Part shown: positions 1 through 64,000 of the stretch, in pieces
Numbering within the stretch: the first letter of the stretch is position 1
Layout: every line of letters starts with the position of its first letter
Source of the DNA: Candidatus Multivoradales bacterium
GTDB taxonomy: Bacteria; Acidobacteriota; Thermoanaerobaculia; Multivoradales; J023
Length of the DNA: 64,000 nt
Assembly (NCBI GenBank): GCA_965248925.1
Contig: CBDFLE010000006.1
Span: 736,001-800,000 of the forward strand
Direction of reading: 5' to 3'
Position numbers and translations under genes: made by a program
The notes under the pieces: generated by a model
Seen by the model: the letters and a program-made list of their open reading frames with translations, nothing else
Databases searched by the model: none
Told to the model about the DNA's origin: nothing

Positions 1-1761
1 ACCTGGGACCTGTCCGATTTGCTCGCCGAACCGACCGAGGCGGTGATCGGTGCCGAGCTTGCCACCCTAGAAGAGGAGGTGGCGGCGTTTGGCGATCACC
101 GCCAGACCCTCGATCCGGCGATGACGCCGGCTGAATTCCTCGCCGTCGTCGAGCACCACCAGGCTATTCACGAGCACCTCAAGCGACTCGCCGGCTACGC
201 CAGTTTGTGGTTCGCCGCCGACACCCAGTCGGCCGCGGCACTGTCCTACCGCAACCGCATTCAACAAATCCTCACCCAACACCAAAACCGGATGATGTTC
301 TTCGGCCTGTGGTGGAAGGACCTCGCAGACGCTGCGGCCGAGCGGCTCTTACCGAACACTGCCGAAACCGCCGACCAACGCCACTTCCTCGAAGAAATGC
401 GGCTGTTCAAACCCTACACCTTGGACGAGCGTTCCGAGCAGATCATCAACCTGAAAGAGGCCAACGGCGTCTCCGCCCTGCTCACCCTCTACTCGATGCT
501 GACCAGCCGTCTGGAATTCGACATCGAGGTCGACGGCGAGATGCGCAAACTCACCGATGGCGAGATGCGCGGTCATTTCTACTCCCCAGATCCGGACCTG
601 CGGCGGCGGATCTACCTGCAGCTCTATGGTGAAGTCTACCCTCGCGAGTCGCAGGTTCTGGCTCAGATCTACGCCAACCGGGTTCGGGACTGGCACACTG
701 AATACGTCGAGTTACGCGGTTTCAGCTCGCCGATCGCGGTGCGCAATCTATCGAACGACGTGCCGGACACCGCGGTCGAAGCGTTGCTTGAAGTATGCCG
801 CCGCAACACCCCTCTCTTCCAGGAGTATTTTCGCCTCAAGGGCGGCTGGTTGGGCATGGATCAGCTGCGCCGCTACGATCTCTACGCCCCCTTGGCGAGT
901 TCCGACAAGACGGTGGACTACGCCACTGGAGTGGCTGAGGTGCTCGCTACTTTTCGCGGCTTCGATGGCCGCTTCGCCGATCTGGCCGAGCGGGTCTTCA
1001 GCGAGCGCCACATCGACAGCGAGGTCCGCAAGGGCAAACGCGGCGGCGCTTTCTGCGCCACCCTGGTGCCCGGAATGACCCCCTGGGTTCATCTTAGCTA
1101 CAGCGGCAGGGTCCGCGACATCGCGACCCTGGCGCACGAACTCGGCCACGCCGTCCACAGCATGATGGCCGAACACCACTCGGTGCTGACCCAGCATCCT
1201 TCTTTGCCGCTGGCCGAGACCGCCTCGGTCTTCGCCGAGATGCTCTGCACCGACCGCTTGCTGGCCACCGAAACCGATCCAATGACTCGCCGCGAGCTGC
1301 TCGCCGCGCTGATGGACGACATCTACGCCACCGTCATGCGCCAGGCCAATTTTGTGCGTTTCGAACTCGCTGCCCATCAGGCGGTGCTCGACAACAAGAA
1401 CGCCGAAGACCTCAGCGATCTCTATCTCGAGCAACTGCGCGAGCAGTTTGGCGACTCGATGACGATAGGTCCCGAGATGCGCTACGAGTGGCTGTCGATC
1501 CCCCATCTCTTCTCCACCCCTTTCTACTGCTACGCCTACAGCTTCGGCCAACTCCTGGTGCTGGCCTTGTACCGCCGCTACCAAGAGCAAGGCGAGGACT
1601 TCAAAGAAGGCTACTTCCGTCTGCTGGCGTATGGTGGTGCGGCGCGACCGCAGGCGATCTTGAGCGAGCTCGACATCGACATCAACGACCCCACCTTCTG
1701 GCAGGGCGGTTTCGACGTGGTGCGGGGCATTCTCGACGAGTTGCGGGCCATCGAACTCTGA
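1..1761 (+). CDS. pepF: M3B family oligoendopeptidase F (5'-partial)
   Basis: Frame is open from base 1 (TWDLSDL, the typical PepF N-terminus). Contains zincin HELGH, downstream AETAS Glu ligand and C-terminal FYCYAY. Confidence 0.9.
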   Translation, partial: TWDLSDLLAEPTEAVIGAELATLEEEVAAFGDHRQTLDPAMTPAEFLAVVEHHQAIHEHLKRLAGYASLWFAADTQSAAALSYRNRIQQILTQHQNRMMFFGLWWKDLADAAAERLLPNTAETADQRHFLEEMRLFKPYTLDERSEQIINLKEANGVSALLTLYSMLTSRLEFDIEVDGEMRKLTDGEMRGHFYSPDPDLRRRIYLQLYGEVYPRESQVLAQIYANRVRDWHTEYVELRGFSSPIAVRNLSNDVPDTAVEALLEVCRRNTPLFQEYFRLKGGWLGMDQLRRYDLYAPLASSDKTVDYATGVAEVLATFRGFDGRFADLAERVFSERHIDSEVRKGKRGGAFCATLVPGMTPWVHLSYSGRVRDIATLAHELGHAVHSMMAEHHSVLTQHPSLPLAETASVFAEMLCTDRLLATETDPMTRRELLAALMDDIYATVMRQANFVRFELAAHQAVLDNKNAEDLSDLYLEQLREQFGDSMTIGPEMRYEWLSIPHLFSTPFYCYAYSFGQLLVLALYRRYQEQGEDFKEGYFRLLAYGGAARPQAILSELDIDINDPTFWQGGFDVVRGILDELRAIEL

Positions 1762-1774
1762 TCCTCATCTACCC

Positions 1775-2854
1775 ATGGCTGCCGATCGACGCCCGCGGCG
1801 GGGTGCAAGAACTGCTCCTAAACAAGCCCCAGACGGCGGCATCGCAGCCGCTGTCGAGCACTTGGCCAGCGACGCGCGACTACGCCTCGCCCACCACCCC
1901 CAAGGCCACTTGGTGAGCGCCCGCGACGCCGAACTCGAAATCACTCTTCGCGTGCCGCTGTCAGGCAACGCCGAACAGCTCAGGGAAGTCACCGCCGAGG
2001 GACAGCGAGCACTGGCTGGAGAGATCGAAGCGCTGCTCCTCCACCGGGCAGCCTTTCGCCCCGGCCGAGTGCTGGATCTGAACGACGGCGGCAGTGATAG
2101 CGACAGCAGCATCCCTGCCGATCCGCGGCAAGTGTTCAGCAGCTACGGCCCCACCGGCAAACCCATCTGGGTCGACTTTGGCCAATATCTGCTAGAACGC
2201 CAGGATCCGCGGGTCGACCTGCTCTACCGCCGGCCACCGGCGCTGGTGACCCAGGTGGTCTCGGGGCGTGAACTCAGCGCCCTGCTGCTTCCCGCCTTTG
2301 CCGAGCATCCAACCAGCTACCGCATCCATGGGCAAGTGGTCGCCGGCTGGTTCTTGGTACCCCAGGCGAAAGACGGCAAGCGGCTACTCGCCCTGACTTT
2401 GCAGGTAGTCTCCTGCGCCGGACGCCGCGGGCGCCGGCGCTTGGGACTCAACATCTTGGGCGCTAGTCCGGGCGGGCAGCCTTGGGAAGATCTGTGGGAT
2501 GGCGAGCGGCGTCCACCGTGGTCGGCGGCGGCGCAGTGGGGGCAGTCGGTGTTGACCAGCGTCGAGCGATCCCAGGGACGCAAATCGGTCAGCCCGGCCC
2601 TACTATCGCAGCGCATCGAGGGGTTGCTCGGCGGCATCGGCCGACGTTTGGAGCAGGTGCACCGAGCCCGCAAGCGACGCACCGACCACGCCCAACACCG
2701 CCACCGCGAAGGGGACCGCCCGACTCGCATGGCGCTCCAAGACCTGGCTCGCGCAGGCGTCGGCGATGTGTTCCACGACACCCGCCAGGAGACCTTGATC
2801 GTGCTCGGAGAACGCGGCCGAGCCCACGTCTTCACCGCCAACGGCCCGAGGTAG
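1775..2854 (+). CDS. hypothetical protein, possibly C-terminally truncated
   Basis: 359-aa ORF starting 13 nt after pepF. Ends abruptly (GERGRAHVFTANGPR*) where an unrelated propeller-like sequence begins. Confidence 0.65.
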   Translation: MAADRRPRRGARTAPKQAPDGGIAAAVEHLASDARLRLAHHPQGHLVSARDAELEITLRVPLSGNAEQLREVTAEGQRALAGEIEALLLHRAAFRPGRVLDLNDGGSDSDSSIPADPRQVFSSYGPTGKPIWVDFGQYLLERQDPRVDLLYRRPPALVTQVVSGRELSALLLPAFAEHPTSYRIHGQVVAGWFLVPQAKDGKRLLALTLQVVSCAGRRGRRRLGLNILGASPGGQPWEDLWDGERRPPWSAAAQWGQSVLTSVERSQGRKSVSPALLSQRIEGLLGGIGRRLEQVHRARKRRTDHAQHRHREGDRPTRMALQDLARAGVGDVFHDTRQETLIVLGERGRAHVFTANGPR

Positions 2855-3211
2855 GCTAGCCTTCAGTCTTGCAACCGAGTCGCAAGCTGCCGAAAGTCAA
2901 GCACCCGCCAGGGGATTTTCTGGATCGACATCGGCAGCGGCAGCGAGCGCCGCCTCACCGACACTGGCGGCTGGCCGGTCTGGTGGCCAAGCGGCGACCG
3001 CCTTGCCTATCAGGTGGTCGGCGCGGACGGAAATCAGCAGCTACGCTCGGTGTGGATCGACAGCGGCCGCCAGGAAACTCTAGGGCACATCGAAGACGAC
3101 GGCGTCAATCATCCTTTCAACATCTCCCCCACCGGTGATTTGTTGATTACCGGCAACAGCCAGCCGATCAGCAACGAGATCTGGTGGATCGGAACAGCCG
3201 CCGAAAACTGA
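2850..3211 (+). pseudogene. 3' remnant of a TolB/PD40-like beta-propeller gene
   Basis: GRLAFSL in one frame, then GIFWIDIGSGSERRLTDTGGWPVWWPSGDRLAYQ...ISPTGDLLITG...NEIWWI in another. No start codon or RBS for the whole. Confidence 0.55.
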
Positions 3212-3223
3212 AAAGATCGCGGC

Positions 3224-4414
3224 TCAGATATCGTCGAGTCGGCGGGTCAAGGTGACGACGCGACCAGTTGGGCCGACCCGGCGAAAACCGAGCAAGTGGA
3301 AAAGTTCCAACGCCAGCCACCGCGCCCAGCGCCGATCGACCCGATAGGACCGAGCCAGACGAGGATGACGGCGCACCCCTGGTAGCCAATGGACCCAGCG
3401 GTCAAAGCGCAAACGCCGCACTGCCGCCGACACCTTCAACCACAGCGGTCGAATAGGGTTGACGATGAAAAAGCCGTCCGATCCCTGGCTCTGATACAGC
3501 GGCATCAGCAACAAGCCGGTGACCGGCGCCGCGATCGGCCCACCGCGATCATCGGCCAGAATCTGACCGTCCTCCACCAGCTGAAAAGTGCGGAAACCGG
3601 GCCGCATGCAAAACTCGTCGCCGGGCTGCAAATGGTGGCGGCTCGATACCTCCACCACATGAGGTAACGAGCCGCTCTCGCGCTCGAGACGATCCCGTGC
3701 CGCCGCCGCCTCGGGGCGCTGTCCGCGGCGGCTGACCCCGGCGGCCTCGAGGGCGATCCAGATCGCCGCTTCGGCGCGGTCCACAGCCGCTTCCTCTTCG
3801 TGCTGGCCGGACTCGAAACCGGCCACCCGAACACCACGCTGACTGAGGTAGAACGACATCGTCCCGGCCAGTTCTTCTTCGAGACCTAGTACCAAGGTGA
3901 CCGGCAGCTCGAGAGCAAAGCGACGGTTGTTGAGGGTGTCGTCCAAAGGCGCCCAAGCCGGTGCTGGACCCGAGGTGGTGTGGAGATCAAACACCGTGAT
4001 CTCGCCGCCGGCCTCGGCGATGAGCTCTTCCAACTGCTGATCGAGTTCGCGCAGCTCGGCGTCCTCGGCCTCCAGCGGCTGGTCGGTGGAACGAACGTAT
4101 TCGAGCCGCTCCGGAGTCCAATGGCGATTGAAATCGTGTTGCAAGAAACGCTGACCGGCGGCCAGAGCACGCCGATTGCCAGCCAAGCCCACTAACTTAC
4201 CAGCCAGTTCTGAAGGGTGATCGCTCAAACGGCGAAAGACCCGTTGCAAAGCCCTCACGCCAGCGGGCTCGTTGCCATGCAACCCGGCAACGCAGATCAG
4301 CATCGGCCCGTCGCCAATTCCAGCGCGGCCAAGAACACGTGGTATTCGCAGGGTGGAGGCTCCCTTATGCGGTGCGGAGCTGCTCTCCTCACGGTCTAAC
4401 AATAGCTGGCTCAA
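3224..4414 (-). CDS. succinylglutamate desuccinylase/aspartoacylase (M14) family protein
   Basis: GLHGNE zinc motif, DFNR, DLHTT, FESGQH. Confidence 0.85.
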   Translation of the reverse strand: MSQLLLDREESSSAPHKGASTLRIPRVLGRAGIGDGPMLICVAGLHGNEPAGVRALQRVFRRLSDHPSELAGKLVGLAGNRRALAAGQRFLQHDFNRHWTPERLEYVRSTDQPLEAEDAELRELDQQLEELIAEAGGEITVFDLHTTSGPAPAWAPLDDTLNNRRFALELPVTLVLGLEEELAGTMSFYLSQRGVRVAGFESGQHEEEAAVDRAEAAIWIALEAAGVSRRGQRPEAAAARDRLERESGSLPHVVEVSSRHHLQPGDEFCMRPGFRTFQLVEDGQILADDRGGPIAAPVTGLLLMPLYQSQGSDGFFIVNPIRPLWLKVSAAVRRLRFDRWVHWLPGVRRHPRLARSYRVDRRWARWLALELFHLLGFRRVGPTGRVVTLTRRLDDI

Positions 4415-4575
4415 GCTTGGATCCCCGTCAACGGTCTACCACGCGGTCCCGCCGTTTGGCAGCGGTGTGGAGTGCCGGCCCGAAGGCCCATCATACTCCG
4501 AGCACCTGCCGAAGGCCAGCCCATCGCGGCCTAGAAAAGCGCGGTAAAGAGACTCCGAAGAGCTGCCGCGAAGTT

Positions 4576-7044
4576 TCAGCCGAGATCGAAAATTCGCCCC
4601 ACCAGCATCTGCAAAGGGAACCGTGCCAGAGCACCGGCGGCGGCGGCGAACTCGTCATAGGACCGCACCTCGTCGGCCTCGATACCCTCGCCCCAGAGCA
4701 ACACCGGCAAGGGATCGGCGCCGTGCTGGCCACTCTCGGATAGGGTCGCGTGATCGCCAGCCACCGCGATCCGCAAAGGGCGCGGAGAGTTGGCGAGAAA
4801 CTCGCCAAGAGACTTGTCCACCTTCTCCAGAAAAGCTGCTTTGAGCTCCGGACGCTGATCGTGGGCTGCAATATCGGCACCCTTCACATGCACCACCACT
4901 AAATCACTGCGCCCGAGGGCCTTCGACGCCAGTGTCAGCTTGGCCGAAAGATCGGTGTCGAGGTTGGCCGTCATGCGCTCGTCGCAGAGAGTCTCGGCCC
5001 CCAACCAGCGAGCCATGCCTAGGATGGTGCGGTCGCCACTGATGCAGGTCAGCTGCAACGGAACTCCACCGACCTCGAGCTGCACCAGCCGATGCACCCG
5101 CCCGGCACCGCGGGTCAAGAGAGCGTTGGCCGGTGCTAAATTGCGCGCCTGGCGGTCGAGGTTGACCGGGTGCCGGGCCAGCAGCCGGCGCGCCCGCTGC
5201 TCGAACAATGCCAACAGACGGGCGGTAAACACCCCCCTCTCGTCCGCCGGGTCGATCGGCTGCGGGGTCAACGGCGGACCGGACGGGGCGCCGTCTCCGG
5301 GATCGCTACCCACCACCGCCGAGGACAAGCCCTCGCCACGCAGCACGATGGCCAGCCGGTGCTCCGTGGCCGCCCGAACTCTGACCTCGATATCGTCAAA
5401 GCCATCCTGCGCCAACGGCATGCGGTCGAGCGCCTGCGCCAGCTCCACCGTTCCTTCGCGAATGCGGCCCGCCCGGCGATCGATCACCCGGCCGCTGTCG
5501 TCGAGAGTGGCGAAGTTGCCGCGCAAAGCGATGTCGCCGGCACGCAGCTCGATACCCGCCCCCAAAGCCTCGATCGGTCCCCGCTTCATCGCCGCGGGAG
5601 ACTGGCCGAACAGGGCCAGACATCCGGCCGCGGTATCCCCCACCACACCCGGAGCAATGGGGTCGGCCAAACCACACTGTCCTGCAGCCGCCAAGCGGTC
5701 TAGGTGCGGAGTTTCGGCCGCTTGCAGCGGGGTGCGTCCACCGAGCGCCCGCACCGGTCGGTCGGCCAAGCCGTCAATAATCAGCAACAATGCCGGGGTC
5801 AAATGGGTGCGCTGTCTCCAGCTCGCATCAGCCAGGCCCGGCAAGCGCTTTTGCAGCAAGCCGGTCACTACCCGCAATGCCTGACCCACCGGCGGATCAC
5901 TAGTCGAAGTTTCGACCAGCGGAACCTCATGGGTCTCGGCCTGCTCGACCAAGAAGTCCTGAATCGCCCGAATTGCCGGAAAGTTCTCCAGGTACCGTTC
6001 GGCGCGGCGGCTACTCAGCCGCGCCCGGCCAAGGAAACGCGAGCGATGAGTCTCCTTATCAGGGGTCATCAGCACCATGGGAACCTGATACACCGCACCT
6101 TCTAGATCGCCAAAAGGCACCAGCGGCGGGTACAAGTGGACCCCTTCTATCAGCACGTTCATATTCTCGGCCGTTGCCCGCTCGACCACCGCCCGCAAGC
6201 CCACCGCGATTCGGGTCGCCTGCTCTTCGAAGCTGCGCAGTACTTTCTCTTTGAATTCCGGCTCGTGCGGCAGTCCGCGGCGCTCTTCCACGACGCCGAG
6301 AGGCGGCGCCACCTCGAAGCTTGAGTTGTAGAGTGCGGGCAGCATCTGCGGCGAGAAAACCATTCGCATGACCTGCCGGATGGTGTCTGTTGCGTTGATC
6401 CGATAGATCCGCAACAGCGGCGCCAGCTCCAAGGCCAGAGTGGACTTTCCGGTGCCACTCGAACCCCCCAGGTAGATCACCAAGGGGCGCGGCAGACTGC
6501 GAATCCGCCGCACCAGACGATAGCGCCGGGCAGTCTCGGCCCCTTCCCAGCGCTCTAGCAGATCACCGACTCGACGAGCAATCTCGTCACTGCTGGCGAC
6601 CGTTACCTGATCCGCCGCCAGTTCACCCTCCAACTCCGTGACCAGCCGATAGGCACGATCCAAATCCGGACCCGCGGCGTGGATTGAGCGGGCCAACAAA
6701 CCACGCGAGAAGGGGTGCTTCTCGTCTTGGTAAATAACAAAGCGCTCAGGCTCTGAGGACGAAGACTCGGCAAAGGCCGCGGCTTGCTCGCCAAAAGTTG
6801 ATACCAGTTGCTCCTGCACCAGATCGCGCAGCTCCGCGGTACTGACCTCCACACGCTCCGCCAAGCGGTCGCGAATCGCCCGAGCAACAGCATAGCTTTC
6901 ATCGAATCCCAGACCGCGCTGAATCAGATCGTGGGTCAACATGCCGCGCAAAAATCGTTGCCGGGTACCGTCTGCAGCGGTGACTAGCAGAGGTTGCCTG
7001 CGAGCCTTCTGCGACTGGCGTCGCGGGTCACTCTTCTTGCTCAC
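4576..7044 (-). CDS. fusion: ATP-cone/2-phosphoglycerate kinase + cofactor-independent (ApgM-type) phosphoglycerate mutase
   Basis: N-half has ATP-cone-like FLRGML/PFSRGLL, P-loop GGSSGTGKST, TDTIRQVMR and IEGVHL. C-half has IIDGLAD, TPLQAAETPHLD, ALRGNFAT, DRRAGRI, KGADIAAHD and AGDHAT. Confidence 0.85.
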   Translation of the reverse strand: MSKKSDPRRQSQKARRQPLLVTAADGTRQRFLRGMLTHDLIQRGLGFDESYAVARAIRDRLAERVEVSTAELRDLVQEQLVSTFGEQAAAFAESSSSEPERFVIYQDEKHPFSRGLLARSIHAAGPDLDRAYRLVTELEGELAADQVTVASSDEIARRVGDLLERWEGAETARRYRLVRRIRSLPRPLVIYLGGSSGTGKSTLALELAPLLRIYRINATDTIRQVMRMVFSPQMLPALYNSSFEVAPPLGVVEERRGLPHEPEFKEKVLRSFEEQATRIAVGLRAVVERATAENMNVLIEGVHLYPPLVPFGDLEGAVYQVPMVLMTPDKETHRSRFLGRARLSSRRAERYLENFPAIRAIQDFLVEQAETHEVPLVETSTSDPPVGQALRVVTGLLQKRLPGLADASWRQRTHLTPALLLIIDGLADRPVRALGGRTPLQAAETPHLDRLAAAGQCGLADPIAPGVVGDTAAGCLALFGQSPAAMKRGPIEALGAGIELRAGDIALRGNFATLDDSGRVIDRRAGRIREGTVELAQALDRMPLAQDGFDDIEVRVRAATEHRLAIVLRGEGLSSAVVGSDPGDGAPSGPPLTPQPIDPADERGVFTARLLALFEQRARRLLARHPVNLDRQARNLAPANALLTRGAGRVHRLVQLEVGGVPLQLTCISGDRTILGMARWLGAETLCDERMTANLDTDLSAKLTLASKALGRSDLVVVHVKGADIAAHDQRPELKAAFLEKVDKSLGEFLANSPRPLRIAVAGDHATLSESGQHGADPLPVLLWGEGIEADEVRSYDEFAAAAGALARFPLQMLVGRIFDLG

Positions 7045-7059
7045 CCCAAAACACCTCGC

Positions 7060-7587
7060 TCAAGCACCCGGTGAAAAATCTTGTCCGCTATCTTGGCGGC
7101 GCTGGCGTCCGCCCAACAGACCATGACGCAACCTACCCAAGATGCGATTGAAGACATGGTTGCGAGGCAGAGACGACAAGACCGGCCGGCGACGATCGCC
7201 GAGACGCCGCTTGAGCGCGAGCAGGGCCGAGTCGGTAGAGTCTATCTGCAGGCCTTTCTCCAACGAATCAATGGCCGCTCGGCGATCGGCCAAGGTCAGC
7301 CAGGTGCGGGCCAGATAGTAGTAGTTCTCGGGCTGGTAGAGACCTACCTCAACGGCGTGACGACACAGCCGCAAGCCCTGCTCCTGCTGATTCCGGAAGC
7401 GAGCGAGACCATAGCCGAGCAGCGCGTAGAGCTGACTCGGCAAGCTGCTCTCAGCCGTTGCGTCCTGCATCGCTTGGCTGAGTAGATAAAGACCCTCGTC
7501 CCAGGACCCCAACCGGCACAGCTCGATGCCCCGCCAGGCGATCTCCTGCAGTTCTTCAGACTTGGCCTCGTTGTCTTTGTGCATGGC
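7060..7587 (-). CDS. tetratricopeptide repeat protein
   Basis: TPR-like helices (YYYLARTWL...AAIDSLEKGLQID). ATG 7587 chosen; the ORF could extend to 7626. Confidence 0.7.
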   Translation of the reverse strand, partial: AMHKDNEAKSEELQEIAWRGIELCRLGSWDEGLYLLSQAMQDATAESSLPSQLYALLGYGLARFRNQQEQGLRLCRHAVEVGLYQPENYYYLARTWLTLADRRAAIDSLEKGLQIDSTDSALLALKRRLGDRRRPVLSSLPRNHVFNRILGRLRHGLLGGRQRRQDSGQDFSPGA

Positions 7588-7712
7588 GTTTGCAACATCA
7601 TAGCCAAAGGGCACGTCAACCGCCAAGTATCAAACCTCTCCGTCGAGTGCGAGCTACTGCCTTCCCCCTGGCCGAAACCCCTCCTCAGCCGTGCTATTAT
7701 AGAAGGTCACCG

Positions 7713-9395
7713 ATGAGCGAAAAACAGCCCACAGAGAACCTCACCGACTCGCTGAAGCTACTCGAAAGGGTTCGCCGCGACGCCATCGACGCCGCTCAGC
7801 TGACCGGATTGGCAGCCCTGCACCTGCGGCGCGATCAGTTCGCTCGCGCCATAGAGTGCTTGCGGCTGGCGCGCGACAAGTGCGAAGTCGATCCCCGGAC
7901 CCACCAATTGCGCGCCCGCCTGCTGATGCAGCGCAAGCGTTTCGCCGCCGCCACCAAGGCGCTGCGCGCGGCGCGACGCTATGATCCCTTCGATGCCCAA
8001 AGCGCCGAACTAGCCAGCCGAGCGGAATTCGAGACTCGCAACTACCGGCAAGCCCTGGCAGCGGCGATCGACGCCTTCTTGCTGCTCGACAGCCAAGGCC
8101 GTTCGCAGTCCACCGCTTTGCGTCAGCGGATTACTGAGTTACGCCAGGTCTTGGAACTCTCGCGGGACCAAATGGCGGCTGCTTTTCAACAACAACGCGA
8201 GACGTTGGAGACCCACTGCCAGCGCCTCGACCCGAGTCGCCTGGCACCTCGCATCACAGCACCTCCCACTACAGGCATCACAACACCCCGCAATACAGCA
8301 CCCCAGCCCCCAACACCACGGCTCGCCGCCCAAGCGGAGCCGAGCCGCTCCAGAGCGCTCCCGGCTGGTCGTCTCGAATTAGCCCGGCGGCTGCGCCGGA
8401 TCACTCTATTTGCCGATCTCACCGACGAGCAAGTTTTCGCCCTCTCCGCGGTTGCCAGCGCCGAACTGCATCGTGAAGGCTCACAGATCTTCACCTACCG
8501 CAGCCCAGGTACCGACATCTACCTGCTGGAATCCGGTACGGTGGCGGTGCTCCGCCCGACCAGCTACGGCCGCTTCGAACTCGGACAGTTGGGTGAGAAC
8601 GACGTGCTCGGTGAAGTTAATTTCATCAGCCGCAGCGAACGCTCCGCCGACGCCCTGGCTCGCACCACTACCCACTTGCTGCGTCTCGATTCCACCGCTC
8701 TGCGGCGGCTGATCGATAGCGAACCGCGGCTCGGACTCAATGTCTACTTGAGTTTCTGGCGCAACCTGGCGAGCAAGCTACGGCAAACCAACGAGCAACT
8801 ACGCACCTTCTTCTCCGCCGACGATTCCGACGAGGGCCTACTGCGACTGGGTCGCGCCGTCGACCGCCCGGCGGCGGTGGAGATCGCCGCCAGCGACAAA
8901 GTGGAGCTATTCCTGGAGCAAGGACTGAGCGGCGAGGAACTCACCATCCTGGCAGAGATGTCGGCCGTCCAGCGCTTCGCCAGCGGCGTCCACCTATTTC
9001 GCGAGGGAGAGAGCGGTGGCGAGATGTACATCGTGCTCGAAGGCCAGGTGGCAATCAGCAAGTACATACCTGGTGGTGGCGAAGAGGCCTTGGCTGTGCT
9101 TCACCGCGGAGACTTCTTTGGCGAGATGTCGTTGATAGACGGCGAACCGCGCTCGGCCGACGCCCGCGCCGTCGATGGACCGGTCACGGTCATTACCTTC
9201 GACCAAAACTCCCTGTCGCGCGTGCTCGCGATGGAGGCCGGGGCAGCGATGTCATTCGTCCGCTTGCTGTGCAATCTAATCTCTAGCCGCTTGCGCGAGA
9301 TCGACGAAAAAGTCACTGCCTGGAGGATCATGACCGGCGACCGATCGGCGGCCGAAGATCCCGCCAGCGAGCCTCATAACCGGCGCCTGGCATGA
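7713..9395 (+). CDS. TPR protein with two cyclic-nucleotide-binding domains
   Basis: N-terminal TPRs, Pro/Thr linker, then two cNMP cassettes (LGEVNFISRSERSADA; FGEMSLIDGEPRSADA). No HTH. Confidence 0.8.
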   Translation: MSEKQPTENLTDSLKLLERVRRDAIDAAQLTGLAALHLRRDQFARAIECLRLARDKCEVDPRTHQLRARLLMQRKRFAAATKALRAARRYDPFDAQSAELASRAEFETRNYRQALAAAIDAFLLLDSQGRSQSTALRQRITELRQVLELSRDQMAAAFQQQRETLETHCQRLDPSRLAPRITAPPTTGITTPRNTAPQPPTPRLAAQAEPSRSRALPAGRLELARRLRRITLFADLTDEQVFALSAVASAELHREGSQIFTYRSPGTDIYLLESGTVAVLRPTSYGRFELGQLGENDVLGEVNFISRSERSADALARTTTHLLRLDSTALRRLIDSEPRLGLNVYLSFWRNLASKLRQTNEQLRTFFSADDSDEGLLRLGRAVDRPAAVEIAASDKVELFLEQGLSGEELTILAEMSAVQRFASGVHLFREGESGGEMYIVLEGQVAISKYIPGGGEEALAVLHRGDFFGEMSLIDGEPRSADARAVDGPVTVITFDQNSLSRVLAMEAGAAMSFVRLLCNLISSRLREIDEKVTAWRIMTGDRSAAEDPASEPHNRRLA

Positions 9396-9668
9396 GCGGA
9401 GTAAATTGCGGCCAACCCCCGTGATCTGTGCTATGTTGCCGCCTCGATGGCGGCGGACTACCGATCGTTCTCCCTCATCTTGTTCCCTGACTCGCTTGCC
9501 GCCCGCTAGATCTAGATCCTATTTAGACTCTGGCCGGTTCTCGGCCCTGATCGGACTGATTTCATAGTTGACTCGTCACTGCCGGTTCCACGGCAATTGA
9601 GACGACCGCAAAGCGGCCCCACCGCAGCTCTGCGGCAACGCTACAAAACTCACTCAGGAGAGTTGCAG

Positions 9669-9965
9669 ATGTTGAAGAAAAGCTACTCCAAGACCGGCAA
9701 ATCCTGCCGCGTGACCTTCAAGACCGAGATCCTCGCCGACACCGAGCAGGTTGCTGTGCTCGGCGACTTCAATGCTTGGGATCCCAAGATTCACTGCCTC
9801 AAGCAGCGCCGGAACGGCAGCTTCAGCTTGACCGTTTCCCTCGACGCTGGCCAGGACTACCGTTTCCGCTACTTGGCGGACGGCAGCACCTGGAGCAACG
9901 ATGTCGAAGCCGACCAGCTGGTGCCCAATCAGTTCGGCTCCAGTGATTCGTTGATCACCGTCTGA
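9669..9965 (+). CDS. isoamylase early-set / CBM48 glycogen-binding protein
   Basis: VAVLGDFNAWD, YRFRYLADG..W.ND, NQFGS. AGGAG RBS upstream. Confidence 0.85.
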   Translation: MLKKSYSKTGKSCRVTFKTEILADTEQVAVLGDFNAWDPKIHCLKQRRNGSFSLTVSLDAGQDYRFRYLADGSTWSNDVEADQLVPNQFGSSDSLITV

Positions 9966-9983
9966 GCGAGTCCCCTCGCTGAG

Positions 9984-10023
9984 CAGGCGCCGGAGCAAGA
10001 GGCCCGGCGCCTGGTTTTCCTTT
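9984..10023 (+). terminator. probable intrinsic terminator
   Basis: CAGGCGCCGG/CCGGCGCCTG 10-bp stem followed by a pyrimidine/T-rich tract. Confidence 0.5.
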
Positions 10024-10047
10024 CCTGCTTGCCGCCGGAGATCGCCG

Positions 10048-11166
10048 ATGGCAGATTCCCGCTACGAAGCCCTAGCCGAAGTCTTGATTGGCCACTCCTG
10101 CCGCCTCGCCCCTGGCGAGAAGATTCTGATCGAAGCCTGGGACACCCCCCAAGCCTTCGTTCATGCCCTGATCCGGGTCGCTGCCCGGCACGGTGGCATT
10201 CCGCTGGTGACGCAGAAGAGCCACGCTACTTTTCGCCAGCTGATGCTGCACACCTCGCCCGAGCAGATGCAGCTGATTGGCGAGACCGAGGCTTTCCGTA
10301 TGTCGCGGGTCGATGCCTACGTCGGCATTCGCGGCAACCCCAACATCAGCGAATGGGGCGACGTGCCGGACGGGAAGATGGCTCTTTACCGTTCGCTATA
10401 TTGGAAGCCAACCCACCTGGACCTGCGGGTCAAGCACACCAAGTGGGTCGTTCTGCGTTGGCCGAGCGCCTCGATGGCGCAACAGGCGCGGCTGTCGACC
10501 AGCGCTTTCGAAGACTTTTTCTTCGACGTCTGCACCATGAACTACGCCAAGATGTCTCGCGCCCTCGGTCCGCTGCGCGAACTGATGGAAGCCACCGACA
10601 AAGTGCGCCTGGTAGCGCCAGAAACCGACCTGCGCTTCTCGATCAGGGGCATTCCGGCGATCGGCTGCGACGGCCAAAACAACATCCCCGACGGTGAGTG
10701 CTTCACCGCGCCGGTGCGCGACTCGGTCGAAGGGCACATATATTTCGACGCTCCGACGATTTACAACGGGGTCAGTCACGAAGATGTGCGCCTGCGCTTC
10801 GAGCAAGGCAAAGTCGTCGACGCCACTAGCTCCAACAGCCGCCATCTCAACGCCACCCTCGACAGCGACGAGGGTGCACGCTATGTCGGAGAGTTCGCCA
10901 TCGGCTTTAACCCCTTGATCACGCAACCGATGAAAGACATCCTCTTCGACGAGAAGATCGCCGGCTCGATCCACTTCACCCCCGGCGCCGCCTACGAAGA
11001 AGCTTGGAACGGCAATCGCAGCGAGATCCACTGGGACTTGGTGCGGCGGATGAACCCCGAATCCGGCGGCGGCGAGATCTGGTTCGACGACCGCCTGATC
11101 CGCAAAGATGGCCTCTTCGTCCTGCCCGAACTCGAGCCTCTCAATCCGGAGAACCTGCTGGCCTGA
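10048..11166 (+). CDS. M29 family aminopeptidase (AmpS/AmpT)
   Basis: NIPDGECFTAP, GEFAIG, LFDEKIAGSIHFTPGAAY, SEIHWD. Confidence 0.92.
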   Translation: MADSRYEALAEVLIGHSCRLAPGEKILIEAWDTPQAFVHALIRVAARHGGIPLVTQKSHATFRQLMLHTSPEQMQLIGETEAFRMSRVDAYVGIRGNPNISEWGDVPDGKMALYRSLYWKPTHLDLRVKHTKWVVLRWPSASMAQQARLSTSAFEDFFFDVCTMNYAKMSRALGPLRELMEATDKVRLVAPETDLRFSIRGIPAIGCDGQNNIPDGECFTAPVRDSVEGHIYFDAPTIYNGVSHEDVRLRFEQGKVVDATSSNSRHLNATLDSDEGARYVGEFAIGFNPLITQPMKDILFDEKIAGSIHFTPGAAYEEAWNGNRSEIHWDLVRRMNPESGGGEIWFDDRLIRKDGLFVLPELEPLNPENLLA

Positions 11167-11191
11167 GCAGTGGCCTCGATTTGCCTCACCA

Positions 11192-11743
11192 CTAGCCGAC
11201 CAATGCAGCGTAGCCGACCAATGCAGCGACGACCTGCTCGACTGCGCCTTCGGCCAGGGCACGGATCTCGTCGTCGCTGCGGTCTTGGATCGGATGCGGT
11301 ACAAAAACCGCCGCCATCTCGGCGCCCAAAGCGTCAGCCTGGGCCTGGCCAGCGGTGACGAACTCCTCCGTTGCGATGTAGACCGCCGGCAACCCGCGCC
11401 GGGCGAAATCGGTGATGTCGTGCACACTGCACGACGTACACGACCCTCAGTCAGCCAGGGCCTCGATCACCGCATCGCAGCGGGTGGCGATCTGGCGCCG
11501 CAGGTCGAGCGGCGCTGGACGGGCGAAGGTCGGTTTACGAAAATGTTCGACCTGCGCGCCGCGGGCCTCCAGGCAGTGTGCCAAGCGGGCCAGAAACACG
11601 TCACCTCGGGCCTTGGAGATATCGAGCAAGGCCAAGGTCTTGCCCCCCAGGCTATCGAGCCTCGATGCTGGCCGATGAGTAGCCGCAATACGCTCGTCGG
11701 TAGGGTCGAGCACGACCCTCGGTAGATTTGCTGATCGGCTCAT
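11192..11743 (-). CDS. UGSC-family selenoprotein (Sec at UGA 11449-11447)
   Basis: Two in-frame track ORFs join through TGA: ...VIEALAD-U-GSCTSCSVHD. ATG 11743 has an AGGAGG RBS. SECIS-like hairpin directly downstream. Confidence 0.9.
11417..11435 (-). promoter_or_regulatory. bacterial SECIS element
   Basis: Perfect 8-bp stem GUCGUGCA/UGCACGAC with a G-containing GUG loop, starting 11 nt 3' of the UGA. Confidence 0.8.
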
Positions 11744-11762
11744 CGCGTCTCCTCCTAATCGC

Positions 11763-13199
11763 TCAACCACGCACTTCGACAGTTGCCGGCTCGGTACCAG
11801 CCACGCCGTTCAACCAGCCGCCGATGATCGCCGAGAATAGTCCGGCAGAGCCACCGGCGTGAACGATCATCAGCCCCTCCGGGCGAATCTTCGGCAGCGT
11901 CGCAGCGGCTAGTTCCTCGGCGATACCTTCGGCCATATTTCTGGCGCCACGCACTAGCTGCTCGCCCTGCAACATCAGCCGCGCAACCAGCTCAGAGCGC
12001 AGTCGGGACTTGCTCCAACCAGCCAAGCGAAACACTCGACCGTGTTCGGGAGAGATCACCAACAGAGCATCGAAAACCAGCGGCAATTTGGGGTGGCACA
12101 CCGTCTTCAGGCATTCAGCCAGGCTGGTGGCCAGCGACTCCGCCGACCGCGAGAGCTGGTCGACCACCACCCGCGGTCCTTCGCCGCCGAATAAGGTCAC
12201 GGTCGAACTCGACGGGGCAAAACCGCGCTCGACATGCAGCGGCCGCCACGGCGAGCCCGCTTCGTCCTCGGCAAAACAGAAGCCGAGCTTGCCGGGATGG
12301 CCAAAGCAAGCCCGGTCGATCTCCCCCGGTCGCCCGCCACCGACATTGCGCACCACTAGTTGCAGAGCCCGGCCGATGGTGGCATTGGCTCTCACCCCTT
12401 GGCCCAAGGCATTGACACCGCAATTGATCCCGATGGCGCTAGCCAACGGCCCATTGGCGATCACCATCGGGGCGTGCGACAGAGTGGTGGCGAGCAGCCC
12501 GTGCAAGCCAAATTCGGTCCGGCAAGCAGCCTCGACGGTGGCCAAAACCCAGGGCAGATACTCCGGCCGGCAACCCGCCATGACAGCGTTGATCGCCACC
12601 TTCTCCACCGTACACGGCGCCATGTTGGGAGGCACCTCGGCGATCACTTCAGAGGGTTCACGGGCCGTTCCGGCGAGCATCGCCAGCACCCTCTCCGGAG
12701 TGGGTGGCACCAGCGGAAGACCATCGCTCCAACCACGGTCATAGAGCGCTTCGAAATCGTCCTCATCACGACCGAACTCCACCCGCCGCGACTTCAGCCG
12801 CTCGCCGAAGAGAGCCTCCAGCCGATCCGCCGTGCCTGGTTCGACCGAACGGGAACCACAACCAGGCCGCAGCTCCGGCAGCCCGGCACCCAGATCGAAG
12901 CCCAGCAACTCCCGCCAGCCGCTGCGCGACCAGCCCTCCTGGCGCCGCAACTCAGCGCCGCCCTTTAGCTCCAGCAGAGTCGGGACCACCTGCACACCGA
13001 GCCGATACGAGACTTCGAGAGAGCGGTCGTCACGAGGCTGGATAGCGGCAGGGAAAGCAGGGTCGTCCTGGCTGTAGACCACTACTTCGTGGCCCTGCTG
13101 TCGAGCCTCCACCAGCACTGGGGCGACCAGCTCACAGGTCGGGCAGCCGCGCTTGACCACGGCCACCAAGCCGTCCGTGGGCAGCGGGGGGAGGGGCAT
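11763..13199 (-). CDS. thioredoxin-domain (CPTC) protein, UGSC-associated family
   Basis: N-terminal CPTC and VPTL Trx fold, followed by DGLPLVPPT, KVAINAVMAGC and RANATIGRA. Confidence 0.8.
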   Translation of the reverse strand: MPLPPLPTDGLVAVVKRGCPTCELVAPVLVEARQQGHEVVVYSQDDPAFPAAIQPRDDRSLEVSYRLGVQVVPTLLELKGGAELRRQEGWSRSGWRELLGFDLGAGLPELRPGCGSRSVEPGTADRLEALFGERLKSRRVEFGRDEDDFEALYDRGWSDGLPLVPPTPERVLAMLAGTAREPSEVIAEVPPNMAPCTVEKVAINAVMAGCRPEYLPWVLATVEAACRTEFGLHGLLATTLSHAPMVIANGPLASAIGINCGVNALGQGVRANATIGRALQLVVRNVGGGRPGEIDRACFGHPGKLGFCFAEDEAGSPWRPLHVERGFAPSSSTVTLFGGEGPRVVVDQLSRSAESLATSLAECLKTVCHPKLPLVFDALLVISPEHGRVFRLAGWSKSRLRSELVARLMLQGEQLVRGARNMAEGIAEELAAATLPKIRPEGLMIVHAGGSAGLFSAIIGGWLNGVAGTEPATVEVRG

Positions 13200-13275
13200 T
13201 CCTCGACGCTACCATGGCGACGAGGAATGCCGAGCAACCTCGAGTACGAACCACGATGTGCGGAAGCCAGCTCGG

Positions 13276-15030
13276 CTAGCGGTGGAGCAAACGCAATGCC
13301 GCTAGCGCCATGCCCAATGCCAGCAGCAGCAAACCGCCATAGCCGACCGCTGGAATCTCCAGCGGATCCGTACCGGTGACCGATATCTGCAATGCTTCAG
13401 CCGCGACTTCGATCTCGATCGGCCCGCCCTGCGGGGTCTCGGTCCAGCCCTTGGTCACCGCGATGGCGCGGAGCGCGCGGCGATAGATCAAGCGAGCCTG
13501 GACATCAACCAGGGCGTTCTCGGGCAAACCTACGAGACCGAAATCAACTTCGGTAACATCAGTGGCGCCCGAAGGAATCTGACTATCCGAATAAACCCCT
13601 TCGGCATCGATAAACAACACCGGCCGCACCACTGGTCCGGTGCCGTTGATGCGCCCTTCGAGGATCTTGGCGAAGCCCTTGCCGGGTTCACCCGCGTAGT
13701 CGCCGGCTGCCTGACCGGGAAGGTCGTCGTCTGCCCAGAAGGGAATTGTCGAGCCCGCGGTCTGACTTAACTTGGCACCGTTATAAGTCGCTTCGATAAC
13801 CACAAAGGCATTGCGAATCGAAATCCCGGTGGGAAAGTTGTGGCCGGCGCCCAGGTTGGTAACTTCAGCCAGCACCCGCAGCACGCCATCGACCTGCTCG
13901 GCCGAGGTCGCTAGCAATATGGCATCGGTGAGGCTGGTCGGGGTGGCGCCAATAAAGCGGTGTGAGTGCCGTTGGGAGGCCTCGCGTTCGGGACCGATAA
14001 CGCAATTCATACCCGCTTCCAACTCGGGCATATGACAATTCTGACAGGTACGCATCTCCGGTCCGGGTGCGGCAAACGGCGACGCCAACCACTCGCTGTA
14101 GGTGCTCTGACCGGGAGCGCCCGTGTCCGGGTTGGTGTACTGATGGCACGAAGAGCACATTAGCGACTCTTCGAAAAACGGTGCGTACGAGGCTGTCATA
14201 CCACCGATGAAGACATCATCCATCGGTCCCCAAACGAACTGGTCAGTGGCCCCTTCAGGAAAACGATAGGTCGAGGTACCAAGATGGTGCAGCCCGTTGA
14301 CCGGCCCACTGACATCGGCAATCTGATGGCAGCCGATGCAGGAAACACCGTTCAGCGCCGCCGCGTCGACCACCTCGTCAAGCATTACATTACCGGGATC
14401 GAAAACGTCCGCCAGCGGCGTGTGGCAAGTGGCGCAGAAGCCGGTTTCTCCGGGATCGTGGGTGTCGGTGTAGACGTAGCCGTTACCACCACCCGGCGTA
14501 CCGTTGCCGGAAAACAGGTCGAGCACCCAGGTATCGATACCGGCGAACGAGTGATTGGAAGTTTGCCATTCGGCCACCTGCTGCGGGTGGCAACCACCAC
14601 AGGCGCCGACCGTCAAGGGCACGTAGGCGGCGTTGTCGGTCGCCGGGATCGGGTCTAAGAGAATGACCACGCCGACATCGCCATTGTTGGCATCAACCCC
14701 ACCGGTCTCCCAATTGCTCGCCGAGCCCAGGTCGTAGGCAATCGACGCCGCCACAGTGACCATCGCCGGTGGGTTCACCGGCAAGGCAAAACTACCGTCC
14801 GCCGCACTCAGCACTTCGACTCCGCCAACCACGGTTTGGAGATGGACTCGGGCACCAGCAATCGGCGCGTTGGTGCCGGCCTCGCGTACAAAGCCAGTGA
14901 TGTCGCCCAGCACCACCGTCGGCGCTAGCAGCCCCGTCAGGGCCAGGATTGAAAGAACCAGCGTGCCGCCGCTACTCCGCCACAAGGTGTTCCACTGCTC
15001 ACTGTGCCGCGTTGGGACGAGCTTCACCAC
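13276..15030 (-). CDS. secreted pentaheme c-type cytochrome with IPTL-CTERM-like anchor
   Basis: Signal peptide, carboxypeptidase-regulatory-like domain, five CxxCH (CGGCH, CATCH, CIGCH, CSSCH, CQNCH), GHNFPTG, and tail EIPAVGYGGLLLLALGMALAALRLLHR. Confidence 0.85.
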   Translation of the reverse strand: MVKLVPTRHSEQWNTLWRSSGGTLVLSILALTGLLAPTVVLGDITGFVREAGTNAPIAGARVHLQTVVGGVEVLSAADGSFALPVNPPAMVTVAASIAYDLGSASNWETGGVDANNGDVGVVILLDPIPATDNAAYVPLTVGACGGCHPQQVAEWQTSNHSFAGIDTWVLDLFSGNGTPGGGNGYVYTDTHDPGETGFCATCHTPLADVFDPGNVMLDEVVDAAALNGVSCIGCHQIADVSGPVNGLHHLGTSTYRFPEGATDQFVWGPMDDVFIGGMTASYAPFFEESLMCSSCHQYTNPDTGAPGQSTYSEWLASPFAAPGPEMRTCQNCHMPELEAGMNCVIGPEREASQRHSHRFIGATPTSLTDAILLATSAEQVDGVLRVLAEVTNLGAGHNFPTGISIRNAFVVIEATYNGAKLSQTAGSTIPFWADDDLPGQAAGDYAGEPGKGFAKILEGRINGTGPVVRPVLFIDAEGVYSDSQIPSGATDVTEVDFGLVGLPENALVDVQARLIYRRALRAIAVTKGWTETPQGGPIEIEVAAEALQISVTGTDPLEIPAVGYGGLLLLALGMALAALRLLHR

Positions 15031-15246
15031 ACTTGCTCCTTTGGCCTGGTTCCTCTGAGCTACTACCTAAGCTGAGAAAACAAAAAGAGAACAACAAGGA
15101 CTCTGGTTGGATTGAATGGGACCGACGACAGCAACCCCCCGCGCGCGCAGGCTAGCCACCGCAACGGGGCAGAGGGTAACACAGCCTCGCCATTGTCTGG
15201 CAAGCCGCCAACCCACCGTGGGACGGTCGCGAATGAAAATCCGGGC

Positions 15247-15300
15247 AAAAAAAAGCCTTGGGCTCCTCCAGGCCACAACGGCCGATCGGCGTACCCAAGG
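15247..15300 (-). terminator. hairpin plus U8 tract (end of putative sRNA or attenuator)
   Basis: CCUUGGG...CCCAAGG stem followed by C-UUUUUUUU on the minus strand. Confidence 0.6.
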
Positions 15301-15332
15301 TCACGGGGAAGTTGTTTCTCAATGACCTCTTA

Positions 15333-15350
15333 AAGCACGGCCCGTGCCAA
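15333..15350 (-). promoter_or_regulatory. sigma54 (-24/-12) promoter
   Basis: TTGGCACGGGCCGTGCTT has exact GG-N10-GC spacing and matches TGGCACG-N4-(T)TGCW with one mismatch. Confidence 0.65.
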
Positions 15351-15568
15351 GCTGCAGGCAGCTAGGAACGGGGGGGGCCAAAAATCTTAGAACTGCGGCA
15401 AACAATCAGCTTGGTTTCGAACAATATTAGTTTGGCCTAGCTCTGGACGGGTCGCCGAGGAGCGACCACTTCGTTGGCAGCCGCAATCCCCAGCCGCCAA
15501 CCGCCAACATCTTTGGCTGCCCGATTCCACCAGCCGTCTGAGCCAGGACCGGGAGGGGTAGATCGCGA

Positions 15569-16909
15569 TCAGGCGGCGGCTTCGGAATCAGTGGTCACGA
15601 GCTTGTCTTCGAGCCGATCGAGGAGATCGTCGAGGTCGCCGAGCAATCCTGGAGTGGATCGCTTTCGCCGAGGCTCTTGCACCTCGCTGAGCTGTGGCAG
15701 GCCAACTCCTCGCCACAAGTCACGATCTTGCCGCAGCACCTCGAGATCCAAATCCAAACCGTGGCGGCGCAGGATCGGTTGAATCTCTTCGCGCCGCTGC
15801 CACAAGTCGCGACGGGTGGCCTGGTAGGCCCGCTGGCAGACGTCGCGACGCGACGCGAAACTGAAGATGTTGGAGAAAAAATTCTCATCATCGTCGGGAC
15901 GCGGCTCGATCAGCAGCACGTCGCAATCGGGATAACGCTCTTTGTAGGTTTCTAGACCGAGGGTCATCCGCGAGTGGATCAAAGTGCGCGCGGTCTGCGA
16001 CAACACCGCCGGCAGACCCCGGCGAATCAGCTTGCCGCGGATCTTGGGATGCTGCTCGGCCGCTCGGCTGAGGTCGACCGGCACTAGAGGATTGATGGCG
16101 AACACCAGCTTGGCGCCAGCATCGAGCGCTACTGAAGCATGCAGCGTCTTGCGCAGCACACCGTCAACGAAGTACCGCCCTTCGATCTCGACCGGCGGAT
16201 ACAGTCCCGGCAGCGCCGAACTCGCCTGTATCGCCTTCGAAATCGGCACATGGTCCCAACCCTTGGCGCCGAACGGGGCGATGGCTCCCGACTCCAAATC
16301 CGTCGCCACCACCACCAACTCACACGCCAACTGACGAAAGTCGTTCTTACGCCCTTTGAGAGCGAAGATCTTGCGTACGTATTCGCCCACCGGCGCGCTG
16401 TCGAAGATGCCGGTGGGTAGCGAACGCCCGAGAACGGTCAAGGCGTCGCGCAGCCGACGCTCGCGGCGGGTAGCGTAGCGCAGCAGGGCGCTGGCCAGCA
16501 GCCAAGGGGCACTGGCCAGCCGCCGCACCACTTCTTGGGTAGCCGGCTTGAAGAAGGTTTCGGGAGTGAAGGGGTGTTCGCCAGGCTCGGGCTTGACGAT
16601 CGCCCGACACATCTGCGCCGTACTCAGCCCGTTGGCCAGGCAAGAGGTGTGGAAGGCGCCGGCACTGATGCCGACATAGACCCCGAAGTCGGTGAGCGAA
16701 GCACCGACCAACGCTTCGTCCAAGGCGCGCAGAGCGCCAATTTCGTAAATCGCCCCCTCGGGCGCACCGCCGGCCAGGGCCAAACCGAGGTGGGGATGGG
16801 CCGCTGGCCGCTGCCCTTGACCGCTGCCGACAATCGACTCGCCAGGGACCGCGGTCAAGGCTTCGACACCTCGGGGACGGTTCCGCTCCTGTGCCTCTTT
16901 CTCCCGCAC
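15569..16909 (-). CDS. patatin-like phospholipase/esterase (PHA-cluster associated)
   Basis: LALAGGAPEG oxyanion loop, GISAG nucleophile, ASSALPG, VDG. Follows two phasin genes. Confidence 0.85.
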   Translation of the reverse strand: MREKEAQERNRPRGVEALTAVPGESIVGSGQGQRPAAHPHLGLALAGGAPEGAIYEIGALRALDEALVGASLTDFGVYVGISAGAFHTSCLANGLSTAQMCRAIVKPEPGEHPFTPETFFKPATQEVVRRLASAPWLLASALLRYATRRERRLRDALTVLGRSLPTGIFDSAPVGEYVRKIFALKGRKNDFRQLACELVVVATDLESGAIAPFGAKGWDHVPISKAIQASSALPGLYPPVEIEGRYFVDGVLRKTLHASVALDAGAKLVFAINPLVPVDLSRAAEQHPKIRGKLIRRGLPAVLSQTARTLIHSRMTLGLETYKERYPDCDVLLIEPRPDDDENFFSNIFSFASRRDVCQRAYQATRRDLWQRREEIQPILRRHGLDLDLEVLRQDRDLWRGVGLPQLSEVQEPRRKRSTPGLLGDLDDLLDRLEDKLVTTDSEAAA

Positions 16910-17022
16910 TTTCTCTTACCCTCCGGCTACCCTCTCACCAGATACATGGGGACGGATCGATGCCTCGGCGAGGTTCGCTCGCACCGCCGAGGGGTGATCT
17001 GAGGATCACAGTCGCAAGGTCG

Positions 17023-17400
17023 CTACTTCTTGTTGGCGCTCTCGACCACCCGAGTCAGCTCCTCGACCCGCTGGGTCAAAGTGGCGATCTCGTCGCGACT
17101 GGGCACTCCAACCCGGTGCAAGACACGGGTGACGACGCTGTCGAGGCGATCCTCGATCTTGTCCCAGGTCTCGCCAGCTCGGTCGCGGGCTTTATCGGCC
17201 GTCTCGCCGACTTTCTCCCGCACCTCGCTGGCTTTCTCCCGGCCACCCTTCTCGAAGCCCTCTCCTTTGGCGACCAAGCTCTCGAATAGCTTGCTGCCCT
17301 CTTTTTCGATAGTCGACACCGCACCGAGGCCTGCTAACCAGACTTTCTGCGCCGAGTCTTTGAGCTCGTTTTGAAGTTTCTTGGCATTCTCATTCATCAC
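17023..17400 (-). CDS. phasin / PHA granule-associated protein (PhaF/PhaI-like)
   Basis: VWLAGLGA...EGSKLFESLVAKGE...LHRVGVPSRDEI. Confidence 0.88.
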   Translation of the reverse strand: MMNENAKKLQNELKDSAQKVWLAGLGAVSTIEKEGSKLFESLVAKGEGFEKGGREKASEVREKVGETADKARDRAGETWDKIEDRLDSVVTRVLHRVGVPSRDEIATLTQRVEELTRVVESANKK

Positions 17401-17440
17401 AAATCTCCTTCGCCGACTGGCCGGCGAATCAAAGGTGTTC

Positions 17441-17941
17441 TCAGGCGGATAGCGCGTCGACCTTCTCGGTCAGCTTCTCGATACGCGAAATCAACTGTCG
17501 TACTTCCTTGCGCGACGGCACTCCGAGGCGGCCAAGGGCGCTGGTGAATCCTCTGCCGAAGCGGCTCTCCACTTTGTCGCCGAAACCGCGAGCTTGCTCG
17601 CCGGCCCGCCGCAGGGGCGCGGTCAAAGTCTTGCGTTCTTGCCGCTCGAAACTCTCGCCAGCCTGCACCAAGTCGCTGAACACCTGGCGGCGACGCTGAC
17701 CGACGGCGGCCACCGTGCCGAGTCCAGCCAGCCATAGGTTGCGGCCGGTCTGACGCACTTCGCGCCCCAAATCGCGGATTTGATCGGCGGCTTGGGTGGT
17801 CAATTCGCTGGTCTGACGCTGACTCGCCGCTATCTTCTTGACCGGCGCCTTCCTGGCTGGCGTTTTCTTGACCGGCCCGACGGCTTGCTTGGTCTTGGCT
17901 GCGCTGGTAGTGCTCTTACTAGTCTTTGTGCTGTTGCTCAT
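17441..17941 (-). CDS. phasin with Lys/Ala-rich N-terminus
   Basis: LWLAGLG...FSDLVQAGE...RLGVPSRKEV, preceded by a histone-like KKTPARKAPVKK tract. Confidence 0.82.
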   Translation of the reverse strand: MSNSTKTSKSTTSAAKTKQAVGPVKKTPARKAPVKKIAASQRQTSELTTQAADQIRDLGREVRQTGRNLWLAGLGTVAAVGQRRRQVFSDLVQAGESFERQERKTLTAPLRRAGEQARGFGDKVESRFGRGFTSALGRLGVPSRKEVRQLISRIEKLTEKVDALSA

Positions 17942-18052
17942 GGATCTTACTCCTCGACGCCAGCTACGTGTCGGCCGGCGGTTGTTTGCAATCGATATCT
18001 ATCCGGCCCGAGGCCGGTTCTTGGTTTGTGCTGACCTAGATAGCGACTCGCC

Positions 18053-18481
18053 TCAGCGGTTCTCGAGGCTGCTCAGGGTCTTTTCGAGTTCGACCAAACG
18101 TGCCCCGAGGTCACTCATCTCACGCTGAATATGCTGCAGCGGGTTGAGCCGGTCGAGCGAAGCGCCCAGCACCCGATCTACTCTTCCTTGAACCCGCTCG
18201 ACACCACTCGCCAATGCGCGCTCGCTGGTCTGCAGCGCGCTGCGCCCGGCGCGCACCAACTCATGCAGCAACTCGCTCGGCAGGGCGCTTCCTTGCTTGC
18301 CACGGTCGAGAATGATCTGGGTCAGCACCTGGGAAGTGACGTCGGCACCGCTCGTGTTGTCCACCACCCGAATATCCTGGCCGCCGCGCACCCATTGGCG
18401 GATCTCGTCCATGGACACGTAGCAGCTCTCTTCTGTGTCGTAGAGCTTACGACTGCCGTAACGCTTGATGACTCTCTTCAT
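18053..18481 (-). CDS. phaR: polyhydroxyalkanoate synthesis regulator PhaR-like
   Basis: IKRYGSRKLYDTEESCYVS...V.DN.SG.DVT..VLTQII DNA-binding domain, upstream of the phasins. Confidence 0.85.
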   Translation of the reverse strand: MKRVIKRYGSRKLYDTEESCYVSMDEIRQWVRGGQDIRVVDNTSGADVTSQVLTQIILDRGKQGSALPSELLHELVRAGRSALQTSERALASGVERVQGRVDRVLGASLDRLNPLQHIQREMSDLGARLVELEKTLSSLENR

Positions 18482-18546
18482 GGATGACTCTCTTCATGGA
18501 TGACTCTCTTCATGGATGACTCTCTTCATGGATGACTCTCTTCATG
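18467..18546. repeat. 5 x 16-bp perfect tandem repeat containing the phaR start codon
   Basis: GATGACTCTCTTCATG x5 on the plus strand, i.e. CATGAAGAGAGTCATC on the minus strand. Confidence 0.95.
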
Positions 18547-18577
18547 GGTTTTCCTTGCCGCGTCGATTATGCCGCCC

Positions 18578-18644
18578 TGCGGCAACAAAAAGAAAATACC
18601 GCAGTGCGGCAAAGCCTGTCAAGGACTTTCGCCGAGGTGCGGCA
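18578..18644 (-). promoter_or_regulatory. phaR promoter (TTGACA -35) with three TTGCCGCA boxes
   Basis: TTGACA at 18622-18617 with a weak -10 (GTATTT/TATTTC). TGCGGCAA at 18578, 18605 and 18637. Confidence 0.5.
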
Positions 18645-18739
18645 AAGGCAGCCCGTCCCAGTGGAGCAAGCGGCCAGAGGGAAAATGAAACCGACGTGAC
18701 GCGCCGCGGCATGAAATCCTGCCGCAACCCGTCACGATC

Positions 18740-19894
18740 TCAGTTGATCACCCGCCGCGCCATGTCGGCGGTGATTTGGATGCTGCGACGTCCGGTGGCA
18801 TCCGAACCGAGTCCCTCGAAGCCCCAGGGATCAAACTCGATGGGGTTGATGATCTCACTGAAAATTGGCCGCAATGCCCGCGCGCCGGTGCGGGCGTCTT
18901 TGGCCGCCGACTCGGCGATCAGCGCCACAGCCAGATCTTCGATCTCGAGATCGATGTCCATCACTGAGAAGTAGCGCTGCGAGCGGACGAAAGGCGAGTC
19001 GTAGGAATGCAGCAAGATCTCTTTTAGTACAGGAATCTCCAGATCATTGAGCAAAACCGCTTTGTCGAATCGGGCCATGAACTGGGGCACCACGCCGAAG
19101 TCGAACAGGTCCTTCGGCTTCAAGAAATCACTGAGGCTGAAGCGGGTCTCGATGCGCACCTGCCCATCGGCAGTGCGGATGGTCTCTTTGCGCAGTTTGA
19201 CTCCAGAGCCCGGCTTGGTGACCCGCTCGTAGACCTGATCGTAGAGCCCCTCGAAAGCGCCACCGCAGATGAACATCATGCGCGAGGTGTCTATCTGCAG
19301 CTTTTGGTGTTGCTCCTTGCCGTTTTCCCACACATGGGTCGGATAGGTCACCTGCTCGCCTTCCATCAGGGTCAGCAAGCCCTGCTGCAAGACGACGCCG
19401 ATCGGGTTGGACTTGCCGGCAATCACCGAGGACATCTTGTCGATCTCGTCGATACAGATCGTGGCCCGCTCGATGGCGGTCTTCAGCATCGCCGCCGAAG
19501 GCTGGTTGCCGGTGATCGCCCGAGCACGCTGTTCCACCGCTTCGAACAGGCGGTCGGGACGGAATTCCATGCGCTCGATGTCGACCAGCAGGTTGGCGTT
19601 GATGATCGTCACCGCGCGAAAGGGGTGGTACTCCGGAACCTCGTTGTAGAGCCGCTGGATGTTGTTCATGATGGTGGTCTTGCCGGTGCCCGAACTGCCG
19701 ACCATCAGCAGATTGCCCGAGACTTTGCCGGTGGTGTGCTTGTAGATCGCCACCGAGACGAAACGCAGGGATTTGTCTTGACCGAGCACCCCGCGACTGA
19801 GTTCGTCGTAGATCACCTGGGGGCGAATATCGATCAGCTCGCGCGGAGCGGCGGCGGTTGCGGGGGCGGTTGCGGGGTGAGCGGTTGCTTCCAT
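18740..19894 (-). CDS. divergent ClpX-like AAA+ ATPase
   Basis: VLGQD, GSSGTGKT, ICIDEIDK, QQGLLTLMEG, FICGGAF, TGARALR. No N-terminal Zn-finger. Confidence 0.85.
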   Translation of the reverse strand: MEATAHPATAPATAAAPRELIDIRPQVIYDELSRGVLGQDKSLRFVSVAIYKHTTGKVSGNLLMVGSSGTGKTTIMNNIQRLYNEVPEYHPFRAVTIINANLLVDIERMEFRPDRLFEAVEQRARAITGNQPSAAMLKTAIERATICIDEIDKMSSVIAGKSNPIGVVLQQGLLTLMEGEQVTYPTHVWENGKEQHQKLQIDTSRMMFICGGAFEGLYDQVYERVTKPGSGVKLRKETIRTADGQVRIETRFSLSDFLKPKDLFDFGVVPQFMARFDKAVLLNDLEIPVLKEILLHSYDSPFVRSQRYFSVMDIDLEIEDLAVALIAESAAKDARTGARALRPIFSEIINPIEFDPWGFEGLGSDATGRRSIQITADMARRVIN

Positions 19895-20081
19895 GGTTAA
19901 GACTCCGTTATCGGCACCTCCACGGCCAACCGTCGAGGTCTAGGTCCTGGATCGAACGGTTAACGTAGCATGTCCTTGAGTGCTACGGGTTCTCGACAGT
20001 GCTAGCATCGGACATTCCCGAAAGAGATTCCCCAACGGTGCTGTCGCCCAGTGTGACTAGTTCCATTTCAGTGAGGCTGCA

Positions 20082-20447
20082 ATGAGCTATCTGGCCCTCA
20101 AAGTTCTGCACATCACCGGCATCATGGCCGTCTTCTTGGCCCTTGGCACCGCTGCCGCCAGTTCTCTTAACGGCTCGACCGAAAAAAGCAGTCGAGCGGC
20201 CAAGCTAGCGGGCATGGTCCACGGTCTGGCCTTGATCCTGGTCTTGGTCTCCGGCTTTTGGCTGGTTACCAAGGTGGGGGTCGGTTTCGGCCTCTGGGTA
20301 TGGCTCAAGCTGGCCATCTGGCTAGTGCTCGGTGCGATGCTCGCTTTGGTTCGCCGAATGCCGCAATACGCCTCCCTGCTGTGGTTTACGATTCCACTAC
20401 TCGGAGCGTTGGCCGCTTTCTTGGCACTCTACAAGCCGGGTGCTTGA
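20082..20447 (+). CDS. small 4-TM membrane protein (SirB2-like)
   Basis: YLALKVLHITG, HGLAL, WVWLKL and four hydrophobic segments. Confidence 0.7.
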   Translation: MSYLALKVLHITGIMAVFLALGTAAASSLNGSTEKSSRAAKLAGMVHGLALILVLVSGFWLVTKVGVGFGLWVWLKLAIWLVLGAMLALVRRMPQYASLLWFTIPLLGALAAFLALYKPGA

Positions 20448-20460
20448 GCTACCTGCCCGC

Positions 20461-21174
20461 ATGCCCGCGCCCAGCTTAAGACTCCGACCTAGCAGCCGAC
20501 GGCGCGGAATCGCCTGCGCGCTGCTGCTCGCCCTATTCGCAGGGCCGCTGGCCGCGGCCCAACTCGATGGCCAAATAGAGGTCGAGAACCGCACTGGTCG
20601 CCGAGCTCGACGGGGCACCGTGAAGCTCGAACAAGCGGTGGTCTGGTTTGTGCCAGACCACCATCAGAGTTCGTGGACCAGCGACCAGCTGCCCAAAGTA
20701 GAGACCCTGAGGAAGGAGTTCGTTCCCCGAATCGTGCGCGTGCCAGTCGGCGGTAAGGTGCGCTTTCCCAACCGCGACCCGATTCTCCACAATGTCTTCT
20801 CAGTCACCACCGGCAATGCCTTCGATCTAGGTCTCTATAGTGAAGGCAGCGGTCGTGAGGTCACCTTCCAGCAGCCAGGGGTGGTGCAGGTGTTTTGTAA
20901 TGTCCACCACTCCATGGTGGCCTATGTGGTGGTTCTCGACACCCCCTATTCGACCCAGCCAGCCGCTGATGGCAGCTTCAGCTTGCGCGGCTTGCCCACC
21001 GGCAAAGGTACACTGAACATCTGGCAGGAACAGACCGAACCCTGGCAGCTGCGGATCGAGATCCCCCACGCCGGCCAGCTCGCCGCCCGCTTGGCGGTCA
21101 CCAAACCCAGGGTGCCGCAGCACCTCAACAAACACGGCAAGCGGTATCAACGTAGGAGGCGAAGTGAGTACTGA
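20461..21174 (+). CDS. periplasmic cupredoxin-like protein
   Basis: Signal peptide, FPNRDPILHNVFS and FCNVHHSM (His/Cys/His/Met type-1 Cu ligands). Confidence 0.8.
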   Translation: MPAPSLRLRPSSRRRGIACALLLALFAGPLAAAQLDGQIEVENRTGRRARRGTVKLEQAVVWFVPDHHQSSWTSDQLPKVETLRKEFVPRIVRVPVGGKVRFPNRDPILHNVFSVTTGNAFDLGLYSEGSGREVTFQQPGVVQVFCNVHHSMVAYVVVLDTPYSTQPAADGSFSLRGLPTGKGTLNIWQEQTEPWQLRIEIPHAGQLAARLAVTKPRVPQHLNKHGKRYQRRRRSEY

Positions 21175-23800
21175 GGAAGCGCCACGTTCGGCGGCCGGCC
21201 TATCACTCGGCGCCCGTATTTTCTTGGCCTGTGCGATGCTGGTGGCGCTGACCGTCGCCGCCGCCGTGCTATTGACCACCATACTCGGCCAACGCATCGC
21301 CGAGCGCGAAGCGGGCAAACAGCTCACCCGCTATGGCGCGATCCAAGAACTGCTCGAAGCTCGGCGCTTCGAGAGCCTGCGGTTGCCAGCCCTGAACCTG
21401 GGGGCCGACTCGACCTTCGTCAGCTACATCGCCCAGGCACTGCAGAGCGATGACCGGCTGTCGATGTTCGACCAGCTCGAAGAGCGCACGGTGGAGATCG
21501 AAGCAGATCTGGCGATCCTCTTCGATCTCGATGGTCGGCTGCTGGCTGATACCAGCGCCAGCGGCGTCGGCGATGCTGCCGACTTCGCCGCTGATCCACT
21601 GATCGCTCAGGCCCTGGAGGAATTCGAATCGGCGGGCCTGTGGCAACATCGCGACCGGCTCTACAACGCCGTCGTGGTTCCTCTGGTGGTCGACGACTAC
21701 GTCGAAGCCTACTTGCTCACCGCCTTCATCATCGATGATCAGATCGCCGAGGAGCTGGAGCGGGTAGGCGGCGCCGCCGCCACCTACTTCATCCTTGCCG
21801 ACGGGCAACCGCGACCCACCGCCGGCACCCTTGATAGTGGCGCCGCCGAACGCCTGGCGACGGCCCTGGTGCAACAGCCGGCACTGCTCGATCCACAAGC
21901 CAGCCACCTCGACCGCCAGCTGCACACCGACTTCGCCGGTTCGCCGTGGCTCACTCAAGTGACCCCACTGCTCGACAGCGCGGGTGAGCCGCTGGGGGCG
22001 CTCACCGCTTCGGTGTCCCTCGACCAGCAGCTGGCACCCTTTCGCCGCATTCGCAACTTGCTTGGTCTGGTCGGCTTGGCGTCAATCGCCTTGGCTTCCT
22101 TGGTATCCTTTTTCTTGTCCCGGCGAGTCCTGCAACCGGTACGCCAGCTAGCGGTCGCTGCCAGATCCGCGGCCGAGGGCGACTACGATGTCGAGCTACC
22201 GGCGGGTAGCCGCGACGAAGTCGGCCAGCTGGCGGGCTCGTTCCGCCGGCTGCTCGCCGAGTTGCGCGAAAAGCGCGATATGGAAGCCTATGTCAGCGAG
22301 TTGTCGCGCCACTTGCCGCAGGAGAGCGAGCTGGCCTCTTCCGCCCAACCCGAAGCCCCGACCGAGAGCCGCGAGCTAGCGCTGCTCGGCGTCGAACTGC
22401 GGGATTTTGCCAGCACCGCTAGCGACTCCCAGGAGCCGGCGGTGAAGCTCGAGTTGCTCGCCGGCGAGCTGCGTCGGATCGCCGACGCCGTACGCCTGAG
22501 CAGTGGCCAGATCGAGAGTAGCGCTGGCCATCGCGTGTTGGCTGCCTTCGAGGGTGCCAATCGGGTGGAACGGGCACTGGCCGCCGCTTCGAAGATCATG
22601 CGCCGACCCAACAACAACCCCCGGCCGGCAATCGCAATCGACGCCGGGCTCACCGTAAGCGGCACAGTGATCTGGGGCGAGCGCCCGTCCTACGCCATCA
22701 CCGGCGATAGGGTGGAACGCTTAGAAGCCCTGCTGCGAGCGATCAAGGCGGGCGGGTTGGCCCTATCCTCCAGCGCTCACCGGGCGCTCACTAGCGCACT
22801 CCGTAAAAGCGGTGTCGAGTTGCAGCAACGCACCAGTCCGATCGCCAAACTGCCGGTATTCCTGCTCAATGCCCAGACCGCGGAGCTGGTAGCGCAGAGC
22901 GACAACCAGCAAACCCGGGTGAGGGTCACCACCAGCCAACCCCACCACGCCGTCACCTTGAGCGCCTTGCAGGTGGCTCCCGGACGGCTGCTCGGCGACC
23001 GTTTCGACATCCTCTCGACCCTCGGCACGGGAGGCATGGGAGTGGTCTACAAGGCTCGCGACCGAAAGCTCGACGAGCTGGTAGCGCTGAAGATGCTCAA
23101 GCCCGCGGCCTGGAGCGATCCAACTCAGCTCGAACGCTTGAAGAGTGAAATTAAGCTCGCCCGCCGCATTCGCCATCCGAATGTGCTCAGCACTTTTGAT
23201 TTCGGCGAGATCGACGGCGTGCCCTTCATTTCCATGGAGTACGTCCGCGGCATCACTCTACGCCAGCTAATCGACCAAGCCGGCGCCCTGCCGCTGACCG
23301 CTGGCTTGCGTCTCGCCCGCCACATCTCCCTCGGCCTCGGTGCCGCCCACCAGCAAGGAGTAGTGCATCGCGACATGAAACCCGAGAATCTGATTCTCGA
23401 GCCCAATGGCAACGCCAAGTTGATGGACTTCGGCATCGCCAAACCCCTGGGCAACGTCGATGTACGGCAGACTCAGCCCGGCAGCCTGGTAGGCACTCCG
23501 GTCTATCTGGCGCCGGAGCAAGTCGAAGGCAAGGAGGCCGACGCTCGGGCCGACATCTACGCCAGTGGCGTGGTGTTATACGAGATCTTCACCGGCCAGC
23601 TGCCCTTCGCCACCGGCGGTAGCCTGATGGAAGTGCTGCGGCGCAAACTCGACGAAGAGCCGACGCCGCCGGAAGAGGCTTGGCCTGACATCCCGCCGCT
23701 GCTGTCCGCGCTGCTGCGCCGCTGCCTGGCCCGCCAGCCCGAGAATCGCTACCGCGACGCCAACGAGCTGCTCGCCGCCCTCGATCAGTTGCGCGAGTAA
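21164..23800 (+). CDS. membrane sensor Ser/Thr kinase (periplasmic domain-HAMP-degenerate cyclase-Hanks kinase)
   Basis: Two TM helices, HAMP (RDEVGQLAGSF), LGTGGMGVVY, VALK, HRDMKPEN, DFG, APE. Confidence 0.9.
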   Translation: MSTEEAPRSAAGLSLGARIFLACAMLVALTVAAAVLLTTILGQRIAEREAGKQLTRYGAIQELLEARRFESLRLPALNLGADSTFVSYIAQALQSDDRLSMFDQLEERTVEIEADLAILFDLDGRLLADTSASGVGDAADFAADPLIAQALEEFESAGLWQHRDRLYNAVVVPLVVDDYVEAYLLTAFIIDDQIAEELERVGGAAATYFILADGQPRPTAGTLDSGAAERLATALVQQPALLDPQASHLDRQLHTDFAGSPWLTQVTPLLDSAGEPLGALTASVSLDQQLAPFRRIRNLLGLVGLASIALASLVSFFLSRRVLQPVRQLAVAARSAAEGDYDVELPAGSRDEVGQLAGSFRRLLAELREKRDMEAYVSELSRHLPQESELASSAQPEAPTESRELALLGVELRDFASTASDSQEPAVKLELLAGELRRIADAVRLSSGQIESSAGHRVLAAFEGANRVERALAAASKIMRRPNNNPRPAIAIDAGLTVSGTVIWGERPSYAITGDRVERLEALLRAIKAGGLALSSSAHRALTSALRKSGVELQQRTSPIAKLPVFLLNAQTAELVAQSDNQQTRVRVTTSQPHHAVTLSALQVAPGRLLGDRFDILSTLGTGGMGVVYKARDRKLDELVALKMLKPAAWSDPTQLERLKSEIKLARRIRHPNVLSTFDFGEIDGVPFISMEYVRGITLRQLIDQAGALPLTAGLRLARHISLGLGAAHQQGVVHRDMKPENLILEPNGNAKLMDFGIAKPLGNVDVRQTQPGSLVGTPVYLAPEQVEGKEADARADIYASGVVLYEIFTGQLPFATGGSLMEVLRRKLDEEPTPPEEAWPDIPPLLSALLRRCLARQPENRYRDANELLAALDQLRE

Positions 23801-23808
23801 GCGGCCGA

Positions 23809-25752
23809 CTAGCCGTCGAGCGGTACCTGGCCTTCAGGCAAGATCAGCTCGCCTTGGTAGAGGCCAGCCGAACCCAGCCCCAAACGCTCACTGGCGACTA
23901 CCCGCACCCTGCCGGTTGCCAAGTGGCAAGCCACTAGTCGCCCAGGAGCGCCGTCCCAGTCCGCCTGCCAACGGGTCAGGATTTGCCACACAGCCCAGCC
24001 CTTCTCGGCCGCCAAGGGACGGCTGTATACAGGAGGCACGGGGAGTCCCGTCAGCGTCGGGATCTCACAAGCAGTCTCTACTCCGCTACCCGGTTTCCAG
24101 CGGCGAACTAGACGGCGACCGCCGCTCTCGCCAGCTAGCCACAGAAGGCTGCCTCGAGTGGCTCCCAGGCTCGCTCGCTCGGCCCCTCCCAAGAACACCC
24201 CGGCCCTTTCAACCTCACCGCTGATCGGATCGAGGAGAGCCAACTCGCAACCCCCCTCTTGGGGCAAACAAACCGGCTGGCGACCACCGAAATCAGAGGT
24301 GGTTATGCGGGCATCGATCACCGCTTCGCCCATCGGCCTAATGAAGTCGAGCCAGCTCTCGAAAGGCCGCGGCTCGCTGAGAAATTTGGCACCGGGCAGC
24401 GCCAGGACCCCAAAGCGGCATTCGCGCTGCTGCCAGTCATCTGCGGGGAGGAGCAGCCAGGACATCAAGAGCGAAGAATCGTCGAGCCACGAGACCTCCC
24501 AGATGTGGCCACGGGCAGGTATCTCGAAACGGCGCAGGAGCCCGTCCTGTTCGATCGAGAACAGCGACCACCGCTGCCCATCAAGCGGGTCGACCCAAGC
24601 GAAGCGTTTCCCTTCTGGCGACCAACCGGGAGAGAACCTGTCAACGTAGTGTAGACCGGCCGTCTGAACCACCGGAACGGCCTCAAGAGTCGCTAGATCG
24701 AGCAGCTGAAAACCACTGGCCTTATCGCCGCCCACCAGGGCACGCCGCCGATCCGGGGCCAGACGAAGCCTCATCCCGGTCACCGGCAAGTCTCGCCAAA
24801 CATGCACTGTGCCATCGTCTCGCCGCAGCCGGAGCATCGAGATCGAGCGGCGAGTATTGGGTCCTTGCACCAGCTCCAGGATGCCGCCATCAACAGCCCG
24901 AGCCAATATCGGACGACTGTCCGGCCCGGCACTCGGATGGACCAGCAACTGGCTCAAAACGGTGAGTGCCAGCACGGCTGGCGGAACCCCCCAAAGCAGA
25001 CCCAACAAACCCTTGGAAGGCCCTGTGGTAGAGCTCCTAAAAACCCCCCAGGCAGCCAGACCAAGAGCCATGACCCACAGAGAATCGTGCACCAAGAGGT
25101 GCTTGGCTACCGCCTTCGGCTGCCACCACAAGTCTTGCCCGATTCGCTGCAGGTAGACCTGGAAAGAAACCGCCATGCCAACCGCCGCGGCGCAGACCAA
25201 CACCCACCAACCCAGAGCCCTACCCGGTGAGCGACTCAGCACCGCAACGAGGACTGCCAAACCGATCACCAGCAGGCTGACCAGCAACCAGCTAGCCAGC
25301 GGCCAACCCGCGCTCAGCGTCCATAGGGACCTCGCGGCGAGTGGCAAGGGATCAAGGGCCGCCGTCCCCCCAGACAGCACATAGAAAGGCGAGAACCCGT
25401 TGACCAACAAGGCGCCGCAGAGGTAGACCATCAGCGCCGCGGCCAGCGCCAGAAGCCGCCCCAGAAACAACCCACTACGCGACAATGGCCGCGCCATCAA
25501 CCAGCGAAACTGCCCCGAGGCCCGATCCTGAGGCCAGCCCGAGAAGACCAAGGCCACCGCCAGCAGCGGGCCCAAAATCAGAATCAGCGCCGCTGCAGAG
25601 ATGATCGGAAAATCGTTTTCGGCCCAGAATCGCCAATGGCCGTTCAGCGATCGGTGAATCAGGAAGAGCAGTGGCCAGAACGACCAGCCAGCGATGATCA
25701 AGGGCGCGGAGCGGCGCAGCTCATAGGCCAGAAATGCGTTGAATTGGGCCAT
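23809..25752 (-). CDS. ABC permease fused to extracytoplasmic beta-propeller-like domain
   Basis: DRASGQFRWLMARPLSR permease motif, multiple TM segments, WSPEGKRFAW blade motif. ATG 25752 follows the ATPase stop. Confidence 0.7.
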   Translation of the reverse strand: MAQFNAFLAYELRRSAPLIIAGWSFWPLLFLIHRSLNGHWRFWAENDFPIISAAALILILGPLLAVALVFSGWPQDRASGQFRWLMARPLSRSGLFLGRLLALAAALMVYLCGALLVNGFSPFYVLSGGTAALDPLPLAARSLWTLSAGWPLASWLLVSLLVIGLAVLVAVLSRSPGRALGWWVLVCAAAVGMAVSFQVYLQRIGQDLWWQPKAVAKHLLVHDSLWVMALGLAAWGVFRSSTTGPSKGLLGLLWGVPPAVLALTVLSQLLVHPSAGPDSRPILARAVDGGILELVQGPNTRRSISMLRLRRDDGTVHVWRDLPVTGMRLRLAPDRRRALVGGDKASGFQLLDLATLEAVPVVQTAGLHYVDRFSPGWSPEGKRFAWVDPLDGQRWSLFSIEQDGLLRRFEIPARGHIWEVSWLDDSSLLMSWLLLPADDWQQRECRFGVLALPGAKFLSEPRPFESWLDFIRPMGEAVIDARITTSDFGGRQPVCLPQEGGCELALLDPISGEVERAGVFLGGAERASLGATRGSLLWLAGESGGRRLVRRWKPGSGVETACEIPTLTGLPVPPVYSRPLAAEKGWAVWQILTRWQADWDGAPGRLVACHLATGRVRVVASERLGLGSAGLYQGELILPEGQVPLDG

Positions 25753-25754
25753 GA

Positions 25755-26600
25755 TCAGGCGGCTCCTCGGGTCAGATGAATGAAAACCGACTCGACATCC
25801 GCAGGTTCCTGCCAAGCGACCGGCACCGCAGCTCGATACTCGCGCCAACTAGCCTCATGCCAGGCGGTGGCGAGAGTGCCCTCGGGGCTCTCCAGCACCG
25901 CCAGTTCGGCCGGCAGCGGCGGTGCCGTTGGTGGAAGATGGAGCCGGCGATAGCTCGAGCGCAGCTGGTCGACGGAAGCGTCCAGGAGCGCCTTGCCGGC
26001 AGACAGCACCACCAGGCGGTCAAGGCTACGCTCGATCTCCACCAGCAAGTGGGTGCTGATCAAGACGCCGGTACCGCTCTCTGCCGTAGCACTCAAGAGT
26101 TCGCCGATGAGCACTCGGCGACCCCCTGGATCGAGGCCCAGAGTGGGGTCGTCAAGCAACAGCAAGCGCGGCCGGTGCGCAAGCGCAAAGAGCAGTGCCA
26201 ACCGGCCTCGCTGGCCACGCGACAAGCGATCGGCGCGGGCCGCGGGGTCGATTTGCAAACGATCGATGAGTTCGTTCGCCAGTCCCTCGTCCCAGCGCGG
26301 AAAGCTGCGCTGCTGAAACCGAATCAGGTGCCGCACACGCAGACTCGGAAACGAGGGCTGCTCCGGCATCCAGCCGATTTCACCAAGATGCCGGCGACCG
26401 GCCGGCGAGTGTCCCAGCACGGCGATCTCTCCTGTCGTCGGCCGGCTGTAGCCCATCAGCAGATCCATGGTGGTGGACTTACCGGCGCCGTTGACCCCGG
26501 CCAGGGCAACAATCTCACCCTTGGCAACCACCAGATCGAGCCCATCGAGCACTACCCGATCGCCGAACCTCTGCTTCACATTGTCCATTCCGATCAGCAT
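25755..26600 (-). CDS. ABC transporter ATP-binding protein
   Basis: GVNGAGKST, LSRGQ, LLLLDDPT, STH. Confidence 0.92.
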   Translation of the reverse strand: MLIGMDNVKQRFGDRVVLDGLDLVVAKGEIVALAGVNGAGKSTTMDLLMGYSRPTTGEIAVLGHSPAGRRHLGEIGWMPEQPSFPSLRVRHLIRFQQRSFPRWDEGLANELIDRLQIDPAARADRLSRGQRGRLALLFALAHRPRLLLLDDPTLGLDPGGRRVLIGELLSATAESGTGVLISTHLLVEIERSLDRLVVLSAGKALLDASVDQLRSSYRRLHLPPTAPPLPAELAVLESPEGTLATAWHEASWREYRAAVPVAWQEPADVESVFIHLTRGAA

Positions 26601-27095
26601 TCAGTCCTCCGTTCCCGGGCGATCGCCAGCCTGCTGCCAGCGCTGCTTAATTTGCCCAAGAAGTTCCTCCAAGCTCATTCCCAGGCGGTGCGCCACCTGC
26701 ACCACGCCTGACAGTTCACGGTCCATGACGCGGCGCGCCACCACCGGCGCCTGCTTCGCCGCACCCTCGGCCACCACACTGCCAACCCCGCGAATCGACC
26801 GCGCCAAACCGAGCCGATCGAGCTCCCGGCCAACCCGCGCGGCGGTGTTGGGGTTGATCCGCAACTGGGCCGCCAGCCGCCGCACCGAAGGCAGGGCATC
26901 GCCTGGCCGCAGCGCCTTCACCGCCACTGCCATCGCCACCTGTTCGATGATCTGCTCGTAGAGCGGCACCGGACTGCCGCCGTCGATCTGCGGCAACCAT
27001 GCGGCAGAACCCCCGTCCGCTTCCGCGGTCGTCTGCCGTAGTTCGGATTTCGACTCTGTGTTCTTGTGTACTATCACGATAGTACGGTAATGCAA
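26601..27095 (-). CDS. GntR (YtrA subfamily) regulator; true start probably further downstream
   Basis: PLYEQI...LPSVRRLAAQLRINPNT, short C-terminus, precedes ABC genes. Confidence 0.88.
   Translation of the reverse strand: MHYRTIVIVHKNTESKSELRQTTAEADGGSAAWLPQIDGGSPVPLYEQIIEQVAMAVAVKALRPGDALPSVRRLAAQLRINPNTAARVGRELDRLGLARSIRGVGSVVAEGAAKQAPVVARRVMDRELSGVVQVAHRLGMSLEELLGQIKQRWQQAGDRPGTED
27068..27085. promoter_or_regulatory. YtrA-type operator palindrome
   Basis: GTACTATC-AC-GATAGTAC, a perfect inverted repeat at the 5' end of the gntR-ABC operon. Confidence 0.7.
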
Positions 27096-27302
27096 ATACC
27101 GGCAGAGGTCAAACTGTCCTCAGCCGCCTCAGTGAGTTTGACCCGCGGCAAGCGAGAGAACTCGACAACCAGGGTAAGCTGAAGGCCAACGACGCCGACA
27201 ATCCAGAATTCTTGCGCGCCAAGCTCGACCCGTGTGACCAAGCCATTGGCGCTCACGCCGAGTCAGGCTGAGAGGATCAACAATCATTCCGAGGTTCCTG
27301 AG

Positions 27303-27686
27303 ATGGTGATCCCCCGCATCCTGGCCGTCGCCTTCGGTGGCGCCATCGGCGCGGTCGCGCGCTATCTTCTGTCGGGTTGGATCGGTCGCCTGGCCCCATC
27401 CACCGCCCTGCCCTGGGGCACTCTGGCGGTCAACGTCTTGGGCTCGCTGCTCCTGGGCCTGCTGCTCGGCGCCAGCGAAGGGCGGATACAGCTCTCGGTC
27501 GAACTGCGGGCAATGCTCGGCGTTGGCCTCCTGGGTGCCCTGACCACGTTTTCGACCTTCTCTTACGAAACACTAGAACTTCTAGGACGGGGTGAGCTGG
27601 CCAACGGCGTGCTCAATGTGCTGCTCAACGTAGTCCTCACTCTCGCCGCTTGCTGGCTCGGTTTGCAGCTTGGCGGACGGCTCTGA
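27303..27686 (+). CDS. crcB: fluoride channel FluC/CrcB
   Basis: GGAIGAVARY, PWGTLAVN, GLLGALTTFSTFSYE. Confidence 0.93.
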   Translation: MVIPRILAVAFGGAIGAVARYLLSGWIGRLAPSTALPWGTLAVNVLGSLLLGLLLGASEGRIQLSVELRAMLGVGLLGALTTFSTFSYETLELLGRGELANGVLNVLLNVVLTLAACWLGLQLGGRL

Positions 27687-27705
27687 GGGCGACTCGACGG
27701 GCGAC

Positions 27706-28815
27706 CTACTGGGTCTTGCTTTCCTTGCCGAGCAACCAGCTGATCTCCTTGCCCGCCGCCCGGCCCAACGCCAGGGCTAGCAGCCGCCAAGGAGACATCT
27801 TGCCAAAAGCACCGGCGATCGCGTAGAGGGTGCCGAGGCCGACGCTGCGTTCGCTGGTGATGGCGTAGATCGGCTCCCAACCGTGGGGTTGGAACTTGGC
27901 CTTGTAGGCATCGAGGCCGTCGAAGTTGTAGAACCGCTGACCGTGAGCCCGCACCCAGACCAGCAGCAGCAGCAGCCAACCCTGCTCTGACTGGGTCAAT
28001 TCAGCCCGCCGAGATAGCGGCGACAGACCCAAAGTGACCCACGAGGCGCCTCCCTCGGCCAAATCCCTCATGGCAGCGTCGAGCAGCAGTTCCGAAGTGC
28101 CGTTGGGAGCCTGCAAGCCACGAAGATTCTGTTCCACCAACCAACCCTGGCGCTGCGGCACCGGCGAAGCCACCAGAAAGCCCAGTACCTCCCCATCCCG
28201 CAAGGCGACGAAAATCCGCCGATCGTAAAGCCTTTCCAGAGTCTCGGTCTCAACTAGAAAATGCAGCGGCGGCAGACCACGGGTCGACAGCCACTCCGCC
28301 AAACAGCGTTCGAGTCGAGCCTCACCGGTGGCCCGGAGCGGGTCCCAAGACTCAACTCGCACCCCCTTGTTTCGCGCCCGGTTGAGCTGCGCTCGCAGCG
28401 ACGCTTTGCCGGCGACGATCGCCGGCCAGCCCGCCGGATCCCACCACGGTTGCGCGCCGAGCAAAATGCGATCTTGCGGGCCGCGCTCAGCTAAGACACT
28501 CGCCAACCGCTCATCGGCAGCGAAATAGCAGCTCCATAGGCGGGCGGCGTGAGTCTCGGCTTCGAACTCCTCCACCACCTCGGCCAGCCGCTCGACCGGA
28601 CACACCGGCGAACCCGCCACCACGCGATAGGCAGCACTTTCGACAAAACCCACCAAGGCATCGCCGCGGCTGGAATACCACCGCTGGATACCGGGATTGA
28701 GAATCTGATAGGCGGTGGCATTCCAGCCGTGCTCGAGAATCAGCCGGCGCCCGCGCTCGAGCCCCCCGATCGGCCGCGACAACTCAGTGGTGACCCCAAC
28801 GACAGTCAAATCCAC
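27706..28815 (-). CDS. DUF2156 / MprF C-terminal-like aminoacyl transferase domain protein (stand-alone)
   Basis: GSPVC, LRAQLNRARNKG, APNGTSELL, TLGLSPL, FYNFDGLDAYKAKFQP..WEPIY. Confidence 0.85.
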   Translation of the reverse strand: MDLTVVGVTTELSRPIGGLERGRRLILEHGWNATAYQILNPGIQRWYSSRGDALVGFVESAAYRVVAGSPVCPVERLAEVVEEFEAETHAARLWSCYFAADERLASVLAERGPQDRILLGAQPWWDPAGWPAIVAGKASLRAQLNRARNKGVRVESWDPLRATGEARLERCLAEWLSTRGLPPLHFLVETETLERLYDRRIFVALRDGEVLGFLVASPVPQRQGWLVEQNLRGLQAPNGTSELLLDAAMRDLAEGGASWVTLGLSPLSRRAELTQSEQGWLLLLLVWVRAHGQRFYNFDGLDAYKAKFQPHGWEPIYAITSERSVGLGTLYAIAGAFGKMSPWRLLALALGRAAGKEISWLLGKESKTQ

Positions 28816-29076
28816 TCCCCAAACACCACGGCGGCGGGGTCGCCGGCGGCGGAATCGTACGCTTTAGTAGCAGTGTAGAACAACATGAGAGAGGGCTCCG
28901 CCGACATTCTACGCCGCGAATACCGAGAAGGCTGCCGCAGAGGAGTTTGGCAGCTCCCCTCGCAGAAGTAGAGAGAAGTGTCATACTCAGAGCCTCGATA
29001 AGCGTTGGTGCGGGAGAAGGACATCTTTGCCGCCACCAAGCGTCGCTTGATCGCCAGCGTCGATCAACAGCGGCGG

Positions 29077-29255
29077 CCACTCCATAAAGTGCCTGGCACC
29101 TCCTCCACTCCATAAGGTGCCTGGCACCTCCTCTAGCTCCACTCCACTCCATAAGGTGCCTGGCACCTCTTCTAGCTCCACTCCACTCCATAAGGTGCCT
29201 GGCACCTCCTCTAGCTCCACTCCACTCCATAAGGTGCCTGGCACCTCCTCTAGCT
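29077..29255. repeat. tandem array (39-bp period, 5 copies) with palindromic core AGGTGCCTGGCACCT
   Basis: Units start at 29077 (28 bp), 29105, 29144, 29183 and 29222. Inter-core sequences are essentially identical. Confidence 0.92.
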
Positions 29256-29347
29256 GGCCGCTTCATTTGCCAGGAACAAGACCAGGTGATACGCTCAAGA
29301 AACTTCTCGGGTGATCTGAGGAGTTATTGGATCTGGGAGTTATTGAA

Positions 29348-29899
29348 ATGAAAAACGCTACGCCTATGCTCCTCCTGACGTGGCTCCTCTTAGCCAATAC
29401 AGCCATTGCCGAGTCCCCGGAATTGGCGGCGTTGCCGCTCTTCGAGGAGGGTGCCGGCCCGGCTATCAAGGATGCTGACAGCTGCGGCGGAGAGATCAAG
29501 GATCTCTCTAGTCTCGAAATTCAGCGGCTCGTCGAGCACCGGCAACTGCGACCGGCTGGTCCTGTTCGGGTCAAGCCGTCTACGATGGTCCGGAAGACCC
29601 GTCGGAGCTACGACAAAGCCCTCAATCCAGATGGCGCTGTCGAGCTGGTCAGCGTCACCCGCACCCGTACGACCTCCCGGTCCTATGAGTATCTCGATGA
29701 TGATGGCTTGCTACAAAAGGTAGACATCAATTGCTCACTCTCTTGCTCCGGTATGAGTTGCTCCAGCAGTGGGTGTACGCCCGGCAGCGCAGCCAACTGC
29801 ACTGCTCATACCTGCATCCACGCTATCGGCACGCCACCTTGCTCGGGGACATGCACAAAGAACTCGTCGTCGCGGCCGAACCCAGACAACAAGCATTAG
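29348..29899 (+). CDS. secreted protein with C-terminal 8-Cys domain
   Basis: Signal peptide MKNATPMLLLTWLLLANTAIA; tail CSLSCSGMSCSSSGC...C...C...C...C. Confidence 0.7.
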   Translation: MKNATPMLLLTWLLLANTAIAESPELAALPLFEEGAGPAIKDADSCGGEIKDLSSLEIQRLVEHRQLRPAGPVRVKPSTMVRKTRRSYDKALNPDGAVELVSVTRTRTTSRSYEYLDDDGLLQKVDINCSLSCSGMSCSSSGCTPGSAANCTAHTCIHAIGTPPCSGTCTKNSSSRPNPDNKH

Positions 29900-30353
29900 C
29901 AGCTAACTCTTGACCTTGGTGTGAACGATGCTGCTGTGAAAGCAATCATCTGAAGGTCCCAAGCGGGCCACTCAGCAGCTCCCGGCCAGGAGCGTTGCCC
30001 TCTGACTCGGCTGGTTGGTGGCCACCCGGATGGCAACCTAGCCACCTCCTGCCAGGTCGAGGTGCGCCGTACCCATCTCGAGTTCGGTTTGCAGCAGAGC
30101 GTTGTGATTGTTGCGGGCGATGTGGCAATGCTCGGCGCTGAAACCGAGGTAGTCGGCCTGTCGCTAGCCGGAAGGCTGCGGGCGATCCTCAGGCTACCTG
30201 GCACCTCGCCATTGGACCCTGCAAGCCGAGAGCGGTGAACGTCGATGTGCTCTATCGGGTTGATCGTTAGCCGGCCGCTCGGCGAGCTCTACCATCAGCC
30301 ACTTGCGTGTCTTGACGCTGGGTCCCAAGGGTGTCCGTCATTTCTGTGGCGCA

Positions 30354-30451
30354 GTGTAGGTGGTCGTGGTGGTGTAGCTGAAGACCTGGCCGTCTTCTAC
30401 CCCTTCGTCGACGCGGTCGGGGGCGTTGCCCTGGCCACTGAGGGTGAAGGT
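30354..30451 (-). pseudogene. orphan Rhs core fragment
   Basis: 98 bp matching 40128-40225 with 4 mismatches by manual alignment. Confidence 0.85.
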
Positions 30452-30913
30452 TGGGGGATCAGGCCCGAAGCTACAGAATTTCACTCTAGCGACTTATCCG
30501 CCCTGGGTTCCCCCGCGATAGCCCGATGGAAGTGTTAGGTGCCGTTGGGGATGACGTGTGCCTATTCCGACGAAACTGACCAGCCATTCCGATCGAAACC
30601 GACCACTTGTCGGAGCGAAGCGACGCTGGCGCTCTCCTCAGTTGTAAGTGTCCACTTTCGCTGTAGCTGGAGCCCTCCTTCCGGCTCTTCTTCTTGATTG
30701 ATTGTATTCAAATAACCCGTCGTCGGGGCTGTGCGTAGCTGTGGGAAACGCAGGTTGGGGGGCAGGGGGGCGTTTTCCAAGCGGTTGTGGGAATCGCAGA
30801 GCGATTTCCACAACCGCGGCAGCTTCCACAGTCCATCTTGGGTCGGGTCCGGATCGGGCCGCAGGCCCGCTGATGGGTCAGGATCGGCGATCGCTTCAGC
30901 ATGCTCTTGGATC

Positions 30914-31678
30914 TCACCTTGCCTCTCGCTGGGCGGCCTTGCGAATACCGCCGGCTCTCTTCGCCCGCATGGAGTCACCGTCCACCGCGAGCTTGTAGGC
31001 GCCGTGGACAATGCGATCGAGGATGGCGGCGGCCAAGGTCGGATCGCCGATGACCTCGTACCAGCTCTCAACCGGTAGCTGGGAGGTCACCAGCGTGGAG
31101 CGGTTGCCGTAGCGGTCCTCAAGAATCTCGAGCAGGTCGCGCCGCTCGCTGGCCCCGATCGGCGCCAGCCCCCAGTCGTCGAGGATGAGCAGGTCTGTGC
31201 GAGCATAGCTCTTGAGCAGCTTCTCGTAGCTACCATCACCCCGCGCGATGGCGAGCTGGCGAAACAGCCTCGGCACCCGCAGGTACAAAGCGGTGTAACC
31301 CTCCCGACATGCCTTGTGCGCGAAGGCGCAGGCGAGAAAGGTCTTGCCCACCCCGGCCTTGCCGGTGATCAGCACGTTGAGATGCTCGGCGATCCACTGG
31401 CACGAGGCCAGGCGCAGGATCTGGCCTTTGTCCAGGCCCCTCTTGGCTCGCCAGTCGATGTCTTCGATGGCCGCCTGCTCGCGCAGCTTGGCTTTTCGCA
31501 ACCGCGCTATCAAGCGGCGGCTGGATCGCTCGGTCGCTTCGCGCTCGACCAGCAGCCCGAGGCGCTCTTCGAAGGAGAGCTCTGAGACATCGACCATCGA
31601 CAGCTGCTCCTCAAAGGCTTTGGCCATACCGTGGAGCTTGAGCGCGGCGAGTTGATCGAGCGTCGCGTGCCTCAGCAT
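30914..31678 (-). CDS. istB: IS21 helper ATPase IstB
   Basis: GKAGVGKT, LLILDDWG, ILEDRY, TSQ, AILDR. ATG overlaps the istA end. Confidence 0.93.
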   Translation of the reverse strand: MLRHATLDQLAALKLHGMAKAFEEQLSMVDVSELSFEERLGLLVEREATERSSRRLIARLRKAKLREQAAIEDIDWRAKRGLDKGQILRLASCQWIAEHLNVLITGKAGVGKTFLACAFAHKACREGYTALYLRVPRLFRQLAIARGDGSYEKLLKSYARTDLLILDDWGLAPIGASERRDLLEILEDRYGNRSTLVTSQLPVESWYEVIGDPTLAAAILDRIVHGAYKLAVDGDSMRAKRAGGIRKAAQREAR

Positions 31679-33246
31679 GGCGGCGTCTCCTCGCGGCGCG
31701 CGGCACTGTAGTAGCTGGCGCCGCGGACGTTGCGGTGCTCGATCGGCGCCGTCACTTCGGTGGGCTCGGGCGCTGCTTGCTGGTCCAGGCCGCTCTTCAG
31801 GATCGACTTCACGCTCTTGTAGGACAGGCCGTGAATGGCGAGCGCGCGGCGGCACGCAGCCTCCAAACGATTGGCACCATAGGTCTTGCCCAGGCGCATC
31901 AGCCCCAGACACGAGCGAAAGCCGTGCTGAGGATGGGAGCGGTTAAGCATGATGGTCTCCACCAGTTCGGCCGTCGCCTGGCCTGTTTTCGCCGCCCAGC
32001 TGATCAGCCGTGTCGGTGTCCACTCCAGGTACGCCTGGTGCGCTTTGGGCATGTGCTCGCTCTGGGTCGTGTGCCGACCCCGACACCGATTGCGACGATG
32101 AGCAGCCACACGCTTGCCGCGATCGAGCACCTCCACCAGTTGCGCCGTCGCCCGCAGATCGAGCTGCTTCTTGATCAGCTGGTACGGCACACTGTAATAG
32201 TGGCCCTCGAACTCGACGTGGTAGTCCGGGGCAACGCGTACCTTCTTCCATTCGGCAAGCTCGTAGGGCTGGAGCGGCAAAGCACCCAGAGCAGGACGAT
32301 CGACCTGCTCGAACAGCGCTCGGCGCGAGACGCCCAACACCTTCAGCGGACGGTCGTTAAGCTCGACCAGAAGCTTCGCGATGCTCTCGTTGAGCTCTCG
32401 CAGGCTGAAGAACTGCTGGTTACGCAGCCGGGCCAGAATCCAGCGCTCCACTTGCAATACACCGTTTTCGACCTTCGCCTTGTCTTGGGGCTTCCTCACC
32501 CGCGCCGGCACCACCGCCACGCCGTAGTGCTCGGCCAACTCCGCGTAGGTGCGATTGATCTCCGGCTCGTAGCGGCACGGGCTGGTCACGCCGCTCTTCA
32601 GATTGTCCGGCACCACCAGCTCGCTCACCCCGCCCAGAGCCGCGAAGGTCCGCACATGAGAGCCGATCCAGTCCTCCAGGCCCTGGCTCCACGTTGATTC
32701 GGCATAGGTGTAGTTGCTCGCCCCCAGCACCGCCACGAAGATCTGCGCTTCGCGCTCTTTGCCAGTCGCCGGGTCGATCACCCTCACGGTCTGTCCGGCA
32801 TAGTCGACGAACAGCTTCTCGCCCGCCCGGTAGGCTTGGCGCAGGCACACATCCAGGCGCCCTTCCCAGATCCGGTACAGCTGACAGAAGCGGCTGAGAC
32901 CGTAGCCGTCAGGATGGTCCTCCCGGTACTCCTGCCACAGCAGCGACAGGGTTACGCACTTCTTCTTCAGCTCGCCATGCACCTTGGTCCAGTCGGGCAA
33001 GGCTCGCTGACCACCCCTCCGAAGCGGCTGCGGCCGAGGGTACAGGCGTTGCTCCAGCTCAGCGTCGCTCAAAGCTGCTACTTGCTCCCAGCTCAGGCCT
33101 TCAACCTTGGCTCGCAGCAGGTAGCTGCACACCGTCCCGTGGCCCAGCCGAACCGACCGTCCGATCTGGCGGTGCGACAGGCCATGCTGCCATTTCAGTC
33201 TCAGTACCTCGCGTATCTTGCGCATCGATGTCCTCACTCTCGGCAT
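31672..33246 (-). CDS. istA: IS21 transposase IstA
   Basis: N-terminal HTH, FVDYAG, VPDNLKSGV, PQDKAKVE (DDE), YSVPY. Confidence 0.95.
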   Translation of the reverse strand: MPRVRTSMRKIREVLRLKWQHGLSHRQIGRSVRLGHGTVCSYLLRAKVEGLSWEQVAALSDAELEQRLYPRPQPLRRGGQRALPDWTKVHGELKKKCVTLSLLWQEYREDHPDGYGLSRFCQLYRIWEGRLDVCLRQAYRAGEKLFVDYAGQTVRVIDPATGKEREAQIFVAVLGASNYTYAESTWSQGLEDWIGSHVRTFAALGGVSELVVPDNLKSGVTSPCRYEPEINRTYAELAEHYGVAVVPARVRKPQDKAKVENGVLQVERWILARLRNQQFFSLRELNESIAKLLVELNDRPLKVLGVSRRALFEQVDRPALGALPLQPYELAEWKKVRVAPDYHVEFEGHYYSVPYQLIKKQLDLRATAQLVEVLDRGKRVAAHRRNRCRGRHTTQSEHMPKAHQAYLEWTPTRLISWAAKTGQATAELVETIMLNRSHPQHGFRSCLGLMRLGKTYGANRLEAACRRALAIHGLSYKSVKSILKSGLDQQAAPEPTEVTAPIEHRNVRGASYYSAARREETPPC

Positions 33247-33969
33247 CCAATCCTCCTTTCAAGGAGGCTGGAATACCCCAATTGTGAGGAGCGCGCTACC
33301 GTCGAACTCCGCCGTGGCCAGGATTCCGATCCAATCTGACCACCCATTCCGATCGACCCGGAAAAGTGGTCACTTTCGATCGGAATCGATGGTCAGATTC
33401 CGTTGGAATCACTGGTCACTTTCAATCGGAATCGGTGGTCGGTTTCCGTCGGTGCAGGCAGACGTGAGCATGAGCGATCGGTGAGATCCGGGCCAGGTGT
33501 TCGGGTCGTGGGTGGTGGCCGGTGCTACGCAGTTGCTCGAGGATCTCGGTCATGCGCACGGTGTTCCAGACGAGCACTGCGTTGGAGAGCAGGGACAAAG
33601 CGCTGACCTTGTTCATGATCTCTTCGTAGTCGCGGCTGCGAAAGGCGCCTTGGTTGGCGAAGAAGAGGCGTCGAGCAAGTTGGTGGCGGGCCTCACCGCG
33701 GTTGAGCTGGAGCTGAACCCTATGGCGCAAATCCTCATCCTGGAGGTATCGCAGTACGTACCGGGTCTTGGCCAGCCGGGCCAAGGCGGTCAAGGCTTTG
33801 GCCAGTCGGTCGGATCTGGAGCTGGCGGCCAGGCGCTGGAGCACGACATGGGCTGGTGCCGTGCGGTGCTGCAGCGAGGCCGCGAGGCGCACGAGCGGGT
33901 CCCACTGCTCAAGTGCTTGCGCCTGCGAGTGGTGGATGGACCCTCAAGAAGGACGCCGCTCTTCATATT

Positions 33970-34365
33970 TCAGTGAGGCAATAGTGCGCTCTCGCCGAAC
34001 CCCAATCGATCGAAGTAGACAGCCGTGATCGGCGCTCCTTCGAGACCGCTGTTGACACGGTCTAGGACCAATCTGGCGAACTCCTCTTGTCTTGCAATAG
34101 CCATGAATAGAAGGCGGTATTCAATTGCGAGATCGGCAATAGCTTCGGCTATTCGCCTGTGATCGTCGTCGTCAAGCACTTCTAGCGCTTCACGACAACC
34201 CACCAAGACCGTACCAATTTCGATAAGATAGCCATCTGTCTGAACTTCAAGAGGCGATTCTGTAAGTTTGACGTAGCCCGGCGTGCATTTGACGACCGGG
34301 TCTGCGACACAACTGGATAGCGCCAATCCCAGAGCAACAGCGGTCAGAATCGCCCTGTTGATCAT
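33970..34365 (-). CDS. lipoprotein, putative orphan immunity protein
   Basis: Lipobox LSSC, lower GC, within the Rhs tail. Confidence 0.65.
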   Translation of the reverse strand: MINRAILTAVALGLALSSCVADPVVKCTPGYVKLTESPLEVQTDGYLIEIGTVLVGCREALEVLDDDDHRRIAEAIADLAIEYRLLFMAIARQEEFARLVLDRVNSGLEGAPITAVYFDRLGFGESALLPH

Positions 34366-34410
34366 CAGGTGAGCCCCTTCAGATACTGAAACTGGCGGCC
34401 ACCTCTGCCT

Positions 34411-34863
34411 TCAATCCCCAATGTCGATGGGCGACGGGGCCGCGTACTCGATCAATTGAAGCTGAGGGGAGTCCCAGCTGACTTGGTACACTTGGACACG
34501 ATTAACAACGGCCTCACCAAGCCAGGCGTTGAGCAGACTCGCCAGTTCTACTTGAAACTCGCCTCTTATCTCGCTGTCCAAGATCCGCAAACCATAGATC
34601 TTGGTTTTGCCTACAACGATTTCTCTCGCAATTGCTAAATCTTCTTCCGTAAGTTCAAGGAGAGTCTCTTTCTCTCCAAATAACGTTACCTTGAAGACCA
34701 GCCCCAAATGGTCCCCTAGGCTCGCTTCGAGAAGCCTAGGAGAGAGTTCTAAAGCAAAGTGGCCGTCATCCATCTTCTCAAAGGAGCCGCCTTGTTCAGT
34801 AGATTGCTCACCACATCCGTTGAGGACAATCAAGAGCGCAGCAATGACCAAGAGGTTTCGCAT
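34411..34863 (-). CDS. lipoprotein, putative immunity protein
   Basis: Lipobox LNGC. ATG overlaps the upstream stop (TAATG). Confidence 0.65.
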   Translation of the reverse strand: MRNLLVIAALLIVLNGCGEQSTEQGGSFEKMDDGHFALELSPRLLEASLGDHLGLVFKVTLFGEKETLLELTEEDLAIAREIVVGKTKIYGLRILDSEIRGEFQVELASLLNAWLGEAVVNRVQVYQVSWDSPQLQLIEYAAPSPIDIGD

Positions 34864-35186
34864 TAGAATGGGCTATAAAGAAATGTTTCTGAGAATAGGT
34901 CTCCTAGGCAGTCGCTACCGACACCGTATGCTTCGCACTCAAGGAGGTTCCTAATTTGGGATAGCGGTACGTTGGCGCCCACTAGGGACAGAATACGAGG
35001 CTCCATTAGCTGGAGTTTGTGTTTTCTTTCGTGCTGACAGACACAAAAATCGACGCAATCGTCGCCAGATGGCACATACCGTGGACCATTCTTTACATTT
35101 CCGACCTGGCACCTGCTGAGGCACTTAGGTCGGCAGAAAGCCCTCTCGCCACCCAAATCCAAAGCATATTGCTCGGTTCTTGGCAT
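34863..35186 (-). CDS. orphan toxin-tip fragment, Cys-rich HExxH metallopeptidase-like
   Basis: QHERKH...ECEAY. Translationally coupled to the downstream lipoprotein. Confidence 0.5.
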   Translation of the reverse strand: MPRTEQYALDLGGERAFCRPKCLSRCQVGNVKNGPRYVPSGDDCVDFCVCQHERKHKLQLMEPRILSLVGANVPLSQIRNLLECEAYGVGSDCLGDLFSETFLYSPF

Positions 35187-35194
35187 CGATCAAA

Positions 35195-35719
35195 TCAGTT
35201 AGTGTCGCTTTCGTCGATGCCAATCTGACCTCGCCTAGAAGACTTCAGGTAGACTCGGGGTTTCATTGACAAAAAGCGAGTCAGAATTCCGCAGAAGAAT
35301 CCGCAGACCCCTCCGACCAGCCAACCCAAGAGAGGAAACAGCGAGGCACAACTTATCACGACAATCTGCAAGGTTCTCAACCTGAAACCGGGCGCGGAGA
35401 TTGTTTCAACTGAACTAAACATCGCGGCTATGAGAGCAGCAGCAAGAGAGGATAGTGCGCCAAGTATCACCCCTGCCAGAAAGTACTCTACTACTCCAGC
35501 GCTGGGTCGGAACAACAAGTACCCAGCAAGCGCGACCGCAAGAGCGCAGAAAAATACTCTGTCGTAAAGTTGTAGATGCCAGTTAGTGACAAAGATGTTT
35601 ACGAAGTCTCTAAGTCCAATGGCTCTCAATATGGAGAACCCCGAGAAGGTGCCGAGTGTCGAGACGAGGCAAGCCTTGGCGACGATAAGCGATCTGCTCA
35701 CTTGCTCGCTCCGGGACAT
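35195..35719 (-). CDS. 4-TM membrane protein, putative cognate Rhs immunity protein
   Basis: Hydrophobic helices. Start ATG 35719 or GTG 35701, overlapping the reconstructed Rhs stop at 35698. Confidence 0.6.
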   Translation of the reverse strand: MSRSEQVSRSLIVAKACLVSTLGTFSGFSILRAIGLRDFVNIFVTNWHLQLYDRVFFCALAVALAGYLLFRPSAGVVEYFLAGVILGALSSLAAALIAAMFSSVETISAPGFRLRTLQIVVISCASLFPLLGWLVGGVCGFFCGILTRFLSMKPRVYLKSSRRGQIGIDESDTN

Positions 35720-35865
35720 TGAAGCCGCCGTACTAGCCCTCGATTGCTCCGTCGAATCGCACGATTCAGGGCTCGGCGCAAGAGAGCGGGCGTCGCTCCG
35801 CTGCCCATCCGTCCAAACGGCCCGACTGTGCTCAGTGCCCCTGTTGTCATAATAGCGCACCCTAG

Positions 35866-37362
35866 CAGCCCGTGGTGAAAGTCCCGATTACGGCCGTCTT
35901 GGCGATCTTCCCTGGTAGAATCTTTCCACCCGAGGGAGGTAGCGACCATGGCGATGGGCAGGCGAAGCAATCGAAGACAGCGGCAGCTCTGGGTGGAAAC
36001 CCAGGCGCTGGCCAAGTCCCCAGGACATCCTTTCTACGAGCGTCTGTCCAAGATTCTCGACAAGCACGGTTTCGATCGCTTTATCGAGGAGCAGTGCGCG
36101 AGGTTTTACGCTACGAGGATGGGACGGCCTTCGCTGGCGCCCGCGGTGTATTTTCGGTTGCTGTTGATCGGCTTCTTCGAGGGTATCGACTCTGAGCGAG
36201 GTATCGCATGGCGGCTTGCGGATTCGATGACTCTGCGCGACTTTCTGGGCTTCGAACTCTCGGACCAGACCCCGGACCATTCGACGCTCTCTCGGACCCG
36301 TCGCCTGATCGATCTCGAGACCCATGAGGCGGTGTTTGCTTGGGTTTTGCAAGTACTGGCGAAGGCTGGCTTGCTCCGGGGAAAGACGCTGGGCATCGAT
36401 GCGACGACCCTCGAGGCGAACGCGGCGATGCGCAGCATCGTGCGTCGAGACTCGGGCGAGAGCTACGAAGAGTTTCTCACGCGCCTGGCCGAGGCTTCGG
36501 GTGTGGAGACCCCGACGCGAGCGGATCTGGCGCGTTTTGACCGCCAAAGGAAGAACAAAAAGACGTCGAACGGCGACTGGAAGAACCCCCACGATCCCGA
36601 CGCCAAAGTCACGCGAATGAAGGATGGGCGGACGCATCTGGCGCACAAAGCCGAGCATGCGGTGGATATGGAGACGGGTGCGGTTGTGGCGGTGACGGTG
36701 CAACCTGCAGACCGAGGGGACACGTCGAGCCTAGAGCGGACGTTGGATGAAGTCGCTGCGGTGCTGGAAGATGTCGTTGAGAATTCGGAGGCTGGCGATC
36801 ACTTGAGCGAGAAAGTCCGTTCAGAGCTGGTGGCTGACAAGGGCTATCACAGTAACGCGGTCATGAAGGCACAGCGTCAAGGGAAGATTCGAACCTATAT
36901 TTCGGAACCGGATCGAGGCCGACGCAACTGGTACGGCAAAGAGGCGGAGAAGCAAGCGGTGTATGCCAACCGTCGACGGATCAAGGGTCGTCGAGGCCGC
37001 GAGCTGTCGCGGCGTCGAGGAGAGAAAGTAGAACGCACCTTTGCCCATTGCTACGAGACTGGCGGTATGAGAAGGACCCACCTTCGAGGTCACGACAACA
37101 TCCGCAAAAGGTTGCTGATTCACATCGCGGGATTCAATCTTGGGCTGCTGCTTCGTCAAATGTATGGAGCCGGCACTCCACGGGCCCTTCAGGGCTTTCT
37201 TTCGGCTCTCGAACAGGGCTTTCGCGCCGTATGTAGCTTGCTGAGCTGGCTTCTGCCGCACGAGAGCGGATATTGGCCACTAAGATCTTCGATCAGACCA
37301 CCTGCGCCGGCTGGCCTCAATTTAGGCCACATTTTGTAGAAACGGACTTCTGCCACGGGCTG
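35866..37362 (+). mobile_element. IS5/IS1182-family insertion sequence (1497 bp)
   Basis: IRs CAGCCCGTGGTGAAAGTCC and CAGCCCGTGGCAGAAGTCC. CTAG duplicated at 35862-35865 and 37363-37366. Confidence 0.9.
35948..37339 (+). CDS. IS5/IS1182-family DDE transposase
   Basis: GRPS, SERGI, PDHSTLSR, IDATTLEANA, ADKGY, VERTF. GGAGG RBS. Confidence 0.92.
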   Translation: MAMGRRSNRRQRQLWVETQALAKSPGHPFYERLSKILDKHGFDRFIEEQCARFYATRMGRPSLAPAVYFRLLLIGFFEGIDSERGIAWRLADSMTLRDFLGFELSDQTPDHSTLSRTRRLIDLETHEAVFAWVLQVLAKAGLLRGKTLGIDATTLEANAAMRSIVRRDSGESYEEFLTRLAEASGVETPTRADLARFDRQRKNKKTSNGDWKNPHDPDAKVTRMKDGRTHLAHKAEHAVDMETGAVVAVTVQPADRGDTSSLERTLDEVAAVLEDVVENSEAGDHLSEKVRSELVADKGYHSNAVMKAQRQGKIRTYISEPDRGRRNWYGKEAEKQAVYANRRRIKGRRGRELSRRRGEKVERTFAHCYETGGMRRTHLRGHDNIRKRLLIHIAGFNLGLLLRQMYGAGTPRALQGFLSALEQGFRAVCSLLSWLLPHESGYWPLRSSIRPPAPAGLNLGHIL

Positions 37363-40300
37363 CTAGTAGCACAGAGCCTCCAGAGCCAGCCCTGCCTTTG
37401 ATCTGCTCTTCCTCGCAACAAGTAGTGTTGAAGCAGAATAGTTCAACGAGGTCAGCGCCAGCGTCACACTGATAGTCAAAGTAATCACCAAGGCTCCAAT
37501 TCTCTATAGAGCTGTCCAAGATGTTACTATTGCCAGATCCTGGAAACCCTATGGAGTATCCGCCGTTTGGGTCGTAGAGATAAGGGGCTGGTGAGTTGCA
37601 CTGAGGGTCGCTCCCGCCGCCGCATCCGCCAGCAATAAAAAGCGCGGAATGGGAGCCTGCATAGATATTGGTCCCGCCAATTCCTGCCACTTTCACTCCA
37701 GAAATCAATACGCAGGTTAGAAGACCTAGCGGATCTGATAAGACTGTTGGAGATTGTCTGCCGTATGAGAATCCATTGGACCCTGAAAGCAGAATGCTGA
37801 CAGGGTCTTGTCGTTTGAAGGTGCCGCCTATTGCGTCATACCATCGGTGGACATTGTAGTGAAGACCGCTGGCCGTCTCCCAGGCTGCGTCTTCCCACTG
37901 CCCAGGGAAGCGCAAGAACACCTCATTGCTTCCAGCGGCCGCATAGTCCTGCCCAAACGGCTCGAACCCTCCGGTCCATGCTGGTGAACCCGCTCCGGTT
38001 GAAACGAGAACAGGTGTCCCAAGATGGTTGGCGGTTAGGTTGCTAAGGCCGCTGCCGTCAGTTTGAGCCACAGGTCTACGATCGAAGGAGAACACAGCGT
38101 TCGCACCGCTGGTACCGATGCGCCCTAGCAACATTCCGCCGGAGTTGTAGGATGCTTGGGTTGAGATCTGGGCCATGCAGCTACTCGCTCCCGGATCACC
38201 CCAAGCGCTGATGTCGCCGCTTTCAAAGCCATCGCAGAAGAGAGCGTTGCCCGAAGTGTCGGGCTCGCGGCCGACCGCTTGGCGTAGGTAGCTGCGACCG
38301 TCGTACAGCATTTCCGAGCTGGTCTGTGCCGAAGGGTGATCGATGGCTGACAGGCGGCCTGCATCATCGAAGGTGTAGGTCACGGGGTCGCCGTTCTCGT
38401 CGACGCCGATTTGGTTGCCGGCTGCATCGAAGGTGTAGACGCGACTGCCACCCGCACCGAGTGCAATCTGATCGAGTTTCGCGGTGTTGCCGCTCGCGGC
38501 AGCGTTGGCGAGGTATTGATAGCTGTCGGTGGCGCCGTCCCGCGTTTCGCTGAGACGGTTGCCGATTTTGTCGTAGGCCCAGGTCAGAGCGCCCCAAGGG
38601 CCATCGCCCTGGGTAAGGAAATACTGGTAATCCTGGTGGGCGTAAATGCGGTTGTTCAGCGGGTCGAGCAGATCACCGATGGCGGTGATGTTGCCGACCC
38701 CATCGGTGGTGTAGTCCCAGTCGAGCAGGGTGCCGCCGGGGCCAACGGCTGTGATGCTGGCGGGCCGGTAACGGCTGTCGTGCTGGCGGCTTTCGGTGAC
38801 GCCATTGCCGCGTGTCAGCTGGCGCAGTGGGCCAATCGGTTGGTAGAGGGCTCCCGTGACGATCGATTGGATGCCCTGGCCTGGCACCTCGGCGTCGAGG
38901 GTCAGGTGACGGTCAGCGTGATCGAATGTGTAGATTGCCCTCACTCCACCAGGATACAGGATCTCGCTCTTGTTGCCGTTGGCGTCGAAGGCGTAGGCCA
39001 GCTCGCCGTCTTGAGTCATGCGCCCGAAGCGATCGAATTTGTAGTCGATCGGCTGGCCATCTCGTTCGATCTGGGTGAGTCGGCCGAGGCTGAAGGGCAC
39101 CTGCGGATCATCGTAGGTGTAGGTCACGTCGAGGGTGTCGTCGGGGCAGTCGACCAGGGTGACCCGATCTAGCTCATCGAGAGTGCGCTGAGTGGCAATG
39201 CTGCGATCGTCGATGGTCTGGGTGAGTCGGCCGTGCTCATTGTACAAATGGCTTGTCACGCCAGATACCTCGGAGGTCTCGCCGGTCAGCAGATCTCGAT
39301 CGCTGTAAACGTAGCTGGTCACTGTGCCTTCGGCATCAGTGACCGCGGTCAGATGATCCTGAACGTCAAAGCCGTAGGCCGTTACGGCTTGGCCACCTGC
39401 TGCGCCGCCGAATGGCTGGCTGACGGTGATCAATCGGTCGAGTGGGTCATAGGCGTAGAGCGTACTGGCTGGCGCAGATTGACCCGCCGATGGATGGTTG
39501 GCGTCCCAGAGGCGTTCGATGTCACCATCGCAGTTGTAGGCGTACTCGGTGATCGCCTGCTCGGGGCTGCCCGCGCCTTCGATCATCTGGTCGAGATGAC
39601 AGCGGGTCGAGTACAGGTAATCGGTAGTCGACGCACTCGTCCAGCTCGCGCCGTCCCAGCTTTGTAGCTCTTCGCGAACCCGGTGACCGAAGCTATCGAG
39701 GGTGTAGAAGGTGCGCTCGATGTGGCTGCCGGGCAGGTCATCGGGCTTGCGTTCGATCGAGGCAAGTCGGCCTGCGGAATCGTAGGAATATTCGAGCACG
39801 TTGCCGCGCGGAAGGACGGTTTGGAAGAGATCGCCAAAGACCGTGTAGCGCTGCTCAGTGATCAGGTCTTCGGCCAGTTCCGTGCCTTTCTGGATGCTGA
39901 ACAGAACACGATTGAGCGGGTCGTACTGCGTTTCGCTGGCTACCCCGTTGGGGTCGGTGACTGAAGTTCGGCGGTTGAAAGGGTCATAGCCGAAGAGAGT
40001 GCTACCGATTAGCGGATCGGTGCGACTGGCCAGCACCAGGCCGCCACGGGCAGCGTCCCAGGCGCTGGTGGTGACATCGGCGGTGCCATAGCCGGGTGAA
40101 TCGCGGTCTTCTGGCTGGCCCTCGGCGGTGTAGGTGGTCGTGGTGGTGTAGCTGAAGACCTGGCCGTCTTCTACCCCTTCGTCGATCCGGTCGGTGGCGT
40201 TGCCCTGGCCGCTGAGGGTGAAGGTAGTGCGGCGGAAATCGAGGGGGTTGCCGGTGGTCGAGGGACGCTCGATCTCGGTGATCAGCGCCGGGTAGGTGAG

Positions 40301-42444
40301 GTCGCGCTGCCAAGTGGTCTCGCGCTCCTCCGCCGTGCCCAGAGCTTCGACACGGGAGATTGCTTGGCCGTTGGCGTCGTAGGTGGTCAGGGTCGTGGTG
40401 CCGCCGCCATCGATCTGGCGAGTGGGGCGCAGGGGGTGCGCCGGATCTTCATAGAACAGCCGGCTGTTGGGGCCAGTGCCGCAGCTCGGGCAAGAGCCTT
40501 CGAGCTGCTCCAGGCGAGGCTTGCGGCTCTCGGAGTCGCGACCCAGGGTGTAGGTGGAGATCTCGCCCATCGGGTCGGTGACCGTGGTGACCATGGGCAG
40601 CTGGGGATCGTCGAAGCTCATCGACCAGCGATCGACGGCGCCAGCGTCGTTGAAGTTAGCGGCGCCTTTCCACATTTGCACTACATTGCCAAATGGGTCA
40701 TAGGCCCAGGAGCCCGCGATCCGCTCGCTAGCGTTTGTACCCGCCAGGCTCATTCGGGTCATGTAGCCCGGCAAGGTTGGGTCATCGTAGAGGAAAACCC
40801 AGGCGGTGCCGTCGGGTCGGTCGATGCGGGTGAGGTCTTGGCCGGTGTAGGTGTAGCCCCAAGTGCGGCTGGTGGTGCTGTCGATGCCGGGTGGTCGAGG
40901 ACCATAGGCCGGTGTCGTCGAATTGCATCAGGGTGCCGTCTAGATCGAGCAGGGTCCAGCCGGTCGGGGTCTTGGTCAGGGTGCGGTACTCATCGCTGGG
41001 AATCGTGCGGTCGTAGTCCCCATCCATGTCCAAGTCCGTAAAGCGACGGAAAGTAGCGTAGCGAGTGAGCAGCCAGACGTTGCTGTCGTCGGGGTCGCGA
41101 GCGATTCTCTCGGCGTAATCGTGGCTCCAATAGCGCCCCAACTCGGCGGTGATGCCGGCTGAGCCGGGGTAGGTCGGATGGCCAACGCCTCCCGCGTGGT
41201 AGCGCAGTAGGGCGCCGGGGCCGCTCTGCGGCGGCGAGGCGCCTCCGCCTCCACCACCGGCGCTACCGCCTATTCCGCTGCCACCACCGACGCAAGAGGA
41301 GCATTCTTCATCTTCCGGGCAGCCGCTAGGCGGGGGCGGGGGTGGACAGAGGGGCGACAGGCTGAAGTCGACTACTTGGGTGGTTTCTTTCGGGCAATGG
41401 GGACAGAGGCCGAAGGCACAGGGACAGGCGGTGGCGGTGATCGTGTAGCTGGCCATCAGGTCGCTGCAAGAGCTGGTGATGCCCCAGCTCAAGGTACCGT
41501 GATCTTCCTCGATCACCGCGCCCGAGAGACCGCAGGTGCCCAGGGTACCGCCGCCGCTGGGGGTCACCGTGACGGTGGCGAAGCTGTACAGGAAGCCCGA
41601 GGCGCTGGGATCGTTCTGGTGGTTTCCGGCGAAGTCGATCGGCACTTCGATGGTGATGGCACAGGATTCGATAGCCGGGTCGCAGCCAGCCTCGGGGGTG
41701 AAGGTGGCGCCGGAGATGACCGGCGTGTAGCAGCGGGAGCCGGTGGAGCAGTTCGAGGGTTGGTCAGCGAAGAGTCCTTGTTCGAGGTAAGTGAGGACGC
41801 CGCTGCAGGAGGTGCCGGCTTGGGCGTTGAAAGCGATGACGGCGATAGCGATGTTCACGATCGGACTCCTGAGCTGCATCTGGATACTCTCCTCGCTGGT
41901 TTGGCTCTCCTCGCAGATTTTTAGCTAGCTTCCATTCTCAGTTTCTGTGCCTTTCTCTTTTCTTGGCGATCTTCGCCAGATTCGCTGCTGGATGACGGCG
42001 TTAGCTCTTTGGTTCACGGCGGGGGGCCGATCCCGTGACTAAGAGTTGTCCAGAGAATACACTAAATACAGAGATTAATCTCTTTGGGGTGGTGATTCTC
42101 TAATCTGTACTTCGGCAAGTTGAGTTCAATGCCTCCTCGCGGTTTGGCGCTTGATGGTGTCTGACCACGGCCAGCGGACGGTTTCGCGCCGCGCATCTGA
42201 ACTGCGATTGCCTGACCCCGGCCCTGCCGTAGGCTGAGGCCACGATCCCCCTTCCAAGAAGGCCGGGAGGATCGCCCAACACCCCGCTGCTGGCGTCGCT
42301 ACGCTGGCGGCCAGCACCTCATGGAGCGCTGGGCGCTCCGGTGGGGGAAGGAGTACCAGATGAGTGCAACTAGAACAGAGATCTCAGGACTCTTGGATAG
42401 GTCGCCGCAGCACGGCATGATCATTACTCCGAGCGGCTAGCGCC

Positions 42445-44055
42445 TCAAACCGGCCGCGCTCCGCAGGGAGGCAGACCTAAACACTGGCCCCGTCGGAGTT
42501 CGGACTGGGCGGTTTCGATCGCTGCTATCGTCAGGCCCGCGGCGGAGTGTTGGATGGCGCTCAGCTGCTGCAACGCTGCGGCGGCGATGCGGTTGCTCTT
42601 GCGCGGTTCCAGCAGGCGGCCTACATGATTTGCAGCCTCGTGGGCTGCCACTACTTTGCCGCGCTCCAGCAACACGGATAGCAGGTCGAGGGTCACCAGA
42701 GACCAGTCGAAGACGTTGATCGGCCAAAGCAGTTCCTGAGCCTGACGCAAGAGGGTCTCGGCTGGAGCAAGATTGCCCAGCTTGCGCCCGATAACGCCAC
42801 GAAACCAACACATGGTGCCACGACTGAAAAGATCAGAGGCTGTGATGAAAGCCTCAGCTTCAGCGAGCTGATCCAGAGCTTCCTCTGGGCGTTCTTGAGA
42901 TAGCGCCACATGTGCAAACCCCTGGCGAGCGGCGGCGTGATGTCGATGGTCGGAGGGGCAAAGCAGTCCTACACCAATTTGGAAGTTCGACCTAGCCTTG
43001 TCCAGATCTCCCACCAGAACCAGAGCGACACCCCGGTCGATGTGGGCCTGACCTAGCTTGTGTGGGTCAGCCTCTTCCTGGAAGACTCGCAGCGCTTCGG
43101 CGTTAACACTTAGAGTTTCTGGATAGCGAGCGTACGACTGGAGCAGGGTTGCCATCCGCTGCAGGAGGTCACCCCGCACAGCTGGCGAGGCTGTGTCGCA
43201 GACTAACGCCATGGCTCTGGCCGCTTCCTCATGGCTGGCAGCCAGTCGACGAGCGGAAGCGAAGACGCCTGTAGCGCTGGCGAAGGCGTCGCGGGCTTCA
43301 GCTGCGGGCAGCTTGGGGCATACTGATAGCGCCAGCTCGTGTGCCAAAGAAGCGGCGTTTTGGGGTTTAGAGTAGCGTAGGTCATCAAGCACTTTGGCGG
43401 CGAGACTGACGAATTCGGTGCATTCGCAATAGGGATGATGGAAGTAGTCGCGCCGCTGGTCGAGTGAGACCGCCAACATCTCTGCGAAGAGTCTCTCACG
43501 GGTGAAGTGGCGAATCGCGGGGCTGGCAACCGGCGGCGAGGCCAGACTTCCCACGCCGTGCAAGTTCTCAGCGACCTCGCGCAGTTGCTGGATCGCTGGC
43601 GGTTCGTGTCGCGGGTCCAGATGCAGGGTTTCGAGTAGCCAGCGGCCAGAGCCGACAGCTGGTGGCTCCGGCGGTGGCGGTTGTTCCAGGCCAAAGGCTT
43701 GGCCGAAGAAGTCTTCAGGTGACTCGCCAGCTTCAATAAGTATTCTCTCCAGACTCTCGACTGACATCTTTCGCTTACCCTTGATCATCCGGGAAATCTT
43801 GCCACCAGCGCCTAGGCCGGCCGCTCGTTCGATCTCTCGGATTCTGCCTCGATTCTTGTTCTTCAGCAGCGATAGCTGTCGGTAGATCGGCCCTGTAGTA
43901 GCGCCTCGCTCGATCACGGCATGGTCCGCCTGAGACTTTTCATAATGCCAAAGAGTATAGGCCATTTTCCTCGCGCTCTCTACTTGAGCGACCCCGCGAA
44001 CCCAAGGGGGTTCACCCGCTCGTTCTGGCTTGGCCGTGAGACTCGTTTTGCTCAT
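42445..44055 (-). CDS. XRE-like HTH + TPR repeat protein
   Basis: IREIERAAGLGAGGKISRMIKGKRKMSVESLERIL HTH followed by TPR-like helices. Confidence 0.7.
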   Translation of the reverse strand: MSKTSLTAKPERAGEPPWVRGVAQVESARKMAYTLWHYEKSQADHAVIERGATTGPIYRQLSLLKNKNRGRIREIERAAGLGAGGKISRMIKGKRKMSVESLERILIEAGESPEDFFGQAFGLEQPPPPEPPAVGSGRWLLETLHLDPRHEPPAIQQLREVAENLHGVGSLASPPVASPAIRHFTRERLFAEMLAVSLDQRRDYFHHPYCECTEFVSLAAKVLDDLRYSKPQNAASLAHELALSVCPKLPAAEARDAFASATGVFASARRLAASHEEAARAMALVCDTASPAVRGDLLQRMATLLQSYARYPETLSVNAEALRVFQEEADPHKLGQAHIDRGVALVLVGDLDKARSNFQIGVGLLCPSDHRHHAAARQGFAHVALSQERPEEALDQLAEAEAFITASDLFSRGTMCWFRGVIGRKLGNLAPAETLLRQAQELLWPINVFDWSLVTLDLLSVLLERGKVVAAHEAANHVGRLLEPRKSNRIAAAALQQLSAIQHSAAGLTIAAIETAQSELRRGQCLGLPPCGARPV

Positions 44056-44152
44056 TTGGGGAGCTTTTCCAACGATCTTGCCGCGCCACTTGCGACTCCG
44101 GCCAGGATTCGCCGACCCTGCGGTCTACAACGCAGGTCAAGAGGAGGCCAAC

Positions 44153-44500
44153 ATGTCCGACGAAACCAAAACCAAGAGCAAACCCCCACCTTTCGAAGAC
44201 ACCTTCTGGCGTGACCTGTTGGAGGCTAGCTTCAGAATCAAAAGAGAGCACCGGCGACTTGGCAAATTGCTCGGCATCGCTTTCGATAACAACAGCCAAC
44301 GATTGGCTGGCGGGGTCGCCAACCCCACCGATATCCCCACAGCGAAGGATCCCTGCCAGGTGTTGGTGCATTCCATGATCGTGCTCGAATTCGTGGCCAA
44401 GATCCTGCGCGACTCGGCGCGAGAGACCGGGAATGGCGGCCAAGGACCCGCTAGCCAAGCGGCAGCAGCAGCTCCGCCCAGCGACGGAGACTCGCCGTGA
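44153..44500 (+). CDS. hypothetical protein
   Basis: GAGGAGG RBS before ATG 44153. Stop overlaps the next start (GTGA). Confidence 0.6.
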   Translation: MSDETKTKSKPPPFEDTFWRDLLEASFRIKREHRRLGKLLGIAFDNNSQRLAGGVANPTDIPTAKDPCQVLVHSMIVLEFVAKILRDSARETGNGGQGPASQAAAAAPPSDGDSP

Positions 44501-45489
44501 GCCACCAGTCCCCAATCCAACTAGCGGATCTGCGCCGCGCCGGCCTGCTGGCCGCCAAGCACCAAATCCTCGCCGAACGGGCTTTGATGGAACCCTGGCC
44601 CAGCGCCCTGCTGGCGCCAATCCCACCCGGTGCCCGCTGGCAAGGCGACGAAGATCCGGCGCCGCAGTTCTACCCGCTGGGCAGATGGGGCAACCTGATC
44701 GCCGACCTACGCCAAGACAGCGATGCCTTGTTGGGCTACATGGCCGCGTCGGATGCGGATTTGTGGGAGCAGTGGGATGCCCACGCCGCCGACAGCCAAT
44801 GTCTGCCCAATTGGCGCAGAAAGAGCGGAGCTGAGGTGTGGTTGGCGACCCGTGAGCACGACCTGCGGCGGCAAACTTCCCTCGGTGCCGCCGCCCAGCT
44901 GATCAAAACCTGGCGGCTGATGCTGAGTGCTCGCGACGGCTCAGCGCCCGCCGAACTACTGGCCAGCGTGCGGGATCTGATTACCGAGTTGCTGCTCTTT
45001 GCCCGCGCACCCCAAGAACCCATTTCAATCAGCGCCCTGAGCGACTGCACCGGCGTTACGAGCCTTGGCGATAGCGCCGCACCCCGCGGCGCTGCGCCCT
45101 CCAAACCCGGTTCGGGGGTTGCCACCATGGCCCCCGAACCGGGTCCTTTTTCAACCGCTTGTAGGCAGGACTCAACAATGAAACCAGAGCGCATTCAACT
45201 CGGCATGAAAGACCTTTCTCATTGGCGGCAGCAGGGCGACTCAGCAACGTTTGTTTGCTCGCTGCAATTTGACGATCAGCAGGCGGCGCAAGATTTCTTG
45301 AAGACTATGCTGAAGATGGCGCGGAACTTGAGCGTCGACCTCGATGTCAACCTGCGCGGCCTTAGTCTCACACTGATTCTGCCAACAACCCGCGAGAAGC
45401 TCAGGGAAGGCCATCTGCTACTGGCCCGAGGGGTCGAAAGCCTGGCCGCCTTGTCCGACCAGGGCACGCGGTCTGAGGAGACGCCTTGA
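44497..45489 (+). CDS. hypothetical protein with C-terminal degenerate pterin-4a-carbinolamine dehydratase-like domain
   Basis: MKPERIQ...W...F.D...A..F...LDVNL....LTL.L...L....L.LA pattern without the catalytic HH. Coupled to both neighbours. Confidence 0.5.
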   Translation: MSHQSPIQLADLRRAGLLAAKHQILAERALMEPWPSALLAPIPPGARWQGDEDPAPQFYPLGRWGNLIADLRQDSDALLGYMAASDADLWEQWDAHAADSQCLPNWRRKSGAEVWLATREHDLRRQTSLGAAAQLIKTWRLMLSARDGSAPAELLASVRDLITELLLFARAPQEPISISALSDCTGVTSLGDSAAPRGAAPSKPGSGVATMAPEPGPFSTACRQDSTMKPERIQLGMKDLSHWRQQGDSATFVCSLQFDDQQAAQDFLKTMLKMARNLSVDLDVNLRGLSLTLILPTTREKLREGHLLLARGVESLAALSDQGTRSEETP

Positions 45490-46211
45490 ACGACTTGGCA
45501 ATATTTCCTTGTGCCGTGAGCAAGGGCGGGATGGTGGGCACCGCCGCCGACCGCTCCGCGCAGCGGTCGACGGCCAAGCTGAAGCCAAAGGACCGCTTGC
45601 TGCGGCACGGAGCGGCTGGGTTGACGGATACCGAACTGCTAGCAGTCTTGCTGCGTTACCGCTCGGCCGAGGAAGTGGCGGCGGGCCTACTGCCAACCGC
45701 TGGCGGGCTGTGGGAGCTGTTTCGCGCCCAGCGCGAGGCATTGGTTCGCAGTGGCGCCAGCGAGGGGCGAGTGGCTGTTCTGATGGCGGCGGGAGAGCTG
45801 ATGCGGCGGCTGGCTAAGGCCAAGATCAGCCATCGCCGGCTGCTCGATGAGCCCTCCGTTGTTGCTGAGTTCCTGGCCCTGGATGGCAACTACGATCAAG
45901 AGGTTCTCGGTGTGCTTCTGCTCGATGGGAAACTCAGACTGATCGCCAAGTGTGAGATTTTTCGCGGCACAGCGCACCAATCGCCGGCCACGCCAGCACC
46001 GATTCTTCGGGCCGCGATACGGCACAACGCCACTTCATTGATCGCATTTCACAACCACCCTAGTGGCGACCCTGCGCCCAGCGATCACGATCTGCTGTTC
46101 ACTCGCCAGTTGGCCGAGGCGGGTAAGTTGTTGGCAATACCCTTGGTCGATCACCTAATTCTCGGCGAATGTGGAAGTTGGGTTTCGCTGGCGCGGCGCA
46201 ATGCTTATTAG
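45486..46211 (+). CDS. radC: RadC-like JAB domain protein
   Basis: PKDRLLRHGAAGLTDTELLAVLL; HNHPSGDPAPSDHD; DHLIL. Confidence 0.92.
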   Translation: MNDLAIFPCAVSKGGMVGTAADRSAQRSTAKLKPKDRLLRHGAAGLTDTELLAVLLRYRSAEEVAAGLLPTAGGLWELFRAQREALVRSGASEGRVAVLMAAGELMRRLAKAKISHRRLLDEPSVVAEFLALDGNYDQEVLGVLLLDGKLRLIAKCEIFRGTAHQSPATPAPILRAAIRHNATSLIAFHNHPSGDPAPSDHDLLFTRQLAEAGKLLAIPLVDHLILGECGSWVSLARRNAY

Positions 46212-46238
46212 GCGGACAATTCGGCCTCTGCTGGCCAC

Positions 46239-48014
46239 TCAGCCGGCATAGATCGAGTCGATCACCACTGCCCAATTCTCTTCCACCACCCGACGTTTTA
46301 CTTTCAAGGTCGGGGTCAGCTCGCCAGCCTCCAGCGACAAGGACCGGGGTAGTACCCGAATCACTTTGACTTGTTCGACCTTGGCCAAGTGGCTGTTGAC
46401 CTCGGCCAATCCGGCGGCCAACTGGCGTTCGACTTCGACATGGGTAGGCAATTCCTCGACCTCGACACCGAGCTTGGTCGCCAGATCCGCGGCTCGGTCT
46501 GGGTCGAGGGTCAGCAAGGCGGAGATGAACTTGCGCCCATCGGCGATCAACACGGCGTCGCCCACCAGCTCGATCTGCTTGAGTGCCGACTCGATGTTGT
46601 TGGGGGCGATATTCTTGCCGCCAGAGGTGATCATGATCTCCTTCTTGCGCCCGGTGATGCTCAAGAAACCGTCTGCGAAGACCCCCAGGTCTCCAGAGTG
46701 CAACCAGCCATCCGCATCGAGCACTTCGGCGGTGGCGGCTTCTTCTTTGAGGTAGCCCAGGAACACATTCGGCCCTCGCACCCACACCTCTCCGTCTGCC
46801 GCCAGCCGCACCTCGACTTCGGGCAGTGGGGGGCCGACGGTACCAAAGCGGGTCTTCCCCGGCCGATTCCAGGTGGTCGGCCCGCAACCTTCGGACTGGC
46901 CGTAGACCTCATGGATGACAATCCCCAGACCGGCGAGGAAATGCAGCACTTCAGCGGCGATGGGCGCCGCCCCGGACGCACAAATCCTTGCCTGATCAAG
47001 CCCTAAAGCCCGCTTCACCTTGCGTTGTACCAGGCGCTCGGCAAGGCGTTCTCGGAGCCCTAGCCAAGCGCCCGGATCGAGGCCGCGGTTACGCGCCTCG
47101 GCGGACCGCTGCGCCACCCACATCGCCCAGCTGACCAGCCGGGCCTTGATCCCCCGAGTTCCTGCCATGCGCTCACTCAAGGCGGTTTGCATTCGCTCCC
47201 ACACCCGTGGCACGCCGAATACCACCGTCGGTCGCACCTCTTTCAAGTTGTCCAACATCCGCTCGATCGACTCGGCGTAGTACACCGGATAGCCAGCGTA
47301 GGTCGGTACATGGATCGACAACATCTGCTCGGCGATGTGAGCCAGAGGTAGGTACGACAACGCCCGATCTGTCGCTCTGGCGGCCAGCAAGCCGGCACAA
47401 ATGCGCGAAGTATCGAGCAAATTCGCATGCGAAAGCATCACCCCTTTGGGCGGGCCCGTGGTGCCAGAGGTGTAGATCAGGCTGGCTAGCTGGTCGGGGT
47501 CGAGGGCCGCGCGCCGGGCCTGGAGAAGCTCTTCGGACAACGAGCCCCCATGCTCTAGTAGCTGGCGCCAGGAGATCGCCAGTGGATCGTCGGGAGTCTC
47601 GTCCTCCTCCATCACCACTACCCGACGCAACGCCGGCAGCTGATCTAGGACCTGCTCGACCTTGCGCCATTGCTCGCCGTTCTCGACCACCACCACAGCC
47701 GCCTCGGCGTGGGCTAGAACGTAAGCCACCTGGCTCGGCGCATTGGTGGTGTAGACCCCGGCCGCCGCGCCCCCGGTGGCCATCGCCGCCAAAGCGCCCA
47801 GGGTCCATGGCGGACGATTGAAGCCCAACAAGCCGACACTGGAACCGGGGCCGACGCCAAAGTCGGCGAAGGCTCGTGCCGCCAGCTGCACCTCAGCCTG
47901 GCAACGACGCCAGGATGTCGGCTGCCAGATGCCGCCTTGTTTAACGAAATAGGCAGGATCATCAGGTCGCCGGGCAGCGTGATGGTCTAGGCGGTCAAGG
48001 ATCGTCGTGGTCAT
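46239..48014 (-). CDS. long-chain fatty acid-CoA ligase (AMP-binding)
   Basis: YTSGTTGPPKG, YLPLAHIAE, YGQSE, GWLHSGD, GRKKEIMITSGGKNIAP, ELTPTLK. Confidence 0.92.
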   Translation of the reverse strand: MTTTILDRLDHHAARRPDDPAYFVKQGGIWQPTSWRRCQAEVQLAARAFADFGVGPGSSVGLLGFNRPPWTLGALAAMATGGAAAGVYTTNAPSQVAYVLAHAEAAVVVVENGEQWRKVEQVLDQLPALRRVVVMEEDETPDDPLAISWRQLLEHGGSLSEELLQARRAALDPDQLASLIYTSGTTGPPKGVMLSHANLLDTSRICAGLLAARATDRALSYLPLAHIAEQMLSIHVPTYAGYPVYYAESIERMLDNLKEVRPTVVFGVPRVWERMQTALSERMAGTRGIKARLVSWAMWVAQRSAEARNRGLDPGAWLGLRERLAERLVQRKVKRALGLDQARICASGAAPIAAEVLHFLAGLGIVIHEVYGQSEGCGPTTWNRPGKTRFGTVGPPLPEVEVRLAADGEVWVRGPNVFLGYLKEEAATAEVLDADGWLHSGDLGVFADGFLSITGRKKEIMITSGGKNIAPNNIESALKQIELVGDAVLIADGRKFISALLTLDPDRAADLATKLGVEVEELPTHVEVERQLAAGLAEVNSHLAKVEQVKVIRVLPRSLSLEAGELTPTLKVKRRVVEENWAVVIDSIYAG

Positions 48015-48087
48015 CGGCAAGTCCTCCAGTCTGGCCTCTGGTTGGATAGGCAAACCCGGCGGTAGCCGCGGCACCCGACCCACCAGC

Positions 48088-49221
48088 TCAGCCATACAGT
48101 TCGGAGTAGGTCCGTACTTGGTCGAGAATCTCCTCTTCGCTAGCAAATCGTCGGGGGAATGCCGCGCCAACGGCAGCGGCAATATCACTCAAGTCGTGCT
48201 CACCATTCATTCGCTGCAACACCAGAGCGAGCACCTGGGCATCTGGGGAAAGACGCGGCTGGTACTCGGGGGTGCGCTTTCGCAGCCGCTGCGGCGACAG
48301 GGGCCGGCTCCAAAAGCCGCTTTGATCGAACTTCCGCCGCAGTCCTGTCTCACTCTGCAGCTGGGTCTGCCAGCGCCAAATATAGTCACCCGCGCCGGGC
48401 ACCGCTTGCAAGTCGACCCGCAGCTGGTCGCCGGGGGATAGCGCGACCGGTTCGGGGAAGGGAAAGAAACCCTGGCCGTAGAGTCGCTCCGAGCCCGGCG
48501 CCGAGCTGTAGCCCACGCCTTTGACCAGAGAAGTCTCAAACCACAACGCCAGGCCATGGGCTAGCGCGGCTTGCTCGATCCGCCATTCGAGACTGCCGGC
48601 ACAACCCTGGTGGCGTAGCTGGTAGTAGTCCAGAGTCGCCCAACAAAGCGGCTCAGTGAGGCAAGCCGAAGCGGGCAAATGTACCCGTGTCCAGCTGTTC
48701 AACGCCATCTGCCGGGCAGCGGCCAATTCGAGATCGAACGCCGAGTCGTCCCAGCCAGCGAGCAACTTCGCGAACGGCTCCGGTGCTGACACCACCGACC
48801 CCCAGAGGCGGTCTTGCGCCGGGATCAACACTCCATCCGGGCGCAGGAAACGCTCTTGCGCATCGCTAATCGTCGCCAAATGGCGGCCAAAGCAAGGTAG
48901 CGTGCCGCGCAAGTCGGACAGCACTACGTCCACCTGCTCGCTGGCTTTGAGTGCGGTGGAGAGCCCCTGGATCAGCTCGACCCGATCTGCCAAGCCATTG
49001 CGCGCCACCAGCTGCCGCGCCAACCCGATGATGTCGTTGGGCTCGACCGCAATCACTTTGGCGGCACCGAGACGCGCCGCCACCATGGCGAAGACTCCCG
49101 GACCAGTGCCGATCTCGAGAACCACCGACCCCGGCCGCACCGTTCGCCGCAATGCCTCGATATAGGCTTCCCGGCGAACTTCGTCAGTCAACATATGACC
49201 GAAGTCGCGTAAGTTGTACAT
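48088..49221 (-). CDS. PRMT-fold SAM-dependent methyltransferase (lasso cluster)
   Basis: MLTDEVRREAY, VLEIGTGPG, VIAVE, VDVVLSD, FLRPDG.LIP, AHGLALWFE. Confidence 0.85.
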   Translation of the reverse strand: MYNLRDFGHMLTDEVRREAYIEALRRTVRPGSVVLEIGTGPGVFAMVAARLGAAKVIAVEPNDIIGLARQLVARNGLADRVELIQGLSTALKASEQVDVVLSDLRGTLPCFGRHLATISDAQERFLRPDGVLIPAQDRLWGSVVSAPEPFAKLLAGWDDSAFDLELAAARQMALNSWTRVHLPASACLTEPLCWATLDYYQLRHQGCAGSLEWRIEQAALAHGLALWFETSLVKGVGYSSAPGSERLYGQGFFPFPEPVALSPGDQLRVDLQAVPGAGDYIWRWQTQLQSETGLRRKFDQSGFWSRPLSPQRLRKRTPEYQPRLSPDAQVLALVLQRMNGEHDLSDIAAAVGAAFPRRFASEEEILDQVRTYSELYG

Positions 49222-49222
49222 A

Positions 49223-49264
49223 TTCAGTGCATCTCGTTCAATGCATCTCGTTCAGTGCATTTCG
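49223..49264. repeat. 3 x 14-bp tandem repeat
   Basis: TTCAGTGCATCTCG / TTCAATGCATCTCG / TTCAGTGCATTTCG, immediately 5' of the methyltransferase ATG. Confidence 0.85.
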
Positions 49265-49282
49265 CAGGTTTCGCTCGCCATC

Positions 49283-50254
49283 TTAACGCGACTCCAAATC
49301 GCTCTCGATCGCCACCGCGGCCGCCGCCAAACGGTCGAAACCACTGGGGTAGATCAACCGACGACAGAGGACCTGCCGCACCAAGTGCGACAGTCGCAGC
49401 AAGCGCTGCCGGCCCAGGCCCACCGCTTCGACTACGTAGGGGGTAAAGGAGTGGCGCAGCAGCTCGCGTAGCGCCGCCGCCGGCCGCAAGGTTTCGATCC
49501 GCGGTAGGTCGAGATCGGCCGAGGAACGCCGGTCGACAATGTAAAGAGCGTCGAGGACCGCGGAGTCGGCCGCGAAAAGACCCAGATCGTCGGCGGAGCC
49601 CACATCGACCCGGCGCTTGTCGTGCAGGGAGTGGACACTCGGTAGATGCCGCCAGGCGCCGCAGAAATGGGCCGCTTGATCAGGCCACATGCGCATCTGA
49701 GGGTAACCGGCGTGCCCCAGGAAGCTGCCCCGCAACTCCTCCACCGCCAGGATGTCGTCGCTCATCAGGCGGTGCCCTCGGAGCAGAAGGGCTGCTGCCA
49801 AACCAGTCTTACCCCCCGCGTTGCCCGACAAGAACCCCACAACCCGGTCGCCGATCCGCACCGCCGAGGCGTGCAGGGCCAAGACCCCGCGACGCTCAAG
49901 GACATAGCTCAAGACCGCGCCGAGAAAGTGAATCTCGAGTTCCGCCACCTCCCCTTCGGGATGCGGCAGGCACTCGATGAGTTTGTCCTCGACGCGAAAG
50001 TCAGCGACCCGCGGAATGCGCATCCACTGCACCTGGCCAGCAGCGAATAGCTGGCACCAAGGCTGACCATCTCGACGCTGGTAGGGGCTCGAATAGAGTA
50101 GCTCGCCAAGGTCAGCAGAATCTGGCGCAACCCCCTTTAGGACAGTGAATTGAAGGTCAGCCCGTAGGCCCCCGCATTCCGTCAAGCGGTTGGCAAATGG
50201 GAATTCGGTTTGAACCCGCAAGCCGTAAACGCGATAGGTCGGCACAGCGATCAA
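49283..50254 (-). CDS. HPr-kinase-like lasso peptide kinase
   Basis: YRVYGL, LHASAV, Walker A-like SGNAGGKT, MSDD, YPQMRMWPD, DKR. Confidence 0.82.
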   Translation of the reverse strand: MIAVPTYRVYGLRVQTEFPFANRLTECGGLRADLQFTVLKGVAPDSADLGELLYSSPYQRRDGQPWCQLFAAGQVQWMRIPRVADFRVEDKLIECLPHPEGEVAELEIHFLGAVLSYVLERRGVLALHASAVRIGDRVVGFLSGNAGGKTGLAAALLLRGHRLMSDDILAVEELRGSFLGHAGYPQMRMWPDQAAHFCGAWRHLPSVHSLHDKRRVDVGSADDLGLFAADSAVLDALYIVDRRSSADLDLPRIETLRPAAALRELLRHSFTPYVVEAVGLGRQRLLRLSHLVRQVLCRRLIYPSGFDRLAAAAVAIESDLESR

Positions 50255-51465
50255 CCAGTAACCGGCGATTCGACCAAAAGCGCTCGCCTAAGCAGGTCGT
50301 CGACCAAGGCGCCGCAGTCATCCTCCAAGCTCTTTCGATCCACCTCGAAGTCTGCCGCCAGCTGGTCTAGAGCCACTTCGAACCGACCATGCTCCAAGAT
50401 CCCGGCCCATAGACTGGCCGCCACTCCTCGCAGCTCATAGCAGCAGCCATCTCCAGCGGCGACAATTGTGGTCTCGCTATCGGGGGACACCGCGAGGACC
50501 TTGGCGGCAGGCCGTAGGGGACCCGCGGCACATCCCGACGATCGGTGAATCCGCGGTCGGCGTCCAGCAGCCGGCCAGCAGCCGTTTTTCGAACAAAACC
50601 GTGGCGGCGCCATCCGCCAAGCGTTCTCAGTCACTTTCCGTACCGAGTTCCACAGCTGACGCTCGGGTTCGTTCCAGGGAAAGCAAAAAGGCACCGGGCT
50701 GCCCAGCCAATAACGCCCCGCGCTATCTCGCGCCTGCCAATGTTGATGCCAGGCCAGGGCCTCACCACCGAGGTCGACCAGCGGCAGATCTCGCGCCGCC
50801 AGGCAAGCGGCAACCCGCGGCTCCGCCTCCCGGCAGGCAGTCCGGAAGTCGGGGTGGGATACCAGATGGGCAAAGATCACCTGCGGTGCCGCCAGAGTGG
50901 CCAGGAAACTGTTGAAACAAGCGCCACTGATCGCGCAATCGTCGACCACCACGCAGGGGCCTTCACCGTCGAGCTCTGAGGCCGCCACCAATTGATCAGC
51001 CCGCAATCCCAGAGCACTGGCCAACAAACCGGTCACCACCAGACCGCCACGGGGTACGGCAACAAATCTGGCCCGCGCCAGCTGATCGCCGAGACGAATT
51101 CTGAGCTGCTCGGCAAGACGTTGGCAGTCGTTCAGAACGTCCGCGAAATCGAAGTAGAGAAAGTGCCGGCAAGCCGAGTCCAATTGCCCGGCTTGAGCTT
51201 CGATACCAGCTAGCGCGGCCCTATCAAAGCGGCCAAATGCAGCGATTCTCGGCGTTGGAGTCAGCTTGGCGGCCCAGTGGGTTGCCGGCAACAACGCCCA
51301 CTCGGGACTGTGGGCAATCGCCTCTAACAGACCATCCAAAGCAGCCGCCGGCGCGCCTAGGCCCAAGGTACCACCGTAGGCGGTCAACGCCTCAGCCGAT
51401 AGCTCCAGGGCAACACAGGTCCAACCGGCCGATGAAGCCGGTGAAGCGGTACCAGACTGGATCAT
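50251..51465 (-). CDS. type I phosphoribosyltransferase fused to C-terminal PqqD/RRE domain
   Basis: VAVPRGG, PRPP loop VVVDDCAISG, FPWNE. C-terminal YELRGVAASLW...LAADFEVDRKSLEDD...LVDDL.RRALL matches the RRE pattern. Confidence 0.8.
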   Translation of the reverse strand: MIQSGTASPASSAGWTCVALELSAEALTAYGGTLGLGAPAAALDGLLEAIAHSPEWALLPATHWAAKLTPTPRIAAFGRFDRAALAGIEAQAGQLDSACRHFLYFDFADVLNDCQRLAEQLRIRLGDQLARARFVAVPRGGLVVTGLLASALGLRADQLVAASELDGEGPCVVVDDCAISGACFNSFLATLAAPQVIFAHLVSHPDFRTACREAEPRVAACLAARDLPLVDLGGEALAWHQHWQARDSAGRYWLGSPVPFCFPWNEPERQLWNSVRKVTENAWRMAPPRFCSKNGCWPAAGRRPRIHRSSGCAAGPLRPAAKVLAVSPDSETTIVAAGDGCCYELRGVAASLWAGILEHGRFEVALDQLAADFEVDRKSLEDDCGALVDDLLRRALLVESPVTG

Positions 51466-51497
51466 CTCGGTACTCGATCCGGCGCCACGACGCGGAC

Positions 51498-51665
51498 TCA
51501 AACTCCCATCGTACCGCCGAGCGGGAAGTCCTCGATGCCACCCATCGGCCCCTGGGTGATCTCGGTGATCGCGCCCCACTCGACGAGTTCTGGCGCGCGA
51601 TATTGGCGCTTCTTGCGTACCGATTCTCCACCATCTAGGCGCTTCGGTGTTTTCTCACAAGTCAT
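51498..51665 (-). CDS. lasso peptide precursor (55 aa)
   Basis: AAGGAG RBS. Leader YRAPELVEWG...T(-2)Q. Core GPMGGIEDFPLGGTMGV with G1 and E7/D8. Confidence 0.9.
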   Translation of the reverse strand: MTCEKTPKRLDGGESVRKKRQYRAPELVEWGAITEITQGPMGGIEDFPLGGTMGV

Positions 51666-51683
51666 CGGACTCTCCTTCAATTG

Positions 51684-53651
51684 TCAAGCCGCCTCAGCAC
51701 TGCCAGAGGAGTTCTCACTCGCGACTGGCGCAAGTCCACTCCTCAGCCGGCGAGGCTCAGCTGTTTGTCCAGTCAAGAGCGAATCGTAGTGGCTGCGCAG
51801 CCACAGCTCGAAGAGGATCGGGTTGACCACCGCCCGCAGGGCCGCCGAAGGCCATTGTTTGCGGTACTGCTCGTAGGATACCCGCAGCCGCGCGCCGTCG
51901 ATGTAGCCCAGCTCCTCCGCCAAGGGGGCCTGCAGCAGGCTGCGAACCTGCATGGCCTCCATATCGCGCAGGCCTAGATCGACGAACCTGCCGAGCCGGG
52001 TCTTGTGAGCACGCTGGCGAACGCTCTCCGGTAGATAGCCAAGCATGGCGTTGCGCAACAGAGGTTTGGTCGCGGCCACGGAAATCAACTCGCGAGACGG
52101 AATCGAGAGCACGAACTCGACCAAGCGCCGATCCAGATAGGGATGGCGAACATCGAGCGGTTGCCGCCGCGGCCGTCGTTCATACCACTGAGTGGCGTAG
52201 GGGTGAGCGCCAAATCCGACCGCAGTGTCGTAAACGTCTTGCCGCCCGTGCTCGAGAAATCGCAGCCCACTAGGCGTTCCTTCGAGACGCTGCTCGAGGT
52301 TGGTGCGGCGAGCAAAATCAGGAGCTATCCAGGCTGGTAGCGAGCCGCCGTCGGAGCGACCGGCCAGCCGCCGCAGGAAACGATCTAGAGTTGGCGGCAG
52401 CAAAGGCCGCAGCATCCAGCCGTAGAACGCTCGCGACAGCGGCAGTTTCACCCGCCGGGCATGTTGAGCCAGCTCCCGGCCAGCCGACCCATCGCGTCGC
52501 CGCAAGCGATCGGCGTAGACTCGCGGACTACCACAGAGCAACTCATCACCACCATGGCCGGTCAGGAGGATATCGATACCCCGCTCGCGGAGACGATCGG
52601 TCAGCTCCTCGTAGCATCCTTCCCAAACCGGCAAGAAAGGACTCTCGAGGCTGGGCGAGAAGGCACTGTCACCAGCCGCCAAGTACCAACGTCGCTCAGC
52701 CTGAATCTCGACACTCTGCAGACCAAGATCACTGGTCATGGTACGGATGTAGGGACTCTCATCACAATCGAGCCGTGTGCCGAAAACGAACGAGCCAGCA
52801 ACTAACCCTGGGCTGCCGTCAACTCCCACCACCCGCCGAGCAACGGCCGCCACTGAGCAGGAATCCAGCCCACCACTCATGGCGATTCCGACTTGCCCGG
52901 CTGAGCCCACCAAGCGAGCGGCCACTGACTGTTCCAGCAGGCTGGCGAAATGTTCGGCGTACTCCTCGCTCTTCTGGTAGGTGACGCGATGCTCGGGATC
53001 GATATCCCAATAGCGCTCAACCCGCACCCCTTCGTGGCTGGCGATCAGGCGATGTCCCGGGGGAAGGGCGCGGACCTGGCGAAAGAAGGTGCGGTCTTTG
53101 GCCGGCATGTGGCCGCAGAGGAAGTCCGCCACCGCAAGATCATCAAGGTCATTCGAGACCGCCGGATGGCTGAGCAGCTGCTGCGCCTCGGAAGCGAAAC
53201 AAATCAGCGGCCCGAGATGGGTGAAACAAAGCCCGCGGACCCCAAGCTGATCCCGAGCCGCGAAGAGCCGCTGCTGCTCTCCATCCCAAATAGCAAAAAC
53301 AAAATCGCCCAGCAACACCTCGACACAGTCGATACCCCAGCGGCGATAGGCCGCCAGAATGAGTTCGGCATGGGTTGCCTCTCTCCCACCGAGTTCTTCC
53401 GCGAGTGCCCGGCAAAGTTCTTCGCCATTGTCGATTCGCGCATCGGCCACCAGATGCAGGTCACCACGCCGCAACGGCTTGAGAGGCTGCTGGTGGCCTG
53501 AAGTTGCACTGATCGCGAAACCTCCGCGCTCGAAAGAGCAGTAGCCGATTCCACCCACCGAGCGGTTGGGGACGGACTCGGCCATCACCTGCAAGTAGTC
53601 ATCACCCTCGGGCAGACCAGCAAAGTCCACCAGACCAGCCAGCGCTCCCAT
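51684..53651 (-). CDS. lasso peptide cyclase (asparagine synthetase-like, C protein)
   Basis: No Cys1 (MGALAG), DARIDN, ARDQLG, SGGLDS, TGHGGDE, RHPYLD. TGATG overlap with B2. Confidence 0.92.
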   Translation of the reverse strand: MGALAGLVDFAGLPEGDDYLQVMAESVPNRSVGGIGYCSFERGGFAISATSGHQQPLKPLRRGDLHLVADARIDNGEELCRALAEELGGREATHAELILAAYRRWGIDCVEVLLGDFVFAIWDGEQQRLFAARDQLGVRGLCFTHLGPLICFASEAQQLLSHPAVSNDLDDLAVADFLCGHMPAKDRTFFRQVRALPPGHRLIASHEGVRVERYWDIDPEHRVTYQKSEEYAEHFASLLEQSVAARLVGSAGQVGIAMSGGLDSCSVAAVARRVVGVDGSPGLVAGSFVFGTRLDCDESPYIRTMTSDLGLQSVEIQAERRWYLAAGDSAFSPSLESPFLPVWEGCYEELTDRLRERGIDILLTGHGGDELLCGSPRVYADRLRRRDGSAGRELAQHARRVKLPLSRAFYGWMLRPLLPPTLDRFLRRLAGRSDGGSLPAWIAPDFARRTNLEQRLEGTPSGLRFLEHGRQDVYDTAVGFGAHPYATQWYERRPRRQPLDVRHPYLDRRLVEFVLSIPSRELISVAATKPLLRNAMLGYLPESVRQRAHKTRLGRFVDLGLRDMEAMQVRSLLQAPLAEELGYIDGARLRVSYEQYRKQWPSAALRAVVNPILFELWLRSHYDSLLTGQTAEPRRLRSGLAPVASENSSGSAEAA

Positions 53652-54088
53652 CAGGCATTCGCCTCCCGAACGGCGGCATTCTCCAGCGGCGGATAATCTC
53701 GCTCGACAGTGCCAGACTCGGCAACGGGCCGACCTTCGACCTCCACCCAGGCGTGCGCCTCGAGCTGCTGTCCAACGGTGCGAGCGCCGATCCGCAACAC
53801 CGAGTCGACACCACGGCGAGCCAACAAGTAGCGCAGAGTCACCGAGCGTTCCAGACAACGCGCCGGCAGTAGATGATGCCGGCTGGCGACGCCCACGGCC
53901 CAAGCTGTCAGGGGGATAGGTGCCGCGGGGCCTATCCCCGAGGCGCCGCGCACCACGGGCTCCAGTCGCGCCAGCGAAACACCGCAACGCAATGCCACGC
54001 TAAACACTCCCAAGCCAATCCATGCCGAAGCGAGAGACCGCAGCTCGCGACGACCGAGCGAGGAAAGTTTGTAGAGATTAGTCAGCAT
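53651..54088 (-). CDS. lasso peptide leader peptidase B2
   Basis: CLERS catalytic Cys, LRIG, AHAWVE. Confidence 0.93.
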   Translation of the reverse strand: MLTNLYKLSSLGRRELRSLASAWIGLGVFSVALRCGVSLARLEPVVRGASGIGPAAPIPLTAWAVGVASRHHLLPARCLERSVTLRYLLARRGVDSVLRIGARTVGQQLEAHAWVEVEGRPVAESGTVERDYPPLENAAVREANA

Positions 54089-54458
54089 CGAGGGTCACCA
54101 GGCTCTGGCCCGCGAGTCGGTCGACAAAAATCATCAAATCGTGCTTCAAGCGTTCAGGTTCGACCTCGAACTCATCGAGTAAACTTCTATAGGTTGCTTC
54201 TAGCTCTCCGTTATCCGCCAACAACTGCCACATCCTGGTGCCAACATCGTCGAGCCCGAAATAACGGCCGGTCTCGAGCTGCAAGAGCACCGCCTCACCT
54301 CCCAGGTCACGGAAGAGCACTTGCTCGGAAATCCTCACGCAACCCGCCAGTTTGCCTGACAACCCTGCCGCGGAAGACCCGCTTTCTGAATATGCAAAAC
54401 CCACACCAGACCCCCGTCTGAGATTTTCCGCCCGTATCGCGGATCCTCCGCCCTTCAC
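54078..54458 (-). CDS. lasso peptide RRE / PqqD (B1); start uncertain
   Basis: GEAVLLQLETGRYFGLDDVGTRMWQLL...EFEV...DL..F...L. Confidence 0.92.
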   Translation of the reverse strand: MKGGGSAIRAENLRRGSGVGFAYSESGSSAAGLSGKLAGCVRISEQVLFRDLGGEAVLLQLETGRYFGLDDVGTRMWQLLADNGELEATYRSLLDEFEVEPERLKHDLMIFVDRLAGQSLVTLDAD

Positions 54459-54559
54459 AACATACTATTACTTGGATTCTGATAGATAGCTTACCACTTA
54501 CCCAGAGATCTCTACCACGGCAAATCTCCCCTGCCGGAAGTCCTTCCCCTGCCGACCAA

Positions 54560-54603
54560 CGAAAGAAAGCCCACCCAGCCGAGATGGCAGAGCGGGCTTT
54601 CTT
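54560..54603 (-). terminator. intrinsic terminator after the giant surface-protein gene
   Basis: AAGAAAGCCC/GGGCTTTCTT inverted repeat ending in a U-rich run on the minus strand. Confidence 0.65.
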
Positions 54604-54661
54604 GGCTATTCAAGAGAGTCAGTTTCTACTTCGCTCTCCGCAACAGAGATCATCGACTGGC

Positions 54662-57600
54662 TTACGGAATAACCAGCCAAACGTCGTAGTTGCCGCTACC
54701 GTCGTAGGACTTCACCAACCAAGCGTAGTAGCCCTCGGCACCGTTGTAGGTCACGGTCTCGTTCGAGCTGTAGCTGGTCCCCGAGGCGACCACTTGCCAG
54801 CTGGAGCCATTCCAGCGATGCAGGTAGAGGTCTAAGTCCGCCGAACCCGGGCCTTCGAGCACTCCTTGATGACTGCCGGCGACCGAGTAGTAGTAGTTGC
54901 CGTCCGGCTGCCAATGGTACTCGCCAGTGCTACCCAGGTAGCCAGCGTAGTGATCGCCGGTGTGGCCATCGCCACCACCGCCACCACTACCGGTGTCGTC
55001 ACAGCTCCACAGCACCTTCACCCACCGCAGGCAGAAGGCCTCATTGGAGCCGCCGTAGTTGTTCGACACCCGGAAGCGCACCTGAGTGTTGGCCGAGATA
55101 TGCCCGCTGATGTCGAGAGTGTGGATCTCGGTCACCGAGCCGGAGATGCCGGTGATGACCTCCAAGACTGTCCACGTAGCTCCACCGTTGTCCGACACCT
55201 CGACGGTGACCGCGTCGTCAGAATCGACCCCGGCGAAGGTGTCGAACTTGAACTCCAAAGTCGCGACCAGAGCGCCCGAAAGGTCGACCTCACGGGCCGC
55301 CGATGGCTCGGTGCCGGTATCCGGGGCATCCTTGAGGAACATGAAGCCGTTGTCGACCCAGACGTTGCCGGTCGCCGGACCAGAACCCGCGACATCGTTC
55401 TCGATCCACGGACCGGTCCAGTCATTGCCACCGATGTTGCCGCTGAAGTCGTTCGAATCGAACGAATCCTTGACATCACCCGGTTCGCAATCACCCGACG
55501 GCGGCTCGGAGCCACCGTCGCCCGGGCAGACCACCAAGGAGGAGATTGCCCCTGAGCCGGTCAGCTTCACCTTCAGTGTGCTCACCCCGTTGGTGCCCAG
55601 CACCAGCTTCTGCACGCTATTGTTGCCCAGGGTCTGCGCCGCCGCGCCACCGATCAGGCCACCATCCGCGTCGAAAGCCTCGAGGGTGCAGTTGGTTTGC
55701 TCATCGATATCCACCAGGCTCACCGACTCGATCAGCACCGGGTCGTCGAAGGTGAAGATGAACTCACCGCCCGAGGCGTTGTCGTCTGGATCGCTACCAT
55801 CGTTGCCATCCTCAGACAGGATCAGCAGGTTACCTAGGCCAATGGCGTTCTCCCCCGCCTGGCCAGCCTCGCCACCGGCGCCGATACCCGGACCACCGAA
55901 GGTTTGGTTGGGAGTGCCGAGATCGAAGTCGCCTCCAGTCGGGTCCGAAGAATCGAAGATCATCGCCGGCGTCGAAGCGTTGTCAGTGGTGACGTGGATG
56001 CCCATTGCGGCGAGCTCGTCGTCGATCACCTGCCCCGCGGAGAACTGCGCGAAGTCAATGGTCAGGCACTCGGCGGATTCGCAATCGACAATATCGATGT
56101 TGATGTCACCATCACCCGAAGAAGGCAACGAGGCCCCCGTCGGCTGGCTGCTAACAATGTAATCGAGCCAACCGGAGCCACCAAAGCGAGCGTTCTTGCC
56201 GTTGGCACCTTCGCCTACCTGGAAGGCTACGCCGCGACGCTCGATATGCACAATCGCTCCAGCCAAATCACCGGTGCCGGTGAGGGTGCCAACGAAATCG
56301 GTGTAGAACACCCAAGTCGAGGGATCGACTGGACCACCGTTGGCGACGTAGGCTGCCGAGTCGAGTTCCAGCTTCGGACTACCCGCCGGTGCCACCGAGG
56401 TTAGACCGTTGAAGAGAACATCGACGACGAAGCCAGCGCTCGGATTCGACGCCGAGCGTACTGTGCCGCTCAACCTCGCCGTGCGCATGCCATCGTCGAA
56501 CATCCAGCTACCCTGATCGGGCTCGAAGACGAAGTCGGTGCCGATCCCGGGCAGCGAAATGGCGTGGCCATTGCTGGAACCAAACTCGTCAGCCACCGCC
56601 CCCTCGGCACAGATCTCGGTCGGATCGACCGGGCCCTGATCCTCGGGGCAGAGCGGACCGCCCTGTTTGCTGGCTCCGGCGAGCACCTCGAAATCACCGC
56701 TGATCAGCCCCGGGAAAATGGGCTCCGAGCAACTGGTATGGATCGAGGTGTGTAGCACGCCGTCAACGAAGATCCTTATCTCGGTGCCAACCGTACCGGA
56801 GAAGCCCGGCGTACCTGATCCAGGACCGGTGATCTCGAAAGTGCCACCCGGTTGGACGGTACCTACGAATAGGTCGTCATCGTCAGGACCGCGCTTGCCC
56901 TCGACTCGGATCTCGGCAGAAGCCGAGCCGTTGTACTGGAAGGTCAAGCGGCTGACCTTACCCGAGCAGGGTCCACACACCGCATATCCAAAATCGACAT
57001 CGGTGCGATCCTCACCCGTGCCCAGCACCAAGCTGGCCGAGTTGATCGTCGTCAAGCCGTCGAGGTCGAAGGTCGGCTCATAACCCGCAGGCAAAGTCGA
57101 AGCATCGACCTGCGCTGTGTAGGCACCGCCCAACAAACCGCCGAAGGTGTAGCCGCCATCACCCGAAGTGGTGGCCGTGGCAATGACCACTCCGCCGCCG
57201 TCAAGCACGTTAACGGTGACACCGTTCAAGCCGACTTCACCGGCATCCTGCACACCGTCATTGTCGACGTCGTCCCACACTCGATCACCGATGGAACCCA
57301 ACTGGACATAGCCAAAATCGACATCGTCACGGTCTTGCGACACAGCCAAGGTGACGGTAGCGATGTTGGCGCTACCGAGGCCGTCGAGATCGAAGGTCTG
57401 AGTGTGATCCGCCGGCAGGGTCGAAGCATCGACCTCCACCATGTAGGTACCGGTAAGTAGGTCGCCGAAAGAGTAGCCGCCATCACCGGCGGTGACCGTC
57501 GAGGTGATCAACGCGCCACCCGAGTCGCGCAGGTTGACGGTGACACCGTTCAAACCCGGTTCAACGAGATCCTGCACCCCGTTGCCATTGGTGTCGAACC

Positions 57601-60370
57601 AGACCCGGTCGCCCAACGAGCCCAGGCGGACGTAGCCAAAGTCGACATCGTCGCGCACCTCGCTCGCGGCCAAGGCGGCGTCGGCGGTGTTGGCGGTGGC
57701 CGCCCCGTCGAGATCGAAGGTCTGACTGTAGCCCGCTGGCAGGGTCGAAGGATCGACATCCACCTTGAAGGTATCGGCACCCAGGAACTCGAAGAGGTAC
57801 ATGCCGTCACCAGCCGTGGTGGTGGTACCGATCACGTTGCCGCCTGAGTCGCGCAGGGTCACGGTGACGCCGTTCAGACCTGGCTCACCCGAATCCTGCA
57901 CCCCGTCGCCGTTGAAGTCGTCCCACACTCGGTCGCCGAGCTGGCCGTCGCCCCGATAGCCGAAGTCCACCAGATCGTTCTCCTCTTCCTCTGCCAACGT
58001 CAGCGTCGCCACATTGGGAGTGCTGATGTCGTCGAAATCGAAGGTCGGATCGTCGATGCCCGGCGGCAGCGTGCCGTCATCCACCGTCACCACGTAGGCA
58101 CAGTCGACTGTCGGCTCGCGCAGCTGGATCAGCCCCGCGGGAATGGTGTCCGGCGCACCCACCGGACCACCGCCACCGCCGTCTGCCTCGCAGTTCGCCG
58201 CCGGCAGATTGGCGAAGAGAAAGAAGCCGTCGACTCCCATTACCGTCGCCGTCACCGTCGTCCGCACCACCTCGGCGATGCCATCGCCATCGATGTCGCC
58301 TTCGAGGGTCACGGTCACTCCGTTCAAGCCCGCTTCGCCTGACTCTTGGATCCCGCTCGCGTCACGGTCCTCCCACACCAAGTCGCCGATCGAGCCCAGG
58401 AATTCGGCAACGTAGCCAAAATCAGCATCGACAAAAGCGTCGCCAGAGGCCAGAGTCACGTCCAGGGGCTGGTTAGCCGTGGTCAGGATCAGACCGTCGG
58501 GCAAGGTGCTGGCGTCCACCTCGACCCGATACAAGCCCGCCAGCAGGCCGCTGAACTCGTAGAAACCATCATCGTCGGTGGTCTCGGAGGCGAAGAAGAC
58601 GTCGTCCAAGGTGCCGAACATAGCGTCCGGGCCGGCCTCGGTAAGGTTGACTTCGACTCCCTCCAAGCCTGCGTCCGGGTTCTCGTTCTGCAAGCCGTCG
58701 GCACTGTCGTCATACCAGACGTAGTCACCGATCGACGCCGTGCCGGCGTAACCAAAATCGTAGGTCAGCACATTGGCGTTGACCACTGTGTCGGTGATCG
58801 CGTCGCCAGTAGTGCTCACCAGGCCGTCCAGAGGCTCGCCCAGATCGAAGTTCGAAGGGTCGACTTCGACCTCGAAAGTACCGGCATCCACCTCAAAGGA
58901 GTAGTTGCCGTTGATGTCCGTGGTGGTGGTGGCCAGCGCACTGCCAAGAGCGCCCAGCAAGTTGACCTGCACGCCCTCGATCCCCGGCTCGCCAGGGTCC
59001 TGAGTGCCGCTACCGTCGATGTCGGCGAACACCGTGTCGCCGACCAGGAAGAGGCGCAGAATCGGGCCACACGGATCGCCCATCTCATCGACACAGATCA
59101 CCCGGTTAAAGATCCGCAGCGCGTTCAAGTTCTGCAGGTCGACGCCGTTGATCGCGATGGCGTAGGTGCCAGCCGGGATGCTGCCGGTCATGTGGTCTTC
59201 TGCGGCCGACACCGTCGATACCACGAAGCGCTCCCACTCCTGGTTGCCCGAGGGGTTCTCGTTGGCGAATATCGGGCCATTGGGGAACATCAGGTCGTAA
59301 CGCACCGAGGGAGGACGCACCAAGAAGATGCCGTTGCCAGCCCCATCGTTGTCGTCCGGTGGATCACCGGTCGCTCCGCCAAAGCCAATCGCTACCCCTT
59401 CTGCCATGGTATCGATGGTCGCGAACGGCGGCACGAACGGAGCGTTAGGGGTGTTTGGATCGTCAGTGTCCTGGTTGTTGATGCCATCGAAATCGCCGCG
59501 GTCGAAGTCACCGTCGAAAAGCTCCAACTCGGGCAGCGCCGCCGGCATCTCGAAGTAGAAGATGAACGAGCCGTCATAGGTCGTCGGTGTGGCCGCCGGG
59601 AAGCCCGGGTATACGGTCTGCACATCGGTCAGCGACGGGCCAAAGTTAGCGATATAGGAGAAAGGCTGCGCCGTGGGAGAGATCAGCGTCTGACCATCGG
59701 TGCGAATCTTGAAGGCGTTGACCACCGGCACCGACGGCATCAGGTTGACGATCCGCAGCCGGTAGAAGAAGTTGCCACTCGGCGACTGCGCCACCGCGGT
59801 GGTGTTGATTGCGAAGTTGGCCCAATCGTCGTTCGGCAACAGCGAAGAAGCGATCGAAGGCTGACCCGGCAACAACTCGATGATGGTCGCGCCACTGCCA
59901 TCGCCGAGCGGATCGGCGAGTAGGGTGTACTCAAAGGGAGTCGGTACCGCGCCGCTGTCCCAACGGCTCTCGCCAGTCGACGCCTGGATCTCACCCGCAT
60001 CACCATCGAAAATACCGATGGAAAAAGTCGTGGTCCCAGCCGGCACTGCCAATTGCAGCTCCAAGTCCGGGTCGCTCAGGGTTACGAAGTCCGAAGCTAC
60101 CGCCAGGAAACGGCCATCGGTCGGATCACAGGTCGGCAGGCAGGTGAAACCAGGCATCCGGGTTGGCAGCCTGAAGGCCGGTGCGTCCGCAGGTTCCATC
60201 TGCTCAATTTTGAGGCTGTCGAGGAACGCCAGTGATTCTGCCTGCATCTGTCCTTCGAGGCTACGTGGACCTCCGGCGCGCTGCCCCAGAACGAATCCTG
60301 GAAGCAGCAGCGTAACCATCAGACCGACGACCAAGAAGATCTTCGAGCGGGTTGCTGCCTTCGTAATCAT
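54662..60370 (-). CDS. large secreted SdrD-B repeat (adhesin-like) protein
   Basis: Signal peptide after ATG 60370, six GDxVWxDxxxxG...DFGY repeats, HTSCS domain, C-terminal PPC-like domain (ADLDLYL). Confidence 0.88.
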   Translation of the reverse strand: MITKAATRSKIFLVVGLMVTLLLPGFVLGQRAGGPRSLEGQMQAESLAFLDSLKIEQMEPADAPAFRLPTRMPGFTCLPTCDPTDGRFLAVASDFVTLSDPDLELQLAVPAGTTTFSIGIFDGDAGEIQASTGESRWDSGAVPTPFEYTLLADPLGDGSGATIIELLPGQPSIASSLLPNDDWANFAINTTAVAQSPSGNFFYRLRIVNLMPSVPVVNAFKIRTDGQTLISPTAQPFSYIANFGPSLTDVQTVYPGFPAATPTTYDGSFIFYFEMPAALPELELFDGDFDRGDFDGINNQDTDDPNTPNAPFVPPFATIDTMAEGVAIGFGGATGDPPDDNDGAGNGIFLVRPPSVRYDLMFPNGPIFANENPSGNQEWERFVVSTVSAAEDHMTGSIPAGTYAIAINGVDLQNLNALRIFNRVICVDEMGDPCGPILRLFLVGDTVFADIDGSGTQDPGEPGIEGVQVNLLGALGSALATTTTDINGNYSFEVDAGTFEVEVDPSNFDLGEPLDGLVSTTGDAITDTVVNANVLTYDFGYAGTASIGDYVWYDDSADGLQNENPDAGLEGVEVNLTEAGPDAMFGTLDDVFFASETTDDDGFYEFSGLLAGLYRVEVDASTLPDGLILTTANQPLDVTLASGDAFVDADFGYVAEFLGSIGDLVWEDRDASGIQESGEAGLNGVTVTLEGDIDGDGIAEVVRTTVTATVMGVDGFFLFANLPAANCEADGGGGGPVGAPDTIPAGLIQLREPTVDCAYVVTVDDGTLPPGIDDPTFDFDDISTPNVATLTLAEEEENDLVDFGYRGDGQLGDRVWDDFNGDGVQDSGEPGLNGVTVTLRDSGGNVIGTTTTAGDGMYLFEFLGADTFKVDVDPSTLPAGYSQTFDLDGAATANTADAALAASEVRDDVDFGYVRLGSLGDRVWFDTNGNGVQDLVEPGLNGVTVNLRDSGGALITSTVTAGDGGYSFGDLLTGTYMVEVDASTLPADHTQTFDLDGLGSANIATVTLAVSQDRDDVDFGYVQLGSIGDRVWDDVDNDGVQDAGEVGLNGVTVNVLDGGGVVIATATTSGDGGYTFGGLLGGAYTAQVDASTLPAGYEPTFDLDGLTTINSASLVLGTGEDRTDVDFGYAVCGPCSGKVSRLTFQYNGSASAEIRVEGKRGPDDDDLFVGTVQPGGTFEITGPGSGTPGFSGTVGTEIRIFVDGVLHTSIHTSCSEPIFPGLISGDFEVLAGASKQGGPLCPEDQGPVDPTEICAEGAVADEFGSSNGHAISLPGIGTDFVFEPDQGSWMFDDGMRTARLSGTVRSASNPSAGFVVDVLFNGLTSVAPAGSPKLELDSAAYVANGGPVDPSTWVFYTDFVGTLTGTGDLAGAIVHIERRGVAFQVGEGANGKNARFGGSGWLDYIVSSQPTGASLPSSGDGDINIDIVDCESAECLTIDFAQFSAGQVIDDELAAMGIHVTTDNASTPAMIFDSSDPTGGDFDLGTPNQTFGGPGIGAGGEAGQAGENAIGLGNLLILSEDGNDGSDPDDNASGGEFIFTFDDPVLIESVSLVDIDEQTNCTLEAFDADGGLIGGAAAQTLGNNSVQKLVLGTNGVSTLKVKLTGSGAISSLVVCPGDGGSEPPSGDCEPGDVKDSFDSNDFSGNIGGNDWTGPWIENDVAGSGPATGNVWVDNGFMFLKDAPDTGTEPSAAREVDLSGALVATLEFKFDTFAGVDSDDAVTVEVSDNGGATWTVLEVITGISGSVTEIHTLDISGHISANTQVRFRVSNNYGGSNEAFCLRWVKVLWSCDDTGSGGGGGDGHTGDHYAGYLGSTGEYHWQPDGNYYYSVAGSHQGVLEGPGSADLDLYLHRWNGSSWQVVASGTSYSSNETVTYNGAEGYYAWLVKSYDGSGNYDVWLVIP

Positions 60371-60975
60371 GAATCTCTCTCCTAAGGCTCTAGACGGAAA
60401 ACTGACCCTATGGGTCAGCAAAGCAACGTAAACAATTGAAAATAAAGACGGTTGCTGCAGCCGGCCTAAACAAGCCCCCCAGCTCCTCAAGAGCCGGCCG
60501 CGTTGGGTTCCCCCCAATTCCTCGCAAGGATCTCGCGCCGGCGTCAGGAAAGCGTCAGGAGAACAACTTCTCGCGATAACGAGTTTTCTTGCAGACAGCA
60601 GAAGGGGAGGCTCAAAGGTGAATCAGCTAGTCAACAAATCTGGAATGCCACCAGCTTGTGCGCGGTAACGCGCCATCCGCAGCGCGCCCAGGGCATGCGG
60701 ACCGTGGCGACGAATGCTAACGAGCAGCGGGTAGGGAACTGAACAAACCCTTGCGGCGTGACCGGCCGAGGAATTCCTGGCGAAAAGGTCTCTTCTATCT
60801 GCTACTTGGCAGCCGGTTGTAGGGACGCTAGCATTAGCGGCAAGTCGCCGCCTCGAGTAGATCGCCAAAGAGCTTGATGAAGGGATCCTCGAGGCAAGCA
60901 CTACTATTTCACCCCGAAGTATCCAGTACCGAGGTCTGTGGGGGCCGGTATCAGAGACTGGGTGGGGAGAGAACT

Positions 60976-63279
60976 TTGAATCGGCTCACGGTTCGCTGCT
61001 TTGGAGAGTTCGACGTGCGGCTTGGCGACCGGCGGGTTACCGGCTTCGAATCGCAGAAGGTGCGAGCTTTGCTGGCTTATCTGGCGGCCCGTCGCGAGCG
61101 CGCCTTCAGCCGCGATCATCTGGCCGGCATGTTGTGGCCAGAGAAGAGCGAAGAGGCTGCCCGACGCAACCTGCGCCAAGCGCTCTACAACCTCAAGTCT
61201 GTGCTCGGTGCTGGCGACCCGGATTCGCAGCCTATCCTCTCGACTCACCGTCAAGTACAGCTCAGCACCGACGCTGACTTCTGGGTCGATGTCGAAGCCT
61301 TCGAAGTCGCTCTGCGGCTGAGCGCCTTCGAGACCCGGCCGGCACCCCATCGATTAGCCGAAGCCGTGGCGCTCTATCGCGGCGACTTCCTCGGCGATTT
61401 CCTGCTCAAGGACAGCCCTGCCTACGAAGTCTGGCTGGTCGCTGAACAGGAGCGGCACCGGGAACGAGTGTTCGAAGCCATGCGCCAGCTGATCGAGAGC
61501 TACATGACTCGCGGCGAATATCGGCTCGGAACCCAATATGCCCTGCGCTTGGTGGGACTGGATCCGCTTTCAGAGAGAGCCCATCGCTATCTGATCCAGC
61601 TCTACACCTTGGCCGGTCGCCGCAGTCGCGCCATGGCGCAATACGAAGACTTGTGCAAGCTGCTCGACCATGAACTCGGCGTTGAGCCAATGGACGAAAC
61701 CCGCGACCTGTACCAGGCTGCGTTGTCGAGAAAAGAAGCCAGGCGAGAAGTGGAGACGGGGCGCGAGGCCAACGGACCGATCATTCCCTTGGTGGGCCGC
61801 GCAGATTCCTACGCCGCCTTGCAGAAAGCGTGGCAGGAAGCGCAACAGGGGCAGGCGCAGCTCACTCTGATGACCGGCAAGCCTGGCGTCGGCAAGACGC
61901 GATTGGTGAAGACCTTTCTCGATGTCGCCAGCTCCGAGGAGGGCAACACCATCTTGCAAGGTCGTGCCAACGACCAGATACCGACTCCTTTCCAGCCATT
62001 CTCCCAGGTGCTGCGCAATGCCGTCGCCACCGACTCCCTTTTGGTCGAGCAAACCTTAGCCAGCACTCCGGTCGAGATCCTGGCCCAGATTGCTCGACTA
62101 GTGCCCGAACTACACGCTCTGCGCCCCGCACTCCCAAAGTTCGACAGCATCGAGTTCGCCTACCAAGGAGAGCAGCTATTCGCCGCTGTTGCCGACTTCT
62201 TTGGCCGCCTCACCAACGATGGCGACTCGCCCCGCACTCTGATCTTGATGCTCGACGATCTTCACTACGCGCTGCCCGAATCCTTCGAGCTGTTGCGCAA
62301 AATCATCACCAGCAATGCTGAGCGGCCACTGTGGGTCATCGCCATCTTTCGCCAGTCAGAGGCCGCTGGCAGCGGCATAACGGAGATGGTTGAGCGGCTA
62401 CAAGACGTTCCCTGCTCAACTATCGAGCTCGGCCGCCTAGCCGACTCCGGAGTAGCCGATCTGGCGGCGGCGTTGGTCGGCGCTGACCAAGCGGCAGAGC
62501 TGGCGGAATTCTTGGCCAAAAACGCCGAAGGGTTGCCGATCAAGCTGGCGGAGTGGGTCAACTTCCTCTGGGATGAGGGAGTGATGGTACCGGCGGAAAG
62601 TCAGTGGCGACTGCTCAAACCGCTGGCCAAGCTCAATATTCCAGCCAAATGTGAACTCCCCGAACTGCTGGTCAGAAGGCTGTTGCGGCTACCCAATTCC
62701 ACCCGCCGGCTAGCGGTACTGGCAGCAGTGATGGGCAAGCTGTTCGACGCCGAGATGCTGCGGGCCGCGGCCGACGAACATCCAGCGGTGATCGAGGTGG
62801 GCCTGGAAGTGCTGCTCGAACGCTGGCTAGCACGCAAGCTGGCCGAAGCCTGGACCACCAGCCACCGCGAGAAAGACCTGGTGATGTGGCAGCGGGGAGT
62901 GCGCAAAGGCAGCTTCGAGTTCAGTCATGAGGCGATTTGGCATGCCTTCTACCATTCGGTGAACATCCAGCGCCGGCGGGCGATGCACGGCGAATTGGCG
63001 GTGGCTCTAGAAGAGTCGCAACCCAACGCGAACGAAATCTACCCTGAGTTGATCGGCAGTCACTACTGGTGGGCCGGGCAACAGGACAAGGCCGCAGAGC
63101 CGCTGCTAGAAGCAGGCCGCAGAGCACAGGACTTGCAGGCCAACGACACCGCCAAGTATTACTTCAACCTCGCCCTCGACGCCCTCGACGAACTGCTCGA
63201 GAGTGGCCGCAAAGGGCCCTGGCTAGGCCAGCGCAATCAAGCAACCCGAGGACTCGAAGAGCTCAATCAACGTTCGTAG
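60976..63279 (+). CDS. SARP/AfsR-type regulator (wHTH-BTAD-AAA ATPase)
   Basis: KVRALLAYL, SRDHLAGMLWPE, LYRGDFL, DPLSERAH, ELGVEP, GKPGVGKT, LDDLH. TTG 60976 follows GGAG. Confidence 0.9.
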   Translation: MNRLTVRCFGEFDVRLGDRRVTGFESQKVRALLAYLAARRERAFSRDHLAGMLWPEKSEEAARRNLRQALYNLKSVLGAGDPDSQPILSTHRQVQLSTDADFWVDVEAFEVALRLSAFETRPAPHRLAEAVALYRGDFLGDFLLKDSPAYEVWLVAEQERHRERVFEAMRQLIESYMTRGEYRLGTQYALRLVGLDPLSERAHRYLIQLYTLAGRRSRAMAQYEDLCKLLDHELGVEPMDETRDLYQAALSRKEARREVETGREANGPIIPLVGRADSYAALQKAWQEAQQGQAQLTLMTGKPGVGKTRLVKTFLDVASSEEGNTILQGRANDQIPTPFQPFSQVLRNAVATDSLLVEQTLASTPVEILAQIARLVPELHALRPALPKFDSIEFAYQGEQLFAAVADFFGRLTNDGDSPRTLILMLDDLHYALPESFELLRKIITSNAERPLWVIAIFRQSEAAGSGITEMVERLQDVPCSTIELGRLADSGVADLAAALVGADQAAELAEFLAKNAEGLPIKLAEWVNFLWDEGVMVPAESQWRLLKPLAKLNIPAKCELPELLVRRLLRLPNSTRRLAVLAAVMGKLFDAEMLRAAADEHPAVIEVGLEVLLERWLARKLAEAWTTSHREKDLVMWQRGVRKGSFEFSHEAIWHAFYHSVNIQRRRAMHGELAVALEESQPNANEIYPELIGSHYWWAGQQDKAAEPLLEAGRRAQDLQANDTAKYYFNLALDALDELLESGRKGPWLGQRNQATRGLEELNQRS

Positions 63280-63977
63280 GCGGTTCTCAACCAACCCTGG
63301 CGATGGGCCAGTGCCACCGCCGCCCGACGATTCGGCACCTTGAGCTTGGCCAGTATGTTGTGTACATGGTTTTTCACCGTATGCACCGAGAGGAACAACC
63401 GTTGGCCAATCTCTTTGTTGCGCAGACCGCCGGAGATCAGCTTCAGAACCTCGACTTCGCGCGACGACAGCAGTTCACAAAAGCCGGTCTGCTGCGCTCT
63501 TTGACGGCGTGCCAACTGGCTCAACCGCGACAGGGCGATCCGGGTCAACCGACTCGACAACAACGCCTCTCCCGCGGCCACTCGGCGAATCCCTCGAGCC
63601 AACTCGTCGCTGGCACAACCTTCGGTCACAAAGCCCGTCACTCCGGCTTCGACCAACGCCAGGCTCTGCAGGTCGCCGACATCACCCTGAATCAAGATTG
63701 GCAGAGCCGGATCGATGGCCGCGAGATCGCTCACCAAAGTCAAGGTCAGCTCAGCATGGCCGGTGGCGCTCAGCAGCACCAGATCTGGCCGCTCGGACGC
63801 CAACGTCGCAACAAGATTAACTGCCGAAGGGTCCATTGCCTGCGAAATCAGGCGTTGGTCGGCCGCGAACAGACGGTTGAGCCACTGACGAACGAAGCTG
63901 CGCGAATCGAAGATCAAAACCCGAAGAGGCAACGGCGCAGATTGCCACAGCTGCTCAACATCAGGATTGCGAAGCAT
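63267..63977 (-). CDS. NarL/LuxR-family regulator with degenerate receiver
   Basis: LSSREVEVL...G..NKEIG..LFLS.HTVKNHV.NIL.KL HTH. Receiver reads PDLVLLS, lacking the phospho-Asp. Confidence 0.88.
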   Translation of the reverse strand: MLRNPDVEQLWQSAPLPLRVLIFDSRSFVRQWLNRLFAADQRLISQAMDPSAVNLVATLASERPDLVLLSATGHAELTLTLVSDLAAIDPALPILIQGDVGDLQSLALVEAGVTGFVTEGCASDELARGIRRVAAGEALLSSRLTRIALSRLSQLARRQRAQQTGFCELLSSREVEVLKLISGGLRNKEIGQRLFLSVHTVKNHVHNILAKLKVPNRRAAVALAHRQGWLRTAYER

Positions 63978-64000
63978 TGAGTCTGGGGGGGTAAGGGAGG

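Follow-up and report, generated by a model that had tools for sequence, protein, structure and literature searches.

A lasso peptide gene cluster from a Multivoradales bacterium with a PRTase-fold::RRE fusion, a kinase and a PRMT-fold methyltransferase

In the paeninodin, ThcoK and SyanK systems, a split B1/B2 pair and a cyclase are accompanied by an HPr-kinase-like enzyme, which takes the linear precursor as its substrate and phosphorylates a conserved C-terminal Ser (PMC8498205, PMC9266682). The lasso kinase BsfK of Bradymonas sediminis phosphorylates an internal residue, Ser3, in a precursor with Ile at leader position -2, and the reaction is accelerated by the RiPP recognition element (RRE) of BsfB1 (PMC10368454). 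In the pseudomycoidin system (PsmK, PsmN) the kinase acts first, and a nucleotidyltransferase then adds a hexose onto the phosphate (PMC8498205). Linear polyphosphorylated peptide (LPP) clusters of Bacillota pair a second RRE with an HprK-like kinase, in a module that lies beside or apart from a lasso cluster; as described in PMC13381572, they also have a SipW-like peptidase and an NTP transferase, and a PRTase fold is not among their listed components.

The window analysed here, a 64,000-nucleotide stretch of DNA from a Candidatus Multivoradales bacterium, contains a class II-type lasso peptide cluster together with three accessory enzymes (Table 1). A sequence-only reading had proposed a complete minus-strand lasso cluster, and all seven genes are present at the positions it gave. 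The genes are as tightly coupled as it supposed, with overlaps or short spacings along the operon: B1 and B2 overlap by 11 nt, the fusion gene and the kinase gene by 4 nt, and 61 nt separate the kinase from the methyltransferase.

Table 1. Features of the lasso peptide cluster and its flanks (positions in the window).
Feature	Position	Strand	Basis or description
FadD11-like acyl-CoA ligase, downstream	46239..48014	-	AMP-binding E 3.9e-72; NF038343 394 bits, under cut-off
Whole lasso cluster	48088-54458	-	B1, B2, C, precursor, PRTase-RRE fusion, kinase, methyltransferase
PRMT-fold SAM methyltransferase, 377 aa	48088..49221	-	PRMT core residues 1-306, then three-helix C-terminal tail
HPr-kinase-like peptide kinase, 323 aa	49283..50254	-	weak Hpr_kinase_C, TIGR04352; catalytic motif
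PRTase-fold::RRE fusion, 404 aa	50251..51465	-	predicted structure, Foldseek, VIA, motifs
Precursor A, 55 aa; leader with YRAPEL and Thr(-2); core GPMGGIEDFPLGGTMGV	51498..51665	-	NF033521
C, lasso macrolactam cyclase (Asn-synthase-like), 655 aa	51684..53651	-	Asn_synthase, GATase_7, NF033535
B2, leader peptidase (transglutaminase-like)	53651..54088	-	NF033537; Transglut_core3
B1, discrete RRE (PqqD family)	54078..54458	-	Pfam PqqD E 1.9e-14, residues 55-121
SdrD_B-repeat protein, secreted-type, 1951 aa	54662..60517	-	SdrD_B E 1e-104, 6 stretches
SARP/AfsR-like regulator	60874..63279	+	Pfam Trans_reg_C, BTAD, AAA_16; divergent from cluster

Curated models confirm the core machinery. B1 scores 54.1 bits against PqqD (cut-off 23.4) and 54 bits against NF033536 lasso_PqqD_Bac, under its cut-off of 80; its coordinates are those of the longest ORF, and the real start may lie further downstream. 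B2, the only B2 match in its own genome, reaches 71.5 bits against NF033537 lasso_biosyn_B2 (cut-off 33) and E 2.5e-19 against Pfam Transglut_core3. The cyclase matches Asn_synthase (E 5.5e-37) and GATase_7 (E 3.3e-21) in Pfam, and the NF033535 lasso cyclase model at E 1.1e-97 and 328 bits, under the model cut-off of 525. The alignment to that model begins, at model position 1, with residue 113 of the long ORF, and the start of C is most likely the ATG at 53651, giving a 1-nt overlap with the B2 stop. A family scan of the 39 window ORFs of at least 110 aa and the cluster genes found no ABC exporter and no isopeptidase-type family, as the sequence-only reading had noted.

The precursor most likely starts at the ATG at 51665, with AAGGAG 6 nt upstream, so that it is 55 aa long instead of 60, and it matches NF033521 lasso_leader_L3 at 21.3 bits (cut-off 19). 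Its core, its YxxPxL motif and its Thr(-2) are exactly as first read, and the core contains neither Arg nor Lys. For comparison, 141 pattern-matching stretches were collected from species genomes; 101 of them encode a relative, and 80 loci were kept. Homologous precursors lie at the equivalent position in 41 of these loci, and the comparison of cores draws on precursors found in 56 of the 80 plus the window. Fifteen window-like cores that start with Gly or Ser, inspected by eye, have D8 in common, which marks D8 as the ring residue; of the two macrolactams proposed earlier, G1-D8 is thus favoured by the related precursors over G1-E7. Past the ring acid, 43/61 cores carry a G-[S/T] within 8 residues, conserved 5-6 residues beyond the ring and corresponding to T14 in the window; the 18/61 cores not matched by the regular expression include Halomonas-type cores, in which the motif lies further out. 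T14, in this conserved tail motif, is the likely candidate for modification, and the conservation cannot tell the kinase from the PRTase domain as the enzyme that would act there.

For the fusion gene the most likely start is the ATG at 51465, past the precursor stop, and the predicted structure of its 404-aa product (pLDDT 85.0, pTM 0.82) divides into an extra N-terminal region (residues 1 to ~98), a type I PRTase fold (~99-294) and a lasso-type RRE (315-402). The RRE part matches TbiB1 (Z 13.3 in VIA; TMt 0.90 in Foldseek), and the protein scores 29.2 bits against PqqD (cut-off 23.4). The middle part matches type I PRTases at Z ~12, with HGPRT at Z 12.1 (VIA) and XGPRT 4jit at TMt 0.60 and 24% identity (Foldseek), so that the proposed PRTase-RRE composition agrees with the predicted structure in both halves. 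Across XGPRT, HGPRT, OPRT, UPRT and PyrR the fold similarity lies at Z 11-12 with TMt up to 0.6. The fusion shares the PPi loop (PRGG) and the PRPP loop (VVVDDCAxSG) with these proteins: its motifs IPRGG and VVVDDCAxSG align to the two loops in OPRT, HPRT and 1wd5, and P138, G140, G141, D175, D176 and G181 do not vary among 24 N-domains. It differs from type I PRTases in that a conserved, Trp-rich segment (CFPWNEPD...) takes the place of the hood, in the ~98-aa N-terminal addition and the C-terminal RRE, and in its sub-threshold family scores. Pfam Pribosyltran gives 11.5 bits, under the cut-off of 26.3, with weak matches in 9 of 14 relatives, and the sequence profile matches solved PRTases only weakly (E 0.03-0.6). 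By its retention of both PRPP-site motifs, the PRTase domain appears to be active. A search of 1.84 billion proteins for the N-domain gave 429 representatives at E <= 1e-3; the 150 matches listed are mostly of 300-430 aa, and, judged by these sequences, the family is dedicated to the PRTase-RRE architecture.

The kinase scores below threshold against Hpr_kinase_C (E 6.9e-4, 19.6 bits; threshold 33.3) and TIGR04352 (E 1e-5, 24.8 bits; threshold 200). Its H..GxxGGK[S/T]..DD motif is intact, with the spacing reported for BsfK (PMC10368454), and an alignment of 20 kinases shows no variation at H128, G148, K149 and D167. The catalytic His, P-loop Lys and Asp-Asp are also those of the paeninodin, ThcoK and SyanK kinases. 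The earlier kinase call stands, but its paeninodin-type label does not fit the site: the last residue of the window precursor is Val, and a terminal Ser is likewise missing from most related ones. BsfK is comparable as a lasso kinase with an internal target; the window has T14 as tail candidate and Thr(-2) in the leader, and the RRE beside its kinase, unlike BsfB1, is fused to a PRTase fold. A PRTase-RRE is not among the components described for the paeninodin, ThcoK and SyanK systems in PMC8498205 and PMC9266682; compared with these systems, the window lacks a PF14907 nucleotidyltransferase and an ABC exporter.

Linkage of the fusion and the kinase extends well beyond this locus. Relatives were met in no fewer than 101 species genomes; of the 80 loci, 78 have the fused RRE and 70 a kinase. 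Among the 67 loci with at least 1.2 kb of downstream sequence, 41 have the kinase directly downstream, 20 have it elsewhere and 6 lack it. When the count is limited to the 26 loci flanked by at least 6 kb on either side, every one has a kinase and 24 have a cyclase. Three cyanobacterial loci encode a CHAT protease, a kinase and a PRTase-RRE, with no cyclase within 8 kb, and can be likened to the LPP module; in the window, unlike in LPP clusters, the module forms part of a complete lasso operon that has one precursor. The PRTase-RRE and the kinase form a conserved module, and in the reading proposed here it is a portable one for tailoring that brings its own leader reader.

The methyltransferase matches class I methyltransferase domains, with PRMT_C at 21.1 bits (cut-off 27) and PRMT1 at E 2.3e-19 (phmmer against PDB). 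Its model (pLDDT 92.7) superposes on PRMT8 5dst_C with Z 34.6 and an rmsd of 2.0 over 301 residues, and it shares the Rossmann plus beta-barrel architecture of PRMT1, PRMT8 and CARM1. Unlike type I PRMTs it has a three-helix tail, and the first Glu of the double-E loop is an Asp, the second is absent and Arg follows (SDLRG); within its family D103 is invariant, R105 nearly so, and the second Glu missing. The PRMT fold called earlier is upheld, but without the double-E loop arginine is not the expected substrate: by motif the enzyme is not an arginine methyltransferase, and the core offers no Arg.

Taken together, these features suggest a pathway in which the fused RRE (and B1) would hold the YxxPxL leader of the linear precursor while the kinase phosphorylates a core Ser/Thr, most likely T14 in the conserved G-G-T, 6 residues past the ring Asp. 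The PRTase domain would then use PRPP to add a 5-phosphoribosyl group (+212 Da), either to this phosphate, much as pseudomycoidin receives its sugar on a phosphate, or straight to the residue itself. Pseudomycoidin is the closest analogy, with the difference that its second enzyme is a nucleotidyltransferase, whereas the window has a PRTase fold that would use PRPP. The methyltransferase would methylate a non-arginine acceptor, with Met sulfur, a carboxylate or the phosphate as candidates. B2 would then cut off the leader, and C would close the G1-D8 macrolactam around the tail. As a whole, this three-enzyme pathway is proposed tentatively, with nearly an even chance of being right.

The PRTase fold could also be a non-catalytic adaptor. 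The fusion would then be a B1 of larger size whose tasks are leader binding and the docking or activation of the kinase (and B2), and phosphorylation and methylation would be the only tailoring chemistry. The RRE of BsfB1 sets a precedent by accelerating a lasso kinase (PMC10368454). PyrR, a non-transferase with the PRTase fold, scores as well as the enzymes against the fusion model, the fusion's Pfam PRTase score is sub-threshold, and the fusion and kinase genes overlap here and adjoin in many loci. Of the 26 long loci, 12 yielded no separate B1, and there the fusion may simply be the cluster's B1, but the other 14 and the window keep one. (Near-)invariance of both PRPP-site motifs in 24 N-domains from many phyla is unexpected in a pure scaffold, and the adaptor role is considered unlikely, though with a substantial chance. 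Quite improbable is that kinase and PRTase fold perform other chemistry on the conserved Ser/Thr, which could be phosphorylated and then lose the phosphate to become a dehydro residue, or could receive a nucleotide or a phosphosugar other than phosphoribose. The conserved Ser/Thr with an obligatory kinase would suit it, as would the PF14907 nucleotidyltransferase in 13 related loci (the window has none) and the dehydroalanine-containing lasso peptide from a 'hybrid' system cited in PMC13352647. The kept PRPP-type motifs argue instead for a ribose-5-phosphate ligand. Phospho-Ser/Thr lyases are not known to have a PRTase fold.

Whether the methyltransferase belongs to the tailoring set at all can be judged from its neighbours. 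It is found in 4/80 related loci, the triple set recurs in 3-4/80 and is thus rare, and the gap to the kinase gene would suit a bystander, as would the acyl-CoA ligase, for which a relative was found in only 1/80 loci, at 24% identity and on the opposite strand. The closest same-phylum methyltransferase homologues, however, sit in lasso clusters beside a kinase in 7/9 fetched regions, the remaining two being cut by contig ends, and the same pairing occurs in lasso clusters at L012, L051 and L078 (cyanobacteria, actinobacteria). Met-rich cores correlate with the methyltransferase, since Met occurs in 9/11 linked cores against 6/56 others, a count over related, non-independent sequences in which 2/11 linked cores lack Met. 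A tailoring set of PRTase-RRE and kinase only, with methyltransferase and ligase as bystanders, is very doubtful, and the methyltransferase is probably a second, kinase-linked add-on to lasso clusters. For the ligase the bystander view is probably right, and it probably lies outside the cluster. On the other flank, the SdrD_B-repeat gene directly upstream of B1 is possibly in the B1 transcription unit, and SdrD_B-type proteins adjoin the module in 14 other related loci. The SARP/AfsR-like gene is a candidate cluster regulator, with homologues divergent from the module in 7 others.

The sequence-only reading did not recognise the enzyme combination as described, and full-text searches of the open literature likewise returned none, nor any peptide-modifying PRTase. 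The PRTase-RRE family, widespread and without a description found in those searches, points to a possibly new peptide modification.

As scaffolds, lasso peptides are much valued for antibiotics and for the engineering of peptides. The window, from a genome of 7.98 Mb in 6 contigs, carries on its minus strand a row of seven ORFs that is, as judged from its sequence, a lasso peptide biosynthetic cluster with a predicted threaded product. Two sets of features identify it: (i) a precursor with a YxxPxL-type leader, Thr(-2) and a Gly1 core with an acid at 7-9, and (ii) a B1 RRE, a B2 peptidase and an Asn-synthase-like cyclase. The sequence-only reading had described a complete lasso cluster with this leader motif and Thr(-2), and with no exporter or isopeptidase. 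Curated family models for B1, B2, C and the precursor bear out the first two points, as does the precursor sequence as read, and no exporter or isopeptidase family was found among the window ORFs scanned against domain libraries. The cyanobacterial-type model NF033535 gives C 328 bits, under its own cut-off of 525, and a genome search returned a single B2 match in the organism's own genome. The start codons of C, the precursor and the fusion gene are corrected relative to the first ORF calls: with its new start, C shares 1 nt with the B2 stop, and AAGGAG lies 6 nt before the precursor ATG. Further overlaps join B1 to B2 (11 nt) and the fusion gene to the kinase (4 nt); a promoter and terminator scan gave nothing useful for the operon limits. 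The lasso machinery itself is known, and what is new is the tailoring enzymes.

Features of the window, of its genome and of related loci in other genomes (L-numbers)
Feature	Coordinates	Strand	Evidence or remark
Lasso cluster, seven ORFs	48088-54458	minus	compact, ~6.4 kb
B1		minus	Pfam PqqD 54.1 bits
B2, transglutaminase-like peptidase		minus	NF033537 71.5 bits (cut-off 33)
C, Asn-synthase-like macrolactam cyclase	ATG 53651	minus	Asn_synthase E 5.5e-37; Asn_synthase and GATase_7 above Pfam cut-offs
Precursor, 55 aa	ATG 51665	minus	NF033521 lasso_leader_L3 21.3 bits (cut-off 19)
PRTase-RRE fusion gene	ATG 51465	minus	C-terminal PqqD the sole Pfam domain
Kinase		minus	weak HPr-kinase matches, Pfam and NCBIfam scores under cut-offs
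Methyltransferase		minus	class I SAM methyltransferase, weak PRMT_C match
SdrD_B-repeat secreted-type protein, 1951 aa	54662-60517	minus	directly upstream of B1
SARP/AfsR-like regulator	60874-63279	plus	divergent; BTAD, AAA_16
Stretch with mobile-element genes	30914-40774		IS21 pair (IstA-like and IstB), DDE transposase, 1150-aa RHS-repeat protein
G+C dip	34-38 kb		0.53-0.58
Second, distant PRMT-like gene, same genome, outside the window	G000:C6:4095969-4096832		30% identity, E 3e-27
L003 (cyanobacterial)	5169-9167		kinase and fusion behind CHAT-domain protease
L012 (Nodosilinea)	11326-14531		ABC transporter and PF14907 nucleotidyltransferase join the module
L059 (Litchfieldella)	2294-5363		ABC transporter and PF14907 nucleotidyltransferase join the module

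Domain libraries label the fusion protein only 'PqqD', so pipelines relying on them miss its enzyme half. Sequence evidence alone for a phosphoribosyltransferase (PRTase) identity is weak: Pfam PF00156 (Pribosyltran) scores 11.5 bits on the window protein, below its gathering threshold of 26.3, and weakly matches 9 of 14 relatives at E <= 1 (best E 7.6e-4), PRTase-CE matches 6 of the 14, and the family profile meets solved PRTases in the PDB at E 0.03-0.6. A structure model built on the 14 relatives (pLDDT 85.0, pTM 0.82) supports the earlier designation PRTase-RRE. In this predicted model, residues 315-402 superpose on the lasso RRE TbiB1 (Foldseek TMt 0.90; VIA Z 13.3, rmsd 2.5, 88 residues) and residues ~99-294 on type I PRTases, among them E. 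coli XGPRT (Foldseek TMt 0.60, identity 24%) and HGPRT 5esx (VIA Z 12.1, rmsd 2.7, 123 residues); the 90 Foldseek matches at E <= 1e-3 are nearly all PRTases or PyrR. The PRPP loop of type I PRTases consists of a hydrophobic run, two acidic residues and then S/T-G. In the fusion family, IPRGG or VPRGG and VVVDDCAxSG (such as VVVDDCAISG) align with the PPi and PRPP loops of OPRT 2yzk, HPRT 6igs and 1wd5, and P138, G140, G141, D175, D176 and G181 are invariant across 24 domains preceding the RRE, taken from many phyla. On the predicted model, the domain thus has a type I PRTase fold with both PRPP-site motifs kept, and transfer activity is predicted. No counterpart could be assigned to the first ~98 residues and the Trp-rich conserved CFPWNEPD... 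segment.

A word-index protein search had returned only the 14 relatives; it understated the family and was replaced by an exhaustive search and a genome scan. With residues 1-320 as query against 1.84 billion proteins, 429 representatives are found at E <= 1e-3 and 390 at 1e-10, and the 150 relatives listed are mostly 300-430 aa long with the same architecture. In the genome scan, a relative is encoded in 101 of 141 pattern matches (one genome per species), and 80 loci were kept, going by record titles from Gemmatimonadota, Acidobacteriota, Cyanobacteria, Chloroflexota, Halomonas-group Gammaproteobacteria, Spirochaetes, Opitutia, Actinomycetota and two archaeal-labelled MAGs (L020 and L031, labelled Methanoregulaceae and Methanospirillaceae). 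The fusion-defined lasso subfamily therefore spans at least eight bacterial phylum-level groups.

Gene company was counted with HMMs iterated on the 80 loci. The fused RRE is present in 78 of the 80, a kinase anywhere in the locus in 70 and a cyclase in 64. Where at least 1.2 kb follows the fusion gene (67 loci), the kinase lies directly downstream in 41, elsewhere in 20 and is absent from 6. Of the 26 loci that extend 6 kb or more to either side, all have the kinase, 24 the cyclase, 15 B2, 14 a separate B1 and 2 the methyltransferase. In three cyanobacterial loci (L003, L004, L016), kinase and fusion follow a CHAT-domain protease, and neither a lasso cyclase nor B2 lies within 8 kb; the module may exist there in a form that does without the cyclase. 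Kinase and fusion are accordingly read as a portable unit that brings along its own means of reading the leader. In L003, a small lasso-leader-type ORF comes right after the fusion gene. Some loci have a second cyclase gene, in part in tandem with the first (L014, L015, L017, L029, L032, L050, L053), and others a second precursor gene (L020, L031, L035). An ABC transporter occurs in 22 related loci and a PF14907 nucleotidyltransferase in 13; neither is among the window ORFs scanned, and the lack of a PF14907 match sets the cluster apart from the pseudomycoidin type. An acyl-CoA ligase, considered as a fourth tailoring gene, was dropped, a relative being present in only 1 of the 80 loci.

Lasso-type precursors, found in 56 of the 80 loci and in the window, yield 61 cores, and in 41 loci the precursor immediately precedes the fusion gene. 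Gly or Ser opens the window-like cores, whose common acid is Asp at position 8; cores of a second group begin T/V/A/N-G, and their Asp stands at position 9. Because E7 is not common to the related cores, a G1-D8 ring is predicted; of the two rings first proposed, G1-E7 is set aside. In 43 of the 61 cores, a G-[S/T] pair comes no more than 8 residues after the ring acid, and in the window this is T14, in GGT. The 18 cores lacking it include near-variants (GAT, GNS) and Halomonas-type cores with GGS further out.

The kinase had been likened to the paeninodin type. The comparison holds for catalysis: the window enzyme is an HprK-like kinase with a catalytic His, a P-loop Lys and an Asp-Asp, and H128, G148, K149 and D167 are invariant in 20 aligned kinases. 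It fails for the acceptor. Unlike paeninodin-type substrates, the window core, ending in ...TMGV, has no C-terminal Ser, and few of the 61 related cores have one. The rule of a C-terminal Ser that excerpts of PMC8498205 and PMC9266682 give for PadeK, ThcoK and SyanK is therefore inapplicable. There is also a likeness to BsfK, which, according to an excerpt of PMC10368454, phosphorylates an internal residue, Ser3, and works faster with its RRE: the spacings of 21 residues from His to Lys and of 17 from Lys to Asp equal those of BsfK H148...K169...D186. The kinase-fusion pair further resembles an LPP module of RRE and kinase that Popov et al. report next to lasso clusters of Bacillota (excerpt of PMC13381572). 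Fusion-linked kinases are 33-42% identical to the window kinase, and three kinases from clusters with the methyltransferase only, 24-26%.

That the methyltransferase has a PRMT fold, as first read, is upheld by sequence and model. A phmmer search of the PDB gives 73 sequences at E <= 0.01 (best PRMT1, 2.3e-19), and the predicted model (pLDDT 92.7) superposes on PRMT8 with Z 34.6 and rmsd 2.0 over 301 residues (model 1-303), showing the PRMT Rossmann and beta-barrel architecture. In PRMTs, the Glu pair of the double-E loop binds the guanidinium of the substrate arginine. Unlike in type I PRMTs, this loop is not kept: SEW...YES of PRMT1 (8dur) aligns with SDL...GRH, and the family consensus SDLRGVLPxFxxH has an invariant D103, a nearly invariant R105 and no second Glu. 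The substrate differs as well, the window core containing neither Arg nor Lys. Arg is present in the precursor leader, so the leader could be methylated. A three-helix tail (~307-377) is shared with L012 and absent from L051 and L078; hhalign of the family against 17 B1 RREs gives a probability of 0.7% for an RRE, and the structure match list, filled by the PRMT domain, gives no reading on residues 307-377.

The methyltransferase family has at least 146 full-length relatives, with matches at E <= 1e-20 in 41 of the 401 genomes sampled from the phylum. Among nine regions that surround the best matches, six hold a lasso cluster with kinase and methyltransferase, one has a kinase fragment at a contig end and two are cut by contig ends; a PRTase domain was found in none of the nine, which makes kinase and methyltransferase a second recurring pair. 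The window's triple set recurs in L012 and in the actinobacterial MAG loci L051 and L078, and in L021 with a distant methyltransferase. Met occurs in 9 of 11 methyltransferase-linked cores vs 6 of 56 others (7.5% vs 0.6% of residues; Fisher p 5e-6, which overstates the effect because the cores are related, not independent). In the Met-rich linked cores (window, L012, L051, L078, L114, L116, L118 and L120), Met often stands in S/T-M-G or G-M.

From these parts, folds, motifs and linkage a series of steps can be inferred. The kinase would phosphorylate the precursor while it is still linear, with T14 the most likely site; the PRTase domain, anchored to the leader through its own RRE, would transfer phosphoribose from PRPP to the T14 phosphate or to the residue; the methyltransferase would methylate a non-arginine acceptor; and B2 and C would then complete the G1-D8 lasso. 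A fuller joint reading, to be regarded as rather improbable, is that the fusion is the first RiPP peptide phosphoribosyltransferase and, with the kinase, equips the conserved tail Ser/Thr (T14) with a bulky, negatively charged phospho(ribosyl) group, a steric plug locking the lasso, while the PRMT-fold enzyme is repurposed for a non-nitrogen acceptor such as Met sulfur, giving a sulfonium. The plug is suggested by the position of T14, at the point where the tail is expected to thread the 8-residue ring, and by the Gly-rich cores, poor in bulky residues; Met sulfur is suggested by the Met-rich cores. In the main rival reading, the PRTase fold has no catalytic role and serves the kinase as an adaptor. 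Consistent with such a role are the 12 of 26 long loci in which no separate B1 was found, as is a structural score for PyrR that equals that of PRTase enzymes; the conserved PPi and PRPP loops are the features on which phosphoribosyl transfer is predicted.

Around the cluster, SdrD_B-type proteins similar to the one upstream of B1 flank the module in 14 other loci (L002, L018, L021, L035, L037, L043, L045, L049, L056, L057, L060, L061, L069, L076), and the SARP/AfsR-like regulator recurs in 7 loci besides the window (L035, L036, L037, L056, L057, L060, L063). The stretch with the IS21 pair, which neighbours the cluster region, looks like a mobile or recently acquired one.

In the open full-text literature, no paper was found in which a phosphoribosyltransferase, PRPP or a PRMT-type enzyme is connected with lasso peptides or RREs, and matches for 'phosphoribosyltransferase' concerned hisZ and similar. 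Among the PTMs listed in an excerpt of a 2026 review (PMC13352647), neither phosphoribosyl transfer nor a PRMT-type modification appears. The seven-gene cluster is compact and each step has a predicted mass shift, so the proposal is directly testable by heterologous expression. The calculated neutral monoisotopic masses are 1633.748 for the linear core and 1615.737 for the lasso, and the predicted shifts are +79.966 (phosphate), +212.009 (5-phosphoribosyl, or +292 when placed on a phosphate) and +14.016 (methyl). Each new tailoring enzyme widens what the lasso scaffold can carry. If the fusion does transfer phosphoribose to a peptide, for which no RiPP precedent was found, an enzyme fold from central metabolism would have been put to a new use, and the methyltransferase, if correctly read, would be a PRMT fold acting on something besides arginine.
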